Below, in pieces: positions 1-64,000 of a stretch of DNA of 64,000 nt. Positions within the stretch are counted from its first letter, which is position 1, and every line of letters starts with the position of its first letter. This stretch comes from Candidatus Poribacteria bacterium (GTDB taxonomy: Bacteria; Poribacteria; WGA-4E; WGA-3G), in contig OZ240248.1 of the NCBI GenBank assembly GCA_965198235.1, forward strand, positions 960,001-1,024,000. The letters run 5' to 3'. The notes under the pieces were generated by a model, which saw only the letters and a program-made list of their open reading frames with translations, was not told where the DNA came from and did no database searches. Position numbers and translations under genes: made by a program.

Positions 1-633
1 GGCAAGTCTGTCTCCCACAGCAGACCAAGAAGGATAGTATTGCCAAATCAGTGCTTTCTTGGGTAGCGGTTGTTCCTGCGCTCGTGTCTGGACGTTGATA
101 AATGTAAGTTGAGACGCGAATGGCTGGTCTACAGAGTAGGCAATTTCAGTGCCATCCGGCGACCATGAGGGATACCAGCCTTTCGCAATATGTTCATCCT
201 CTTGTTCTCCAAGGGGCGCAATGTGGATATCAGAATTAAGATTACCCAACTTCGCGTTCACATAAGCGATGTGTTTGCCATCGGGCGACCATGTTGGATT
301 GGTTCTATAAATTTTCGTTTTTCTCTTGAAGACACGTCGAACGTTGGTTCCATCTGGGTCCATCAGGTAAAGGTCTCGAACACCCCCGCGATCGGAGATG
401 AAAAGAATCTTTTCGCCCGTAGGTGACCAGACGGCTTGCAGATCATTTCCAGGATGTTGTGTTAGTCTCACCTGTTCGCTGCCATCTGGGTTCATGGTGT
501 ATACTTCTCTGTTTCCGTCGCGTGTAGAGGTAAACAGGATTTTAGGGGTCGTTGGTGCTTTTGCGAAAAGTGGAAAAACGTTCGCACACAATAGCATCAC
601 ACTGATGATGTAAAAGACGAGTGGATGTTTCAT
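1..633 (-). CDS. TolB-like PD40 beta-propeller secreted protein, 3' end outside window
   Basis: Not in the ORF track; hand-translated from ATG 633 with GGAGG SD: MKHPLVFYIISVMLLCANVFPLFAKAPTTPKILFTSTRDGNREVYTMNPDGS...AVWSPTG...PTWSPDG...PSWSPDG; paralog of 1160..2128. Confidence 0.85.
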   Translation of the reverse strand, partial: MKHPLVFYIISVMLLCANVFPLFAKAPTTPKILFTSTRDGNREVYTMNPDGSEQVRLTQHPGNDLQAVWSPTGEKILFISDRGGVRDLYLMDPDGTNVRRVFKRKTKIYRTNPTWSPDGKHIAYVNAKLGNLNSDIHIAPLGEQEDEHIAKGWYPSWSPDGTEIAYSVDQPFASQLTFINVQTRAQEQPLPKKALIWQYYPSWSAVGDRLA

Positions 634-695
634 AGGTATTCCTCCGATAATGACTTAAAAGACGTAATATACACAACATATACACAACGCGGGGG

Positions 696-725
696 AGCGT
701 GGGGCAGCAGAAACTGCCACACGCT
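696..725 (-). terminator. GC-rich hairpin 3' of the small-peptide gene (terminator or stabiliser)
   Basis: AGCGTG-G-GGCAG-cagaaa-CTGCC-A-CACGCT; no clear U-tract on the minus strand. Confidence 0.45.
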
Positions 726-773
726 GAAAAGTCAACAAGATTATGACGGTCTACGCCATAATCTACATTGACA

Positions 774-1004
774 TTATGAGCCACATGAACCCCAAGGGTT
801 AAAGGGACCGTGACACTTCAACCCATCAGGGCAGTCGTACTTAGTCAGACATTGCCATGCTTCTGCCCGTGGAGTGCCAACAATAGCCTGTGCGAGTAGC
901 ACGCTACTCACCGCCACACCGAGCGTCAGTGGGGATTTGATGCCCACTTTGCCTTCCTCGGATTGGACAAACTCGCGGATTTTACCGCGGAGATTCTTTT
1001 TCAT
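774..1004 (-). CDS. 76-aa small exported Cys-rich peptide, candidate RiPP-like precursor
   Basis: AAGGAG SD before ATG 1004: MKKNLRGKIREFVQSEEGKVGIKSPLTLGVAVSSVLLAQAIVGTPRAEA-WQCLTKYDCPDGLKCHGPFNPWGSCGS (C-terminal part of track ORF 774..1247). Confidence 0.8.
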   Translation of the reverse strand: MKKNLRGKIREFVQSEEGKVGIKSPLTLGVAVSSVLLAQAIVGTPRAEAWQCLTKYDCPDGLKCHGPFNPWGSCGS

Positions 1005-1159
1005 CTCGATTTTTCTCCTTTCTGCCGGTGCTTCTGTTCCGGCAAGATTGGATTCCCAAACGGTGTTGGGAATACCATCTCCAGGACGCATACTATCGTT
1101 GCAGAAGTGAAGCCCTTCCCCTTGGACACGCTTTCTAAAGAAACTATTTCTGTATGATA

Positions 1160-2128
1160 TTAGTTCTGTGTTTTCAGTTTCCCCCACGTGGTCGTCAAAA
1201 GGGACGGCTGGGGTGAGACCGGCAAAGCAAACGCGGGATCGAACCAATTCGCGCGGAAGTTATCACCCCGGTGTGTGAGCTTTTCTGGGACACCACCGTC
1301 CAAAGCGATTTTGAAGAGTTGTCTGAAATCACCAACCCACTTACTGTAAATGAGTTCATTCCCGTGCGGTGACCAAGTAGGGTTATACGCTGACGCGTCA
1401 TCTCCAACATCAATAATCTTCCTGAATCCACTACCGTCTCGGTTCACAACATGGATACCCATAGTGTCCCCTACTTGCCTACCAGCCCAAGAAAAGGCTA
1501 TCTGAGCACTATCGGGTGCCCAGGCAGGACCAAGCATCCGTATCTTCCCCGGAATCAGTTCCTCTTCTACATGCGTTTGTGGATTGATAATCTGGACCCT
1601 GGACTTCGACAATCTGAGATTTCCGTTGTCAGCCCAAGCAAACTCGCCTGCCATAAAGGCTATCTCAGAACCGTTGGGAGACCACGCAGGCCATAAGCCT
1701 TTTGCAAGTTCTTCCTCATCTTTTCCGTCACTTGAGGCGGTGTAGATAGAGAGTGTGTGAAATCGGTGATAAGCAAGTGCCTTTCCATCAGGTGCCCACG
1801 TTGGAAACTCTCTCCCTATTAATTTTTTGAATACCTGACGCACATTCGTTCCATCTGGATCCATAAGGTAAATATCCTCTATCCCGTCTCGATCCGAGGT
1901 GAAAAGGATCTGTTCACCTGTCGGCGACCAGACAGGCGAGGAGTCCTTGGCACGGTGCTGAGTTAAGTTTATCTGATCAGAGCCATCCGGGTTCATGATA
2001 TAAATCTCAAAGTTGCCATCCCGCCGTGATGTAAATACGACTTTGACAGTTTCCGGGGCTTTTGCGAGAACAGCGGAGAGGGGAGCAAAGATAAGGAATA
2101 TGCTAAGCACAGAACATAAGCGTTTCAT
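1160..2128 (-). CDS. TolB-like PD40 beta-propeller secreted protein with C-terminal PVSP...LTTTWGKLK tail
   Basis: Signal peptide MKRLCSVLSIFLIFAPLSAVLA; FTSRRDGNFEIY; repeated P-x-W-S/A-P-D/N-G; GGAGG SD favours ATG 2128. Confidence 0.9.
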   Translation of the reverse strand: MKRLCSVLSIFLIFAPLSAVLAKAPETVKVVFTSRRDGNFEIYIMNPDGSDQINLTQHRAKDSSPVWSPTGEQILFTSDRDGIEDIYLMDPDGTNVRQVFKKLIGREFPTWAPDGKALAYHRFHTLSIYTASSDGKDEEELAKGLWPAWSPNGSEIAFMAGEFAWADNGNLRLSKSRVQIINPQTHVEEELIPGKIRMLGPAWAPDSAQIAFSWAGRQVGDTMGIHVVNRDGSGFRKIIDVGDDASAYNPTWSPHGNELIYSKWVGDFRQLFKIALDGGVPEKLTHRGDNFRANWFDPAFALPVSPQPSLLTTTWGKLKTQN

Positions 2129-2238
2129 GATGCTTTCCTCCATAGCGTCTACTATAGAAAGTAGGGTTGGCACGGGATATACTTTTTTTTTATCGGCGAT
2201 TGGCTGTGATTGACATCCTTGGTATGCATAGACATATC

Positions 2239-2358
2239 TTATTCCACTGCAACCGAAAGCTCAACAACGCGTGCTTTCTCGAGGTCTGCCGCATAAAGGG
2301 CGTTCTCTGCTTCAAAGATATGTAGAGGATGTAAGGTCTTGGGAAAGAAATTTTGCAC
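2239..2358 (-). pseudogene. 39-aa ORF resembling the N-terminal RRE/winged-helix strands of peptide-modifying enzymes; probably truncated
   Basis: GAGGT SD + GTG: MQNFFPKTLHPLHIFEAENALYAADLEKARVVELSVAVE*; first ORF after the promoter at 2449-2476; family resemblance from memory only. Confidence 0.45.
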
Positions 2359-2391
2359 TTGTCTACCTCTTTGTTTTCGCCTCGGCAAGTT

Positions 2392-2447
2392 GATAAAACT
2401 TTCCACGCTTTATAACTTAGATAAAACTTTCCACACTTTATAACTTA
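2392..2447. repeat. 28-bp tandem duplication
   Basis: GATAAAACTTTCCAC(G/A)CTTTATAACTTA x2, one mismatch. Confidence 0.9.
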
Positions 2448-2448
2448 A

Positions 2449-2476
2449 AGACACATCTATTGGCGAAAAAGGTGCA
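2449..2476 (-). promoter_or_regulatory. ECF-type promoter TGCACC-N16-GTGTCT (leftward)
   Basis: Same hexamers and spacing as 2827-2854 and 37957-37984. Confidence 0.7.
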
Positions 2477-2826
2477 TACTGTTAAAAAAGCCTCAGAAAA
2501 CAAATGCGTTTTATGCTACAATTGGGTTAGCCTTCTCATCGCGATCGAGTCGCACGGACGCGTCAATTGAAAACATCCACACAAAAAACCGAACTATTGA
2601 CCAATGTAGTGTTTCATCCATTTTGAATTTTAGGGTTAGTTTGTAGTATTACGATTTATCGTACTGCCTCGCAGTGAGAGAAACGGGCAATGAATTGCCC
2701 CACTACGAACGGGATTACCCTCACTTTGAGACTGGATAGGGTAGTAGGAGGATTTCTTGCCCTAAACCAGCCAACAATCCGTAAAAAAACAAAAAATCTG
2801 CATTTTTTAAATATTTTTCATATAAA

Positions 2827-2854
2827 TGCACCCTTTCCACAATAAACTGTGTCT
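2827..2854 (+). promoter_or_regulatory. ECF-type promoter TGCACC-N16-GTGTCT upstream of the ECF sigma gene
   Basis: TGCACC ctttccacaataaact GTGTCT; position typical of ECF autoregulation. Confidence 0.7.
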
Positions 2855-2948
2855 TTTAATTAAAAAGGACAGTGCAATTCTATTAAACTTTTAATGAGGA
2901 GGATGTTTCATTAACCAAGATTATTAACCAAGATTATGGAGAATTCTG

Positions 2949-5903
2949 ATGGTAGATAACGATGTGCAACTGATTCGCAGAATTTTGTCGGGCGACGACG
3001 AAGCGTTCAGTATATTAATGCGGAAACACCAAAAGGGTGTTCACGCCCTTATATGGCGGAAAATTGGGAATTTCCAGAGTGCCGAGGAAATTACCCAAGA
3101 CACCTTCATTCAAGTCTACAAAAAACTTGGGACACTGGAGGATCCAAACCGATTTGATGGATGGCTTTATGTCATCGCCAATCGGCTCTGCATTAATTGG
3201 ATAAAGCGGAATAAAGCGAAAATGGACAGGTTGAATATGCAATCGTTAGAGGAGACACTTCCAGAAGAAGTAGCAGAAGCTTCCCACCTACACCATGCTG
3301 AAACTGAAGCCGAAAAGCGTCGCCAGAATCTCGTCAAAACGCTTCTGGAGAAACTTCCAGAGAGTGAGCGCACCGTCGTGACGCTCTACTACCTCGGCGA
3401 AATGACGGCGAAGGAGATTGGCAAATTCTTAGGTGTGTCGGTGAATACTATTAAGAGCCGACTCCGACGCGCACGCAAACGTCTACAAGAGGAAGAAGCA
3501 CTGGTACGCGAAACGCTGAGCGGTGTGCAATTGTCTGACAATCTCACTGAGAACGTCATGCGACACATTGCCGACCTGAGCCCGACATCAACACCACCCG
3601 CTAAGAAACCCTTACTCCCTTTGGCAGCTCTCAGTGCCGCAGTCGTCTTGGTGATACTCTTCGGCATCGGCGGTCAATACCTCCTCCGGTTTCAGCAGCC
3701 CTATAGTTTTGACGCACAATCCGAACCTACGATTGAACTCGTTGATGAGCCTATCTACCTTGAGATTGTCGCAAAACCCGCGGTGCGGAATCAGATCGGC
3801 AGAACAATTATCCCCAGTAAAAACAGCGGTGCCGGCATGCAAACCTCGCAGACCACCCTCACAACAAACATACCGGACGACGATGCCACCCAGTTTTCCA
3901 ATTCACAGTGGACACAGTCAATCGGACCGAAAGGTAGTATCGTCTTCAACATCTTTGAAGCCGCTGACGGAACAATCTATGCTGCCGCAAAAACAGGGCT
4001 CTATAAACTGACACCCGACGCAACATGGGTGCTTATAAATGCCGATATCCCCACCGGACAGTACCGAGTGCCTATCACAGAACACCAAGGCACCCTCTAT
4101 ACCGTTTCTACTGATGAGGTGTTCGCTTCAGGAGATCGCGGTGAAACGTGGAACGCTCTTGGAACACGTCCAAAGGGCATCGCAAATGGACTCATTGTCA
4201 CAGCAGCAACCCAAAAACATGATCCCAACGCAACTCTAACGCTGTACCTTGCCCTTCAAGAAAAAGGAATCTTTCGATCTACTGATGCCGGTCAGTACTG
4301 GGTCCCCATAAACAACGGATTGACAGGGAAACGGATTTTTACAATCGCTGCAATAGGAAACACTCTATTCGCTGGCACAAACCAAGGCCTCTATCGCCTC
4401 AGTTCAAGCAACTGGCAGCAATTGATTACTGACGCAGTTGGCACCGTTTACGCCTTGACCGTCGACGAAAACAACCTCTATGTTGGAATGGCACCCGATG
4501 TCGTCTACTCGGAATCCAGTAAATCATATCCAAAAATACCGAACCTTGATGTATTACAAAAAAGGATTTTCCATTCGGCAGATCTTGGAGACTCATGGAC
4601 TGAAATAACACCTATAGATGACTCTCGAGTCATGAACTTTGAATCTGCTATACAGGTTCTGGCTGTAGGTAAAACCCTCTTCGTCCTCGGCGTAACCGAA
4701 TTTCGATCCATTGATGGTGGGAAAACTTGGACACCCCTCAGATCTAACATCAGCTCACTTGACGTTCCGAGATTCCCAGCTGTCGCTATCGATGAGAATA
4801 CATTTTACAAAGCCGATGCATGCGGGATCAGCCGCACAACCGATGCAGGTGATTCTTGGCACCCTTATGTAGACGGAATGACAGGTCCCGCAACGTACGA
4901 CTTGATTGCCCTAAATCATAGACTCTATATGCATATCGGCGGAGACCTTGTCCAGTCAACTGATGGGGGTGAGACTTGGGAAAGTGTTCACTTCAATACC
5001 CACGAGTACACACAAATGGGTTATCGGTCTTCGGTTAACGGTTATAACAAAAACCTCTTAACCGATAACCGATACCTAACGACTGACGACCGTTTCGATA
5101 TCGACTTCTATGACAACATAAAACTAACGATTGCTGATAACGTCCTCCATGCCATTTCAATTAAGGAGAACAAACCGTTTATCTTCCGCACGTCCACTTC
5201 GGACGATGAACTCATCCCGATTCATGGAGTCCCCGCTTTCGAAGCCGAGGCAGCACCAGACAATCGCAATACCTCGGCATATATGTTGCATCTACTAAGA
5301 AAAAAACGCACGAACATCGGAGCCTTCGCCGTCGGTGGTGGAACATTTTACGCTGAATACAAGGAGCGGCTTTTCAAATGGAAACCCGGCAATCCTGAAT
5401 GGACAGACACAGGATTAGTCAACATCGACTTCCAATCTGCAGTGGCTGTTTCTGGGAAAACCCTCTACGTCGGTAACGGGAATGGAAAATTGTTTCAATC
5501 CTTTGACAACGGAGACAGTTGGAAAGACATCACGTCAACGCTACCGATCCGCCTTGCACATTTCAAGGAGATCACCTTCGCGGGTTCAACCGTTTGTATC
5601 GCAACCGACAAAGGTGTCTTAATCTCAAAAACTGGAGAACACTGGCAAGTCATCACCGATAAAAACCGTATGCCCACCGTCATAGACAGATTCGCTGTAG
5701 ACGGCTCGACAATCTACGGTGCCGGCGATAGCGGTGCCTATCGATTAGATGCTCACAGCGAATGGGAATTGCTTTCCGCAGATGTCCCCAATAGGATTCA
5801 ATCACTCGTTATCAGTAACAATCGACTTCACGTCGGAACCCATTCCCACGGCATGTTCCACATCTCGCTTAAGGAGCAAACAGATATAGCGAACTCGTTC
5901 TAA
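2949..5903 (+). CDS. ECF sigma-70 factor fused via a TM helix to an extracytoplasmic BNR/Asp-box beta-propeller
   Basis: Region 2 AEEITQDTFIQVY...FDGWLYVIANRLC; region 4 LPESERTVVTLYY...EIGKFLGVSVNTIKSRLRRAR; TM LAALSAAVVLVILFGIG; many S-x-D-x-G-x-T/S-W Asp boxes. Confidence 0.9.
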   Translation: MVDNDVQLIRRILSGDDEAFSILMRKHQKGVHALIWRKIGNFQSAEEITQDTFIQVYKKLGTLEDPNRFDGWLYVIANRLCINWIKRNKAKMDRLNMQSLEETLPEEVAEASHLHHAETEAEKRRQNLVKTLLEKLPESERTVVTLYYLGEMTAKEIGKFLGVSVNTIKSRLRRARKRLQEEEALVRETLSGVQLSDNLTENVMRHIADLSPTSTPPAKKPLLPLAALSAAVVLVILFGIGGQYLLRFQQPYSFDAQSEPTIELVDEPIYLEIVAKPAVRNQIGRTIIPSKNSGAGMQTSQTTLTTNIPDDDATQFSNSQWTQSIGPKGSIVFNIFEAADGTIYAAAKTGLYKLTPDATWVLINADIPTGQYRVPITEHQGTLYTVSTDEVFASGDRGETWNALGTRPKGIANGLIVTAATQKHDPNATLTLYLALQEKGIFRSTDAGQYWVPINNGLTGKRIFTIAAIGNTLFAGTNQGLYRLSSSNWQQLITDAVGTVYALTVDENNLYVGMAPDVVYSESSKSYPKIPNLDVLQKRIFHSADLGDSWTEITPIDDSRVMNFESAIQVLAVGKTLFVLGVTEFRSIDGGKTWTPLRSNISSLDVPRFPAVAIDENTFYKADACGISRTTDAGDSWHPYVDGMTGPATYDLIALNHRLYMHIGGDLVQSTDGGETWESVHFNTHEYTQMGYRSSVNGYNKNLLTDNRYLTTDDRFDIDFYDNIKLTIADNVLHAISIKENKPFIFRTSTSDDELIPIHGVPAFEAEAAPDNRNTSAYMLHLLRKKRTNIGAFAVGGGTFYAEYKERLFKWKPGNPEWTDTGLVNIDFQSAVAVSGKTLYVGNGNGKLFQSFDNGDSWKDITSTLPIRLAHFKEITFAGSTVCIATDKGVLISKTGEHWQVITDKNRMPTVIDRFAVDGSTIYGAGDSGAYRLDAHSEWELLSADVPNRIQSLVISNNRLHVGTHSHGMFHISLKEQTDIANSF
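5019..5091. repeat. Heptamer-rich palindromic repeat (family C) in frame inside the ECF gene
   Basis: GGTTATCGGTCTTCGGTTAACGGTTA...CCTCTTAACCGATAACCGATACC...GACTGACGACC; shares the CTCTTAAC core with intergenic copies. Confidence 0.7.
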
Positions 5904-5951
5904 GCTTTCCCGATTCCCGACTTTCTTATTATGAACGGAGGAATAGGAAAT

Positions 5952-6356
5952 ATGGATCCAAACTATAGATACAAGGGCGCACGTCTTAAGCCTAAAATCG
6001 CTAAAGCAATTATCTTAGAGCAATTCGCAGGAAAAACCATGAGCAGGCGAGAGATTGATGACGGCGTTATCCAACACCATCAATCAAACGGTGGGCTTCC
6101 ATCAACAGCGAAAACAAACCCTATTAAAGCGGCACTTAGATATTTAAAAGGCAAAGGGTTTGCCGAAAATGTTTCCAGAGGTTCAGGTAGCACTTGGCGA
6201 ATTTTTGAAAATCCCAAACCCGTTTCTGAACCGTTGGACACCCATGGGCTCATCGTAGTTATTAGAGCAGAAATCCAATATCTTACAACACTGATAGAAT
6301 CTTTTGAGCGTCGAATCTCTGAACTCGAAGCAACGCTCACCAAAGACAGTCAATAG
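5952..6356 (+). CDS. Hypothetical protein, winged-helix-like N-terminus plus C-terminal coiled coil
   Basis: GGAGG SD; MSRREID...IKAALRYLKGKG...TWRI; heptad tail EIQYLTTLIESFERRISELEATL. Confidence 0.7.
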   Translation: MDPNYRYKGARLKPKIAKAIILEQFAGKTMSRREIDDGVIQHHQSNGGLPSTAKTNPIKAALRYLKGKGFAENVSRGSGSTWRIFENPKPVSEPLDTHGLIVVIRAEIQYLTTLIESFERRISELEATLTKDSQ

Positions 6357-6597
6357 CCCTCTCCTTTTCTGACAGATTTCTAACATAGAAAACGCACGAG
6401 ACGACTTTCCCGTAAACTCACAACATCCACAACCATGAACCTCTCACACTAAATAATGTTTAACAACTACAAACCAACAAACGCATCAACTTATGGGGAG
6501 GCTCCACAATCGCCCGGCATCCTCCCCTCCTCCATTTCCTAACTTTCTCATGCCCTCCCGATAAGGGACTGAGGGTTACTGACCGCTGATCGCTGAC

Positions 6598-6750
6598 TGC
6601 GAGAACCGACGCATTCCGAGTCATCATGTCTTTAGAGGAATCGCCAAGCGCACAAGAACCTCGGTCGGATGGTTTTATGGGTTCAAACTTCACCGCGTCG
6701 TCAACGAACACGGAGAACTCTTGGCATTTACGTTTACACCTGCTAACACA
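6598..6750 (+). mobile_element. IS982-family transposase fragment
   Basis: Hand translation CENRRIPSHHVFRGIAKRTRTSVGWFYGFKLHRVVNEHGELLAFTFTPANT matches the IS982 GWFYGFKLH...N..GE motif; no start codon or C-terminus. Confidence 0.85.
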
Positions 6751-6999
6751 TCGGTAATCAGCACCAATGCAGGAGCAAAATAAATCTATCAATTTCTTTC
6801 TTATGAGAGATTGCTTCTCCATAAAACCCCTACGGATGCAGGGTAGGTACAAGACCTACCCCCTACAGACTATCTATACGATTTTCTACAACAAATTTCT
6901 ACAGACATACCACCCCTATAGGGCGAGGAATTGCTTTTTGTTTTAAAAATTTTGTGCTTAAACGCCGAGAACCTGTTAGGTAGCAATTTAGGTTAGTCT

Positions 7000-7230
7000 G
7001 TAGGTTGGGTTGAACGGGAATTATTAAAAAATCGTACACAGAAAATCACTTTCACAGTACAGGAGAACCCCTGATATCCCCAAAGCCCGAGTGAAACCCA
7101 ACGCTTTTTTCCTATGAAAGTGGTGGGTTTGTTGGGTTTCGCTCTATCTGTTTACAAAAAGTAGCATCTCCGATCTACACTCTCGGTAGAAGCAAGAGGG
7201 GCGGATCTTTTACCGCTCAACCCAACCTAC
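7000..7230. repeat. Inverted pair of extended GTAG-type REP elements (family A)
   Basis: GTAGGTTGGGTTGAACG-spacer-GTGAAACCCAAC at 7000-7102 and the reverse copy at 7131-7230. Confidence 0.85.
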
Positions 7231-7321
7231 ATCTACTGACTCTTGATTAGGGAAATTTCTTAGATATTATTGAGGAATTTTCGTGTAGGGTTTGGAATTT
7301 ACATACGTAGCATTGCAAGTG

Positions 7322-8758
7322 CTACGCTTGACTGAGGTTATCATCTGAATCGTCAGTTTCTTGTTTGTAAGCGTCTAACTTGCGGTGCAGTGTTCGGACC
7401 CCGATGTCAAGAATCTTCGCCGCCTCCGTTTTATTGCCGCCTACTTCTACGAGCGTCTTTTGGATAGCCGCTCGCTCAATTTCTGCCATTGTCATACCGA
7501 CCCTGCCGATGATTTGTTCTTCATCAAGCACGGGTAGATACTCGCCTTGCGCTTGTGAACCGTCCCGCTGTTCCACCGGTGCAGCGATCGGCAAAACTCC
7601 ATTCTGTGCCCGATTCTGAAGCACTTTGGCTATCGTTGAAAGCACTTCCAATGCTTTTTTGAGCACGCCTGCAGCGTCGTCCGTTTCACTAATTTGCATC
7701 CAACTGGTATCTTCATCTGGGATTAGGAACGGCATCTCATGGCTCGCGGTAGCGGTTGGCTCCAGCAAACGGATTGCAGAGAGGATAAGCCCCAAAATCG
7801 TCTTGTAAATCGCCATGTTTTCTGTTGCGATTGCACTACCAGAGGTATCAACAACCTGTAATGACCCTCCCGGCAGATTAAGAAATTCAGTTCCTTCGGT
7901 GGTTGCGTCAACTACTTGTGTAGGTGCGAGTTGCGTGCCTGAGGCTTGCACAGGAAGTAAGGCAACCTGTCCAGATTCCGAATCCAACGGGAAATCTTTA
8001 AGTTGCAGTTCTTCAGTAGTGGACAGAATAATAGCAGTTTCTACGGCATTTCTAAGTTCACGAACGTTGCCGAACCAGTCAGCATTTTGGAGATAATTGC
8101 GTGCTTCTTGGGTTATGCCGGTAATGGGTTTACCGTGTTCTGCGCTTAACTCGGAGATGAACGCAGAGACGAAAAGCGGGATATCCTCGCGCCGATCGCG
8201 CAGGGGTGGAATCTGGATACGAAAAAGGTTCAGTCGGTAGTAGAGGTCTTGCCTAAATTTCTTTTGCCTAACTGATGTCTCAAGGTCAATATTTGTGGCG
8301 GCGATAATTCGGACATCGACATTAATATTTCTTTCGCCACCGAGCCGTGTGAATTCCTGTGTCTCAAGGACACGCAGGAATTTCACCTGCACTTCAGGCG
8401 ACATTTCGCCTATCTCATCCAAAAACAGTGTGCCGCCGTCCGCTTGTTCAAACACACCCCGCCGTTGGCGCGTTGCTCCTGTAAAAGATCCTTTCTCGTG
8501 ACCGAAGAGTTCACTTTGAAGGAGGTCTTGGTAGAACGCGCCGCAGTTGACCGCTTTAAAGGGTCGGTTTTTACGTGGGCTACTTTCGTGGATCGCTCCC
8601 GCGATGACATCTTTGCCAACACCCGTTTCGCCCGTGATGAGGACAGTCGCTTTCGTCGGTGCGACTTGCGCGACCTGGCGCAAAACCGTCTGCATCGGTG
8701 CGGATTCGCCGATAATGCGTCGTGAATTAGCGGTGGTAACAGGTATTGGAAGACTCAT
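7322..8758 (-). CDS. Sigma-54-dependent Fis-family activator without an N-terminal sensor domain
   Basis: GETGVGKD Walker A; ELFGHEKGSFTGA; LFLDEIGE; FRQDLYYRLN; WFGNVREL; HTH GNKTEAAKILDIGVRTLHRKL; ATG 8758 preferred over TTG 8785. Confidence 0.92.
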   Translation of the reverse strand: MSLPIPVTTANSRRIIGESAPMQTVLRQVAQVAPTKATVLITGETGVGKDVIAGAIHESSPRKNRPFKAVNCGAFYQDLLQSELFGHEKGSFTGATRQRRGVFEQADGGTLFLDEIGEMSPEVQVKFLRVLETQEFTRLGGERNINVDVRIIAATNIDLETSVRQKKFRQDLYYRLNLFRIQIPPLRDRREDIPLFVSAFISELSAEHGKPITGITQEARNYLQNADWFGNVRELRNAVETAIILSTTEELQLKDFPLDSESGQVALLPVQASGTQLAPTQVVDATTEGTEFLNLPGGSLQVVDTSGSAIATENMAIYKTILGLILSAIRLLEPTATASHEMPFLIPDEDTSWMQISETDDAAGVLKKALEVLSTIAKVLQNRAQNGVLPIAAPVEQRDGSQAQGEYLPVLDEEQIIGRVGMTMAEIERAAIQKTLVEVGGNKTEAAKILDIGVRTLHRKLDAYKQETDDSDDNLSQA

Positions 8759-8793
8759 CTTTCCTTGCCCTTCTACAACATCCAAAGTTATGT

Positions 8794-9498
8794 TTATCTG
8801 TTAGCAAGTGCGATGTTAGGAACCAGTTGTGGATTCTGTCTAACCTTTTCAAAGACGCGAAATCCGTCTCGACACACGAATTCACATAATTTTTTGAATA
8901 CAAACCCTTTAAGGGCAACCCCCATGACTCCAAGCTCACGTGCTAAACCGCTGCCAGCTGGAACGAAATGGACATTTGGTGAATCAGGAATCAATTTCTT
9001 GTACCCTATACCAAGCAGAAAAATTTGGGTAACCCTATTGGGAACCTCAAGGGGGAGTTGCAATGCTTGGACATATTCTTTACCCAATAAGAAGAAAACG
9101 AGGTCATAACCAACGATTAAGGTTTCTACGTGTTTATGGAGTTGAAGGCTATTGCTACGTGCTAAAAGATTGCCTTTGTTAAGCCCTGAAAATGTGACGT
9201 TGTAAGGAACAATAACATCATCTTCAGCAAGCAATCCGTATCCAGCAGAAATAATATATAAATCAACAACTGCCGATCCATAAACCTTCCGAACTTCTTC
9301 CAATCCTGCCATCAGATGTTGATGTTGTTGACCTGTGTACATCTCGGCAGCAGGAATTTCAAAATCTTTCAACTCTGCTGTTCGCCGGTGAAGACGCTCT
9401 GGTGAAGCAAAATCTTCATACTTGAGTTGGTTCGGGAGTTTATGTTTTTTTCGACCTGTGCAAGAGGTAATAACCAATATACGCATAAATCCAGTCAT
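8794..9498 (-). CDS. DUF6884/YaaA-like protein
   Basis: ILVITSCTGRKK, PAAEMYTG, LYIISAGYGLL, IVPYNVTF motifs. Confidence 0.7.
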   Translation of the reverse strand: MTGFMRILVITSCTGRKKHKLPNQLKYEDFASPERLHRRTAELKDFEIPAAEMYTGQQHQHLMAGLEEVRKVYGSAVVDLYIISAGYGLLAEDDVIVPYNVTFSGLNKGNLLARSNSLQLHKHVETLIVGYDLVFFLLGKEYVQALQLPLEVPNRVTQIFLLGIGYKKLIPDSPNVHFVPAGSGLARELGVMGVALKGFVFKKLCEFVCRDGFRVFEKVRQNPQLVPNIALANR

Positions 9499-10244
9499 TA
9501 CTGCTGATTATGTGCGATTTCAATTAACTGCTGGGGATCTTGTTTGACTTGTTCAAACACACCGAAGCCGTCACGACACGCAGCTTCACACAGCCGCCTC
9601 AGGACAACCCCTTTCAGTGCCCAATTTGTGGTGCGAATGCTTTTCTGCAGAGCACTTCCAGTTTCAACAACGTGGACATTCGGCAATTCTTCGTTCACGA
9701 CGCGCTTGTGACTCGGTGCAAGCAAGAAAATCAGCGTTGTCGCCCGCTCCACCTCAAAAACGCGTTGTAGTGAGAGAATATCGTCTGGTCTCAATAGCAA
9801 AAAAACGAGGTCGTAACTCTCTATTAAATCTACCATCTGCTCAGGGATGCCACTCTCACCGAATTCTAATACCTCAAGCTCGTGAAGTGGAGCCGTATCG
9901 AAAGGCACGATAACATCTTCTTCGTTAACTGGACTCTTTTGCCCATCAACGCGGCAGAAATACCACGGAAAATACAGATCGAGCGTTGTCTCACCGGACT
10001 GCGCGTGTTCCCGAATTTGTTTTAACCCTTCCCGTAATTGGGCATTCAAAGGTCCCGTAAACATCTCTCCAGCGGGCGCGCTGTAGTCTCGACTTTCATG
10101 ATACCATCCCTCATCGTTGTAACCACAGAGTTCTTTTATGCGCCGCTCAAGGTGCTCAGGCGAACTGCAATCTTCACCTCGAAGGAGATTATCGGGTTTA
10201 TATTTTTGCCCTGTCGTATAAGGGCTCAAGACCAATATTTTCAT
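9498..10244 (-). CDS. Diverged paralog of the downstream DUF6884/YaaA-like gene
   Basis: ILVLSPYTTGQK, PAGEMFTG, VIVPFD, YDLVFLLL, ALKGVVLRRLCEAACRDGFGVFEQV; TAATG stop/start overlap. Confidence 0.7.
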   Translation of the reverse strand: MKILVLSPYTTGQKYKPDNLLRGEDCSSPEHLERRIKELCGYNDEGWYHESRDYSAPAGEMFTGPLNAQLREGLKQIREHAQSGETTLDLYFPWYFCRVDGQKSPVNEEDVIVPFDTAPLHELEVLEFGESGIPEQMVDLIESYDLVFLLLRPDDILSLQRVFEVERATTLIFLLAPSHKRVVNEELPNVHVVETGSALQKSIRTTNWALKGVVLRRLCEAACRDGFGVFEQVKQDPQQLIEIAHNQQ

Positions 10245-10266
10245 GTGAATGACTTTCAGTTGGTTT

Positions 10267-10368
10267 GTTGGGTTTCGCTATCTCTATCTACACAAACGTA
10301 GCATTGAAAACCAGAAGCTTCCCTATAAATAAGAGACCCCTTCTCTTTTAACGCTCAACCCAACCTAC
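10267..10368 (-). repeat. Extended GTAG-type REP (family A)
   Basis: GTTGGGTTTCGCT...CGCTCAACCCAACCTAC. Confidence 0.85.
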
Positions 10369-10382
10369 GTTTCCTCACGTTA

Positions 10383-11555
10383 TTAGGCTGGTTGCTGTCC
10401 TCGATTCCAGAGATACAGGATCGGACTCGCGATGAATACTGAAGAGTATGTACCTACCAATATACCCACGATGAGTGCCAAGGCGAACGTGTTAATTTCC
10501 TCGCCCGAACCGGTGATGAGGAAGATAACCAGAACAACAAACAGCGTTGTCAACGACGTGATAACGGTTCGATTCAGCGACTGGTTGATGCTTCTGTTCA
10601 AAACTGTAACGTAGTCAGTACCGCGTAAGGATTGCGTATTTTCCCGAATCCGGTCGAATACGACGATTGTATCATTGAGCGAATAACCAATAATCGTGAG
10701 GAATGCGGCAACAGTTGGTAGATTAATCTCCTTTGACAGAACGGCAAAGACACCCAAGGTAATGACGACATCGTGTACAAGCGCGGCGATTGCGCCGATG
10801 GCAAAACGGAACTCAAACCGCCAAGAGATATACAGTAACAAAATAGCAATCGCACCAAGCACTGACCAAAGTGCCGCCAATTTAAGGTCGCGTCCAACAC
10901 TCGGTCCGACTTCAGAGATATTGACACCGCCAGCGAGTGCTTGCCAGCCCCCAGGTGATCGAAAGTCACCTTCAAGTAAGACATCTGTGAGAATTCTGCC
11001 GACACTTGCCTGGACTTGGATAGTGGCGTTTTCACTTAAGTCAATTTCGAAGGGTCTTGCGAACGTCAACTGAATTGTCCCATTTTCGGTAGCATCATCA
11101 CGTGCGATAATCTCATTGCGTTGTTGCATACTGCCATCAATGAGTTGGACAGTTTCACCTATCTCCAATAGATGCGCTTTCTGGGCAGTACGACTCACTT
11201 GAAGATCGGTAGCGGTCGTATCACCCGGATCTGTCATAATAGGGATATTAATCAACTGCTGCTGAAATTCAGGGCGATACCCCATAGAAACGAATGCCTC
11301 GTTTTTGCTGGCATCTATCTGTATCTTAACACGTTCGTAGCCGATTTCGGTGAGTTTGGCTTGCAGCTCGGCTTCAGTGACCGCCCTGTTGAATTTGGCT
11401 TGGATCTTAACGCCGCCACGGAAATCAATGCCGAAGTTTGGTCCTTGATGAATCACGAGGAAAACCAAACCGATAACGATGATCACCGCTGAGAAGACAA
11501 AACCGGTCCGGTGTTTACTGATAAAATCGAAGTTTGTATCTTTAAGTAATTCCAT
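10383..11555 (-). CDS. secF: Protein translocase subunit SecF
   Basis: GIDFRGG, VGPSVG, HDV, IIGYSLNDTIVVFDRIREN, RTVITSLTT, GTYSSVFIA. Confidence 0.97.
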   Translation of the reverse strand: MELLKDTNFDFISKHRTGFVFSAVIIVIGLVFLVIHQGPNFGIDFRGGVKIQAKFNRAVTEAELQAKLTEIGYERVKIQIDASKNEAFVSMGYRPEFQQQLINIPIMTDPGDTTATDLQVSRTAQKAHLLEIGETVQLIDGSMQQRNEIIARDDATENGTIQLTFARPFEIDLSENATIQVQASVGRILTDVLLEGDFRSPGGWQALAGGVNISEVGPSVGRDLKLAALWSVLGAIAILLLYISWRFEFRFAIGAIAALVHDVVITLGVFAVLSKEINLPTVAAFLTIIGYSLNDTIVVFDRIRENTQSLRGTDYVTVLNRSINQSLNRTVITSLTTLFVVLVIFLITGSGEEINTFALALIVGILVGTYSSVFIASPILYLWNRGQQPA

Positions 11556-11645
11556 ATTTTTAACTATGAGCCTCTGGGCACCCTTCCACTTTTTAATTTA
11601 TGGGATCCTGGGCATCGTTCCACTTCGTTTCACGATGGTTTCTGG
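11556..11645. repeat. Family B repeat (partial plus full copy) abutting the secF start
   Basis: TTTTTAATTTATGGGATCCTGGG-CATCGT-TCCACTTCGTTTC-ACGATG-GTTTCTGG. Confidence 0.8.
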
Positions 11646-11671
11646 AGAAGTAAAGAGCCTGCTTCGGATTA

Positions 11672-11807
11672 TTAGCTATTAGCTATCAGCTATCAGTGAA
11701 AAGGTAGGTTTGCAACAAACCACCCTCTCCCTGAAGTACTCCAAGATGGGTAGATTGTTACAAGAAACCCTCTTAACTGACTGCCGATGACTAAAGACTG
11801 ACAGCCA
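11672..11807. repeat. Family C heptamer palindromic repeat, without the nested mini-insert
   Basis: TAGCTATCAGCTATCAG...TACTCCAAGATGGGTAGATTGTTACA...CCTCTTAACTGACTGCCGATGAC. Confidence 0.75.
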
Positions 11808-13754
11808 TTAAATGCTGAGTTTTTGCACGTCCCTATTTCCAATTATCAAGCCGTATATCTCGCGTGTGACAATAATCGCCGTGAACATACTCGCGAGGAT
11901 ACCAATGCCGAGTGTTACCGCAAATCCTTTAATCGGACCCGTCCCGAAATGATAGAGGACAAGTGCGGTAAAGAACGTCGTAAGATTGGCATCTATAATC
12001 GTTATAAATGCGCGCTGATAGCCGCTCGTGATAGCCGGCCAGACGGTTTTGCCGGTTCGCAATTCTTCGCGAATCCGCTCGAAGATTAGCACATTCGCAT
12101 CAACAGACATGCCTATAGTTAGGACAAGCCCAGCAATACCGGGTAGTGTCAACGCCGCGCCGAAGCCTGCCAATGCCCCAAGGATGATGAGCATATTAAA
12201 ACCGAGAGCAACAATAGCGACAAGTCCAGAGAAGCGGTAGTAAATCACCATGAAAATGAGGACCCCGCCCAACCCAATGAGTGCAGCGAGGACACCATCG
12301 TTGATGGATTCCTGCCCAAGCGTGGGACCGACAGTGCGTTCCTCGGCGATCTGAACCCCCACTGGAAACGCGCCTGCCTTCAGGATATTGGAAAGGTAAC
12401 TTGCTTCCTCATAAGTGAAATTTCCTTGAATAATGGCGTTTCCGACAATCTGGTCTTGGATGACAGGTGCAGATTGCACTTTACTGTCAAGGAGAATTGC
12501 TAAATGTTCACCAATATGATCACCTGTGACTTGCGCGAATTTGCGTCTGCCGATACTATCAAAACTCATTGAAACGACGATGTCAAAACTGGTTCTACCT
12601 GTAGAGGGTCCAGCATCGTTGATACGGTCGCCGCTCAGGAGAACGGGACTATTTAGGACATACCAGTTGCCGGTTTCGTAGTGATAGCGGACTTCACTAC
12701 CATCTGGAATATTATCAGGTATCGGTGTATCAGAAGTTCCGCTCCACAAACTTCCACCAGTCGGTGATTTCTCAACAAGTTTAAACTCGAGCCTGCCCAT
12801 GGTCTTAACGATTTGTAGTGGCTTCGAGGAGTCTTTAGCACCTGGAAGTTCAACGATGATTCTCGGGTGATTCGCCTCTCGTCGGATAGACGGTTCTGAA
12901 ACACCGAATGCATCAACACGATTTCGCAAAACAATAAGCACCTGCTCAATCGCCTGCTCGCTATACTTCTGAATGCCACGTTCACTGAGTGCTAACTGAT
13001 ACGTGGACTGCGTTTCTGTTTCGGCACTGACCTGTGCATCTTCAAAAAATTCGATTTCGTTAAGGAGACGTTGGGCTTTCTCCAGATACTCCGTCTTTTC
13101 ATTAACATCCGACCGCAGTCTGGAAGGGATTCCGACGAATACGTTTAGTGTGTCTTGTCCTTCTACCTGTTTAACTTCTCGGCATAAAACATCGTCTGTG
13201 CGAAGTCGTTCGGGAATCGAGTGGGTGTGTTCACGGAGCAGTTCCGTTTTGGAGGCTTCCAAATCTACCTCAAGGACAAGGTGGACACCGCCTTTGAGGT
13301 CCAACCCTAACTTCAATCGGCTCGCGGGTATGAGTCGCCGCAGGACCGTTGGGAGGCTGCCGTATAGATGTAAATTGTCAAGTGTTGCGCGTGGGTTCTG
13401 ACGTGCCTTCTCCGAGATGAGCCGAACATAAAATTCGCGTGCTTCAGTGGTATCAAATTCATAATCACGTGTCTCCTCAAGTTCAAGTTTCCTTAAGTGG
13501 ACTCGGAAGACATCCTGAAGTTCAAAGGTGGCATCCTGGAAGTTGATTCCTTCGGGGTACTCGACATCTGCGAGATTTACCTTCAAAGCGTTGTCTTCAG
13601 TGACTTCAAAGGGTGGGAGTTTCTCCTGCATCCAGAGCGGTAGGTTTCCGTACAACGGATTGTAGAAGTTATCCGGGGTAGGAATGAGGTATAGTACGGA
13701 AAACAGAAAGACCCCGAGGATTAAAACAATTTTCCAGATACTGAATCTGTACAT
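11808..13754 (-). CDS. secD: Protein translocase subunit SecD
   Basis: LGLDLKGG, RNRVDAFGVSEP, IIVELPG, ERTVGPTLG, LTLPGIAG, GMSVDANVLIFERIREE. Confidence 0.97.
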   Translation of the reverse strand: MYRFSIWKIVLILGVFLFSVLYLIPTPDNFYNPLYGNLPLWMQEKLPPFEVTEDNALKVNLADVEYPEGINFQDATFELQDVFRVHLRKLELEETRDYEFDTTEAREFYVRLISEKARQNPRATLDNLHLYGSLPTVLRRLIPASRLKLGLDLKGGVHLVLEVDLEASKTELLREHTHSIPERLRTDDVLCREVKQVEGQDTLNVFVGIPSRLRSDVNEKTEYLEKAQRLLNEIEFFEDAQVSAETETQSTYQLALSERGIQKYSEQAIEQVLIVLRNRVDAFGVSEPSIRREANHPRIIVELPGAKDSSKPLQIVKTMGRLEFKLVEKSPTGGSLWSGTSDTPIPDNIPDGSEVRYHYETGNWYVLNSPVLLSGDRINDAGPSTGRTSFDIVVSMSFDSIGRRKFAQVTGDHIGEHLAILLDSKVQSAPVIQDQIVGNAIIQGNFTYEEASYLSNILKAGAFPVGVQIAEERTVGPTLGQESINDGVLAALIGLGGVLIFMVIYYRFSGLVAIVALGFNMLIILGALAGFGAALTLPGIAGLVLTIGMSVDANVLIFERIREELRTGKTVWPAITSGYQRAFITIIDANLTTFFTALVLYHFGTGPIKGFAVTLGIGILASMFTAIIVTREIYGLIIGNRDVQKLSI

Positions 13755-13783
13755 CCAAAATTACTCCTAGACATTAGAATAGT

Positions 13784-13837
13784 TTTTACCATCAACTCGC
13801 GCCTTTGGAAGATGTGGAAGACGAGTTGATGGTTAAA
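13784..13837. repeat. Family D hairpin
   Basis: TTTTACCATCAACTCG-loop-CGAGTTGATGGTTAAA. Confidence 0.85.
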
Positions 13838-13902
13838 GTTATCAGTTTTTATGGTTGTCTTAATGGCTATCAGCTGACTGCCATTAAGACAACTCTTCGA
13901 GA

Positions 13903-13975
13903 CGCGCCTGGGAGGAATCGAACCCCCGACACGAGGCTTAGGAAGCCACTGCTCTATCCAGTGAGCTACAGGCGC
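13903..13975 (-). tRNA. tRNA-Arg, anticodon CCT; CCA not encoded
   Basis: GCGCCTG-TA-GCTC ACTGGATA GAGC-A-GTGGC TTCCTAA GCCTC-GTGTC-GGGGG TTCGATT CCTCC-CAGGCGC-G; one mismatch in the anticodon stem. Confidence 0.93.
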
Positions 13976-13986
13976 ACGCGTTAATC

Positions 13987-14502
13987 CTAATATTTAATGA
14001 GTGAAAAAATATCGTGGTTTGGAATCTTCTCCCTACCGTTGAGGTCGGTCAATTCAATTAAGAGTGCGATACCAACGATATGGCCTTCCAGTTTCTCAAT
14101 GAGTTCAACCGATGCAGCAAGTGTGCCACCAGTTGCCAAAACGTCATCACATATAAGCACGCTGCTGTGCTTGGGGAAGGCATCTTGATGAATCGCAATC
14201 GTATCATGACCGTACTCAAGATCGTATGTGGCTTCGTGTGTCTCATAAGGCAACTTACCCTTTTTCCGGATAGGGACAAAAGCGGCACCGATCCGATACG
14301 CGAGCGTAGCGGCAAAAATGAAACCGCGCGCCTCAGTTCCAGCAACAACATCAATTGCCTCAAGTTTATAACGGAGTGCAAACTCATCAATTGCTTTATG
14401 GAAAGCAGTTGGGTTCCCTAAAAGTGGCGTGATATCTTTAAATAAAATACCCGGTTTCGGAAAGTCGGGTATTTCTCGAATAAATCGTGAAAAATCGTGC
14501 AT
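13987..14502 (-). CDS. apt: Adenine phosphoribosyltransferase
   Basis: IPDFPKPGILFKDITPLL, EARGF, RKKGKLP, LEYG, DDVLATGGT. Confidence 0.97.
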   Translation of the reverse strand: MHDFSRFIREIPDFPKPGILFKDITPLLGNPTAFHKAIDEFALRYKLEAIDVVAGTEARGFIFAATLAYRIGAAFVPIRKKGKLPYETHEATYDLEYGHDTIAIHQDAFPKHSSVLICDDVLATGGTLAASVELIEKLEGHIVGIALLIELTDLNGREKIPNHDIFSLIKY

Positions 14503-15560
14503 TATGTCCCTTTTTCCTCCTGATGCGGGTGTATCATAATCTTCATCCCTTGTCGGGATTCCATTGCCTCAAAAGCTTCGCCAATTTCAATAAGTGGAAA
14601 ATGGTGTGTGATGAGAGACTTCACACGCACTAAACCTTTTTCAAGAAGCCGTACCGCCAATTCGTGGTGTCGTGGCACACACCCGTGCGACCCTGTGACG
14701 AAACATTCTTTATAGTGGATAACATTGGAGAGAACGCTCATCGGACGCATGGTTTTTGGTAACCCACCAAACAGATTGACGTACCCGCGGTGCGCTACCA
14801 TTTCAACGGCTTGTTCGTGCGCTTCAACGGAAGCACACGTGGTAACGACGATATCGGGTCCCTCGCCTCCGGTTTCCTCCTTGCATCTTTCAATCACGTC
14901 TTCCTCTTCGGAAGCGATATAAGCATCTGCTTCATAGAATTTCGCAATCTCCATTCGGAGTTTGCTGCGTTGTACACCAATCACCTTCGTCGCACCCATA
15001 ACCCGAGCGAGGTCAATCATCATACATCCAATCGGTCCAAGACCGATGATGACGACGGTCTTCCCCAGAGACATGTTAACGAGTTCAAGCCCGTTGATAG
15101 CACAGGCGAGCGGTTCAGCAAGTGCGGCTTCATCAAAACTGAGCGTCGCATCGAACGGTGTAACAGGTCCCTCCTCCAAAACGAGACGGGGAAGTTTCAT
15201 ATATTGTGCGAAAGCACCGGGGATTTGGTAGCCGATGGCGTAGTTGATGTCACAGTTGTTTCCGAGTCCATCTCGGCACCAATGACATTGCCCGCAGGGG
15301 ACATCAGCACCGATTGAAACTCGATCGCCTTCTTTGACGCGCGTCACATTTTTGCCTGTTTTAACGATGACACCGGAATTTTCATGTCCAATGATGGTGG
15401 GTGGTTTGACTCTTGGATTCCCGTGATGAAGAATACGAACATCAGAGCCACATATACTGACGGCTTCAATGCGCATCAAAGCGGCATCATCGTCAATTTC
15501 GGGTTCAGGTACCTCTTTCACACTTAAGTTATCAAGACTTTCAAGTATAGCTGCTTTCAT
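14502..15560 (-). CDS. Zn-dependent MDR dehydrogenase (sorbitol/threonine dehydrogenase-like)
   Basis: ICGSD, GHE, CGQCHWC...C, EPLAC, GLGPIG; start at MKAAIL because the track's upstream extension lies in a repeat. Confidence 0.9.
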   Translation of the reverse strand: MKAAILESLDNLSVKEVPEPEIDDDAALMRIEAVSICGSDVRILHHGNPRVKPPTIIGHENSGVIVKTGKNVTRVKEGDRVSIGADVPCGQCHWCRDGLGNNCDINYAIGYQIPGAFAQYMKLPRLVLEEGPVTPFDATLSFDEAALAEPLACAINGLELVNMSLGKTVVIIGLGPIGCMMIDLARVMGATKVIGVQRSKLRMEIAKFYEADAYIASEEEDVIERCKEETGGEGPDIVVTTCASVEAHEQAVEMVAHRGYVNLFGGLPKTMRPMSVLSNVIHYKECFVTGSHGCVPRHHELAVRLLEKGLVRVKSLITHHFPLIEIGEAFEAMESRQGMKIMIHPHQEEKGT

Positions 15561-15715
15561 TTTTCTAACTATGGGACTCCGATCTGCCCTCCACTTCGTT
15601 TCGGGCAGGTGTCTGGTCCAATTCACACAAGGGTGGATCCACTCAAACTCCTCGTACTTTAACAGAAACCACTGTGAAAGGTAGTGGAACAGTGACCAGA
15701 TTCAATTATTAAAAA
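15561..15715. repeat. Inverted pair of family B repeats
   Basis: CTGCCC-TCCACTTCGTTTC-GGGCAG and a reverse copy ending ATTATTAAAAA. Confidence 0.8.
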
Positions 15716-15724
15716 TACTCGTTC

Positions 15725-16780
15725 TCACTGCGAAGCAGGATGAATCAAGACTTTTGCATAAAATTCACTTTTGTCTCGCATCTTATGTAACATGTCAGCA
15801 CTATCAACCAGCGGAACTTTGTGCGTTACCAGAGGTGTGAGCGTTAGCATACCAGAGGCAATCGCTTGGAGAACAGTACGCCAGTCATCGTCATTGCCCG
15901 CCGCGCTGTAATCGGAATTCCAAGTTCCGAAGACAGACACCTCACGCCGCATTAATTGTGAGATAAGAGATGCCGGTAGCGTCACATCTGCAGCGGGATT
16001 GCCGAGAAAAACGACACTCCCTCCGCGTCCTACACTCCCCAGCGCATTCCGATAGGTAGCAGGGACACCTGCCGCCTCAATACAAACATGCGCACCCTTT
16101 TCATCGGTCCGGGCATTCACGACTTCAATTGGCTCTTCAGTCGCGCTATTGAAAACTTTATCGAAACCGAGTCGCTTCGCCAGTTCCAGTTTCTCCGCAA
16201 CAATATCAAAGAGAAATACCTCTGCCGCGCCCATTATTCTTGTCCATTGTGCTACCATTAACCCGATCGGTCCCGCACCGAAGACAGCGACTATCTTTCC
16301 AGCGAGCGAGGTTTGAACACGACGGAGTGCATGCAGGGCAACTGCGGCGGGTTCTGTCATTGATGCCTCTTCCAGCGTCACTCCTTGCGGTACAGGTATC
16401 AAATTCGCCTTCGGTGCGACGACAAATTCAGCGAAGGCACCATCGCTTCGTGAACCGAGGTAGTCATAATCATGGCATTGGACATATTTCCCCTGTTCAC
16501 ACGCCGGACACGTGCCACACCAGAGCAATGGAAAGACGACGACAGGATCCCCTGGAGCAAAATCTTCAACCCCAGGACCACACGTATCAACAACGCCAGC
16601 GAATTCGTGCCCACAAACCGTTGGAAAACTATAGGTGCCTTTGACAAAAATTCTCGGAATATCGGAACCACAGACCCCACAGAACCCAATTCGGACGCGC
16701 ACCTCCCCTTCAGCGAGAGGCGGCACTGGAATTTGTTCTAATCGTAAATCTCCAATTCCGTGGAGGACAAGGGCTTCCAT
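15725..16780 (-). CDS. Galactitol-1-phosphate 5-dehydrogenase-like Zn MDR enzyme
   Basis: GVCGSDIPR, GHEF, YDYLGSRSDGAFAEF, GAGPIG, GTWNS. Confidence 0.85.
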   Translation of the reverse strand: MEALVLHGIGDLRLEQIPVPPLAEGEVRVRIGFCGVCGSDIPRIFVKGTYSFPTVCGHEFAGVVDTCGPGVEDFAPGDPVVVFPLLWCGTCPACEQGKYVQCHDYDYLGSRSDGAFAEFVVAPKANLIPVPQGVTLEEASMTEPAAVALHALRRVQTSLAGKIVAVFGAGPIGLMVAQWTRIMGAAEVFLFDIVAEKLELAKRLGFDKVFNSATEEPIEVVNARTDEKGAHVCIEAAGVPATYRNALGSVGRGGSVVFLGNPAADVTLPASLISQLMRREVSVFGTWNSDYSAAGNDDDWRTVLQAIASGMLTLTPLVTHKVPLVDSADMLHKMRDKSEFYAKVLIHPASQ

Positions 16781-16867
16781 TTTTTAAATGATTCGGCTCC
16801 CGGGCATCGCCTTTTAATTTATTGGCTCCTGGGCGTTGTTCCACTTCGTTTCACAACGGTTTCTGGT
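16781..16867. repeat. Family B repeat (partial plus full) abutting a start codon
   Basis: CGTTGT-TCCACTTCGTTTC-ACAACG-GTTTCTGG. Confidence 0.8.
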
Positions 16868-17628
16868 CAATTAGCTGGGTTCTCAACAAAAGGCTTAGAA
16901 GATCCGAAACGCCCGCCTTCTCTTTCTGAGAGCCCCAGTGCAACCGCTTTCTGTGCCCGCTGAACGTTCTCAAGCCGTGAACCCGATTTTTGAAAAACGC
17001 TACTGGTTCCGCCGACTAAGATATCTGCACCCGCAGATACCATTTTGGGGATATTCTCAAAACTCACGTTGCCATCAACTTCAATAGGTAAATCGACACC
17101 GCGTTCGTTCAAAAAAGCACGACATTCCGCGATTTTTCGGAGGGTCGCCGGTACTAACTTCTGTCCTGCAAACCCCGGATTCACCGTCATAATCAGCACA
17201 AAATCAAGCCGTTCCAGAACATAAGCCAATGCAGAGAGCGGTGTTGCGGGGTTGAGAGCTGCTCCTGCCTTGATTCCATGTGCTCGAATCAGAGATAACG
17301 TTCTATCAAGATGTATTGCTGACTCAACGTGAACGGCTATCTGCTGCACACCAATCTCAGCGACTGCATCGACAAAGAAATCGTTGTTTTCTACCATGAG
17401 GTGAATGTCAAAAGCACAGTCTGTCTTTGAGCGTAATTGTTGAATAAGTGCGAGTCCGATCGGCATATTCGGGACAAAATGCGCGTCCATTAAGTCAAAA
17501 TGTAGCATGTTAACGCCAGCAGCTTCTAATTCCCGAATATCGGCTTCTAAGTTGCATAAATCCGCGCACATCACCGATGGTGCAATGTGGATGTCCGGTT
17601 CTGAAAACGCCGTATTTACAACAGACAA
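16867..17628 (-). CDS. Ribulose-phosphate 3-epimerase family (Rpe/AlsE-like)
   Basis: IAPSVMCAD, HFDLMDAHFVPN, DIHLMV, ALNPATP, MTVNPGFAGQ, EVDG; TTG 17628 has a GGGAG SD, start uncertain. Confidence 0.9.
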   Translation of the reverse strand: MSVVNTAFSEPDIHIAPSVMCADLCNLEADIRELEAAGVNMLHFDLMDAHFVPNMPIGLALIQQLRSKTDCAFDIHLMVENNDFFVDAVAEIGVQQIAVHVESAIHLDRTLSLIRAHGIKAGAALNPATPLSALAYVLERLDFVLIMTVNPGFAGQKLVPATLRKIAECRAFLNERGVDLPIEVDGNVSFENIPKMVSAGADILVGGTSSVFQKSGSRLENVQRAQKAVALGLSEREGGRFGSSKPFVENPAN

Positions 17629-17696
17629 AATAGTACTCCCAAACGTCAAAATTTCTGTGCTTTTCCTAAGGTAGGCTTGCAAATGAAACCGTTAAT

Positions 17697-17725
17697 AGTA
17701 TAGCATAAAATGAAGAATTTGTCAA
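17697..17725 (-). promoter_or_regulatory. Sigma-70 promoter of the epimerase/dehydrogenase operon
   Basis: TTGACA-17 nt-TATACT with extended TG. Confidence 0.75.
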
Positions 17726-17746
17726 ATTTTCGCATAGCGCGCGAGG

Positions 17747-18784
17747 TCAGGAACATTCCAAAACTTCGCGAAGCTGTGCATCCAAATCTGTGGGAGGGTC
17801 AAAAGGGAGGTCAATCGGCTTGTGAGACATAGCACTCGCATAGATGCCCAAAACCGCATTGAACTGGTGCAAGGCAAGTTTTAGATTTGTTTCGACCGGA
17901 CGGGTATCGTCTTCAATCCAGTCGAACATCGCCTGCGTCAGACGTGCTTGTGCGAGGTCGTTCTTTGTGCGCCAAGAATCGGGGGTTTGCACGCCGTTCT
18001 CAGTTAACCCGGTGGTGATGATTTCCCATCCGCTGAATTCTTCAAAGAGGACGTGCCCGTTCTCGCCATAGGCGGCAACGCGACAGTGCTTGTAGATAGC
18101 ATCGTCGTCCATGACGCGTGGAGAGGTAAAACCGGTGTTCCAGAATCCGTAGACCCCGTTTTCAAACAAGACCTGACACGACGTTGTATCAGGAGCAGGA
18201 TAGCCACTATCAAGCGACTCAGCACCGCTCGCAGTGCCGAAGACCCTGACAATAGGCGAATCGTTGTTTAGGGACATCGCCCAATCAATGATATGCGTGC
18301 CTTGGGCGGTGAGGTTCATACCACACGAAAAATCTAAAAGGCGGATCTTTCCCAATTCACCGCTCTCCACTGCCTGTCGGCAATTGGTGAAGTCGGGATG
18401 CCATCGGTACTGTTTGCCAACTCCGAATTTTGTAGAGGTCTGCGCCTCCAACTCGCATAGAAAACGCCAGTCCTCGACACCGCAGGCAATAGGCTTTTCA
18501 ACGAGGCACGCCGGCACACCCAATTCTGATACCATCGGCATAAGCTCACGCCACTGGTCAGGCATTGCGACGAGGTGAACCAAATCAGGCTGCTCTACGC
18601 GGAGCATCTGTTCAGCATCTGCATAGCCGGTGATACCGAAGGTCTCGGCGAATTTTTCACGTCGGGCGACATCTGAACGGTTTGCGCACGCGACTAACTC
18701 GCCACTCGAAATATGTTGATAGGCATTCGCATGACCATAAGCTCTACCACCGCAGCCAATGATCGCACTCCGATATTTTGACAT
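17747..18784 (-). CDS. Gfo/Idh/MocA family oxidoreductase
   Basis: AIIGCGGRAYGH, LVEKPIA, QGTHIID; start at MSKYR because the track's upstream extension is repeat-derived. Confidence 0.9.
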   Translation of the reverse strand: MSKYRSAIIGCGGRAYGHANAYQHISSGELVACANRSDVARREKFAETFGITGYADAEQMLRVEQPDLVHLVAMPDQWRELMPMVSELGVPACLVEKPIACGVEDWRFLCELEAQTSTKFGVGKQYRWHPDFTNCRQAVESGELGKIRLLDFSCGMNLTAQGTHIIDWAMSLNNDSPIVRVFGTASGAESLDSGYPAPDTTSCQVLFENGVYGFWNTGFTSPRVMDDDAIYKHCRVAAYGENGHVLFEEFSGWEIITTGLTENGVQTPDSWRTKNDLAQARLTQAMFDWIEDDTRPVETNLKLALHQFNAVLGIYASAMSHKPIDLPFDPPTDLDAQLREVLECS

Positions 18785-18875
18785 TTTTTTAATTATTGGC
18801 TCCTGGGCTGCCTTCCAAATGTAAAGCAAAGACAAATTATGCCATTTAAGGCATAATTTCATTTCAGGCAGGTTT
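18785..18875. repeat. Family B repeat with 39-nt nested mini-insert (18818-18856)
   Basis: CTGCCT-TCCA[AATGTAAAGCAAAGACAAATTATGCCATTTAAGGCATAA]TTTCATTTC-AGGCAG. Confidence 0.85.
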
Positions 18876-18924
18876 ATAGTCCTCTTGGACGGATATTCTA
18901 AAGTTGTGCCCTAAAATAGAAAAC

Positions 18925-19036
18925 AGGACTTACGCAGCCTTGAGGCGGGTTCCCTATCTGTATGTGCCGCGTCCACTGATCCCTATGGGTAGGGTGTGGT
19001 TTGAAACCACACCCTACCGGGGAATTGCGTAAGTCC
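18925..19036. mobile_element. MITE-like element with GGACTTACGCA terminal inverted repeats and an internal GTAG palindrome
   Basis: AGGACTTACGCA...TGCGTAAGTCC; internal GGTAGGGTGTGGTTT-G-AAACCACACCCTACC. Confidence 0.7.
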
Positions 19037-19083
19037 GAAAAAGAGAAAATTTCGCTACAGATATCAGAGGCGGTCGGGATTCA

Positions 19084-19140
19084 CCCGAAACCACCGCGAA
19101 ATGTAACGGAGCGGTGCCCAAAGGGGCCCCATAGTTAAAA
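19084..19140 (-). repeat. Family B repeat abutting the LamG gene stop
   Basis: Reverse copy CACCGC-GAAATGTAACGGA-GCGGTG...CATAGTTAAAA. Confidence 0.75.
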
Positions 19141-19980
19141 TTAATGCTCTGATTTTACGCGTGCCCACACCGTTGTCAAACGACCTTCTGGTGACACAGG
19201 CGTAAATCCAAAGAGTTTCCCAAGTCCCTCGCTCATGATGTCATTGACATCGGCTTCACTTAAAGCGGTATTGAAAACAGCAACATCATCCATGAGACCC
19301 CATCCGGGTCGCTGATCCACCATACCACCAATCTGGAGTGACTGTCCCGTCAATCCAAAAACACCACCCGTATTGGATTGTGCATCAACTTTGCCATCTA
19401 TATAGGCTATCATCTTCTTTCCATCATAAGTGAAAGCGATGTGATGCCATTTATCGTCGTTGACGAGCGTTGGACCCGAAACCCATGCCGGTGCGAGTTG
19501 TCCACTGCCGATTTCAACCTTACCGTGACCGCCGCCTCGTCCGGGTCCAAAGATATTCAGCAGACACGTATATTGAAAGTTAATGATGGCATGGTCGTCG
19601 TTACAGCAACCGCCCAAGACGACTTTCTTCTTTTTCTTGAGTTTCACCCACGTCGTCGTGGTATATTTCTCAGCACAACTGTCCAAACTTTTTGAAGTCG
19701 GGACCATAGCGACTTGGAATTCGTCGTCCCCGGAGAGACTCAATGCCCCATCGAATTTTCCATCATCTACCAATTCGGCACCTTTCAGCAATTCAGCATC
19801 ATTGCCGTTTTTGGTAGAATCGGGAGACATATCTTTGTTAGTGACCTCATCAAAGAGCCATACGCCAACGATGCTTTTTGCATCAATTGCCGCATCGCTC
19901 ACAGGTGCAAATATCACTGGGATAGCCATTAAACAAACTATTCCCAGAATAGACAGTTTTCGCAAAACAATTTCCTCCAT
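19141..19980 (-). CDS. Secreted LamG/ConA-like jelly-roll protein with C-terminal PVSPEGRLTTVWARVK tail
   Basis: Signal peptide; VGVWLFDE, GKFDGAL, DDKWHHIAFTYDG, YIDG, GLMDDVAVFNTALS. Confidence 0.9.
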   Translation of the reverse strand: MEEIVLRKLSILGIVCLMAIPVIFAPVSDAAIDAKSIVGVWLFDEVTNKDMSPDSTKNGNDAELLKGAELVDDGKFDGALSLSGDDEFQVAMVPTSKSLDSCAEKYTTTTWVKLKKKKKVVLGGCCNDDHAIINFQYTCLLNIFGPGRGGGHGKVEIGSGQLAPAWVSGPTLVNDDKWHHIAFTYDGKKMIAYIDGKVDAQSNTGGVFGLTGQSLQIGGMVDQRPGWGLMDDVAVFNTALSEADVNDIMSEGLGKLFGFTPVSPEGRLTTVWARVKSEH

Positions 19981-20108
19981 CGTTCAAAATATTCATTATT
20001 TTATCTTAACGGTGCGAAGATGTCAATACAAAAAAGATGTGCAGCTTCACGCTGAATCTGCTAAAATAGACGGAAGAAGTCAACAAACAATTATGGGAGG
20101 AGATACAC

Positions 20109-20873
20109 ATGAAAAGTCTAACAGGTTTGATGCTTTCAGTGAGCATTTTTTGTTATTTCGGTGTTGCTGGCGAACTGAAAGGTGCCACCGCTGAAGCGAT
20201 AGGTGTATGGCTCTTTGATGAAGGCAATGGCAATATTGTCAAAGACGCATCAGGGAACGGACACGACGGCGAGATTATCGGCGAGGTGGCGTGGGTTGAC
20301 GGAAAATTTGAGTCCGCGCTCGAATTTGATGACGGGCATGTCCTTGTGCCACATGAAGATGTTATGAACCTCAGACAGTGGACGATGACAGCATGGATAA
20401 AAGTCCCTAAGATTGTCGAGCCTTACCAAGTGATCGTTGGCAAAGAAACGTGGCCAAACCGAAACTATACGATGTGGATTCGTCCTGGTGTAATGACGTT
20501 TGGGTTTACGCTCCCTGCGGGCGCGCAAGACCTGCAGGTGGGCAGTAAAGTTGTCACTGACAATAAGTGGCATTTCGTCGCAGGTGTATACGACGAAAAG
20601 AATCTCATCCCTTACGTTGATGGCGAACAATTTAATCCACGCGCAGCCGCTGGAAAACCCGCAACGAGTAACGCACCATTGATTATAGGTGCCCAAGGAC
20701 CCGATGGTAAAAACGGACCCTTGAAAGGTATCATTGATGCGGTCGCTGTTTATGACACAGCATTGGATGAAGATGAACTCGCTGAAGTGATGGAGAGTCT
20801 CACGAAACAATTTCAAGCAGTGGAAGTAACGGGAAAATTAACTGTGACGTGGGGACATCTTAAAGAGAGATAG
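20109..20873 (+). CDS. Secreted LamG/ConA-like jelly-roll protein with C-terminal AVEVTGKLTVTWGHLK tail
   Basis: GGAGG SD; IGVWLFDEGNG, DASGNGHDG, GKFESALEFD, WHFVAGVYD, GIIDAVAVYDTAL. Confidence 0.9.
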   Translation: MKSLTGLMLSVSIFCYFGVAGELKGATAEAIGVWLFDEGNGNIVKDASGNGHDGEIIGEVAWVDGKFESALEFDDGHVLVPHEDVMNLRQWTMTAWIKVPKIVEPYQVIVGKETWPNRNYTMWIRPGVMTFGFTLPAGAQDLQVGSKVVTDNKWHFVAGVYDEKNLIPYVDGEQFNPRAAAGKPATSNAPLIIGAQGPDGKNGPLKGIIDAVAVYDTALDEDELAEVMESLTKQFQAVEVTGKLTVTWGHLKER

Positions 20874-20900
20874 CGTTTTTAGTAGTTTTCAGTTAACAGT

Positions 20901-20955
20901 TTTAACCATCAACTCGCCTCCGTTATAAATGTTAAAGCACGAGTTGATGGTTAAA
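20901..20955. repeat. Family D hairpin
   Basis: TTTAACCATCAACTCG-loop-CGAGTTGATGGTTAAA, perfect 16-bp arms. Confidence 0.85.
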
Positions 20956-21084
20956 GTTAAACACATTGAGGCAGGTCTGTTTTCGGTTACCGCCACGCGT
21001 ACATCTCCCGATAACTATTTCCACTAACGACTGAAGAGTTTATACAGCACCTAAGACACTTCTATTAGCAGTGCTAACTGAAAT

Positions 21085-21196
21085 TAACCAGAAACCCTCG
21101 TGAAACGAAATTAGGTTTCCTTAAATGGCATAATTTTGCTTCGCAGTGAGAATGCTTTACATTTGGAACGATGCACGATGGACGATCATTTAAAAA
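21085..21196 (-). repeat. Family B repeat with long nested mini-insert (21111-21163), upstream of the sprA-like gene
   Basis: Reverse complement: TTTTTAAATGAT...CATCGT-TCCA[AATGTAAAGCATTCTCACTGCGAAGCAAAATTATGCCATTTAAGGAAACCTAA]TTTCGTTTC-ACGAGG. Confidence 0.8.
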
Positions 21197-21353
21197 ACTT
21201 ATGTAAACAGAAAAACCGAATTTGTCGTTTGCAATCAAGATTCAATCTTAAATTCCGTATTACTGCAAACAGACAGCTTCCATAAGGCTTTAGCAACGCT
21301 GCGATCTTAGCATCCATGGAAACGCAGTAAATACGAAAAAATCAGGAATATAC

Positions 21354-24300
21354 GTGCAGATACATTTTTTGTCGAAATTTGTAGACCAGTTAACCTTAAT
21401 AAAAAGGCAGAACCTGCTGTTAAAAACTGGGATTATTCTTATCATCGTCCTCTGTTCAACCTCTGAAGTTGTCGTAAGTCGTATTGCTGAAGAAGAGACC
21501 GAACCCAAAAAGCAAACGCCAACAGAACCCGCAACCCCTGACAATCGCTCTACCGTTCCTGATTCTGGCGAGCCCACAACACCACCCAAAAATCAACGTT
21601 ACACCGGCTTTGGATTATCCACCCGCAACCCCTTCGACAACGATAGCAAATCAAAGCACTTCATTTGGCAAGACGAACAGGAACAAATCGAGGTTCCTGA
21701 CCAAGCAGAGGCCGAAGACCTCCTCATACAACCTTACCTGGACAGTCTACGACGCTGGCGGAATCCCCCCTATTTAACCGATCTCAGCAAACTTTATAAT
21801 TGGAAACCGAAGCCGAAGCGCGATGAAAAAGGCATTGCCCTCCCGATGGATTCCAATCTCAGGATAACAGGCTTACAATCTGTAACCGTAGAGGCGAACA
21901 AAACCCACTACTTCGGCGAAGGGGACCTGAATCGATACGGCGGCTATGGTTATGGCGGCGGCTACGGCGGCTACTCATCAGGACTTGACTTGGGACTCAC
22001 CTCGTCTTATGGTTACGAAGACTTCGGCTATAGCAGCAGTGGCTTCGGTGGTGGAGGCTACGGTTCAGGGTATGGGAGCGGCTACAGCAGTTATGGCTCA
22101 GGCTACGGTTCAAGTTATGGTGGTTATAGCGGTGGATATGGTAGTGGTGGTGCACCGCGAGCGACAGGATTTAATTTGCGTCAGATACAGCAATTCGGTC
22201 TTCACGGTCGTGTGGGAAAACGGACGCATATCGCTGTAGATTATAGTGCTGGCGGTAGTGGTTTCGGTAGTGGGGGATATGGCGGGGGATATGGCGGATA
22301 CGGCGGGGGTTACGGAGGTGGATACGGCATCGGCGGCACAAAGGAACAGAAGATTAAAATCTGGTACGAAGGCACACCGGAAAGTATTATAAAAACTATC
22401 TCCTTTGGCGACATCACCCTCAGTTTGCCGAACACCCGTTTTCTGAACATCAACCGGAATCTGTTCGGACTTGAAGGCGTTTTTGAATGGAAAAACACCC
22501 GTCTTACGGCGTTCGGTTCTCGAAGTAAGGGGATACGCGAGGTGCGCACCTTCCGTGGACAGTCGCGGCGCGCTGGCGGCGGCTACGGTTATGGACCGCG
22601 CGGGATTCAGATACCGGATATCAACTACGTTAAAAACCGGTTCTATCACATCCACACAGATGAGGACAGATTCCTGCATGACGCATACCTCCCCATCAAA
22701 TCAGGGAGCGAGCAAATTTTCATCGACGACGGTGTTGTAGGGAACAATCAGGGGGGCAAACGGACGAGTCGAGGCTACTTTAACCCACAATTCTCTGGTC
22801 AGGACTACAATATTGACTACGAAACCGGTGAAATAGAATTCCTATCTCCGATTTCTGCAAACTATACCATCGTTGTTGCGTATGAATACTTAGGAGATGG
22901 CGGTGGCACCGTTGGTAACACTGAAAAGGTCTTTGTTGATGAAAACGACGACGGAAGACTTGACGAAGAAGGTGAGGAAATCGGCTACGTAGTGCTAAAA
23001 GAGAAGGGACTTCGCGGTACAGAGGCAACGCACGTTTATAGTCTCGGCAACCGTAACATCAATCCACGCGATTTCACACTCACACTCCTCCGACAAGGAC
23101 AGAGCGACACCTTTCAGACGAATACCCGCTCCGTCCCGTACATCGAAATCTTTGAGTTGGACCAAAACAGTGACGGTATTGTGGATGCACAGTTTATAGA
23201 CTACGACAGAGGTTTGCTCCGTTTCCCGACAACAAATCCGTTTCAAATCGTAGACCCAAGCCATCCATATTACGCCTATCGCGATTCGCTCAGCAACACC
23301 GATATCTATCTCGAAGGTGTCCGAACAGATGCCCAAATCTACACAATTATTGCGGACTACGCGTATCAATCAGAAACGTACAACGTAGGCTTGTTTGTGA
23401 TCCCAGACAGCGAGACGGTCCGATTGAACGGACAAGTCTTGACTCGCGATACCGACTATATGATGCTTTATGAGGTCGGGACCATCCGATTCTTCAGACA
23501 ACTCGACGAGTTCGATGAGATCGTTGTGGAATTTGAAAAGACCCCTTTTGGCGGTTCATCACAACAAGCTGTAGCCGGCGTCTGGTTAGAGTATACGCAT
23601 AAACCGAAATCCAAGTCTGAGAGAGAACAGAGCCTTGAGGATAGATTCAATCGGTTAGGTGGCATCCAAACGATGGACTCAGATATGCTTGGTGAAGGAA
23701 CGGATGCCTTCGGTCAGGGACTGTCAGGCGGACTTCAACGGAGGAGCAGAGGTTTCGGGGGTAGTTCTCGCCGCGGTAGAGGCGGTTTCGGGGGTGGATT
23801 CGGCGGCAGTAGATTTGGTGGAGGCTATGGCAGCTACAGCAGTTTAGGAGGTCGCTCGCGAAGCTACTCCGGCAGTTATGGCGGCGCGATGAACTATTTC
23901 AACCCCGTTTTTCAAAAAGGATTTTCGCTCTCAACGGGTTATATTCTGAACACCGGACAAAAACCAGCGGAAGTACCAGATGTGAATAGCGTTCCAAACC
24001 GCTTACAAGCGTTCAACATAAACACGAGTTTTGGAAGAGAGTTTAACGTTGCTGGTATTTTAAACCTATTGCCCTTTATTAACATAAGAAATCTCCCGCT
24101 CTCACTTGACTTCAGTGGAGAAGCGGCCTATTCACATAACAACCCAAATAGTATTGGAGTCGCGCTCATTGATAGCATGGAAGGAGCAAAGGAATCAACG
24201 ACCGTGCCGACATTGAAATACAATTGGAAGCCAAGCAGTCTGCCGCACGTATCTGAGAGTGAGCCAACAACTCCTGGAGATGCCGCTTACCGTGTTATAC

Positions 24301-27300
24301 CGACCGACGAGAATAGAGCGATTTTTAACGTTGTGCTAAAAGATAAAAACGAAACGGAAGCAATAGGCAACTACATGCGGAACCGAGACGTGCCAGCCTC
24401 GTCAATTCAACCGCTCTCCCTCTCGACCGAAGAACGCCTCATTATGGAACTCGGCTACAATTTTACAGACGTGGTCGCCGAGTGGGGAGGCCTTTCAAAT
24501 GGCCTCTCCGCATCCGGGGTAGACTATTCGGAACGCAGCTTCGTTGAAATCTGGATGCGCGTCCAAGGCGACGACAATGTGACACTACATCTGAACCTTG
24601 GGGTAGTGAACGAAGATGTAGATGCCGATGAACGATTGGATAGTGAAGATCTTCCAGAAACGCTAACAGATACAAATGGAGACCGGAGCATCGATGCATT
24701 GGATTTAGATCTCGAGAATCTCTCACACATCGATCGCTATCGTGGGAACGGTGCCCTCGATACAGGCGAGGACGTAGGATGGGGGCTCAACGGTCCGCTT
24801 GAAAGAACATCTATCGGCGTAGGCAACCAGATTCTGGACAGCGAAGATCTCAACGGTGACGGTGTACTTGACAGTATAGATGCATATTTTGAGGTTGCAA
24901 TACCACTGAATGAAATTCCGAAAGAATGGGTTAAAAGCAAAAATGCAAACGGTTGGATGTTCCTCAGCATTCCACTCTCTAAATTTACGCCAGCAGGTTC
25001 CCGCCTGCCCAGTCTCGTTTTTGTGCAACACTTCCGATTCTGGCTAAGCAAAAACGGACCCGGCAACGTAGAAGGTTTATTGCAATGGGCGGATATTGAA
25101 ATTGTTGGCAACAAATGGAAACAGGGGATTATAACTCGGTCAAGTTCCCAGCCTACCATCGAATCCATAATTGACAACCCAGCACTCGCCTCCACCGGAG
25201 AAACCTTGTCAACCAGTACAATTGTGGAAGACACATTGGAAAAATTCATCGTCGGCACGAGGGATAACTTCAGTTATGATGCATATCAAAGTGCGTATCT
25301 GGATATTGAAGATAACGAGCTCTTCAAAAAATTACATCCATTCACAGCCACTTCACTCGGTTTTCAAACACAACAGCAACGTGAACAGACACTTAGTCTC
25401 GAATATTACCTCTTTCCCGGCTCCTACGGTGTCACCTCGAAACAATTGAAAGGCTTAACACAAAGTGAAGGGCAAGATTTCAGCAAACACGATACACTCC
25501 GATTTTGGCTCTATGGTGACAAAAGCGATACAACCTTCGTTTTACAACTCGCACCAACTGTCCGAACCGGCTACCGTAGTTCCTTCTATAGTTCAGATCC
25601 GTTTGTCAATCAGACCCAACAGGAACAAAACATCAACGTTTTCGAGAATCTAACAGACTACTATGAATATACAGTCCCAATCGACTTTGAGGGTTGGAAG
25701 TTAATTGAGATTGATTTGCAGGACCTGCGCAGAAATAACTATCCGGATGTGAAAGAAACTGATTCCACGCTTCCTTCAGCCGAATCGGTTGTTGCGGAAA
25801 CGAATGGCGGCGAAGTCGCAATTAACACTACTTCCGAAAGCGCAGACGATGCACCAGATGGACAACCCGACGGTTTCACGATTAGAGGTGGGAATAGCAC
25901 GCGACTTTCTATCAAAAATATCGGCGGCATCCTTCTGGGTATACGTAACGACACTGGACGCGAAATCAGCGGAGAAATCTGGGTAAACGAGATTCACCTC
26001 GGCGATCCGCTTGTACGTGCAGGATGGGCACGCCGTGGAAATATGGCGGTGTCCCTCGGCAGAATCGCTAAATTACGCGGCGGCTACGCAAGCCAAGATA
26101 AAGATTTTGAAAGTGGTGCGGGTGAAGTCGGTAGACAACGGCTCTCCTCACGCGGGTATAGCACGACAAACAACGACTTCAATATCGATGCAGATGTCAC
26201 TCTATTCCCGTGGCTGCCGATCCGGTACGGGGTCCGACACCAAAACACGGAAACCGAGAGCCAGCGCGGAAGTTACAGCAGCTTCCAGAGTGGGAAAAGT
26301 GAAATCCGCACTCGAGATATTTCTGTGCAGTTCACTCAAAACCCGTATCCGAATCTCGGTTTCGCTTACAACTACCAAGATTTTTGGAATGAACGCCAAG
26401 GCACGCAAATTAGCCACCTCTATACGGGTAGCTTTCGGTATGAACTCGGTTCAAAACTCGGGGTCAACGCGCAGTACCGGCACGAAGACATACTCGCCAA
26501 ACCCGAAACCGCAACAGAGACATCTTCGACTTCAACATCCTACTATAGTTACGGCTACGGTAGAAATCGAGACGAAAAAACAGATAGCGGCACCATAACA
26601 TTTAATATCAGCCCGACAAATATCTTCAGTCTGAACCCCAGTTACGATGTCCGTCGGACGCTTGAAAGACGGGAAGAGCAAGACTCCAGATCCCCACTTG
26701 CAGGTAATATAACGACAGAACCGGAAACCCCCGAATCCGAAGAAGAGAAAACAGCCGAAGATGTTAAATGGTCAATTGCTCAGCGAGAACATCGGTTGTC
26801 GCTTACCCCACGCTTAAACCGGGATCTGCTCGGCATGCGCCCCACCGTAACAAGCCGGATGAGTTTTCGTGAGAACTGGTTCCGTGAACAGAAAAACGCT
26901 TCACTCAACGGAAACGTCAGCCTCGGCGTGAACCTCCGCATTCAAAAATGGTTCGGATGGTTCCTCAGAGAGAAAACACCTGAAACCGAAAACGATTCAA
27001 ATGAATCTCAAGATGGAACAGCACCGCCTTCAGAAAGTAGTCCCATAGAATCGTTGAAAGGTGGCGAAGGTACAGAAATAACCGAACAATTGCGGGAAAA
27101 TGGTATTGACGAAACACAAATCCAAGAATTGGAAGAGAATTCTTCGACTTGGATCGAACGCGATAAAGGTGAGTTGCCGTCTGCGGGCACGGAAACCGGA
27201 AATAGCGGAACACAAGAGGGTGCAGTGCCAGAGGTCAAGGACGGTATCCTGCATCGAATTCTGAAAAGTTTCACTGTCAGCACCAACGCAAACTTCACCG

Positions 27301-28073
27301 CTACCGAATCGTATCGGCAACTTGCCTCTGGGCTATCAATGTTAGAAATCTATTCGCTTGCGGACGATGCAAAGGAACGGACGAACTCTCGGCGTAGCAA
27401 TCGCTATACAGTACGTAGCTCGGTAGACCCGTGGAATTGGGCATCTTTCGGAACAAACGTCAGCACTTCCGATAGTTTCCGGAAAAGTTCAGGTACAACC
27501 TACATACAGAACACCAATGCCTACGGAGCCGACGTAAAACTGAAAGCGCGAGAAACTTCCAGTTTCCAACTTCGCTATAGTTATACAACACGAAATAACG
27601 GGAGGCTGGATGCTATACTCGGTGACAGCAAAGCACACACGCCTTCACTCAGTTGGATACAGACATGGGGTAAAGAGACTCGGACAGCGTTGGGTGTACG
27701 TACGACACTTCGAGACCAGCTACGGAGCGGTATTCAGAGCAACGCGCTCATCGTCACTCCAAACTTGAGTATTGACTACAGATACCGTACAGAAAATGGC
27801 ATACGGATACCGTTTTTCGGTAGAATCCCCCTGAAACACGATCTCGAGTTAACCAATACTCTCTCTTGGGCTATCCGAAGAGAGCAGTACGGCGCGAACC
27901 TCGAGGAGCGTTCAGAAAGGTATGAGACGACCTTGCGCATCGGTTACAAAGTCAGCACCCATATTACAGCGAATTTCCATCTCGGCCTCAGCTACAACCA
28001 TGATAGGGTTGAAGAGGGTAGAGATTTCCTCTCCATCGCGACTGCCCTCACCGTCCGCGGCGAAATCCAATAA
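21354..28073 (+). CDS. sprA: SprA/Sov-like large outer-membrane translocon (type IX secretion-like)
   Basis: 2239 aa; SprA-like order of motifs: QQFGLHGRVG..IAVDY, KIKIWYEG..ESIIKTISFGDITLSLP..LFGL..RLTAFGSRSKG, YSLGNRNI, SETVRLNGQVLTRDTDY, ALIDSMEG, DYSERSFVEIW, LNLGVVNED, WVNEIHL; amphipathic beta-strand C-terminal third; start uncertain. Confidence 0.8.
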   Translation: MQIHFLSKFVDQLTLIKRQNLLLKTGIILIIVLCSTSEVVVSRIAEEETEPKKQTPTEPATPDNRSTVPDSGEPTTPPKNQRYTGFGLSTRNPFDNDSKSKHFIWQDEQEQIEVPDQAEAEDLLIQPYLDSLRRWRNPPYLTDLSKLYNWKPKPKRDEKGIALPMDSNLRITGLQSVTVEANKTHYFGEGDLNRYGGYGYGGGYGGYSSGLDLGLTSSYGYEDFGYSSSGFGGGGYGSGYGSGYSSYGSGYGSSYGGYSGGYGSGGAPRATGFNLRQIQQFGLHGRVGKRTHIAVDYSAGGSGFGSGGYGGGYGGYGGGYGGGYGIGGTKEQKIKIWYEGTPESIIKTISFGDITLSLPNTRFLNINRNLFGLEGVFEWKNTRLTAFGSRSKGIREVRTFRGQSRRAGGGYGYGPRGIQIPDINYVKNRFYHIHTDEDRFLHDAYLPIKSGSEQIFIDDGVVGNNQGGKRTSRGYFNPQFSGQDYNIDYETGEIEFLSPISANYTIVVAYEYLGDGGGTVGNTEKVFVDENDDGRLDEEGEEIGYVVLKEKGLRGTEATHVYSLGNRNINPRDFTLTLLRQGQSDTFQTNTRSVPYIEIFELDQNSDGIVDAQFIDYDRGLLRFPTTNPFQIVDPSHPYYAYRDSLSNTDIYLEGVRTDAQIYTIIADYAYQSETYNVGLFVIPDSETVRLNGQVLTRDTDYMMLYEVGTIRFFRQLDEFDEIVVEFEKTPFGGSSQQAVAGVWLEYTHKPKSKSEREQSLEDRFNRLGGIQTMDSDMLGEGTDAFGQGLSGGLQRRSRGFGGSSRRGRGGFGGGFGGSRFGGGYGSYSSLGGRSRSYSGSYGGAMNYFNPVFQKGFSLSTGYILNTGQKPAEVPDVNSVPNRLQAFNINTSFGREFNVAGILNLLPFINIRNLPLSLDFSGEAAYSHNNPNSIGVALIDSMEGAKESTTVPTLKYNWKPSSLPHVSESEPTTPGDAAYRVIPTDENRAIFNVVLKDKNETEAIGNYMRNRDVPASSIQPLSLSTEERLIMELGYNFTDVVAEWGGLSNGLSASGVDYSERSFVEIWMRVQGDDNVTLHLNLGVVNEDVDADERLDSEDLPETLTDTNGDRSIDALDLDLENLSHIDRYRGNGALDTGEDVGWGLNGPLERTSIGVGNQILDSEDLNGDGVLDSIDAYFEVAIPLNEIPKEWVKSKNANGWMFLSIPLSKFTPAGSRLPSLVFVQHFRFWLSKNGPGNVEGLLQWADIEIVGNKWKQGIITRSSSQPTIESIIDNPALASTGETLSTSTIVEDTLEKFIVGTRDNFSYDAYQSAYLDIEDNELFKKLHPFTATSLGFQTQQQREQTLSLEYYLFPGSYGVTSKQLKGLTQSEGQDFSKHDTLRFWLYGDKSDTTFVLQLAPTVRTGYRSSFYSSDPFVNQTQQEQNINVFENLTDYYEYTVPIDFEGWKLIEIDLQDLRRNNYPDVKETDSTLPSAESVVAETNGGEVAINTTSESADDAPDGQPDGFTIRGGNSTRLSIKNIGGILLGIRNDTGREISGEIWVNEIHLGDPLVRAGWARRGNMAVSLGRIAKLRGGYASQDKDFESGAGEVGRQRLSSRGYSTTNNDFNIDADVTLFPWLPIRYGVRHQNTETESQRGSYSSFQSGKSEIRTRDISVQFTQNPYPNLGFAYNYQDFWNERQGTQISHLYTGSFRYELGSKLGVNAQYRHEDILAKPETATETSSTSTSYYSYGYGRNRDEKTDSGTITFNISPTNIFSLNPSYDVRRTLERREEQDSRSPLAGNITTEPETPESEEEKTAEDVKWSIAQREHRLSLTPRLNRDLLGMRPTVTSRMSFRENWFREQKNASLNGNVSLGVNLRIQKWFGWFLREKTPETENDSNESQDGTAPPSESSPIESLKGGEGTEITEQLRENGIDETQIQELEENSSTWIERDKGELPSAGTETGNSGTQEGAVPEVKDGILHRILKSFTVSTNANFTATESYRQLASGLSMLEIYSLADDAKERTNSRRSNRYTVRSSVDPWNWASFGTNVSTSDSFRKSSGTTYIQNTNAYGADVKLKARETSSFQLRYSYTTRNNGRLDAILGDSKAHTPSLSWIQTWGKETRTALGVRTTLRDQLRSGIQSNALIVTPNLSIDYRYRTENGIRIPFFGRIPLKHDLELTNTLSWAIRREQYGANLEERSERYETTLRIGYKVSTHITANFHLGLSYNHDRVEEGRDFLSIATALTVRGEIQ

Positions 28074-28161
28074 ACAAAAGCCTAAGATTACCCTGAGAAC
28101 CCGCCCATCCAAACAAGTGTAGAAAAAAATTGGAAAGAAAAGCAATTTATGATATAGTGGT

Positions 28162-28379
28162 TTTAACCCTCAACTCGCTCTGATTAGATTTGTTTAAGGC
28201 ACGAGTTGAGGGTTAAAGTTATCAGTCGTCAGTTAAGAGGTTTTTTGTGACAATTCACGATGCTTTGGAGTACTCCAAGAATGTAAAGCAAAGACAAATT
28301 TTGCCGCGTATGGGCAAAATTTGGGTAGATTGTTACAAACCGCTCTTAACTGATAACCGATAGCCGATAACTGAAAACT
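28162..28379. repeat. Family D hairpin plus family C repeat carrying the nested mini-insert (~28281-28321)
   Basis: TTTAACCCTCAACTCG...CGAGTTGAGGGTTAAA; TACTCCAAGA[insert]TGGGTAGATTGTTACA; CTCTTAACTGATAACCGATAGCCGATAAC. Confidence 0.8.
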
Positions 28380-28396
28380 ATAAAAAAAGGAAAAGC

Positions 28397-31315
28397 ATGA
28401 GAGGCAACAATACAGATATACCTCGCCCAGAATATCCGCGTCCAGATTTTCAACGCGGAACATCAGAAGGCATCGATTGGATCTGTCTGAATGGCACATG
28501 GGAATTCGCTTTTGACCCTGGCGATACCGGCGAACAAAATCAATGGTTTGCCCTGGAGCCAATCGTTGATTCCCCATGGACATTGCAAATACAGGTTCCC
28601 TATCCTTGGGAAAGCCTTGCGGCATGGGGCGGCGAAGAACAAGCGGATAACGCAACCTACTTGAGCAGAAACGCCTATATCACACCTGAAGCGGTCACCT
28701 GCGGCGGTTTAGAACGTGGTGGAAATTATCGGGACGAGCCGAGACACACAATCGGTTGGTATCGCAAAACGGTCTCTATCCCTGAGAATTGGGGTGATAG
28801 ACGAGTTATTTTGAAGTTCGGTGCTGTCGATTGGGAAACGACCATCTGGGTGAATGGTCAAATAATCGGTAAGCATGAAAACGGGTATCTACCGTTTGAA
28901 TTTGACATCACAGACACACTCACACCCGGGCAACTTGCATGCATCGTCGTTCGAGCTTACGACGCACAGGACCACGGCGAGCAACTCGCGGGCAAACAGA
29001 TAGGTTGGTATGAACGAACCAGCGGTATCTGGCAGTCTGTCTACTTAGAACCCAGAAACGAAACCCACATCGCGCAGTGCCACATAACACCTGACATTGA
29101 CAACGCTTCTGCTACATTCGCCGTTAAGGTAGACGGATACACAGAAAATACAGGACTCAACCTACGTTGGAATTGCGACGGACGCAATGGTTCGGTTGAA
29201 GTTTCTGGCAGTGACACACAATTTACAGTTACTATCCCTCCAGAACAACTCCGCTTGTGGGACGTAGACACCCCAAATCTCTACGATGTGACGCTCGAAT
29301 TGCTGATGGAAAATACTCCGGACGCACCCCACACCGGTAGGAGCGATCTCCCGACTGAGGAAAGTTCTTCTAAAATCGCACAAGATCCGAACACTGCGCG
29401 ACCTAACCAGAAACCTGCCCGTAATGTAATGGAGGGCAGCCCAGGGGCCCATAATTTAAAAATTGATAGGATTTTCACTTACTTCGGAATGCGGAAAGTT
29501 TCTATAGCGAAAGCCCCCGGTGGAGATTATCAGTATATCTACCTTAACAACCGTCCTATCTATCTGCTTGGCGCGCTCAATCAGTCGTTTAACCCAGAAG
29601 GCGTGTACACGTTTTTGACAGATGAAGCGATTCGCAGGGACGTCGAACGCGCAAAAGAATTCGGATTCAACTTTCTCCGCCTCCACATCAAGGTAGATGA
29701 GCCGCGGCTCTATTACTGGGCTGACAAGTTGGGTTTGCTCTTTATGTGCGACATCCCGAATTTTGGCGACTATACGGAGAAAGCGAAGGCACGATTTGAG
29801 CAAACACTTCGCGGGAACATTGCGCGTGACTACAATCATCCGTCGATCATCTCATGGTGCAATTTTAACGAAACTTGGGGACTCGGTGGCAGGGAGTACA
29901 AAGAGATGCACGAACGGCAAGAATGGGTGCGCGAGATGTATTACCTTGCCAAATCTCTTGACACCACCCGCCTCATTGAGGACAACTCGCCCTGTTTGTA
30001 CGACCACGTAGAAACAGACATCAACTCGTGGCACTTCTACATCAACGATTATGAACGCGCGAAAGAACATATCGCCAACGTTGTGGAAGAAACATACCCC
30101 AGTTCAGCGTTCAATTACGCTGGTGGTAATGTCCAGAGCGATGCGCCACTGATTAATAGCGAATACGGTGGTATCTCAGCAGGCGCGGGCGATAAGGATG
30201 TCTCATGGTGTTTCAAATACCTTACCAACGAACTCCGCCTCCATCCGAAAATTTGCGGTTACGTCTATACCGAGTTGCAGGATATCGAGTGGGAACACAA
30301 CGGTTTCATGAACTACGACCGGTCGATAAAGGCATTCGGATACGACTACCTCGATATTAATACCTTAGATTTTATCGCTATTGATTATCCGCCTGGGACA
30401 ACAGTTACACCGGGTGAGAAGATAAAGGCTGATATCTACACGAGCCATTTCTCACACAAAACCATCACAGGTGCAACACTGCACTGGCAACTGGATACGA
30501 TGTCAGCGACTGGAGATATCACACGTGGATGCGTTTCAGGAAGCGTTGATATTCCATTTCCACAGTACCAAGTGCAAAACGTGCATCAGCTTGAACTTAC
30601 CATGCCTGATGTTCACCCCGCGCTCGGTACACTCCACGTCTGGGTAACAGATGGCACCGGTTCTGTTGTCGCCCGTAATTTCATCAACTTCGAGCATTTC
30701 ATTGAAACTAATCCAACAGTTGAATCAAGCGATTCAAGGTTAGTTCGCATCAACTACGCCCCTGGAAACGCGTCCAAATCGTCTTGGGCTCTTGTAGGAG
30801 GGGGGGAAACGCCCTATCAAAAACACTCCGATTCCCGATTTTTGAACGAACATCTGTTTTCCGCAGAGGGAAGTGGTTACGTTGAATATGAGATACGCAA
30901 GCCTATAGAGGCTTGCGGGACAATGCCAGAAGGGATCGGTACAACAAATTCCGCAGAGATGGAATTGATTTTTGAAGCATCCAGCGCAAACGGCGGTGCA
31001 CGTCAAACGGAACCTGAAAAACATCCATCTGATGTGACGATCTCTGTCAACGGTGTTGAAATCGAGACGATCCGCATTTCCGACTGTCCGGCGGATGCGC
31101 GCGGTGTGCTCTCTTATATCCACGGGCAGCCTGGCAACTACGGTTACCTTTACAGGGTCAAAGTTGACCCATCTCTCGTTTTGAATGGAAAAGCAGACAC
31201 ATTAACAGTCCGCTACGAGGTCAAATCCGACGCTGCCGAGACAGGCGGACTTTCACTCTATGGCGCGCGTATGGGCAGATACCCGACTGGACCCCATCTG
31301 CTCATTCATCTTTAA
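28397..31315 (+). CDS. Glycoside hydrolase family 2 protein
   Basis: PRPEYPRPDF, LNGTWEF, LKFGAVDW, SGIWQSVYLE, GFNFLRLHIKV, NHPSIISWCNFNETWG, NSEYGG, GYVYTELQDIEWEHNG. Confidence 0.92.
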   Translation: MRGNNTDIPRPEYPRPDFQRGTSEGIDWICLNGTWEFAFDPGDTGEQNQWFALEPIVDSPWTLQIQVPYPWESLAAWGGEEQADNATYLSRNAYITPEAVTCGGLERGGNYRDEPRHTIGWYRKTVSIPENWGDRRVILKFGAVDWETTIWVNGQIIGKHENGYLPFEFDITDTLTPGQLACIVVRAYDAQDHGEQLAGKQIGWYERTSGIWQSVYLEPRNETHIAQCHITPDIDNASATFAVKVDGYTENTGLNLRWNCDGRNGSVEVSGSDTQFTVTIPPEQLRLWDVDTPNLYDVTLELLMENTPDAPHTGRSDLPTEESSSKIAQDPNTARPNQKPARNVMEGSPGAHNLKIDRIFTYFGMRKVSIAKAPGGDYQYIYLNNRPIYLLGALNQSFNPEGVYTFLTDEAIRRDVERAKEFGFNFLRLHIKVDEPRLYYWADKLGLLFMCDIPNFGDYTEKAKARFEQTLRGNIARDYNHPSIISWCNFNETWGLGGREYKEMHERQEWVREMYYLAKSLDTTRLIEDNSPCLYDHVETDINSWHFYINDYERAKEHIANVVEETYPSSAFNYAGGNVQSDAPLINSEYGGISAGAGDKDVSWCFKYLTNELRLHPKICGYVYTELQDIEWEHNGFMNYDRSIKAFGYDYLDINTLDFIAIDYPPGTTVTPGEKIKADIYTSHFSHKTITGATLHWQLDTMSATGDITRGCVSGSVDIPFPQYQVQNVHQLELTMPDVHPALGTLHVWVTDGTGSVVARNFINFEHFIETNPTVESSDSRLVRINYAPGNASKSSWALVGGGETPYQKHSDSRFLNEHLFSAEGSGYVEYEIRKPIEACGTMPEGIGTTNSAEMELIFEASSANGGARQTEPEKHPSDVTISVNGVEIETIRISDCPADARGVLSYIHGQPGNYGYLYRVKVDPSLVLNGKADTLTVRYEVKSDAAETGGLSLYGARMGRYPTGPHLLIHL
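29404..29462 (-). repeat. Family B repeat in frame inside the GH2 gene
   Basis: AACCAGAAAC-CTGCCC-GTAATGTAATGGA-GGGCAG-CCCAGGGGCCCATAATTTAAAAA encodes NQKPARNVMEGSPGAHNLK. Confidence 0.85.
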
Positions 31316-31520
31316 CAGTTATCGGTTCAGTTCTACACCTAAAGCGGATTCCCGAATTAACCTGAAACCGGTTTCTCGTAATGTAATGGAGTACAGCTCA
31401 GATTCAATACATTAAAATTAGACAAAAGCACGTAGCTTGGAACGTAGTGGAAAGCGGGTCTACGAACAGGCACGTCAAACCCCTAAACCCGCTCAACGAA
31501 CCGCAAGGAATAATTAAAAA

Positions 31521-32630
31521 ATGGCAAGTCCTGAATTTGTATTCACACGTTATTCCAATTTGGAAATTTCTTGGCCCTTCGTACACGAACGGATGGTCAG
31601 TCGATTAGAAGAATTAGGTGTAACACTCGTTCTCAACACAAATAGTCGAGACCCTATTCACGAACAGGTCGACTTAAGCGAAACCATCGGAATATCCCAC
31701 TTCGGTGGAAACCTGACCGAAGCATGTATCGCGGCAGCCCCAAAACTGAAAGTACTCGGAGCGATGACCGACAATTCTGGACACGGTATCCCGTATAAAG
31801 CACTTCAGGCACGTGGCATCCCAGTGATCGAATCGACACGAGCGTGGTCGCAATCTGTAGCAGAATGCGCTTTCGGTCTCGCGCTGTCTTCGCTGCGCCG
31901 GACAGCACAATGGCACCTGCGGATGGCACAAGGCGAAAAACTGTGGGATTGGGAAAACCCGATGTGGGGTTCGCTAAACGCACGTGAAAGCGGTGCCCCC
32001 TTGGATAAACTCCCTGCCGCACAGCAGTTCTGTGACGACCCCGATTTCGTCAACGGCGATCTCGGCACAAAAAACATAGGTGTTATCGGACTCGGGCAAA
32101 TTGGCGGAAAAATCGCAAAATGGTGCAGGGTCTTCGGGGCGACGGTGATGGGTTTCGATCCGTATGTTCCGGACGAACTTCTCCAAGAATGGAACGTGCA
32201 ACGCGCTGACATGGACACGCTCGCTGATAGCTCGGATATCGTTTTTGTGGCGGTTCCACCGACACCTTCAGCCAAACATCTGTTGAATCGAGAACGTATC
32301 TATCACTTACGGAAAGGTAGTTTGGTTGTCGTGATTACACGCGCCTTTGCCGTTGATATGGACGCATTACGAGAACGCATCGTGAAAGACGAACTCGCAG
32401 GGGCATTCGATGTTTACGATAACGAACCGGTTCCCGTTGACGATGAATTACGCAATCGGGACAACGTTGTTCACACACCGCATATCGCAGGCAGAACGGA
32501 AGATTCCAATTTACGCGTAGCAGATATGACAGTGGACGATTTTGTGCGGGTACTAAAGAGCGAGACACCCATCGGTGCTTTGACACCAAAAGCAGTTGAG
32601 GTGAGAACTTCACCGACCCCAGATCTTTAA
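31521..32630 (+). CDS. D-isomer-specific 2-hydroxyacid dehydrogenase family
   Basis: SVAE, GVIGLGQIG, FDPY, TRA, AFDVYDNEP, HTPHIAG. Confidence 0.9.
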   Translation: MASPEFVFTRYSNLEISWPFVHERMVSRLEELGVTLVLNTNSRDPIHEQVDLSETIGISHFGGNLTEACIAAAPKLKVLGAMTDNSGHGIPYKALQARGIPVIESTRAWSQSVAECAFGLALSSLRRTAQWHLRMAQGEKLWDWENPMWGSLNARESGAPLDKLPAAQQFCDDPDFVNGDLGTKNIGVIGLGQIGGKIAKWCRVFGATVMGFDPYVPDELLQEWNVQRADMDTLADSSDIVFVAVPPTPSAKHLLNRERIYHLRKGSLVVVITRAFAVDMDALRERIVKDELAGAFDVYDNEPVPVDDELRNRDNVVHTPHIAGRTEDSNLRVADMTVDDFVRVLKSETPIGALTPKAVEVRTSPTPDL

Positions 32631-32982
32631 TTATTAAGTTTCTGCTCTGCCCTCCACTTCGTTTCGGGCAGGTTTTTGGTCCAGTTCACGCGGGGTTGGT
32701 CCTTTCTCGTCTTTAAGGCAGTTGGAATTAACCAGAAGCCGGGACCCCGCCTGTTACTGGAGAGGGGTGCGAAACGCTTTTCTAACGATGGGCCTCTGAG
32801 TTGCCCTCCAAATGTAACGCATTCTCGCTACAAAGCAAAATTACGCCATTTAAGGCATAATTTCGTTTCGGGCAGGTTTTCGGTGCAATCCACACGGAGT
32901 GGGTTCGCCGAAACCCGCTCGTACTTAACCAGACACCATCGTGAAACGAAGTGGAACGATGACCAAATGTAACAGTTTAAAA
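32626..32982. repeat. Cluster of three family B repeats, one with the nested insert at 32811-32860
   Basis: CTGCCC/GGGCAG, TTGCCC/GGGCAG and reverse CATCGT/ACGATG stems around TCCA..TTC loops. Confidence 0.8.
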
Positions 32983-34065
32983 TATCAAAATCTCGTTCGT
33001 TCAGACATCGCGGATATGGCACCGTATACGCCGATTGTTCCTTTCGATGTCTTGAGTAAACGCCTTGGTATTCCTGTTGAAGACATCATAAAACTTGATG
33101 CGAACGAGAACCCCTACGGTCCCTCTCCCTCCGTCTATCGAGCACTTGCCAATGAAAAGGATTACCACATATATCCAGACCCGGATAGCACTGCGCTCCG
33201 CCAAGCACTGAGTCGGTACACAGGCATTGATGCAACGCATATCATCGCCGGACAGGGCGCAGATGAACTGATTGATCTTATAGTTCGACTGTTCGTCACC
33301 CCTGGAGACGCGGTTATCAATTGTCCTCCAACATTTGGAATGTACCGTTTCGACACGGAACTTAACGGGGGAAAAATTATTGATGTCGAACGAAAAGCAG
33401 ATTTTTCCTTAGACACTGAATCAATAGTTGAAATTGCCTCCAGTGGCAGAAACGCCAAAATCCTCTTTATCACAAGCCCGAACAATCCTGACGGTAGTGT
33501 CCTCAGTGATGCATGTCTTCGGCAACTGCTTCAATTACCACTAATTGTTGTATTAGATGAAGCCTATATCGAATTCGCCGGGGGCAGCCGTGCAGACTGG
33601 GTTTTAGAACATGAAAATCTGATTGTGCTTCGGACGTTTAGTAAGTGGGCAGGACTTGCAGGGTTGCGGGTAGGCTATGGTGTCTTTCCGCACTGGATAA
33701 TTTCGCACCTGTTGAAGATTAAGCAGCCATACAATGTAAACGTCGCCGGGTCAACCGCGGCATTAGCTTCGCTGTCAGACGTACGTCAACTCCAGGAAAA
33801 TATCAGGAAAATTGTGGAGGAGCGTGAACGACTCTATCCAGCCTTGCGAAATTTTGACTTCTTAGATCCTTATCCGAGTGAGGCGAATTTCATTCTGTCA
33901 AGGGTTGTTGGAAGAGACGCGGCGGGATTGAAAGCGGCGTTAGCTGAGCGAGGCATTCTCATCCGATATTTTAACACACCACGCTTACAAGACCACGTCC
34001 GGATCAGCGTTGGTAAGCCGTCGCAGACATCCGTCCTCCTGGACGCACTCGCAACGTTGGCGTAA
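32959..34065 (+). CDS. hisC: Histidinol-phosphate aminotransferase
   Basis: KLDANENPYG, YPD, GADELI, SPNNPDG, DEAYIEF, RTFSKWAGLAGLRVGY, RISVG; start uncertain (lies in a repeat). Confidence 0.93.
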   Translation: MTKCNSLKYQNLVRSDIADMAPYTPIVPFDVLSKRLGIPVEDIIKLDANENPYGPSPSVYRALANEKDYHIYPDPDSTALRQALSRYTGIDATHIIAGQGADELIDLIVRLFVTPGDAVINCPPTFGMYRFDTELNGGKIIDVERKADFSLDTESIVEIASSGRNAKILFITSPNNPDGSVLSDACLRQLLQLPLIVVLDEAYIEFAGGSRADWVLEHENLIVLRTFSKWAGLAGLRVGYGVFPHWIISHLLKIKQPYNVNVAGSTAALASLSDVRQLQENIRKIVEERERLYPALRNFDFLDPYPSEANFILSRVVGRDAAGLKAALAERGILIRYFNTPRLQDHVRISVGKPSQTSVLLDALATLA

Positions 34066-34152
34066 TTGTGGGGGAATACTCGCCGTTTTTGGTTTGCCTC
34101 ACAAAGAGAGTAGGAAGACAACCTACTCCTGGCTAAAATTGAGTGCCACGGA

Positions 34153-35439
34153 CTACGCGTTGTAGGGTTCCAAGACTTCTTCTACAGAGCGGCTATTTGG
34201 AAACCATCCGACGATTTTCTGTAATACCTCGTCCAGCAACACATCAGGGCAAGAGGCACCAGCCGTCAACACAATGTCAGTCGGTAAAGAGGTCTCTGGT
34301 GAAGGGACACCGTCTTGCTGACCGCTGACCGCTGACTGCTGACTGCTTCTTGGAAAAAGCCAGTCCTTTGTGGTCTTCACCTGTTTTGTTTCCAACTCAA
34401 GGTGTCGAATCTCTTTAGGGTCCAGTAGTTCGTCTGCATCTCGGATGAAATATGTAGGGAGACGTTGTTGACAAAGCTCCACAAGATGGCTTGTATTGGA
34501 TGAATTATAGCCCCCGACGACCACTGCAATGTCACCACCATCAGCAATGAGTGCGAGCGTTGCGTCTTGGTTTTCCTTAGTGGCATAACAGAGCGTGTCT
34601 CTCGTATCCGCGAAATGTGCCGATATCTCAGTGTCCCCGTCCGTCGTCCTGATCGCTTCCCGTAGTAAATCGGCAATTGCCTGTGTTTCGGTAGCAAGCA
34701 TCGTTGTTTGGTTGACAACACCTATGCGCTTGAGGTGGACAGTGGGATCAAAACCGGGAGAGAATCGGTCTGCAAACTTTTCAAAGAAGAACGCGGTATC
34801 TTTTTCACCCGATATCACTTTTGCTAAAGCTTGTGCTTCCGAAAGGTCACGAACGACGACGACAGGCGCGCCTGCTTGTGCATGGGAAAACGTCGCCCGG
34901 GTTTCTTCATGATAGCGTTTTCCGTGAATTACGACCGTGTAATCCTGCTTTCCGATTTCCTCACTCCGCCGCCAAACTTTTTCAACGAACGGACACGTCG
35001 TGTTATAGGCTGTGAGGGTAACGCCGCGCGCTTTGAGAGCCTGTTCTACTTCAAGGGTTGTCCCAAAAGCAGGAACGATGACAACATCGTCAGGCATTAA
35101 AATATCGAAAGGGAGGAGTGGGGTCCCGGCGGTATCCATTAGGAACTCGACACCTCGGTGTTTCAGGTTTTCGTTGACTCGCGGGTTGTGAATAATTTCG
35201 GATAGTAGAAAGATACGCTTATCCGGATTTTCTGCTAACGCCTGATATGCAATTTCAATCGCATTTTCAACACCGTAGCAGAACCCAAAATGACGAGCGA
35301 TTTTAAAGCGGACAGGTCCGAAATCCAATAAGGTTGGCGAAAGATCTCGCTTTCGGGCATCAGTTTCGCGACGGGCATGCTTAACGACAGAGATAACCGG
35401 ACTATGATAGAAGTGAGGGAGTTTAAAAGTTCGGGGCAT
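34153..35439 (-). CDS. ispH: 4-hydroxy-3-methylbut-2-enyl diphosphate reductase
   Basis: FGFCYGVENA, IIHNPRV, TTCPFVEKV, HEET, NQTTML, DTLCYATKENQ, GGYNSSNTSHL, TAGASCPD. Confidence 0.96.
   Translation of the reverse strand: MPRTFKLPHFYHSPVISVVKHARRETDARKRDLSPTLLDFGPVRFKIARHFGFCYGVENAIEIAYQALAENPDKRIFLLSEIIHNPRVNENLKHRGVEFLMDTAGTPLLPFDILMPDDVVIVPAFGTTLEVEQALKARGVTLTAYNTTCPFVEKVWRRSEEIGKQDYTVVIHGKRYHEETRATFSHAQAGAPVVVVRDLSEAQALAKVISGEKDTAFFFEKFADRFSPGFDPTVHLKRIGVVNQTTMLATETQAIADLLREAIRTTDGDTEISAHFADTRDTLCYATKENQDATLALIADGGDIAVVVGGYNSSNTSHLVELCQQRLPTYFIRDADELLDPKEIRHLELETKQVKTTKDWLFPRSSQQSAVSGQQDGVPSPETSLPTDIVLTAGASCPDVLLDEVLQKIVGWFPNSRSVEEVLEPYNA
34276..34347. repeat. Family C repeat in frame inside ispH
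   Basis: GTCAGTCGGTAAAGAGG...GCTGACCGCTGACCGCTGACTGCTGACTGCT encodes SSQQSAVSGQQDGVPSPETSLPTD. Confidence 0.8.
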
Positions 35440-35500
35440 TTTTTTAACTATGGGGCTTCTGGGCGTTTCTCCATTACATTCCGAAACGGTGGACGGTTAA
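35440..35500. repeat. Family B repeat abutting the ispH start
   Basis: TTTTTTAACTATGGGGCTTCTGGG-CGTTTC-TCCATTACATTCC-GAAACG. Confidence 0.8.
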
Positions 35501-35649
35501 GTCCGCGGTGTTTGGAGATCGGAACGGTTTTCAGAGAGAGATTCAAACGGCAACGGATACCATCGCAGATACGGATAATTGTCGTTACGGGCCACCGTCA
35601 CAACATCCGACCGCTCCCCTTAATGCGAAGCATGCCATAAAGTCCTTCT

Positions 35650-35784
35650 TTAGGCACTCAGGACTTTTCGTCCCTTCGCGCGGCGGCGCGCAATAGTTTG
35701 CCTTCCATGCCGCGTGGACATCCGTTTCCGGAAACCCATCTTATTTTTCCGTTTCCGACGATGCGGTTGATATGTGCGTTTCAT
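35650..35784 (-). CDS. rpmH: 50S ribosomal protein L34
   Basis: [44 protein letters not shown]; GAGG SD. Confidence 0.97.
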
Positions 35785-35953
35785 GTTTTTAATTTTCCTC
35801 GCGGTTCGGTCAGGACAGTAGGAGGTTTGAGGAACCTCGCCGTATATCTGAAGAAACACCCAAGCAAAAACCCTTCCACTTCGTTTCAGGCTTCGCACTT
35901 AGGGTTAATCGTTAAAGAAATGTTTTTGCCAGAATGATGTTACGCTTGGCTTT

Positions 35954-36118
35954 ATAGTAAAGCCCGAAAATATGTAGGCAGTTGTTCAGCGAACGAACCC
36001 CCCACGGTCACCGCTGGTGAAGTGTTTTGCTCGGGGTTTTTGCTTGGGTGTTTCCCTGCGGATTTCCCCTAAGTATCCTTGCCTCCCCGCAATGTCCAAG
36101 TAATTGTAGATTTTACTA
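35954..36118. repeat. MITE-like repeat in the rpmH leader
   Basis: TAGTAAA...TTTACTA ends; internal TTTTTGCTTGGG(T/C)GTTTC recurs inverted near 35852-35872 and at ~55525-55543. Confidence 0.5.
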
Positions 36119-36202
36119 AACTATAAAATGATACCGATAGATTAAACATGTCCATTTCTGAACATATCTGTCGAAAACAGACTTTGGGCTACTAATATTT
36201 AT

Positions 36203-36231
36203 AGTATACCATAATTCCGAATAGAAGTCAA
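36203..36231 (-). promoter_or_regulatory. Sigma-70 promoter for rpmH
   Basis: TTGACT-17 nt-TATACT with extended TG. Confidence 0.7.
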
Positions 36232-36285
36232 GCCAATCTTGTGAGGTATTCTTGGAGTTGAAGGCGGGCGTTGCGGAGGTGTGTT

Positions 36286-36582
36286 TTAATCGTGCCTTCG
36301 GAGCGTCCTATTTGCTTTGCTATCACTTTGGCTGTAAAGGTTTAGGGTTTGCCCGTTATCTCTACCGAGGGGCATCCATCGGTGCATATCACGTTCTGGC
36401 AGTTTCCCTAGTTCCGAGATCTGTTGTGCCTGAAAATAGTAGGTGTAAGCATCAACGCCCGTGAAATGGCCTTCAGGGATAGCGGTTGTGCTCTGAATGC
36501 GAATCCAGAAAGCGACAAGCAGAATTGCAGACAGAAGTATTGATTTGAGTAGCGTTGAGATGTTGAACATTGTTGCGGACAT
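36286..36582 (-). pseudogene. N-terminal fragment of an STT3/AglB/PglB-type (GT-C) glycosyltransferase
   Basis: TM helix, then RIQ..FTGVDAYTYYFQAQQI...DMHRWMPLGRD (DxY and D..W.P.G of STT3 loop 1); ends after 98 aa. Confidence 0.65.
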
Positions 36583-37085
36583 TAATCCGCCGTTTCATTG
36601 TCTGCTGGATCTTCATCACTGAAATCGGTTTTGATGTTGTACCCCATTACAGGTTCATCCGTTAAGATGCCCAGTCTTTCATATCGCTCTTTGTCCTTTT
36701 TCCACGCTTTTAACCTAGCCTTTGCTTCAAGAGACGGATAGAGATAGGCTTCCGCAGTATAGAGTTCTATTGCCTCATCAACGTTGAGTCCAATGCCAAA
36801 TAGAAATTTTCGCTGGAGCCGAATATAGGTACGGACTTCTGGAATATCCCCGAACTTCTTGATAAGCGGATTGTGCGGACTCGGATTGTCGGGGTCATCG
36901 CGAAACGGGTTAAATCCGATGATGAAATCTTCTTTTTTGGTATCCTGTTTTTTGGCATCCTGTCTTTCAAGTGTGGGGTCGGGAACCGATGCGTTTTGGG
37001 GCGTTTCGTTGACGTGCCTCACACTGCAACCGGAGAGGAGGGTGATGAAAATAAAACATCCGAGTAACGTCTTCAAAGTTTTCAC
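36582..37085 (-). CDS. Lipoprotein of unknown function with FGDIPEV motif
   Basis: Lipobox LLSG-C; LIKKFGDIPEVRTY...EAIELYTAEAYLYPS. Confidence 0.8.
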   Translation of the reverse strand: MKTLKTLLGCFIFITLLSGCSVRHVNETPQNASVPDPTLERQDAKKQDTKKEDFIIGFNPFRDDPDNPSPHNPLIKKFGDIPEVRTYIRLQRKFLFGIGLNVDEAIELYTAEAYLYPSLEAKARLKAWKKDKERYERLGILTDEPVMGYNIKTDFSDEDPADNETAD

Positions 37086-37089
37086 GGCT

Positions 37090-37402
37090 TTACCTCACGA
37101 TTCGAGTGCTGCTTGGATACTCAGTGGCTCTTTTCTCCAAGAAAATCTCAAGCGTTTTCTTGGTTCTTGGATCTGGCCACAAAGAGTACTGGGCTCTTGT
37201 AAATTCAATGTGCTCATCCAAGGAGAGCGGTTGATTCTTGAGTTTTTTCTCGTTTAACGCCAAAAATGTGTGAACCTCTGGAATGTCGCCAAAACGTCGA
37301 AGTAAACTGACACGCATCATATCTACCAATTCATCTGGATCCATATCCTCAATCCGCGTGATTTTCTTTGCAAACGGGGAACGGGCGGGTTGATGTTCGT
37401 CA
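37090..37402 (-). pseudogene. 5'-truncated FGDIPEV paralog
   Basis: LLRRFGDIPEVHTF...LSLDEHIEFTRAQYSLWPD; upstream sequence is the IS701 remnant. Confidence 0.65.
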
Positions 37403-37712
37403 TCGTTTTGCCACGACCGTATCGTCAAACAGAAGGTATCCTTGTGAGTCAAACTCTATTGCCTCGCAGTGAGAGTTCGCACCGATCGCCACAGATCCCC
37501 CGCAGAGATGCGTTCCTCACGAAGCAAACGATTGAGTTGGTCGTGACTCCATCGGTCTGTATGATCCGAAAAATACGTCTGCGTGAAGTTATCGAAACTT
37601 GCTAACAGAAACTACCAGTAATCGGAAAATAACGAGTGCTTCTTTTCAGAGAGGGTTACGGTTTTCATAAACTCAGAGTATAACACATTTCTAAACTATT
37701 GCGTAAGTTCTA
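37403..37712 (-). mobile_element. IS701-family transposase remnant with its left end
   Basis: From ATG 37668: MKTVTLSEKKHSLFSDYW*FLLASFDNFTQTYFSDHTDRWSHDQLNRLLREERISAG, then frameshifted IEFDSQGYLLFDDTVVAKR; end TAGAACTTACGCA at 37700-37712. Confidence 0.8.
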
Positions 37713-37956
37713 TATCTGTGTTTCTCAAAAGGGATATGGTTCGTAGTCGCGCAATTCATTGCGCATTGCGTAAGTCCTAAAATAATTCCATTTTTCCGTG
37801 GTTTCATAACATAATAACGCGTATCAAGGATAGAAAGGTTGCATAAAATCCAGGACCATTGCGTTTTCAATTTTCTGGGGTCGTAGAGAAGACTAAAGTT
37901 TGAACAATTTTAAGAATTAAAAGCGTCTAAACGTGATCTCCTCTCTGTACTCTGAG

Positions 37957-37984
37957 AGACACAGTTTTGGGTGAAAAGGGTGCA
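37957..37984 (-). promoter_or_regulatory. ECF-type promoter TGCACC-N16-GTGTCT facing the lipoprotein/STT3 island
   Basis: TGCACC cttttcacccaaaact GTGTCT; related TGCAAC-N16-CGCGTT at 37816-37843. Confidence 0.65.
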
Positions 37985-38213
37985 TAGTCTTATTAAGAAA
38001 GCCACAAGGCACCGCGTTTTTTCTCTGCATTAGATCCCTACGCGCAACTCTTAGCGTCATCACTAACACTTTGAAAACGTAATAGGAAGGTTACCAAAAA
38101 GTGCATTGGATTGTAATTGAACTTGATAAAATTTCGATTTCAGTTCAGAATATTTTGTCAGCGGAAGTTGCAACATAAATTATAAAATCAAAGAAAGTTC
38201 TCTACAAAAAATG

Positions 38214-38242
38214 TTGACTTTTCTGCAATATAATGATATGAT
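38214..38242 (+). promoter_or_regulatory. Sigma-70 promoter of dnaA
   Basis: TTGACT-17 nt-TATGAT with extended TG. Confidence 0.7.
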
Positions 38243-38311
38243 ATTTCTTATAAAATGATTTTTTTTCATAAAAATGGTATCATAATTTTATCATAGTTTC
38301 TTACAGGAAAT

Positions 38312-39709
38312 ATGCTCATGCGGCACACCCCAAATGAAATCTGGCTGGAAATATTAGAAAAACTCAGCGAGACAGCGAGGCAGGATGTCTATCTTCACCA
38401 AGCGGTTCCGCTTTCAATCACAGCGGAGGCGTTGAATATAGCCGTCCCTTCTGCGTACACGCGTGCAAGGATTGAGGAGCGTTTTCGTGCTGATATCCAA
38501 CGGGTTTTGGCGACACTCATCGGGGCACAATGTGCACTCATCCTTACCGTAGACGAACCCACGTCCGAAGGCAGTGAAGACTTTAGCGAAACGCAGAACG
38601 AAGAGAATTTTAACCAATTGCCTAATTCAAATCGGACATCGAACACTCAGGTACCTGTGCCATCAATACAGAATGAAACAGGGTTGAATCCGAACTATCG
38701 GTTTGATAGATTCATTGTTGGTTCCAGCAATATGATTTGTCACGCGACAGCCTTAGCTGTTTCAGAAAACCCCGGACGTGACTATAACCCGCTCTTTATC
38801 TATGGCGGTGTGGGATTGGGAAAAACCCATCTGCTACATGCAATTGGTAACCGACTTTTAGCATACCAACCAGATAAGAAAGTCCTCTACGTTACATCAG
38901 AAACCTTTATGAACGAGTACGTTGAGTCCATCGTCAACCGCGGATCAGCGCAAGGATTCCGGACAAAATACCGAACCGCAGATATGCTCTTGATTGATGA
39001 CATACAGTTCTTACAAGCCAAGGAGGGTACACAAGAGGAGTTCTTTAATACCTTTAATGCCCTTCATATGAACTCAAACCAGATAGTCATGAGCAGTGAC
39101 CGGACACCAGACAACCTCGAAAACCTTGAAGAACGCCTCCAATCTCGGTTTCAATCAGGCATGGTAGCTGAAATTAGCATGCCACAATACGAAATACGTA
39201 TCGCTATTCTGCGGCAGAAATGTCGAGACCAAGGGTTGGACAATCTCCCCGATGACGTACTCAGTTACATCGCAGAGATGGTCACAACCAACATCCGAGA
39301 ACTCGAAGGAACTCTTGTGCGGCTAATTGCTCAAGCAACAATATTCAAAGAAGACTTGACTTTGGACTTCGCGCGGCAGGTACTGAGTGATGTCGGGACA
39401 CCCTCACCGATTCGACATCGAAAAACTGCTACATCAAGAGCCATACAAACAGCTGTCGCCGATTACTTTGGAATCGAAACAGAGGATCTCGTATCTCAGA
39501 AACGGACAAAGGAATTGGTGCAACCGCGTCAGATCGCTATGTACATGTGCAGAGAACTGACGCCAATGTCATATTCAAATATTGCACAAGCGTTTAATAG
39601 GGAAAATCATACGACTGTCATCCATGCCTGCAGACAGATAGAAAAAATGATTGCGGAAAATGACGAAGAGCGACAAATGATTCTCCTATTACTCGATCAA
39701 TTCCGCTAA
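38312..39709 (+). CDS. dnaA: Chromosomal replication initiator DnaA
   Basis: LNPNYRFDRFIVG, YNPLFIYGGVGLGKTHLL, LLIDDIQF, QEEFFNTFN, RLQSRF, NIRELEG, RQIAMY, NHTTVIHA. Confidence 0.98.
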   Translation: MLMRHTPNEIWLEILEKLSETARQDVYLHQAVPLSITAEALNIAVPSAYTRARIEERFRADIQRVLATLIGAQCALILTVDEPTSEGSEDFSETQNEENFNQLPNSNRTSNTQVPVPSIQNETGLNPNYRFDRFIVGSSNMICHATALAVSENPGRDYNPLFIYGGVGLGKTHLLHAIGNRLLAYQPDKKVLYVTSETFMNEYVESIVNRGSAQGFRTKYRTADMLLIDDIQFLQAKEGTQEEFFNTFNALHMNSNQIVMSSDRTPDNLENLEERLQSRFQSGMVAEISMPQYEIRIAILRQKCRDQGLDNLPDDVLSYIAEMVTTNIRELEGTLVRLIAQATIFKEDLTLDFARQVLSDVGTPSPIRHRKTATSRAIQTAVADYFGIETEDLVSQKRTKELVQPRQIAMYMCRELTPMSYSNIAQAFNRENHTTVIHACRQIEKMIAENDEERQMILLLLDQFR

Positions 39710-39794
39710 CGAAATCCGCCGGTGCTGCCGTCCCAAGTTTCCACTTTTCAGTTTCAAGTCGTCCCTTTTTCAGTTTTACGGTGCACCTCAAACT

Positions 39795-40062
39795 TGTGGA
39801 TAACTTGTGGATAACTTGTGGATAACTATGTAATTCTCTGTTGACAAATTGTGGATAACTTGTGGATAAGTCAAAAATTTTCCGTGTCTGTGGATAACTT
39901 GTGGATAAGTCAAAAAGTTATCCACAAGTTATCCACAGGTACTTGTCAATGGTGGTAAGGGTTCAGACGAGTTATCCACTTATCCACAGCCCCTACTACT
40001 GCTACTACAATTTAATATATATATATATCGTAATTAGTACAAGTATTAGGAATTGTGGATAA
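39795..40062. other. Origin of replication (oriC)
   Basis: 11 perfect TTATCCACA boxes (39795, 39806, 39817, 39850, 39861, 39889, 39900, 39918, 39929, 39980, 40054); box-GCCC-CTACTACTGCTACTAC DnaA-trios (39993-40008); AT-only tract 40009-40028. Confidence 0.95.
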
Positions 40063-40146
40063 CTCGGAAATTATCAAACAAGAAAAGTTGTCAAACAAAG
40101 AAATTTATCAAACAGGACTCAAGGAAATTTTCTGCATCTAAAACAA

Positions 40147-41499
40147 ATGCTACTCAATAAAATTGTTCTACGCAACTTCCGTAACTATGTCGATTGCGAA
40201 GTGAGTTTTTCCACGCCTGTCAATCTAATTATTGGCGGGAACGCGCAAGGGAAGACAAGTCTGCTTGAAGCAATTTATTTCCTTTGTACTGCTGAATCGC
40301 ACCGGGCGACTCGCGATGGTGAATTAATTCGGCACAACGAAGCAGGATTTTATCTGAAAGGAATGTTGGGAAACAGTCGTAACGATGTGATGTCGCTTGA
40401 GGCGATGAAGCGGGCGCGTGGGCAGTTTAAACTTAAAAAGAATGGGATGCTTCAAACGAAACGCTCTGAATGGATTGGGCAGTTTAATGCGGTGCTCTTC
40501 TCACCGGAGTCCCTTGTATTGGTGAAGGGCGGACCCGCAGAACGCCGAAGGTTTTTGGACTTGCTCATCTCACAAATCGACAGCACCTACCTAAAAAATT
40601 TGCAGAAATATAAACTGGTTCTCAGGCAACGGAACGAACTTCTTAAACAAATTCGCACGACGTTAGTGGATGCGGTACAGTTAGATGTCTGGGACAAACT
40701 TTTAATTGCCCACGGTACTGCAATTATTATAAAGCGATTGGAAATTTTTCATCAATTAAAAGCCTACGCCATGCAAAATCACCAAAAACTCACTGGTGGT
40801 CAAGAAAACCTCGCATTGACGTATTGTTCCGCGCTGATGCGGAACAATACGTCAATGCATAACACCCATAATACAGAAGATGAAGATACGGAAAATTCAA
40901 TAGGCGAATCAGAGATTGGGTTCCTTGAGACCAAAACCGAAACCGAGATATCAAAGCACTTCAATGCAGCTTTAAATGCATCGCGCGGTGCTGATTTACA
41001 GAGAGGCACAACCCTCGTCGGACCGCATCGCGACGACTTTCTCATCGAACTGGAGAACGCGTTTGGAACATCCAGCCTTGATTCCGACAGCGAAAATCGC
41101 TTGGAAGCCACGGACGCTGAGAAAGAGGAGGTGGACCACAAAGATTCCCAAATTCAAGATCCACTCCCAAAATCCGAAATTGGAACGTTCCGAGAGGGAG
41201 CGCGCGCTTACGGGTCCCAGGGTCAGCAACGGACGATAGCGTTAGCACTTAAACTGGCAGAGTTAGAATTAATCCGAGCTGTGACGGGGCAGGATCCGAT
41301 CGTCCTTCTGGACGACGTCACTTCAGAATTGGATTACAAGCGAACAGAGTATCTATTAAACGTTCTCCAAAATTTGAGTGCGCAAACCTTCATTACTGCG
41401 ACCCACGCTGAACCTCTCGTGCACCACCTCAACCAGCCAAACGTCTTAACAGTAGAAAATGCCCAGATAAACCACGCCCCCGAAACTAATTTTAAATGA
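40147..41499 (+). CDS. recF: DNA replication/repair protein RecF
   Basis: NFRNY, GGNAQGKTSLLEAI, GGPAERRRFLD, QRNELLK, GPHRDD, GSQGQQR, LLDDVTSELD. Confidence 0.97.
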   Translation: MLLNKIVLRNFRNYVDCEVSFSTPVNLIIGGNAQGKTSLLEAIYFLCTAESHRATRDGELIRHNEAGFYLKGMLGNSRNDVMSLEAMKRARGQFKLKKNGMLQTKRSEWIGQFNAVLFSPESLVLVKGGPAERRRFLDLLISQIDSTYLKNLQKYKLVLRQRNELLKQIRTTLVDAVQLDVWDKLLIAHGTAIIIKRLEIFHQLKAYAMQNHQKLTGGQENLALTYCSALMRNNTSMHNTHNTEDEDTENSIGESEIGFLETKTETEISKHFNAALNASRGADLQRGTTLVGPHRDDFLIELENAFGTSSLDSDSENRLEATDAEKEEVDHKDSQIQDPLPKSEIGTFREGARAYGSQGQQRTIALALKLAELELIRAVTGQDPIVLLDDVTSELDYKRTEYLLNVLQNLSAQTFITATHAEPLVHHLNQPNVLTVENAQINHAPETNFK

Positions 41500-41686
41500 T
41501 TGGTCCCTGGGCACCGCTTCAAATGTAAAGCAAAGACAAATTATGCCATTTAAGGAAACATAATTTCATTGCGCGGTGGCATCCGGCTAAGTCAAGTGCC
41601 ACCCGAAACCTAAAGCAGGGCATGAATTCACCGAAAACCGTTGCAGAACGAAGTGGAGCAACCCTCAGAAGTCAATAATTTAAAAA
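41490..41686. repeat. Inverted pair of family B repeats, first with nested insert 41522-41563; supplies the recF stop
   Basis: TTTTAAATGATTGG...CACCGC-TTCA[insert]TTTCATTGC-GCGGTG; reverse copy ends ATAATTTAAAA. Confidence 0.8.
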
Positions 41687-41700
41687 TTGAAAGACAGAAA

Positions 41701-42207
41701 ATGGACAAAACCCATAACCTACGCTATCTTCTCACTGAACTCATCCGAACACACGACCTTGAGCCTAAGATGCTTGAACAAAAAGTCTTCGCTCTCTGGC
41801 GGGAACACCTTCGGAAACACCTTAGCGTGCCTCTCAGCACAAAAACTGTGCCTGTATCGCTGTCGAATGGTATCCTGAAGATTTACACAGAATATCCTGC
41901 GTACAAAACAGCCTTGTCATTCCATAAACCGAAACTCTTAGCCGACATAAACGCTGAATTAGGGCAACCCATTCTCACCGACCTTCGGATAGAAATACAC
42001 CAAGTTAACACGACAGAACCTCATAAAACTGAAGACCAGCCCTTAAGCCCAGAAACGTCAGAAGAAGATTCCACCACTGGTAACACCTACCAAGTAACAC
42101 CCGAACAGTTAGAAAAAATTGAGCAATCTCTCACAAGCGTGTCTGACCCTCAACTAAAAGAATCTTTGTGGCAATTATTCACTGCGCAAAGCATAGACAA
42201 ACCTTGA
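41701..42207 (+). CDS. dciA: DUF721/DciA family protein
   Basis: Lies between recF and gyrB; VFALW..., TVPVSLSNGILKIY..., LLADINAELG...LTDLRI. Confidence 0.75.
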   Translation: MDKTHNLRYLLTELIRTHDLEPKMLEQKVFALWREHLRKHLSVPLSTKTVPVSLSNGILKIYTEYPAYKTALSFHKPKLLADINAELGQPILTDLRIEIHQVNTTEPHKTEDQPLSPETSEEDSTTGNTYQVTPEQLEKIEQSLTSVSDPQLKESLWQLFTAQSIDKP

Positions 42208-42272
42208 CAATTCCTAATGCTTTAGATTTGGGTTCACCCCACGTGTATTGTGCGAAAAAGTTCATTTTTCCC

Positions 42273-42302
42273 TTGACAAAAAGTGTCAAAAAATGATATA
42301 AT
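42273..42302 (+). promoter_or_regulatory. Consensus sigma-70 promoter of gyrB with a palindrome over the -35
   Basis: TTGACA-18 nt-TATAAT; TTGACA-AAAAG-TGTCAA. Confidence 0.8.
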
Positions 42303-42436
42303 ATCTTTACCACAAGTAACGTAATTGTAAGGAGGTACACAAGAAATTTTCCTGCGGATAGGTACCAACTCCACTAAAAATTCTCACTACAAAGCAAACC
42401 ATTCCCGTTAGGGTGATTTATAGCGAGGCATCATAA

Positions 42437-44938
<2,502 letters not shown>

Positions 44939-44983
44939 ATCTTTCATCTATTGCATTAGTTACCCGAGATCTGTAGAAAAGGA

Positions 44984-47536
44984 GTGATAAATAATACAAA
45001 AAGTAAAATGGAAAACATCCAAGAACGCAACATAGAAAACGAATTGACGACATCGTACCTCACTTACGCGATGAGCGTCAATACCAACCGTGCGATACCT
45101 GATGTCCGCGACGGTCTCAAACCGAGTACCCGTCGGATTATTTACGCGATGGGACAGATAAACCTCACTGCAAATCGGCCTTACGACAAATGCGCCGCTG
45201 TTGTTGGGGAGGTGATGAAGAACTATCATCCACACGGTGATGGGCCCATTTACGGTACTCTTGTTGGTTTAGCGCAACCGTTTAGCACGCGCTATCCATT
45301 AGTAGACGGACAGGGAAACTTCGGGAGTATTGATGACGACCCGCCGGGTGCGATGCGCTATACGGAATGCCGCCTTACTGTTATTGCCAGTGAGATGCTC
45401 ACTGACATTGAAAAGCAGGTAACTGATTTCCAGCCCAATTACAAGGATTCCCTCGAAGAACCGACAGTCCTTCCTGGGCTACTACCGAATTTGCTCGTCA
45501 ATGGCACAACAGGTATAGGTGTTGGTTACCTTACTCGCATACCGCCACACAACCTCAGTGAGGTTGTTGACGCGCTACTTCATCAGCTCACGGATCCAGA
45601 TGCCACTTCAGAAACTCTCATGGAACACATCCCTGGACCCGACTTCCCTACCGCAGGTATTATTGTCGGTACCAGTGGTATCGAACAGATGTATGCCACC
45701 GGTAGAGGGAGCATCACTATCCGAGCCAAAGCGGTCATAGAAAGAGTTTCCTTACGCGGGGCGGAACGAGAACAGATTATCATAACGGAAATTCCGTATC
45801 AGGTAAAGAAAAACCAATTGTTAGAGCGGATGTATCAATTGGTTGTCAGCAAAACTATTACTGGAATTGACGATATCCGGGATGAATCAGACCAAGAGAT
45901 TCGCATCGTCATACCCCTTAAACGCGGCGAAATTGCGCAAGTTATCCTGAATCAACTGTATAAGCACACACAAATGCAGGTAAACTTCAGTGCAAGTCTT
46001 CTCTGCCTCGTAGAGGGGCTCCCGAAGATTTTAACACTTGAGGAAATTGTTCGCCACTATCTTGAGCACCGGAGAGATGTGATTCGGCGGCGCACAGAGT
46101 TTGAACTCGCACGTGCCGAACGCAGGAATCACATCTTAGAAGGATATCTCTTAGCACTACAAAACCTCGAAGCAATTATCGAACTCGTTCAAACAGCAGA
46201 ATCGCCGCAAACAGCAGAAGAGGAGCTCCGCGAAACCTATCAACTCAGCGAGCAACAGGCGCGAGAAATCCTTACTATGACGCTCCGGCAGTTGACGGGG
46301 CTGGAACGCCAGCGAATTCACGATGAATACACAGAACTCCTGGATCACATCGCCGAATTTCGCGCAATTCTTGCCAACGAAACATTGGTAACGGATATTG
46401 TCCGAACGGAACTCGAAACCCTCAAAGAGAAATATGGGGATGAACGCCGTACCGAAATTACGGGTGAAGTCAAGGAATTTGAAGTCGAAGATCTCATCGC
46501 TGATGAGGAGATGGTGGTCACACTATCGCATGCCGGTTACATTAAACGGTTACCCATGGACACCTACCGGAAGCAGCATCGCGGCGGGGTCGGGATCAGG
46601 GGGGCTACGCGAAAAGATGGCGATTTTTTGGAACACATCTTTGTCGCCACTGCCCATCAGAACATTCTGTTTTTCACAGATTTGGGCAAATGTTATACGC
46701 TGAAAGTTCATCAGATTCCTGAAGCCAGTCGCCAATCAGCCGGACGCGCAGTGGTCAACCTACTCCGTTTATCACAGGGTGAGAATATCACAGCTTATGT
46801 TACGGTCCCTCCCAAAACCGTTAATCAAGAAAGTGAGGGAGCTGATGCCGGCGAGGTTACGGCGAGTGAATTTGTCTTCATGGCGACGCAGCAAGGCATT
46901 GTCAAAAAGACAAAACTTTCCAGTTTTGAAAACACGCTATCAAGCGGCATTATTGCTGTCAACCTTGACGATGGCGATAAGCTTGTCGGTGCACAAGTAA
47001 CGAGCGGTGATTCCCATGTTATCCTTGTCACCCACAACGGTGTTGCCATACGCTTTAGTGAGAAAGATGTTAGACCTCTCGGACGTAACACGCGCGGCGT
47101 GCGAGGGATAGAACTTGGTGCCGATGACTTCATCGCGCAAATGGTTATTGTTAACAATGAATCATCGGAAACAGATGAGACAAGTGCTTCAGAAGGAGAC
47201 GATACTCTGTTAATTGTTACAGAAAATGGATACGGTAAGCGGACGGCTGTCTCTGCTTATCGTTCGCAGAAACGCGGTGGAAAAGGTATTATCGCCATCG
47301 GGAAATCTACCCGAAACGGGGCTGTTGTCGCTGCAAAACGCGTCACAAATACTGATGAACTTGTTCTCATTAGTTCAAACGGATATGTCACCCGAACGGC
47401 GGTCGGTGACATTCGACGTATCGGGCGTAACACCCAAGGCGTACGGATAATGGCACTCCAAGCAGATGAAACACTTGTTGACGCAGCCAAGATCGAACTC
47501 TCATCCTCCCTACTTGAGGAAGAATCAGATTCCTAA
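44984..47536 (+). CDS. gyrA: DNA gyrase subunit A
   Basis: RAIPDVRDGLKP, YHPHGD, AMRYTE, GPDFPT, GyrA-box-like QHRGGVG, C-terminal blades; start GTG 44984 or ATG 45008. Confidence 0.96.
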   Translation: MINNTKSKMENIQERNIENELTTSYLTYAMSVNTNRAIPDVRDGLKPSTRRIIYAMGQINLTANRPYDKCAAVVGEVMKNYHPHGDGPIYGTLVGLAQPFSTRYPLVDGQGNFGSIDDDPPGAMRYTECRLTVIASEMLTDIEKQVTDFQPNYKDSLEEPTVLPGLLPNLLVNGTTGIGVGYLTRIPPHNLSEVVDALLHQLTDPDATSETLMEHIPGPDFPTAGIIVGTSGIEQMYATGRGSITIRAKAVIERVSLRGAEREQIIITEIPYQVKKNQLLERMYQLVVSKTITGIDDIRDESDQEIRIVIPLKRGEIAQVILNQLYKHTQMQVNFSASLLCLVEGLPKILTLEEIVRHYLEHRRDVIRRRTEFELARAERRNHILEGYLLALQNLEAIIELVQTAESPQTAEEELRETYQLSEQQAREILTMTLRQLTGLERQRIHDEYTELLDHIAEFRAILANETLVTDIVRTELETLKEKYGDERRTEITGEVKEFEVEDLIADEEMVVTLSHAGYIKRLPMDTYRKQHRGGVGIRGATRKDGDFLEHIFVATAHQNILFFTDLGKCYTLKVHQIPEASRQSAGRAVVNLLRLSQGENITAYVTVPPKTVNQESEGADAGEVTASEFVFMATQQGIVKKTKLSSFENTLSSGIIAVNLDDGDKLVGAQVTSGDSHVILVTHNGVAIRFSEKDVRPLGRNTRGVRGIELGADDFIAQMVIVNNESSETDETSASEGDDTLLIVTENGYGKRTAVSAYRSQKRGGKGIIAIGKSTRNGAVVAAKRVTNTDELVLISSNGYVTRTAVGDIRRIGRNTQGVRIMALQADETLVDAAKIELSSSLLEEESDS

Positions 47537-47548
47537 AAAAGAGGAGAT

Positions 47549-47645
47549 AGTTGCCAGTTTTCAGTTAACAGTTTTCAGTTACAAGAGGTTTGTGGTTAAA
47601 CAAATCCCTCTTTAACTGAAGACTGAAGGCTGAAGGCTGATAACT
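47549..47645. repeat. Family C repeat
   Basis: AGTTGCCAGTTTTCAGTTAACAGTTTTCAGTT...AGAGG...CCTCTTTAACTGAAGACTGAAGGCTGAAGGCTGATAACT. Confidence 0.75.
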
Positions 47646-47653
47646 CACAAACA

Positions 47654-49300
47654 ATGAAACATTTTAAAGTGCTCTCAATCCTTGTTTTAATCACAGTATG
47701 TCTCCTTTTGGGTTCTGACTTGCGAGCTCAAACCGGAGGTGAAACGCCTGAGTTAGTGGTACTCCCTGATGCTGATACAGGATTAAACGCTGATATGACC
47801 CGTGTAGCAAAACTCTATACCAACCTAATGTGGGCAGTATATTGCAGAACAAGCGAACGCAGCATCCCAAAAAGCAAAGCTCTCTACGATGCCTTAATCA
47901 AGGAAATTGATGACTCCCCCATGATTCTCGAAAATGGGCTTCTATCTGCACGCGAGATAAGTTTTATTTATGCCGAGCGTGCGTCACTTCGGTTTCCTAA
48001 ATTGCAAGATATCAAAGGTGCGGAAGAGGATGCCAGAACAGCCATTAAACTTAATCCTGAAAATGTAAAAGCAACGTGGGTAATTGCCCAAATAGTGACG
48101 AACCGATTCATTTATTATATGGAACGGAACAGAAACAGCAAAATACCTAATGTTTTACAAAAGGAGATGTTTGATGTTTTAAACCGCGTGGTTGAATTAG
48201 ATGCAGACCACAATACAGCACATTTCTACCGTGGCAGCATGGCGCGTGATCTCGGCAATATTGAACTTGCAATTACGTCCTTCAAGGCACTTACACGCAT
48301 TATGCCTTATGATGACCAATACCATAAGGAACTTGCTGAACTCTATGAAATTCAAAATCGGCTTGATGAAGCTTTGCAGTCCTATGAAAGAGTCATCACC
48401 ATCCGACCCGAACAGAAAAGTGCACGAAACCGTCTTGGACAACTTTACCTTCAAACTGGCGACTATCCTGCAGCTATAAAGACTTTTCTCTCTATTTTGT
48501 CACCCCTTGAAGGACAGCCGGAGACTAATAGTGTAAGGGAGCGCACTACGCGTAATGTCGGTGAAGTTGAAATTGAAGCACACCACGGTATTAGTCTCGC
48601 GTATCAGGCAGAAAATGATTTTGAGCGGTCTGAATTCCATATCACACGTGTAATCAATTTGCTGGAAGAGAAGGCAAAACGGACTCGCACCGGTTTGCGG
48701 ACCAGAAGTAGCGAACGCGTTGAATTAGCCAGACGTATTCAAGACGCACGTTACACCCTCGGACAAATTTACCTCAAATTTAATGCGCCCCGGAAAGCCG
48801 TCCAAACTTTCACGAAGATTCTCACTGTTGATGATAAATATGTCCCTGCGCTTTCTGGTATAGGGATGGCGTATCAAATGCAAGACGATGTGAAACGCGC
48901 AGAAACTTATCTTCGTAGGGCAATTGAGTTATCTGTGGAAGAAGAATTGCCGGATGCATACAACGCATTAGGATATCTCTATGCAGAGCAGGGCATTAAT
49001 TTAGATGAAGCCGCAATTTTGGTTCGCCGTGCGCTCAAAAGCGTACCGAAATCTGGAGCATATCTTGATAGTTTAGGGGTCATCTACTTTAAGCAAGGCA
49101 AACTTGATGCCGCTATAGAAAATTTGGAGCAGGCACTCCACTATCTGCCTGATACACCTGTAATCCTCTTGCATCTTGCTGATGCTTATCTTGGGAAAGG
49201 CTTGAAACAGAAGGCACTGCAAACTTTAGAACAAGCTGTCCTACTTGAACCAAATAACACTGAACTGCGCCAGAGACTTGATGCCGTTAAACTCCGCTAA
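47654..49300 (+). CDS. Secreted tetratricopeptide repeat protein
   Basis: Signal peptide; TPR units such as AYNALGYLYAE and AYLDSLGVIYFKQGKLDAAIENLEQAL. Confidence 0.9.
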   Translation: MKHFKVLSILVLITVCLLLGSDLRAQTGGETPELVVLPDADTGLNADMTRVAKLYTNLMWAVYCRTSERSIPKSKALYDALIKEIDDSPMILENGLLSAREISFIYAERASLRFPKLQDIKGAEEDARTAIKLNPENVKATWVIAQIVTNRFIYYMERNRNSKIPNVLQKEMFDVLNRVVELDADHNTAHFYRGSMARDLGNIELAITSFKALTRIMPYDDQYHKELAELYEIQNRLDEALQSYERVITIRPEQKSARNRLGQLYLQTGDYPAAIKTFLSILSPLEGQPETNSVRERTTRNVGEVEIEAHHGISLAYQAENDFERSEFHITRVINLLEEKAKRTRTGLRTRSSERVELARRIQDARYTLGQIYLKFNAPRKAVQTFTKILTVDDKYVPALSGIGMAYQMQDDVKRAETYLRRAIELSVEEELPDAYNALGYLYAEQGINLDEAAILVRRALKSVPKSGAYLDSLGVIYFKQGKLDAAIENLEQALHYLPDTPVILLHLADAYLGKGLKQKALQTLEQAVLLEPNNTELRQRLDAVKLR

Positions 49301-49397
49301 TCTTTTTCGGGACCGGTACATCTGTTGTCCGAGATATTCTTAAAAGATATGTACTACACCTGTCGCTGGTGTTTTGTGCTGTTAGGTAATCTGAGTC

Positions 49398-51329
49398 ATG
49401 CTAATAACAGACTGGGTGGATAAGATGCACATCTCAACAATTCAAGGTGCTTTTAGCAGACAAGAAAATAGAAGAGGGCTGAGATTAAGAGACTTCGTTA
49501 GAATCTCATATCCACGGAACAGCCTTCAGTCTTCAACCTTCAGCCTTCAGAGGGTATGGTATGCACGCCTACTGTGTTTACCGCAAGGTTCTCTCTCTTT
49601 GCTGACTGCTGACTGCCGACTGCCGACTGCTACGTCGCTTGCGAGGTTTTTGCTTGTAGCATTACTGATTTTGGGGGTTCCCTACAGCAGCTCAGCATAT
49701 CTCTGTGGGACTCCGCATCTGTCAAACCCAAAGCGTGTAATTGATGCTATAAACGCTCCACAACAGTTTTTTCGACCCGGAAACCAGACTGCTCCTGCCT
49801 TGCCTGCTGCGCCTGCTTTGCCAATTGGCACAGAACGAACCTTCTTCGCTCCTGATTTTAGAAGCATGCAACAGTACACTGTCTCCGCCGTTCTACGTGG
49901 TGTAGGTAGTTTCTGTTATGTTTTCGTTGAGGAAGCTGAGTGGAACACACGGGTTACCGCCGGAACCGTGCAGGCGATGATCCGTGCTTTTGACGCTACC
50001 ACGCCAGCGAATCCACAGCAAGGAATTTATCTGACGTTGACGAAGTTCTTCGGAGCCCCACCCGATATTGATGGAAACGGCAGGATTATCTTACTTCTAC
50101 TTAATATTCAAGATGCCCGCGGCGCGGACCGTTACACAGCAGGTTTTTTTAATCCGGCGGACCAGCATCGGGGTTTACTTCGAAACCCGGGCTTCCGAGG
50201 GTTTCCGATTCGTAGTAACGAAGCGGAAATGCTATATATTGATACACAACCTCTCAATCCGAACAGTGAAAGAGCACACAATGTTATTGCACATGAATTT
50301 CAACACCTCCTCAATTGGCATCATGATACAAGAGAAGTAACCTGGGTTGATGAGGGATGTGCAGTGTATGCCTCATTTCTCTGCGGTTATTCTGTGCAGG
50401 AACATGTAGCTGCATTTGAAAAAATGCCGTCTATCTCGCTTGTAACGTGGTCGGAGGGAGATGCGGACTCGCTTCCACACTACGGTGCTGCCTTCTTGTG
50501 GATGCTCTATCTTCATGAGCAGTACGGAGGTATAGGAACACTCATCGAAATTGTCCAAAATCGCGGCACATCGCTCACCGGTATCTCAGATGCCCTCGCA
50601 TCTCGAGGGATTACCCAAACAATTTCTGACATCTTTATTGAATGGAAATTGGCTAACTACTTATCTGAGTATCGTGCTGTCAGACTTTCTCTCATGCCTC
50701 GCCGCTGGCATGATTCCTATCCAAGCGGTACGCAGCAGGGGCAGCTGCGCAATTTTTCGGCGGCGTATATCGGCTTTAGAGATGCCGAGGGGTTAACACT
50801 TGGATTCTCAAGTAGTTCTCCAACGAGTAGTGCTGTCCATGCAATTGAATTTCATAACACTGGCACCGTCGAGATCAAGGAGATAAAATTGTCAGCTGGT
50901 AATACCGGCTCCCTTGTGTTATCGAATACTGCCGCAGAGGTGCTTCTTGTTCCCAGTTTGCATATGGAATCAATCAACGTTGACGCGCACAGCTCGACAT
51001 ACCAGTATAGTGCAACCCGCGGTGCGCATATTACCTTTATCACCGCTGCACTTCCGAATCCGGTGCATCCGCGTTACTGGGACATCATCGCTGAATCGAC
51101 TGAACCCCTCGTCGGGCTAACGCCCACTGTAACGCTAATGCTCTCTGACAGCAAGACGGAACGGCTTTACCGGGAAGCACAAGCAATGTATCTAATAACA
51201 CAGGACCTACAAGATAACCGTCTGTACCGATTCTCGTTCCTTCTTGAACCGGAAATAGCACCGAAATCTGTGATATATCAGGTTTCGCTTGATTCGAGAC
51301 CTGTTGGTACGGGATCCTTAACCGAGTAA
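49398..51329 (+). CDS. Secreted zinc metallopeptidase (M30/immune inhibitor A-like)
   Basis: PDIDGNGRI, AGFF, SNEAEMLYID, IAHEFQH, WVDEG, HYGAAFLW; true start probably downstream, since 49520-49630 is a family C repeat. Confidence 0.8.
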   Translation: MLITDWVDKMHISTIQGAFSRQENRRGLRLRDFVRISYPRNSLQSSTFSLQRVWYARLLCLPQGSLSLLTADCRLPTATSLARFLLVALLILGVPYSSSAYLCGTPHLSNPKRVIDAINAPQQFFRPGNQTAPALPAAPALPIGTERTFFAPDFRSMQQYTVSAVLRGVGSFCYVFVEEAEWNTRVTAGTVQAMIRAFDATTPANPQQGIYLTLTKFFGAPPDIDGNGRIILLLLNIQDARGADRYTAGFFNPADQHRGLLRNPGFRGFPIRSNEAEMLYIDTQPLNPNSERAHNVIAHEFQHLLNWHHDTREVTWVDEGCAVYASFLCGYSVQEHVAAFEKMPSISLVTWSEGDADSLPHYGAAFLWMLYLHEQYGGIGTLIEIVQNRGTSLTGISDALASRGITQTISDIFIEWKLANYLSEYRAVRLSLMPRRWHDSYPSGTQQGQLRNFSAAYIGFRDAEGLTLGFSSSSPTSSAVHAIEFHNTGTVEIKEIKLSAGNTGSLVLSNTAAEVLLVPSLHMESINVDAHSSTYQYSATRGAHITFITAALPNPVHPRYWDIIAESTEPLVGLTPTVTLMLSDSKTERLYREAQAMYLITQDLQDNRLYRFSFLLEPEIAPKSVIYQVSLDSRPVGTGSLTE

Positions 51330-51432
51330 CTGTAGACGCGCGGGAGGTAAACAATCTGATCGCGCGCAGACTTCTTTAAAAACGGCTCCTATTTTATATC
51401 TCCAATTAGGGGCTTCAAGAAAGGGGAAAAAG

Positions 51433-52395
51433 ATGCAACCTACACTCTATGCCGGAACTATTGGACAAAGCGTCTGGCGCAGTGCTGACAACGGAGACAC
51501 ATGGCGCAGGGCGAGTAATGAGCTCTTTCCAGAAGCCGACGTTCGCGCCATAGCGGTTAATCCAAGTAACTCAGACACCCTCTATGCCGGGACCGAAAAA
51601 GGTATCTTCCGATCAGACGATGCTGCTGAATCATGGCATCGTCTCTCAAGTCCTATGGATGAATTGGAAGTTTGGGCGATCGCTGTTGATCCAAGGACAC
51701 CGAACACACTCTACGCGGGTACGTGCCCCTCTGCGCTTTTCAAATCCGCTGATGGTGGTGATAACTGGAAGCAACTCAACGTTGACCTCGCACAAGAGTG
51801 CGAAGGTGTTCCGATTATCCCGCGCGTTACAACCTTCGTGATTGATCCTGAAGATTCGCAAACGCTCTATGCGGGGATTGAGATTGATGGAATGCGCCTC
51901 AGTACAGATGGCGGTGAAACATGGGTTGAGCGCAGTGAGGGACTCAGTAGCCTTGATATCCACGGGCTTTGTGTGGTTCCTGGTTCACCCAGAACTATCA
52001 TTGCTGCGACGAACAATGATGTTTGTGTAACTACAGACATGGGACAACAGTGGACACCCTTAAATGTCAAGGCGCACTATCCATGGCCCTACTGTCGTGC
52101 CGCGTTTTTCCTCAATGGCAACGCTGGTCGGGTCTTTATCGGGGCTGGAAACGGTCCCCCTGGCGATCAAGGCGGGATTTTCTCGACGCATGATGCTGGG
52201 AAGACGTGGAACCGAGCCGATATCGGTAGAACAGCAAATAGCACAATCTGGTGTTTTGCTCACAATCCACAGTTTAACGATCTTCTTATCGCTTGCAGCG
52301 TAAGTGGACAACTGTACCGTAGTCCAGATTCTGGCGATTCATGGACCAAACTCGATCACGAATTTGGAGAAGTTCGAGCATTGGCTATCGGATAA
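51433..52395 (+). CDS. BNR/Asp-box beta-propeller protein, no signal peptide
   Basis: Repeated RS-x-D-x-G-x-T/S-W and LYAGT. Confidence 0.85.
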   Translation: MQPTLYAGTIGQSVWRSADNGDTWRRASNELFPEADVRAIAVNPSNSDTLYAGTEKGIFRSDDAAESWHRLSSPMDELEVWAIAVDPRTPNTLYAGTCPSALFKSADGGDNWKQLNVDLAQECEGVPIIPRVTTFVIDPEDSQTLYAGIEIDGMRLSTDGGETWVERSEGLSSLDIHGLCVVPGSPRTIIAATNNDVCVTTDMGQQWTPLNVKAHYPWPYCRAAFFLNGNAGRVFIGAGNGPPGDQGGIFSTHDAGKTWNRADIGRTANSTIWCFAHNPQFNDLLIACSVSGQLYRSPDSGDSWTKLDHEFGEVRALAIG

Positions 52396-52399
52396 AGGC

Positions 52400-52429
52400 T
52401 TGACTTGTTTCTGTAATTTATGGTATGCT
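52400..52429 (+). promoter_or_regulatory. Sigma-70 promoter upstream of the omegaRNA-like element and lipoprotein gene
   Basis: TTGACT-18 nt-TATGCT with extended TG. Confidence 0.65.
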
Positions 52430-52451
52430 GTTGATAAAATGTAGGGCAAGG

Positions 52452-52685
52452 GTCAGTAACCCACCCTTAAAAAGTTGGGCTTGTGCGAAGCGTCCGCCAA
52501 ACGTCCACTCCACGAGTTAAACCGTTGACTACAGGTCGCCCGAACCCGTGACGATATTAATAGCAGGTTACTGTAGACCTCGTCCGCAGGCGCGAGGTAA
52601 AATAACGCCTGCACTTCCCTAGCAAAAGAGGCGGGATTTCCTTCACGCGCTAAAGCGCGGAGTTTCTATACCGAATATGCTGACG
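52452..52685 (+). mobile_element. Non-autonomous IS200/IS605-like element with IscB omegaRNA/HEARO-like 5' end
   Basis: Left end GTCAGTAACCCACCCTTAAAAAGTTGGGCTTGTG...CACGAGTT...GTTGACTAC; right-end hairpin TTCCTTCACGCGCTAAAGCGCGGAGTTTC; no ORF inside. Confidence 0.6.
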
Positions 52686-52817
52686 AGGTTTTTAAGTGGA
52701 CGCAATCGCATCAGAAGTCTCGCAAGTTATAGGTTGGGATGGGAGACAGAATTTCTGACCCAGTCTACAAAAAATTGGCTTTCACGTTACGCCCAAAATT
52801 ATAGGAGGCACACTTCA

Positions 52818-53600
52818 GTGATACGTTTCTTTACACTTCTATTCATACCGCTTCTCTGCATTGCGATGGCGGGCTGTCTTGATGGTGATGGTGAAGTTAA
52901 TATTGATACCCCACCCCCGATTAGTGATGCAAAGCGTGTTGCAATTGTTCCATTCTTTGCTGAAATAGGAGCAACAGAAGACATTGACAAGTTAGCTGGA
53001 CGAATTAGCGTTAACCTCGCAACGCGTCTGGAGCTGATATTCAAAGAGGCAGAGTGGGTTTATGACATCTCAAACAAAATTAAACCGGTTGCAGACCAAC
53101 TCACAGAGTTGGGATTAACGCTGGAGCAAGTCTATGCAGATCCTGCTTTGGCAGCGAAGCTCGGACAGGCACTCGACTCTGATATGGTTATCATCGGAAG
53201 GGTGGAAAACCCGAAATTAACCGACCGGGACTACGACCAACTTCTTATGAAACAGGGCAGACAGGGCGGAATTTCGGGTACATCCACCTATATTCGTACT
53301 CGTCTTACTGCTCTTGGTCGTATCCGTGTCAAAGTCGTTGATGCAAACTCTTCGGAGATTATTTTCAACAACCGTATTCGATCTTATCTCAAGTATTGGT
53401 ACGCCTATCAGACCCAGCAGAGCGAACAGCAAATATTTAAGAGCGATATGGATAGACTTGCCGATTTAGGTAAGTATCTCCCGCTCAGAATTGCTTATAT
53501 TCTCCATCCAACCGGGTTAAAGTTGGAAACCGAAGAGCAGATTCTGCTTAAACCGGACATGGTGCTCAAAGGGACAGGCGGTATTGTCGAGTTTAACTAA
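52818..53600 (+). CDS. Lipoprotein, CsgG/FlgO/TolB-N-like fold
   Basis: AGGAGG SD + GTG 52818; lipobox MAG-C; RVAIVPF...AAKLGQALDSDMVIIGRV...VKVVDA. Confidence 0.75.
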   Translation: MIRFFTLLFIPLLCIAMAGCLDGDGEVNIDTPPPISDAKRVAIVPFFAEIGATEDIDKLAGRISVNLATRLELIFKEAEWVYDISNKIKPVADQLTELGLTLEQVYADPALAAKLGQALDSDMVIIGRVENPKLTDRDYDQLLMKQGRQGGISGTSTYIRTRLTALGRIRVKVVDANSSEIIFNNRIRSYLKYWYAYQTQQSEQQIFKSDMDRLADLGKYLPLRIAYILHPTGLKLETEEQILLKPDMVLKGTGGIVEFN

Positions 53601-53633
53601 AGCGTCTTAAGCTTTGTAACCAATCATCTCAAG

Positions 53634-53665
53634 GAAGAGGCGCGGTTTATGCCGTGCCTTTTCTC
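53634..53665. terminator. Hairpin between convergent genes
   Basis: GAAGAGGCGCGGT-TTA-TGCCGTGCCTTTTC, with G-T pairs. Confidence 0.55.
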
Positions 53666-53714
53666 GTTAAGGTGAGTGATTCGTTAAGGTGAATGATTCG
53701 TTAAGGTGAATGAT
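53664..53714. repeat. 17-bp tandem repeat x3 overlapping the HEPN gene stop
   Basis: TCGTTAAGGTGA(G/A)TGAT x3. Confidence 0.9.
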
Positions 53715-54171
53715 TCACGAAGAAATTTTCGAGTTGGCGGGTATAGGCTTCACCGTACTTCAAAAGTTGGAGAGCGGCATCATAGAGTTCTGAAGGAGCG
53801 AGTTCTTGGTAGGGATTAGCGATTTTCTCGTAGCAATCTAAAGCCTTCATGAAAAAATCCATGGTTTCTCGATCGATAACGCTATTTTGATGTAAGGCAC
53901 GAAAACTGTGGTGCTTTTGCTGTGGCGGTGTCTGTCCACTAAATTCGATAATAACATTGTTGATATCCACAGCGCGTTGAATAATCATAAGGAAGCAGCT
54001 TTTCACATAAGAATGTGTAATCCTGTCCCCTTCAATATATTCTTCTTGCTTTGCCGGTAGCCCATGCCGTAATTGGTCAAAACATTCATTTATAGATTCC
54101 AACTTCGCTTTTACCGGGTTGAATCGGCGATTCGCGGTTTTCTTTGGACTTCTGACATTTCTTTTTCCCAT
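53701..54171 (-). CDS. DUF86/HepT-like HEPN-fold protein with degenerate active site
   Basis: CFLMIIQRAVDINNVII...PP...SFRALHQNSVID...; CYEKIANPY where RN..VH.Y is expected; GGAG SD. Confidence 0.65.
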   Translation of the reverse strand: MGKRNVRSPKKTANRRFNPVKAKLESINECFDQLRHGLPAKQEEYIEGDRITHSYVKSCFLMIIQRAVDINNVIIEFSGQTPPQQKHHSFRALHQNSVIDRETMDFFMKALDCYEKIANPYQELAPSELYDAALQLLKYGEAYTRQLENFFVNHSP

Positions 54172-54404
54172 TTCCTCTCCCTCTTCTTGTATAGTTTTTT
54201 GTTCTTCCCAGTATTCAATTCTTTTAGACGTTGACAAACGTAAAAAGTTGTAACCTTCTTATTTTTCTGTTATATATTTTATGCCGCTCTTCTTCTCTCC
54301 ATATCCTGACTAATTGAAAATCTGAAACCTGCCTTTAAACTTGGTATAACCTTTCTAAATGTGTTAAAATTAGATAAATATTAAAAGAGAAATGGAGTAG
54401 AACA

Positions 54405-55385
54405 GTGAAAGCTATTATTAGGACTGGCGATGGCGGACCGGAAGTCCTGCAATTAGGCGAAGCCCCATCACCGAATCCAACAGAAACACAACTCTTGGTG
54501 GATGTCCGTGCCACTGCTTTAAATCGAGCCGACATGATTCAAAGACGGGGTGGATATCCGCCACCGCCAGGTGAATCTGAGGTCCTTGGTTTAGAGATCG
54601 CTGGCACCGTTTCAGCGATGGGCAACGCTGTAAAAGGAATGACGAAAGGGGATCGCGTTTTTGGACTCGTTGGTGGTGGCGGTTATGCGGAACAAGCCGT
54701 CATAGATTACCGCATGGCAATGCCGATGCCTGACGAATGGACTTTTGAACAAGCCGCCGCGGTACCTGAAGTATTTTTTACAGCGAGTGACAACATTTTC
54801 ACCCAGGGCGGATTATCAGCTGGTGAGGCGATTCTGATTCATGCAGGAGGGAGTGGCGTTGGCACTGCTGGTGTCCAAATCTCGCATCATGCCGGTGCCA
54901 AAGTTTTTGTCACTGCGGGGACTTCGGAGAAAATTGAAAATTGCAAGGCACTCGGTGCGACAGAGGGCATCAACTACAAAGAAAGCGACTTCGTTGCCGA
55001 GATTCTACGTTTGACAGATGGACAAGGTGTGGATGTTGTTGTCGACTTTATCGGAGCACCCTATCTTGAACGGAACCTTTCCGTGCTTAAAACAAAGGGT
55101 AGACTTTTACAACTCGGATTAATCAGCGGGTCAGTCACAGAAATTAACCTCAACACAGTAATGCGCAACAGGCTTCAACTGATAGGCTCTGTCCTGCGGA
55201 CTCGATCTATTGACGAAAAAATCGGTGTCACGCAACGCTTTATGGATCGTTGGTTACCCGAGTTGAAGCGCGGCAGAATCCGACCCGTTATTGACACTGT
55301 TTTCCCATTAGCGCAAGCACGGCAAGCGCACGAGTATATGGAAGCAAATCGCAATTTCGGAAAAATTATTTTGAAGGTCTTTTAA
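54405..55385 (+). CDS. NAD(P)H-quinone oxidoreductase, PIG3 family
   Basis: ALNRADMIQRRGGYPPPPG, LGLEIAG, GGGYAE, AAAVPEVFFT, HAGGSGVG, NFGKIIL. Confidence 0.93.
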   Translation: MKAIIRTGDGGPEVLQLGEAPSPNPTETQLLVDVRATALNRADMIQRRGGYPPPPGESEVLGLEIAGTVSAMGNAVKGMTKGDRVFGLVGGGGYAEQAVIDYRMAMPMPDEWTFEQAAAVPEVFFTASDNIFTQGGLSAGEAILIHAGGSGVGTAGVQISHHAGAKVFVTAGTSEKIENCKALGATEGINYKESDFVAEILRLTDGQGVDVVVDFIGAPYLERNLSVLKTKGRLLQLGLISGSVTEINLNTVMRNRLQLIGSVLRTRSIDEKIGVTQRFMDRWLPELKRGRIRPVIDTVFPLAQARQAHEYMEANRNFGKIILKVF

Positions 55386-55478
55386 ACTATCGGTCCTCGC
55401 GCTGTGCTCCAAATGTAAAGCAAAGACAAATTATGCCATTTAAGGAAACCTAATTTCATTCCGCATAGGTTTCCGATG
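55380..55478. repeat. Family B repeat with nested insert 55412-55453; supplies the stop codon
   Basis: TTTTAAACTATCGG...CTGTGC-TCCA[insert]TTTCATTCC-GCATAG. Confidence 0.8.
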
Positions 55479-55661
55479 AAGGCAGCTGAATAAATTAGAA
55501 ATCTGTCTGAAAGAAATCGGGGTGTTTTTGCTTGGGCGTTTCCCCTCTCACGGTGGAAGGCAGCGCGAAGGCCAAAGAATTAAAAAATATTTTAAAAAGT
55601 GAAGGATATGTCCTTTACATAACACTTATAATACAAGATTTCTTATTCAAAGTATCGGAGA

Positions 55662-55760
55662 ATAGCCATCAGCCATCGGCAATCGGCTTTCAGCGGAATA
55701 GCCATCAGCATTCCCTGACCGCTGACTGCGATCCTCACTGACCGCTGACTGCTGAAAACT
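55662..55760. repeat. Family C heptamer repeat
   Basis: AGCCATCAGCCATCGGCAATCGGCTTTCAGC...CTGACCGCTGACTGCTGAAAACT. Confidence 0.7.
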
Positions 55761-55767
55761 ATCACAA

Positions 55768-58700
55768 ATGCAATTATACTTAAAACAGATCGGAACGGAG
55801 CACAAACCTGTGTATGCTCTATTCAGGTTTGGTATTATACTGGGTATCCACGTTCTCACCTTTGTAGGAGGGGTTTGTAACCCCGATTCCTTCGCAGAAA
55901 TTACCCAAACTACATCGACAGACGGAATCACCCTCCAATTCACCTTGCCGGAACTGACTATATCTGAGGTAATCCGCGATAATATCCGCTACCAAGGGGT
56001 GCGTTACGCCGACTGTCACTTCACCGGCGAACCGGGAAACCCCAAAGTTCCAGTCACGCGCCTCATGTTAGGTATACCGGCGGCAGCTACAATTGAAGCA
56101 GTCGATGTTTCTGCTGCGTCTGTCGAGACGCGCACCGGTGTACGCCTCGTTCCAGTTCCGATTTTCGATATTCATGAACTCAATTCACAGCACTCGGCTT
56201 CGCAGCACTGGTCGGAAAGCGGGAGCGCATATCAGTTAAAGGGAAATGGCTCGTTTTCTGGAAACCGCTCATACCCTGGACATCCTCTTGCCCGGATTGT
56301 ACGTGAAGGCTATATTCGTAGTCAACGTGTTATTGCATTAGCACTCTATCCTGTGCAATATCTGCCGAACACTCGCCAACTGCGTTTGTATTCACGCTTC
56401 ACAGTGAACATTCGTTTCTCCTATACAAAACAGGGAGGGCCGCTAACAGCGCGAGGGAGCAGCTCACAAATTTTTCCTGACCAAGGAATAACTGTGCCAG
56501 AATCAGAAGTTTTTGAGCGTGCATTCTCACATCAACTCTTCAATGCTGAACAAGCCGCTCGCTTCCGCGCGCCCCGTCCACTGGTACCTACGGCACCAAC
56601 ACTCATTCCCAACGGAGGTCATGGAACACGCTATAAGTTGTTTATTCAAGAGACAGGTATCTACGCAGTGACAGCGGCATCTCTACAGAACGACTGGGGT
56701 GTAGATCTCATTGGTACGCATCCTGCGAGATTTCGACTCACGCAAGGAAATAGAGATGTTCCTGTTTACATCAGTGGTGCGGCAGATGGAAGTTTTGACC
56801 CGAACGATGCTATCTTTTTTCTGGGTCATAAGCCTAAAAATCGATATAGCCGTTGGAATGTCTATTGGCTCTCGATTGACAACAGGGGTCGCATTCCGAC
56901 GCGGGTGCCGCAGATTACCGTCAGTCCCACAGACCAAACAGCGACACAGGTTCCCACCTTCCGCTCTAAAGTGAATTTTGAAGAGGATTACCTGACGAGT
57001 AACCTCGAATTTGTCCATACGGAGACCGTTTCGCCCGGTGACAAGCACGGTTGGTTTGATGCCTTAGATTTCTGGTACTGGGACGGTATCAAAAATGGGG
57101 GCGATTCCGCCGAGATGCGTCTCGAATTTCCGCTTTATGATGTCGCAAAAAGTTTCGACCCGCCACGTATCTCCGTTGATTTGCAGGGCGGCACACCGGT
57201 ATCACATGAGATTTTAGTCGCTATTAATGGGGTCCGGATTGACTTTGCTAAGTGGGAACAGCAAGACACACTCACTATTGGACGTACCTTGCGCACTTGG
57301 GATACGCTCAAAGACAACGTCAAGGGACAGCAGAACGTGTTGTCTTTAGCCAGAGTTGACAGCAACGTTGATGAGGATACCACCCGATACCCATATCATG
57401 TCTACCTCAACCGTTTTTCTGTCGAGTATACTCGCCTCTTCCGAGCTGTTGCTGACGAGTTATGGTTCAGGTCGCCGACCGCCGATACGACCTCCCGGGA
57501 GCGGCTTCCCGGAGGGCGTAAACTCCAGTATAAAATTGAGGCGTTCCGTGAACCAGAGATACATATCTTTGAGACGGATGGCACCTATCTTACTGCCCAG
57601 ATGCAGGGTGTGAATGTCGAATTAGACGCAGCACGTTCTAATTCGTATAATGCACTTTTCCAAGTGCTTGATACCCGAAGCACACAATTTATCGCCGTTT
57701 CCAATGCGGCATTGCGTCAACCCGATCGCATTGATGTCGTTGCGCCCACAGACTTAGCGACTGCGGTGCACAGTGCTGATTATCTAATTGTGACACACCC
57801 TAACTTCCTATCTGCAGCACAAAGATTAGCAGCGTGGCGCACGACTCCTGGCGGTGGTGGATACCGCACGAAAGTTGTTACAACCGATGATATTTACAAC
57901 ACCTTTGGTGATGGTGGTGTTAGTCCGAAGGCTGTTAAGGCGTTTCTGAAGCACGCGTATCAGTCTTGGACGCCGCCAGCACTGACGTATGTCGTCCTGT
58001 TTGGCGATGGCACCTTCGATTTTCGCGGCATTGACACAGACATTTATGCTGAACCGCCTGAACTGACTGGGTACATTCCGACGCATTATATTCGAACTGA
58101 TTCCTTCGGACGGACCGCATCAGATCATTGGTATGCGACCGTCTCTGGACACGATGAATTCACCGATTTCTATATCGGTAGGCTCAGTGTTGAGACCGTA
58201 AACCAAGCTGATGCGGTTGCTGACAAGATCATCGCTTACGAACAGACACCACCCAACGGGGACTGGCGGAGAAGGATTATTGCTGTTGCTGACGACGAGG
58301 TTAGCAACTCTGGAGATTTTATCTTCAAGAAAAGCCTTGATGAAATAGCGAAAGATCACACCCGTCTTGGCTATGAAACGGTTGAGGTGTTCCTTGAAGA
58401 CGTTATCGACCAAGTGGAAGCACATCCGGCGGATTACCCAGGACTCTTGCCACAACGTGTTGCAAAAAATAAAATCATTGAGGCACTTGGAGAGGGTGCT
58501 GTACTCGCACAATATGCCGGACACGGGGGCAGGATCGTTTGGGCGCACGAAGCAATCTTTGATAATGCTTCCGTCGATCAAGTTGAGGAAACCACAAAGA
58601 TTCCTTTCATGTTAGTTCTCAGTTGTTACAACGGTTATTTCGACAAGCCAGGTGAACCGAGCATGGCAGAGAAGTTGTTACGCAAAGAGAGAGGCGGGAT

Positions 58701-61700
58701 CATCGGTATGTTAAGCGCGACTCGCCTCACCTATGGCAGCGGAAACGATGCTCTCAACCGTATCATCTTCGACATGCTCTTTAAACGGAACATCCGACAA
58801 CTTGGTCCCTTGAGTTTTGATTCAAAGGTTGAGCTGCTGATGACAGAGGGTACGGGTCAGATTGATATCATGATGGAATATACCCTTTTCGGAGATCCTG
58901 CCTTACAAATTGCGATCGCTAATGGTGAAATTCAACCTACTATCGAGACGAAAACAGTTGCGCCTGGGGATACCCTCCGAATTGCATCGGGGCATGTCCA
59001 GACTGCTACTTACGACGCGGCGAGCCGAACAAAACGTTTTGTTACCAATACCACTTTTAACGGCACACTCAGCGTCAAAGCTCTGTTTCCTGGGAAAACA
59101 GCCACTGCTCAGGGTGTTGCGGGTCCAGTTAAATACTACACTGGAGACGTAATTTTGACAAAGACACTCGCTGTTAACCGCGGTGCCTATCCTGCGGTGA
59201 CTTTCTCCGTCCCAAAAAATATTGCCAGCGGTGATGCCCATGTCGAGTACTATGCACAAAGTAATGCAACTGTCGCTGTCGGTGGCGACGGGTTTACTGT
59301 CAATATCCCAAAAATCCTTGATATTAAACCCGAATTAGTCGGTGAGGGCAAATTCCGTATCTCTGTTCAGGTTTCCGATGAAAAAGAGCAACTCTTCCTT
59401 GTCCTCTTGGACTGGCGCAACCCAGAAAGCCGGGAATGGGAGAAAGTGCGTTTTGTTCCTGCAGAGCCTCCGTTATCGGAAGATGGATGGTGGACGGTGC
59501 CTGAGCCTCTAAACGCGCCTATAGACGGTTCCCCTATCCGGTACAACCTTCAGGTCACGGATATAGATAACAATACGGTTACAAGTGAGAGGCTTCAGTA
59601 TTATCCTTACGTATACCCTAATCTTTCGATTGTGGAGGTCGACAGAACCAACAGGATTGGGTACGGCTACAACACCAAAACGGAGCAGTGGTACCTCTCG
59701 GCGGATGTGCAAATAGAAGGCGAAAGCATAAAGATGCCTATTGAAGTTGCTTTTTTCAGCGGCAATCCGGATGTTGACGATGACACGCTTGTTGACGACG
59801 ATGTAAATCTCCTCGGTACGACCCGCATCCAACCCAAAGACTGGGTGCCACGCACGCCGTTAGCGGACTCCAGTACAGGGAAAGATGTTTATGAACCGGA
59901 TCCGCTGAATACACTACCGATTGCAACCGCTACTTTAAATCTGCCTTCTGAATATAATGGAGGCCAGCTGCCTCTCGGCACACACGACATATTTGTCTAT
60001 ATTGATGTGACAGAGACTGAGGCGGATCAGCCGGGTAATGTCCTTGAAAACGATGAGGAAGATAATATCTCTTACCGACGACTCTTTGTCGATATGGGTG
60101 TTGTGGGAACGGTTGACCGAAGAACCAGAATTGCCAGTTTGGACCGGAACTGCGTTATTACTGTTCCCCCTGGTGGCTTCCGAGAAACAACAGTACTGGC
60201 AATCCGTTCCTTGGATGAACGCAAGTTTGCGGCTATAGAGACGGGTTCCCTTGATACTTCTACGAGATCTTCACCTAAGAGAATGTCCAAGCAGGCACCG
60301 CTTCCTGGGGTTGTCACCCACGGCTATGAAATCGTTATCGGCGATCAGTTATCAGCTGTCAGTGACAAGAACCTCTTAACTGAAAACCGAGAACCGAGAA
60401 CTGATAACTCCATTAAACTGACATCTCCGGTAGCGATCGATTTAAGTTTCGACATCGGTGCGCTTAGAACACAACTCACGCGAGAATTATTGGGCGGTAT
60501 GGAATCCGAGGAGACACCTTTAGAAGAGGAACCCAATGAATTGGGGGTTGCAGATACAATTAACACTGCTGTTGCATCCCGCGCACGTGAGTTGGGTATC
60601 TATATGTTTAACTCGACACTCGGAAATTGGACAAGGCTACCTTCCCAACAACTCACCGACGCTACAGGCGCGTTACAGCAACACACACATGTAACAAATG
60701 TGAGTCAAGAAAATGTTGGGGAAAGTGCTCTCCGCGATGTCGGTATCCAACCCGAAGGCGCACGGCCCGGCAAATACGTCCTCTTTTTCACAGGTCCTCA
60801 AACCTATCGGCTTTTCCTTGCCCCTTCGGTAGATGATACGCGAGCAGGAAACACCCAAGCCAAAACACCATTGGAAGTTATTGCATCTGCGGAGCAGCTT
60901 GCAAACTTTAGTACAGACATCCCGAACTTTAGACACGGCTTCTCACTTAATGTAGAACTCAATTTTGAAAAACCTTTGACATTCGGAGATGTCTTGACAT
61001 TCAACATAACTTCCCTTATACAGTCTGTGGATGTTGAAACCGATCTCGATACGCCTCAACAAGAGCAGCGTTGGTATGCCTCTGGATTCAGGGACACCAA
61101 CCAAGGCACGGGTACCGTCAGCTACATTGAACTTCTGCCGGACACCGCCATGCCCGAAGATAAGTGGATTATCTTCTTTCTTACAGACAGTCTTTTCCAG
61201 GTTGAAGGCGAGAGAACCGGTATTTTACGTTCCCAAACTGATGGAAACCAACCACTGCGTGGAACAGTCGAAGAACCTTTCTCATATAAGCCTTACGGCT
61301 TACGTCTTCAACTCACACAAGGTGAACGCTCCTTTGCTCCTGGGGATAGGTTCCGGTTTCAAACCCGATCCGTCGGTACCATTCGGGCTACGACGGATCG
61401 ACTTGGACCGATTACGCTGCTGTATACTGACGATACTGTGCCACCAGATATACAACTCACCATTGGCAATCAACAGCACTTTGTTCCGGGGGATGCAACA
61501 GATGCAGAACCCCTCATCGGAGCAACATTAACTGACCCGAGTGGGCTTGATTATCTCACCCGTCCGCTGTTGTTGGAAATTGGAGACGCATTCGGCGAAT
61601 ATGAACGTATCGATCCAGAGGCGTATCAGGTGACATATTATCCCGGCTCAAATCAACTCGTGTTGACATATCCGTCTCCTGAGCTTGAACCGCGGGAATA

Positions 61701-62070
61701 TGAGGTTCGCCTAACTGTGAGCGATGTCCATGGGAATACGGATACAAAAGACATCACATTTCGGGTCCATGACACCTTGCAGTTGCTATCGTTTCTCAAC
61801 TATCCGAATCCTTTTCCGCGTAAAACAACGCTCACCTGCGAATTAACAGCACCTGCTGACTCACTCGTTGTGAAAATCTATACGCTGAGTGGACGACTCA
61901 TCCGAGAATTCTCCATCCCAGCAACTCCTGGGTTTCTTATGGTGGAATGGGATGGCAGAGATGCTGATGGAGTTGAGGTTGCAAATGGCGTTTACTATGC
62001 TAAACTCCGAGTCCAGCGCGAGGGTGAAAAGGACGTAACCGAAATACTTAAAATGATGAAACTCCGTTAA
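55768..62070 (+). CDS. porU: PorU-like C25 (gingipain-family) cysteine peptidase with C25 propeptide and C-terminal FlgD-Ig/T9SS-like domain
   Basis: GEPGNPKVP propeptide; ADYLIVT, YVVLFGDG, SDHWYA, IGRL, YAGHG (His), LSCYNGYFD (Cys), YTLFGDPA; tail NYPNPF...KIYTLSGRLIRE...WDGRDADG..VANGVYY. Confidence 0.85.
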   Translation: MQLYLKQIGTEHKPVYALFRFGIILGIHVLTFVGGVCNPDSFAEITQTTSTDGITLQFTLPELTISEVIRDNIRYQGVRYADCHFTGEPGNPKVPVTRLMLGIPAAATIEAVDVSAASVETRTGVRLVPVPIFDIHELNSQHSASQHWSESGSAYQLKGNGSFSGNRSYPGHPLARIVREGYIRSQRVIALALYPVQYLPNTRQLRLYSRFTVNIRFSYTKQGGPLTARGSSSQIFPDQGITVPESEVFERAFSHQLFNAEQAARFRAPRPLVPTAPTLIPNGGHGTRYKLFIQETGIYAVTAASLQNDWGVDLIGTHPARFRLTQGNRDVPVYISGAADGSFDPNDAIFFLGHKPKNRYSRWNVYWLSIDNRGRIPTRVPQITVSPTDQTATQVPTFRSKVNFEEDYLTSNLEFVHTETVSPGDKHGWFDALDFWYWDGIKNGGDSAEMRLEFPLYDVAKSFDPPRISVDLQGGTPVSHEILVAINGVRIDFAKWEQQDTLTIGRTLRTWDTLKDNVKGQQNVLSLARVDSNVDEDTTRYPYHVYLNRFSVEYTRLFRAVADELWFRSPTADTTSRERLPGGRKLQYKIEAFREPEIHIFETDGTYLTAQMQGVNVELDAARSNSYNALFQVLDTRSTQFIAVSNAALRQPDRIDVVAPTDLATAVHSADYLIVTHPNFLSAAQRLAAWRTTPGGGGYRTKVVTTDDIYNTFGDGGVSPKAVKAFLKHAYQSWTPPALTYVVLFGDGTFDFRGIDTDIYAEPPELTGYIPTHYIRTDSFGRTASDHWYATVSGHDEFTDFYIGRLSVETVNQADAVADKIIAYEQTPPNGDWRRRIIAVADDEVSNSGDFIFKKSLDEIAKDHTRLGYETVEVFLEDVIDQVEAHPADYPGLLPQRVAKNKIIEALGEGAVLAQYAGHGGRIVWAHEAIFDNASVDQVEETTKIPFMLVLSCYNGYFDKPGEPSMAEKLLRKERGGIIGMLSATRLTYGSGNDALNRIIFDMLFKRNIRQLGPLSFDSKVELLMTEGTGQIDIMMEYTLFGDPALQIAIANGEIQPTIETKTVAPGDTLRIASGHVQTATYDAASRTKRFVTNTTFNGTLSVKALFPGKTATAQGVAGPVKYYTGDVILTKTLAVNRGAYPAVTFSVPKNIASGDAHVEYYAQSNATVAVGGDGFTVNIPKILDIKPELVGEGKFRISVQVSDEKEQLFLVLLDWRNPESREWEKVRFVPAEPPLSEDGWWTVPEPLNAPIDGSPIRYNLQVTDIDNNTVTSERLQYYPYVYPNLSIVEVDRTNRIGYGYNTKTEQWYLSADVQIEGESIKMPIEVAFFSGNPDVDDDTLVDDDVNLLGTTRIQPKDWVPRTPLADSSTGKDVYEPDPLNTLPIATATLNLPSEYNGGQLPLGTHDIFVYIDVTETEADQPGNVLENDEEDNISYRRLFVDMGVVGTVDRRTRIASLDRNCVITVPPGGFRETTVLAIRSLDERKFAAIETGSLDTSTRSSPKRMSKQAPLPGVVTHGYEIVIGDQLSAVSDKNLLTENREPRTDNSIKLTSPVAIDLSFDIGALRTQLTRELLGGMESEETPLEEEPNELGVADTINTAVASRARELGIYMFNSTLGNWTRLPSQQLTDATGALQQHTHVTNVSQENVGESALRDVGIQPEGARPGKYVLFFTGPQTYRLFLAPSVDDTRAGNTQAKTPLEVIASAEQLANFSTDIPNFRHGFSLNVELNFEKPLTFGDVLTFNITSLIQSVDVETDLDTPQQEQRWYASGFRDTNQGTGTVSYIELLPDTAMPEDKWIIFFLTDSLFQVEGERTGILRSQTDGNQPLRGTVEEPFSYKPYGLRLQLTQGERSFAPGDRFRFQTRSVGTIRATTDRLGPITLLYTDDTVPPDIQLTIGNQQHFVPGDATDAEPLIGATLTDPSGLDYLTRPLLLEIGDAFGEYERIDPEAYQVTYYPGSNQLVLTYPSPELEPREYEVRLTVSDVHGNTDTKDITFRVHDTLQLLSFLNYPNPFPRKTTLTCELTAPADSLVVKIYTLSGRLIREFSIPATPGFLMVEWDGRDADGVEVANGVYYAKLRVQREGEKDVTEILKMMKLR
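60334..60408. repeat. Family C repeat in frame inside the C25 gene
   Basis: GTTATCGGCGATCAGTTATCAGCTGTCAG...CCTCTTAACTGAAAACCGAGAACCGAGAACTGATAAC encodes VIGDQLSAVSDKNLLTENREPRTDN. Confidence 0.8.
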
Positions 62071-62073
62071 TAG

Positions 62074-62230
62074 TTTTTAAATGATCAGCCCTCGCGCATC
62101 GTTCCACTACGTTTCACGATGGTTTTTGGTCAGTTCCAGCTGGGTTAGAAGCATGGGAAAGGGTCTGAACACATCGGAAACCACCGTGTAATGAAATGGA
62201 GCGGTGCCTAGGTGTTAATCATTAAAAAAA
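62074..62230. repeat. Inverted pair of family B repeats filling the porU-porV spacer
   Basis: CATCGT-TCCACTACGTTTC-ACGATG and reverse CACCGT/GCGGTG copy ending ATCATTAAAAAAA just before the ATG. Confidence 0.8.
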
Positions 62231-63337
62231 ATGAAACATCTTAAAAAAAATATCTTCTATTTTACTGTGTGTATAATTACATTTTGTGTGGTAACTCTCC
62301 AATCTGTTGATGCGAGATACACTGCTGATTTCCTAACACTTGGGGTTGGAGCCCGCGCACTTGCTATGGGAGGTGCAGGGACTGCTCTAAGTGACAATGC
62401 TTACGCACCCTATTGGAATCCTGCTGGATTGGGACAACTCACTCGGTATGAAGTCAGCTTCATGCACTCCACACTCAATGGAGAGGATGCCTACGATTTT
62501 GTTAGTTTTGTCGTGCCGCTTGCAAACGACAACTTGCCAGACAAAAAACATCCACTAAAAAAGCGAGGGGCAATCGGGATCAGCTGGCTCCGTGTCGGTG
62601 TTGACGATATACCTATTACCAGTCTACCCGTGGTCAGCCGCCCTGTCGGACCCACAAACCGTCCGGAGGTAGTCGGGTCTTTTAACAATACGGATAACGC
62701 CTTTCTCTTTGCTCACGGCTGGAGACTACCAGCTTTTCGTGGTATTAATTTACGACTTGGTGGAACGCTCAAACTTCTCTACATGAGCGGATATCGAAGT
62801 ACAAACGCCATCGGCGGCGGTGCCGATATGGGTCTCGTCGCAATGACAAACCCAGAAAAGCCTCATCAACTCATGCTCGGACTACAGGCGAGCGATGTCT
62901 TCACGACGAAACTCTATTGGAATACACCACCTCCATCGGCGGAGCAGACATCGCACACCGAAACGATACTGCCACAGCTCAAAATTGGGGTTGCTACGAT
63001 ACACACGCTCCCTATCTTCCGAAGCACACTCATCCTCGCACTGGATACCTACATCCAAAATCGGGGTGGTTCACGGGCTAAATCTGATGTCGAGGCACCA
63101 CAAGGGAGTCCTGTTGAGTTGCATGCGGGTGCCGAATGGACGCTCTTCGACCTGCTTGCCTTACGGGTTGGAATGGCGGAGCGTAGTGGGAGCCTTGAGA
63201 GTGTTCGCCAATTAACAGCGGGGGTTGGATTGAACCTCCGATTCGTCACAGGAGCAGGTGCGGGGTTAGACTATGCATTTGCAAACCATCCAGCATTAGG
63301 TGGCAGCCATCGCATATCCCTCAGAATTAGGTTCTAA
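62231..63337 (+). CDS. porV: PorV/PorQ family outer-membrane protein
   Basis: Signal peptide; FLTLGVGARALAMGGA...YWNPAGL; LDYAF...LGGSHRISLRIRF (terminal Phe); directly after the porU-like gene. Confidence 0.85.
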   Translation: MKHLKKNIFYFTVCIITFCVVTLQSVDARYTADFLTLGVGARALAMGGAGTALSDNAYAPYWNPAGLGQLTRYEVSFMHSTLNGEDAYDFVSFVVPLANDNLPDKKHPLKKRGAIGISWLRVGVDDIPITSLPVVSRPVGPTNRPEVVGSFNNTDNAFLFAHGWRLPAFRGINLRLGGTLKLLYMSGYRSTNAIGGGADMGLVAMTNPEKPHQLMLGLQASDVFTTKLYWNTPPPSAEQTSHTETILPQLKIGVATIHTLPIFRSTLILALDTYIQNRGGSRAKSDVEAPQGSPVELHAGAEWTLFDLLALRVGMAERSGSLESVRQLTAGVGLNLRFVTGAGAGLDYAFANHPALGGSHRISLRIRF

Positions 63338-63461
63338 ATGGTAGTCGGTTTCCATCAGCCATCGGCAGTCAGAAAGAGGTTTTGTTTCGTTGAAATCTGA
63401 TTTTCCTGACAACCAGTACATGAGTTTTGTCAGTACATGAGTTTTGTATAAGAATCTATAC

Positions 63462-63562
63462 GTAGGTTGGGTTGAACGGTAAAAATCAAAAATCTATCAA
63501 CCCAAAGATGCCCAGTTTTCCTGTGCAGTCCCTCGTGAAAAGGGACCATAGTGAAACCCAAC
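63462..63562 (+). repeat. Extended GTAG-type REP (family A)
   Basis: GTAGGTTGGGTTGAACG...GTGAAACCCAAC. Confidence 0.85.
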
Positions 63563-63640
63563 ATCCTCATCATACGCGCTAAAGCCTGTTGATGACTATT
63601 CCTTCTGACAGCCGGTTGCTGACCGTCGACAGCCATTCTA

Positions 63641-64000
63641 TTATTTATCTGTTCCAGTTGAGTCCTTAATGATTTCATCCCAATCCCACAGGAGAATTGT
63701 GCCGTCCTGTCCTGCACTGACGAGTGTATTGCCGGCGGGTGAAAAACGCAACGTCTCCACTCCTCCCGTATGTCCATTGAGAATAATGATTTCGTTTCCC
63801 GTTGTTGTGTCCCATAACTGGATTCTGCCGTTTCTATCCCCGTTAACAAGCACGGTACTATCTGGGGAAAACACCACGGCTTTGGAACCTTGAAAGGCTT
63901 CCGTGCCGTCTTTACGATTGTTAATTGAAGAAGTCCCTTTTCCCCAATTCCCAGTTTCCATGTTCCAGAGACGAATCTGCTTCTGGCTTCCCGCGGCGAG
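63641..64000 (-). CDS. WD40 repeat protein, 5' end outside window
   Basis: Frame open to the window edge; QIRLWN, FSPDSTVL...IQLWD, GHTGGVETLRFSP...SAGQDGTILLWDW. Confidence 0.9.
   Translation of the reverse strand, partial: LAAGSQKQIRLWNMETGNWGKGTSSINNRKDGTEAFQGSKAVVFSPDSTVLVNGDRNGRIQLWDTTTGNEIIILNGHTGGVETLRFSPAGNTLVSAGQDGTILLWDWDEIIKDSTGTDK

Follow-up and report, generated by a model that had tools for sequence, protein, structure and literature searches.

A common C-terminal tail on exported proteins of Poribacteria, probably an export or anchoring tag, beside type IX-like genes without detectable GldL, GldM and GldN

According to the relevant passages of Abby et al. (2016; PMC4793230), secretion systems of type IX (T9SS) were confined to Bacteroidetes among the complete genomes of 2013. 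For Poribacteria, the relevant passages of Kamke et al. (2014; PMC3909097) report Por-secretion sorting domains on WD40 and other repeat proteins, state that no structural genes for the Por system could be found, and do not mention a short tail. In Prevotella intermedia, short CTDs of 40–55 aa form three beta strands, retain motifs B, D and E and, like long CTDs, can be modelled on PorV, as set out in the sections of Ye et al. (2025; PMC11969387) that deal with these signals. The literature, judged by titles and abstract openings and covering mostly freely available papers without their supplements, gave no account of the tail described below or of a motor-less T9SS in the phyla that carry it.

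Type IX-like export genes in the window and the source genome

The preliminary description of this locus proposed a SprA-like translocon and an adjacent PorU-like/PorV pair within the window (the whole stretch of 64,000 nucleotides that was analysed), and three named tail-bearing ORFs, two LamG and one TolB-like; all were found where it had placed them (Table 1). The SprA-like protein matched TIGR04189 with an E value of 3.5e-49 and 167 bits, below the cut-off of 200 bits, and hhalign of 24 Poribacterial-type against 11 Bacteroidota-type SprA sequences gave a probability of 99.9 (E 8e-32) over 1067 columns, with the C-terminal third outside the alignment; these matches uphold the translocon assignment, while a PDB sequence search with the protein returned no match. 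The PorU-like protein scored 399.8 bits with NF033707 (cut-off 420) and matched 6ZA2 (E 3.5e-36), and its His919 (YAGHGG) and Cys953 (LSCYNG), which we take to be the catalytic dyad, align with the PorU motifs. Its neighbour scored 88.9 bits with NF033709 (cut-off 90), and the AlphaFold2 model of this barrel had PorV chains 8GL6_F (E 7e-11) and 6H3I_F as top PDB matches. Both members of the pair are thus under their curated cut-offs, and seven of the 15 PorV-family genes in the source genome (Ca. Poribacteria; completeness 96.3%) are over the cut-off.

Table 1. Features of the window. Coordinates are window positions unless otherwise indicated.
Feature	Coordinates	Strand	Remarks
SprA/Sov-family outer-membrane translocon	21354..28073	+	2239 aa; Gly/Tyr/Ser-rich insertions; single gene in source genome
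LamG (PF13385) protein, 254 aa	20109..20873	+	N-terminal hydrophobic signal; C-terminal tail QAVEVTGKLTVTWGHLKER
Tail QAVEVTGKLTVTWGHLKER of 254-aa LamG protein	20814..20870	+	Opens with (G/S/A)(V/L/I) cleavage-type dipeptide
LamG (PF13385) protein, 279 aa	19141..19980	-	C-terminal tail TPVSPEGRLTTVWARVKSEH
Tail TPVSPEGRLTTVWARVKSEH of 279-aa LamG protein	19144..19203	-	
TolB-like PD40 beta-propeller protein	1160..2173	-	337 aa as called; ends LPVSPQPSLLTTTWGKLKTQN
Tail LPVSPQPSLLTTTWGKLKTQN of TolB-like PD40 protein	1163-1225	-	
Fourth tail-bearing gene, 5' part	1..633	-	Full gene C1:959626-960633 of source genome
PorU-like C25 sortase, 2100 aa	55768..62070	+	One of three paralogues in source genome
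Ordinary FlgD-Ig-type CTD of PorU-like protein	about 61770-62067	+	
PorV-family beta-barrel, 368 aa	62231..63337	+	Immediately downstream of porU; source genome has 15 family genes

As in the Bacteroidota T9SS, homologues of SprA, the PorV family and PorU are present, the PorU His and Cys motifs are intact, porU and porV are adjacent, and the putative cargo combines a signal peptide with a C-terminal tag, including 33 proteins with a CTD-type end, comparable to the type A CTD (TIGR04183) of Bacteroidota. Unlike that system, the source genome has no detectable GldL, GldM, GldN, PorP or PorZ, its three window components lie under the curated cut-offs, PorU and the PorV family are represented by three and 15 paralogues, and a short tail is found on most of the putative cargo (183 proteins against 33 with a CTD). 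The preliminary description had seen no motor genes in the window and suggested looking for them in the genome, where GldL, GldM and GldN were not found. GldM and GldN were each detected in one of 50 genomes searched, namely the Bacteroidia control, and GldL, of five genomes, was over cut-off solely in that control; the search covered these three components and not GldK, and very divergent homologues could escape it. PorP gave no match in the source genome, the control being over cut-off, and PorZ, which is the A-LPS donor, gave only CTD-region or weak partial matches there. These results support the proposal of a T9SS-like core (SprA, PorV family and PorU) that lies outside Bacteroidota and has no GldL/M/N motor that could be detected.

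Gene order fared differently. The two LamG genes described as directly upstream of sprA are both there, but only the one at 20109-20873 is on the sprA strand, that at 19141-19980 being divergent. Adjacency to sprA was moreover rejected as evidence, because a tail gene was near none of 20 other sprA loci and 108 of the 1238 large ORFs of the source genome likewise have a tail gene within 2.3 kb upstream. PorV-family genes were near CTD genes in 5 of 15 cases (1.25 expected) and near tail genes in 3 of 15 (4.4 expected), and no linkage between porV and tail genes was found.

A tail common to unrelated exported proteins

The pattern W[GAS]x[LIVMF]K closes 186 of the 20,356 ORFs in the source genome, where chance alone would give 3.9, and the tail HMM retrieved 183 C-terminal copies, with none in control 40-mers and no internal copy at 12 bits or more in the genome's ORFs. 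The 183 tail-ending ORFs fall into 41 unrelated passenger families, led by LamG (88), TolB-like (17), DUF1080-like (12) and ankyrin (7) proteins and including Kelch, F5/8, CBM9, NPCBM and lamin-tail domains. Among the 120 homologues listed for the 254-aa LamG protein, 111 keep the tail. These data confirm as a real feature what had been noticed on signal-peptide proteins of two folds, and extend it beyond them. The tail of the fourth tail-bearing gene lies just beyond the window edge.

An N-terminal hydrophobic stretch, called by a hydropathy heuristic and not by SignalP, was present in 158 of the 163 full-length tail proteins compared with 776 of 2744 background ORFs, and one of the 163 has an additional transmembrane segment. 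The tail is about 15–22 aa long and strictly C-terminal on soluble proteins with a predicted Sec signal. Its core is TWGx(L/I)K, with the W and K near-invariant in the HMM. It was modelled as a low-confidence helix (pLDDT about 50–58) with no beta strands predicted; an ESM Atlas search with the tail gave only unnamed clusters, under 0.9, and a PDB search with its profile gave three weak matches (E 0.04–0.4), none covering the whole motif.

Signals of the LPXTG, PEP-CTERM and GlyGly-CTERM types are short, strictly C-terminal, carried by unrelated exported proteins and basic at their end, all of which is also true of the tail. Such signals need a transmembrane helix, which the tail does not have (mean of the best 12-residue hydropathy within the last 30 aa, 0.69), and candidate machinery is absent from the searched neighbourhoods of the sprA and porV genes. 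Both observations make it very improbable that the tail addresses some other, unrecognised export or anchoring system running parallel to the T9SS-like one, even if such a system would fit a tail that does not resemble CTDs in sequence, is not linked to porV or porU in the genome, and for which no receptor was found. Modelling the tail in complex with each of two PorV-family barrels (that of the window and C1:3831533) gave a score of 0.00 (mark 0.32; run without controls), which weighs on neither side; a quick PorV tree, poorly resolved, did not single out a tail-specific paralogue or the gate PorV, and no tail-specific PorU paralogue was seen among the 1–8 matches per genome, a number that counts pieces, with 11 candidates scored in each.

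The tail beside the conventional CTD

A genome-built profile identified 33 conventional CTD proteins in the source genome, with 26 PF13860 matches and several proteins exceeding the TIGR04183 cut-off; the PorU-like protein itself and 32 others carry the ordinary FlgD-Ig-type T9SS CTD. None of the 33 bears the tail, the two being mutually exclusive, and the CTD cargo is multi-domain with a median of 925 aa, compared with a median of 264 aa for the tail cargo, which is mostly single-domain and exceeds 500 aa in 11 of 183 cases. The initial view of the tail as a CTD substitute is therefore not sustained: since 33 CTD proteins are kept and none has the tail, the latter can represent no more than a second class of signal. 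A structural miniature CTD is likewise unsupported, because NCBIfam and Pfam CTD models matched none of 38 + 50 tails and the predicted structure is a low-confidence helix. Poribacteria resemble P. intermedia, as described in part of PMC11969387, in having two signal lengths in one cell and, for the tail, a putative site of cleavage, a small residue and then an aliphatic one within a flexible linker (consensus PT/GI there), and differ in that motifs B, D and E were not seen in the tail, which is predicted to be helical or disordered.

The position of the CTD, in contrast to its structure, is indeed taken by the tail. Among 39 matches to an 'LPVEL'-type Ig domain, a CTD follows directly in 22 and the tail in four, in the same four genomes, and the same type of domain precedes the Poribacterial tail in five source-genome proteins. 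One domain is also common to tail protein C1:53351 and CTD protein C1:1528423, with 69–71% identity. The Ig domain falls in a very large FnIII-like group (111,108 matches), so that shuffling to many partners is possible. A profile search of the Ig-plus-tail alignment against 1.84 billion representatives was swamped by FnIII repeat proteins.

The start of the tail was compared with the PorU cleavage motif X/(GSA)(VLI), as given in the relevant passage of PMC4560394. At a fixed register it was present in 88 of 175 Poribacterial tails, against a background of 4.3%, and with a following D/E in 62 of 175, against 0.6%; the literature motif was used for these counts since our own linker expression was written after the sequences had been viewed. 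Pro-(V/L/I) replaces the dipeptide in another 55 of the 175, and 17 of 76 cognate tails have (GSA)(VLI) at two likely registers. By eye, the motif is absent from the 45 residues before the CTD in most CTD proteins of the source genome.

The cleavage-type dipeptide, the occurrence of the tail in the CTD position after the same Ig domain and its absence from all 33 CTD proteins and from internal sites are left unexplained if the tail is a docking peptide, kept in the mature protein and fastening small binding proteins to a scaffold or carrier in a dockerin-cohesin-like manner. Either CTD cargo or a subunit of the T9SS would itself form the scaffold, the link to SprA would be indirect, and an outer-membrane route for the tail proteins would still be needed. 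We regard docking as unlikely, although it would account for the co-occurrence with SprA (below), the small size of the tail proteins, the near invariance of W and K, and, in GldN-less Bacteroidota, the single-copy Ig-plus-tail protein. It would also suit the D-x-N-x-D-G repeat, presumably dockerin-like, that stands ahead of the CTD in many source-genome CTD proteins.

Distribution of the tail and a proposed export route

The tail was found in 151 of 151 Poribacteria genomes and SprA in 150, the sole genome without a SprA match being 81%-complete; PorU was present in all 10 Poribacteria tested. These counts differ from the account in Kamke et al. (2014). A cognate tail outside Poribacteria, (S/T)TWGxIKxL(Y/F)R, is new here and occurs in Eisenbacteria, Krumholzibacteriota, Latescibacterota and others, as well as once per genome in GldN-less Bacteroidota, where Ignavibacteria-type genomes have it on a protein made of an Ig domain and the tail, with no obvious cargo function. 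SprA was over cut-off in all 40 non-Poribacterial genomes with at least two cognate tails and likewise in all 40 GldN-less Bacteroidota with a tail pattern match, and PorU was found in 48 of 50 genomes, both misses being SprA-less. Phylogenetic profiling, proposed in the preliminary description, thus placed SprA in every multi-copy tail genome tested, in counts that are not independent because the lineages are related. SprA without the tail occurs in GldN-positive Bacteroidota and in 7 of 10 tail-less comparators. The tail pattern matched in only 2 of 121 genomes of the phylum of a Phycisphaera-labelled genome. Some pattern matches were dropped: those of L089 and L118 are not ORF ends, those of L308 and L326 have no corresponding protein, and those of L072 and L126 are single, on 2–4 kb contigs of SprA-less genomes, and possibly mis-binned.

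Relatedness of the phyla would also serve a reading in which SprA co-occurs by ancestry and the tail is a tag of the periplasm or envelope with no relation to type IX secretion, either a basic peptide binding peptidoglycan, LPS or the membrane, or a mark for a tail-specific protease or chaperone. The net charge of about +1.8, the absence of a transmembrane segment, the presence of TolB-like propellers as passengers, at least one lipoprotein-like cognate-tail protein (L131) and the moderate amphipathicity of cognate tails (hydrophobic moment 0.42 against 0.31 shuffled) agree with it. In Poribacterial tails, however, amphipathicity barely exceeds that of their shuffles (0.31 against 0.29), which leaves an amphipathic-helix reading weak for them; Pfam and NCBIfam envelope-binding families gave no match to the tails, tail and CTD swap on the same domains, and the 191 genomes examined include no SprA-less multi-copy tail genome other than the incomplete Poribacteria one. 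An envelope tag of this kind is somewhat less probable than docking.

Considering that the tail stands in the usual position of a T9SS signal and co-occurs with a motor-less T9SS-like machine, it probably serves as a tag for export or surface anchoring that has not been described. More precisely, we estimate at about 0.6 the probability that it is a second cargo signal, of roughly 15–20 residues, of a motor-less type IX-like system. Along such a route, Sec would export the tail protein via its N-terminal signal, and the folded cargo would be recognised by its free C-terminal TWGx(L/I)K core, whose reader may be either a PorV-family barrel positioned at the SprA gate or some other part of the machine. 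Passage through SprA would take place without the GldKLMN motor, of which GldL, GldM and GldN were not found by search, and one of the three PorU-like sortases may cut ahead of the observed small-residue-Val motif, the cut protein being either released or attached to a glycan of the surface. In the same cells, large multi-domain cargo would take the ordinary CTD, and the cells would as a result be coated with lectin-like and binding proteins, up to about 180 of them.

If this is true, a peptide of about 15–20 residues suffices to send a folded protein through a motor-less SprA channel, which bears on the minimal type IX signal and on the need for a motor in export, and one can name the route by which a major sponge symbiont exports its lectin-like and repeat proteins, some 180 in each cell. 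The short tag could also serve surface display. A broader proposal, which we put forward tentatively and hold somewhat short of even odds, is that a motor-less T9SS, maybe the older form, extends across Poribacteria, Eisenbacteria, Krumholzibacteriota, Latescibacterota, Fermentibacteria, Zixibacteria and the GldN-less Bacteroidota classes, with two cargo codes, the Ig-like CTD for large proteins and, for small ones, a TWGx(I/L)K peptide of 12–20 residues that a dedicated PorV/PorU pair reads. In Ignavibacteria-type genomes, the single-copy protein of Ig domain plus tail would then be an unrecognised component or the founding substrate, lost where GldKLMN is present. Cultured strains of Ignavibacteria-type Bacteroidota exist, and any of them that carry the single-copy cognate tail may offer a culturable test organism. 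RNA-library contigs, which say nothing on transcription or its level, span tail genes in four sponge runs and contain a complete sprA in three of the four.

A terminal peptide beside ordinary CTDs

In the Candidatus Poribacteria genome under study (G000; 5.17 Mb, 96.3% complete), the C-terminus matches W[GAS]x[LIVMF]K in 186 of 20,356 ORFs (3.9 expected). A profile HMM seeded with 137 of them recovered 183 C-terminal copies of the peptide (hereafter, tail), with no matches in control segments and no internal copies at or above 12 bits. The 173 tails of at least 12 bits share the consensus L-(A/P)-V-(E/D/S)-P-x-G-K-L-(A/T)-T-T-W-G-x-(L/I)-K, followed by 1-5 residues. Passenger proteins belong to 41 families, and the Pfam types matched among 37 tail proteins scanned were LamG, PD40, DUF1080, ankyrin, lamin-tail, Kelch, F5/8, CBM9, and NPCBM. 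By a simple heuristic, an N-terminal hydrophobic stretch was present in 158 of 163 full-length tail proteins, compared to a background of 776/2744; a further TM segment was found in one, and two were lipoprotein-like. In short, the peptide is found strictly at the C-terminus, on many proteins that are unrelated and have signal-like starts. AlphaFold2 modelled the domain of the 254-aa LamG protein with confidence and the tail as a helix with pLDDT of 50-58. No describing family was found in Pfam or NCBIfam, and no description of the tail in the literature searched. The tail belongs to no CTD (ordinary T9SS C-terminal domain) family, and the “miniature CTD” of the preliminary description is not supported in the structural sense.

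That description also took the tail for a CTD substitute, overlooking 33 FlgD-Ig-type CTD proteins that coexist with it in G000, none of which carries the tail (type B CTDs sometimes bear the label FlgD_ig, according to passages of the review PMC11611037). The tail is found on small proteins (median 264 aa; 11/183 over 500 aa) and the CTD on large ones (median 925 aa; 30/33 over 500 aa). PorV-family genes, of which G000 has 15, lie near CTD genes in five cases vs 1.25 expected (reached in 2 of 300 shuffles), and near tail genes in three vs 4.4 expected. Within G000, a tail protein and a CTD protein share a domain at 69-71% identity. CTD and tail are mutually exclusive and swap in position. Alternatively, the tail may dock onto a T9SS-exported scaffold, which we regard as unlikely beside such swaps. 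We favor the tail as a T9SS cargo signal, with a probability of about 0.6. Tail proteins would be exported by Sec, the tail would be recognized at the translocon, the cargo would pass through SprA, and the tail would then be cleaved and the cargo anchored.

Export core and motor

The window corresponds to G000:C1:960001-1024000. All ORFs named in the preliminary description were found in the sequence, and the named homologues of the SprA, PorV, and LamG proteins were from Ca. Poribacteria. The 2239-aa SprA-like protein matched TIGR04189 with an E value of 3.5e-49 (167 bits, under the cut-off of 200), and the profile of 24 Poribacterial-type SprA aligned to 11 Bacteroidota-type SprA with a probability of 99.9 over 1067 columns that leave out the C-terminal third; a PDB sequence search with this protein gave no match. 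The 2100-aa protein scored 399.8 against PorU model NF033707 (under the cut-off of 420) and aligned to 6ZA2 (E 3.5e-36) over its His motif, Cys motif, and CTD, while the 368-aa protein scored 88.9 against NF033709 (under the cut-off of 90), and its predicted model is a beta-barrel with PorV chains 8GL6_F and 6H3I_F as nearest structures. At least two PorU-like sortases occurred in each of 10 Poribacteria tested. In a relative (G045), sprA has porU-porV approximately 2.4 kb upstream, an arrangement that ties the machine genes together. Of eight PorV-family paralogues scanned, one matched the PorV model best over its full length and is kept in 41/41 Poribacteria; this gene, rather than the porV of the window, is a candidate for the PorV of the SprA gate. 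A LysM domain was observed in some distant SprA orthologues (P0092-P0095, P0097, P0098). In several non-Poribacterial genomes (loci L178-L186), sprA adjoins two other gene groups, which we take to be an lptF/lptG-like pair and rimP-nusA-infB-like genes.

The available text of Abby et al. (2016, PMC4793230) places T9SS in Bacteroidetes only, and that of Kamke et al. (2014, PMC3909097) records Poribacterial domains resembling CTDs but no machine, whereas G000 has the conserved SprA/PorV/PorU core. Since NCBIfam names for Poribacterial proteins already include PorV/PorQ-family, the components are annotated, though the system is undescribed in the literature searched.

The motor was searched in 50 genomes (a Bacteroidia positive control, 11 Poribacteria, 36 genomes from the scan for the cognate tail, (S/T)TWGxIKxL(Y/F)R, and two SprA-less genomes), and GldN and GldM were each detected in the control alone. 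GldL and PorP gave no match in G000 (control positive), and PorZ gave weak or CTD-region matches only. The earlier remark that no motor genes are visible extends to the genome for GldL, GldM, and GldN. G000 shares the SprA, PorV, and PorU core with T9SS and differs in having no detectable GldL/M/N; its machine would work like a T9SS yet falls short of one in the motor. That the tail is the signal of another system is very improbable.

Passages of Gorasia et al. (2015, PMC4560394) give the PorU cleavage site as X/(GSA)(VLI), for example D/SVED and N/GVED, and those of Ye et al. (2025, PMC11969387) a PorU-type consensus of PT/GI. At a fixed register, (GSA)(VLI) was found in 88 of 175 Poribacterial tails (4.3% per position elsewhere), followed by D/E in 62 (0.6% elsewhere), and Pro occupied the first motif position in 55. 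Only 17/76 cognate tails fit (GSA)(VLI) at two likely registers. In CTD linkers of tail-rich genomes, (GSA)(VI)(DE) occurred in 11/26 windows vs 22/284 controls. These motifs are suggestive, not decisive, that PorU may cut the tail.

The two tail genes beside sprA, previously offered as evidence, carry little weight because no tail gene was present at 20 other sprA neighborhoods (8 Poribacterial and 12 other, each at most 20 kb long), and 108 of 1238 large G000 ORFs are likewise preceded within 2.3 kb by a tail gene, 15 of them by two.

Coordinates of features in the window, in G000, and in fetched loci (L-numbers)
Feature	Location	Remark
ECF sigma factor	window 2949-5903	984 aa; fused to BNR/sortilin-type propeller repeats
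Segment between LamG gene and sprA	window 20878-21192	Looks like a small dispersed repeat; partial matches to many unrelated contigs; relatives in two runs skip these 315 bases; another relative also lacks the 3' part of the LamG gene upstream of sprA
sprA	window 21354-28073	
Gly/Tyr/Ser-rich stretches of SprA	window 21920-22350, 23720-23910	Long, low-complexity, GYGGGYG-type; kept across Poribacteria, missing from the aligned Bacteroidota-type profile
dnaA, recF, DciA-like gene, gyrB, gyrA	window 38312-47536	Flanked by sprA and porU-porV; such dnaA-recF-gyrB-gyrA clusters usually mark a replication origin
HepT-like RNase	window 53701-54237	Toxin-antitoxin pair; NCBIfam score under cut-off
porU	window 55768-62070	
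porV	window 62231-63337	
Three PorU-like C25 sortases	G000:C1:1015768, 2769248, 3175971	26-30% mutual identity; His/Cys motifs and CTD in all three
Candidate SprA-gate PorV	G000:C1:3831533-3832657	
Gene in pieces	G000:C1:3635635-3637134	Homologous to seven tail-bearing ankyrin-family proteins; ends in a dockerin-like repeat, elsewhere in G000 found ahead of CTDs
Fermentibacteria protein	L131:1504-2061	Cognate tail with lipoprotein-like start, unusual for T9SS cargo
Membrane protein, GldN-positive Bacteroidia genome	L080:949-1533	C-terminal end KSTWGQIKDLFR, chance or relic; neighbors presumably tsaE-like and alanine-dehydrogenase-like
Ig-plus-tail protein, single-copy, unannotated	L309-L325, L327, L106; e.g., L311:3681-4085	GldN-less, SprA-positive Bacteroidota

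Tail and SprA across phyla

The tail was present in all 151 Poribacteria sampled, with 11 to at least 54 scored copies per genome, and SprA in 150, the remaining genome being 81% complete. A DNA-pattern scan of GTDB for the variant (S/T)TWGx(I/L/V)Kx(L)(Y/F)x-stop returned at least 125 stretches; labels among the 80 matches listed included Eisenbacteria, Krumholzibacteriota, Latescibacterota, Zixiibacteriota, Fermentibacteria, and others. Of 81 translations, 76 were ORFs of 119-511 aa with the motif exactly terminal, most with a signal-like start. Whole-genome searches covered 50 of the 80 listed loci, one per genome and suspected chance matches included. SprA exceeded the cut-off in 46, and the four SprA-less genomes had at most one tail match each. 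By the strict pattern, at least two tails occurred in 40 genomes, and the proposed profiling of tail vs sprA found no SprA-less genome among them (40/40). PorU was found in 48 of 50 genomes, a set overlapping that searched for SprA. The phylum holding a Phycisphaera-labelled genome had the pattern in 2/121 genomes.

Among 151 Bacteroidota genomes, the pattern occurred in 42, nearly always once (six matches for the reversed-pattern control), and GldN in 37. The overlap consisted of two genomes, one with an unrelated membrane protein and one without such an ORF; after their removal, the pattern remained in 40/114 GldN-less genomes, all 40 with SprA, while among 10 tail-less GldN-less comparators SprA was present in seven and missing in three. 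The tail and the SprA core thus co-occur across several phyla, in counts that express consistency and not independent events, because the tail-bearing lineages are kin. Beside this co-occurrence, an envelope tag unrelated to T9SS appears improbable.

An Ig domain with two endings

A single type of 130-160-aa protein accounted for 18 of 20 fetched Bacteroidota matches, consisting of a signal peptide, one Ig-like domain, and V(K/R)RTWGSIKA(M/L)FR or a near variant. The five tested had no match in Pfam or NCBIfam, and its Atlas clusters are for the most part Ignavibacteriota. The gene often lies directly upstream of what is presumably a Maf-like gene. The protein could be a new component, or a core substrate, of the motor-less system.

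When searched without the tail, the Ig-domain profile identified five lamin-tail-family proteins in G000 with the Poribacterial tail directly after the domain, which joins the two tail forms by homology; in the alignment a 3-5-residue insertion separates them. In four other genomes, counted on the best 30 loci of 97 matches, 39 Ig-domain matches were followed directly by a CTD (22), by a tail (4), or by other endings (13, mainly weak FnIII repeats). FnIII-like domains are both mobile and very common, which is a caveat to this swap.
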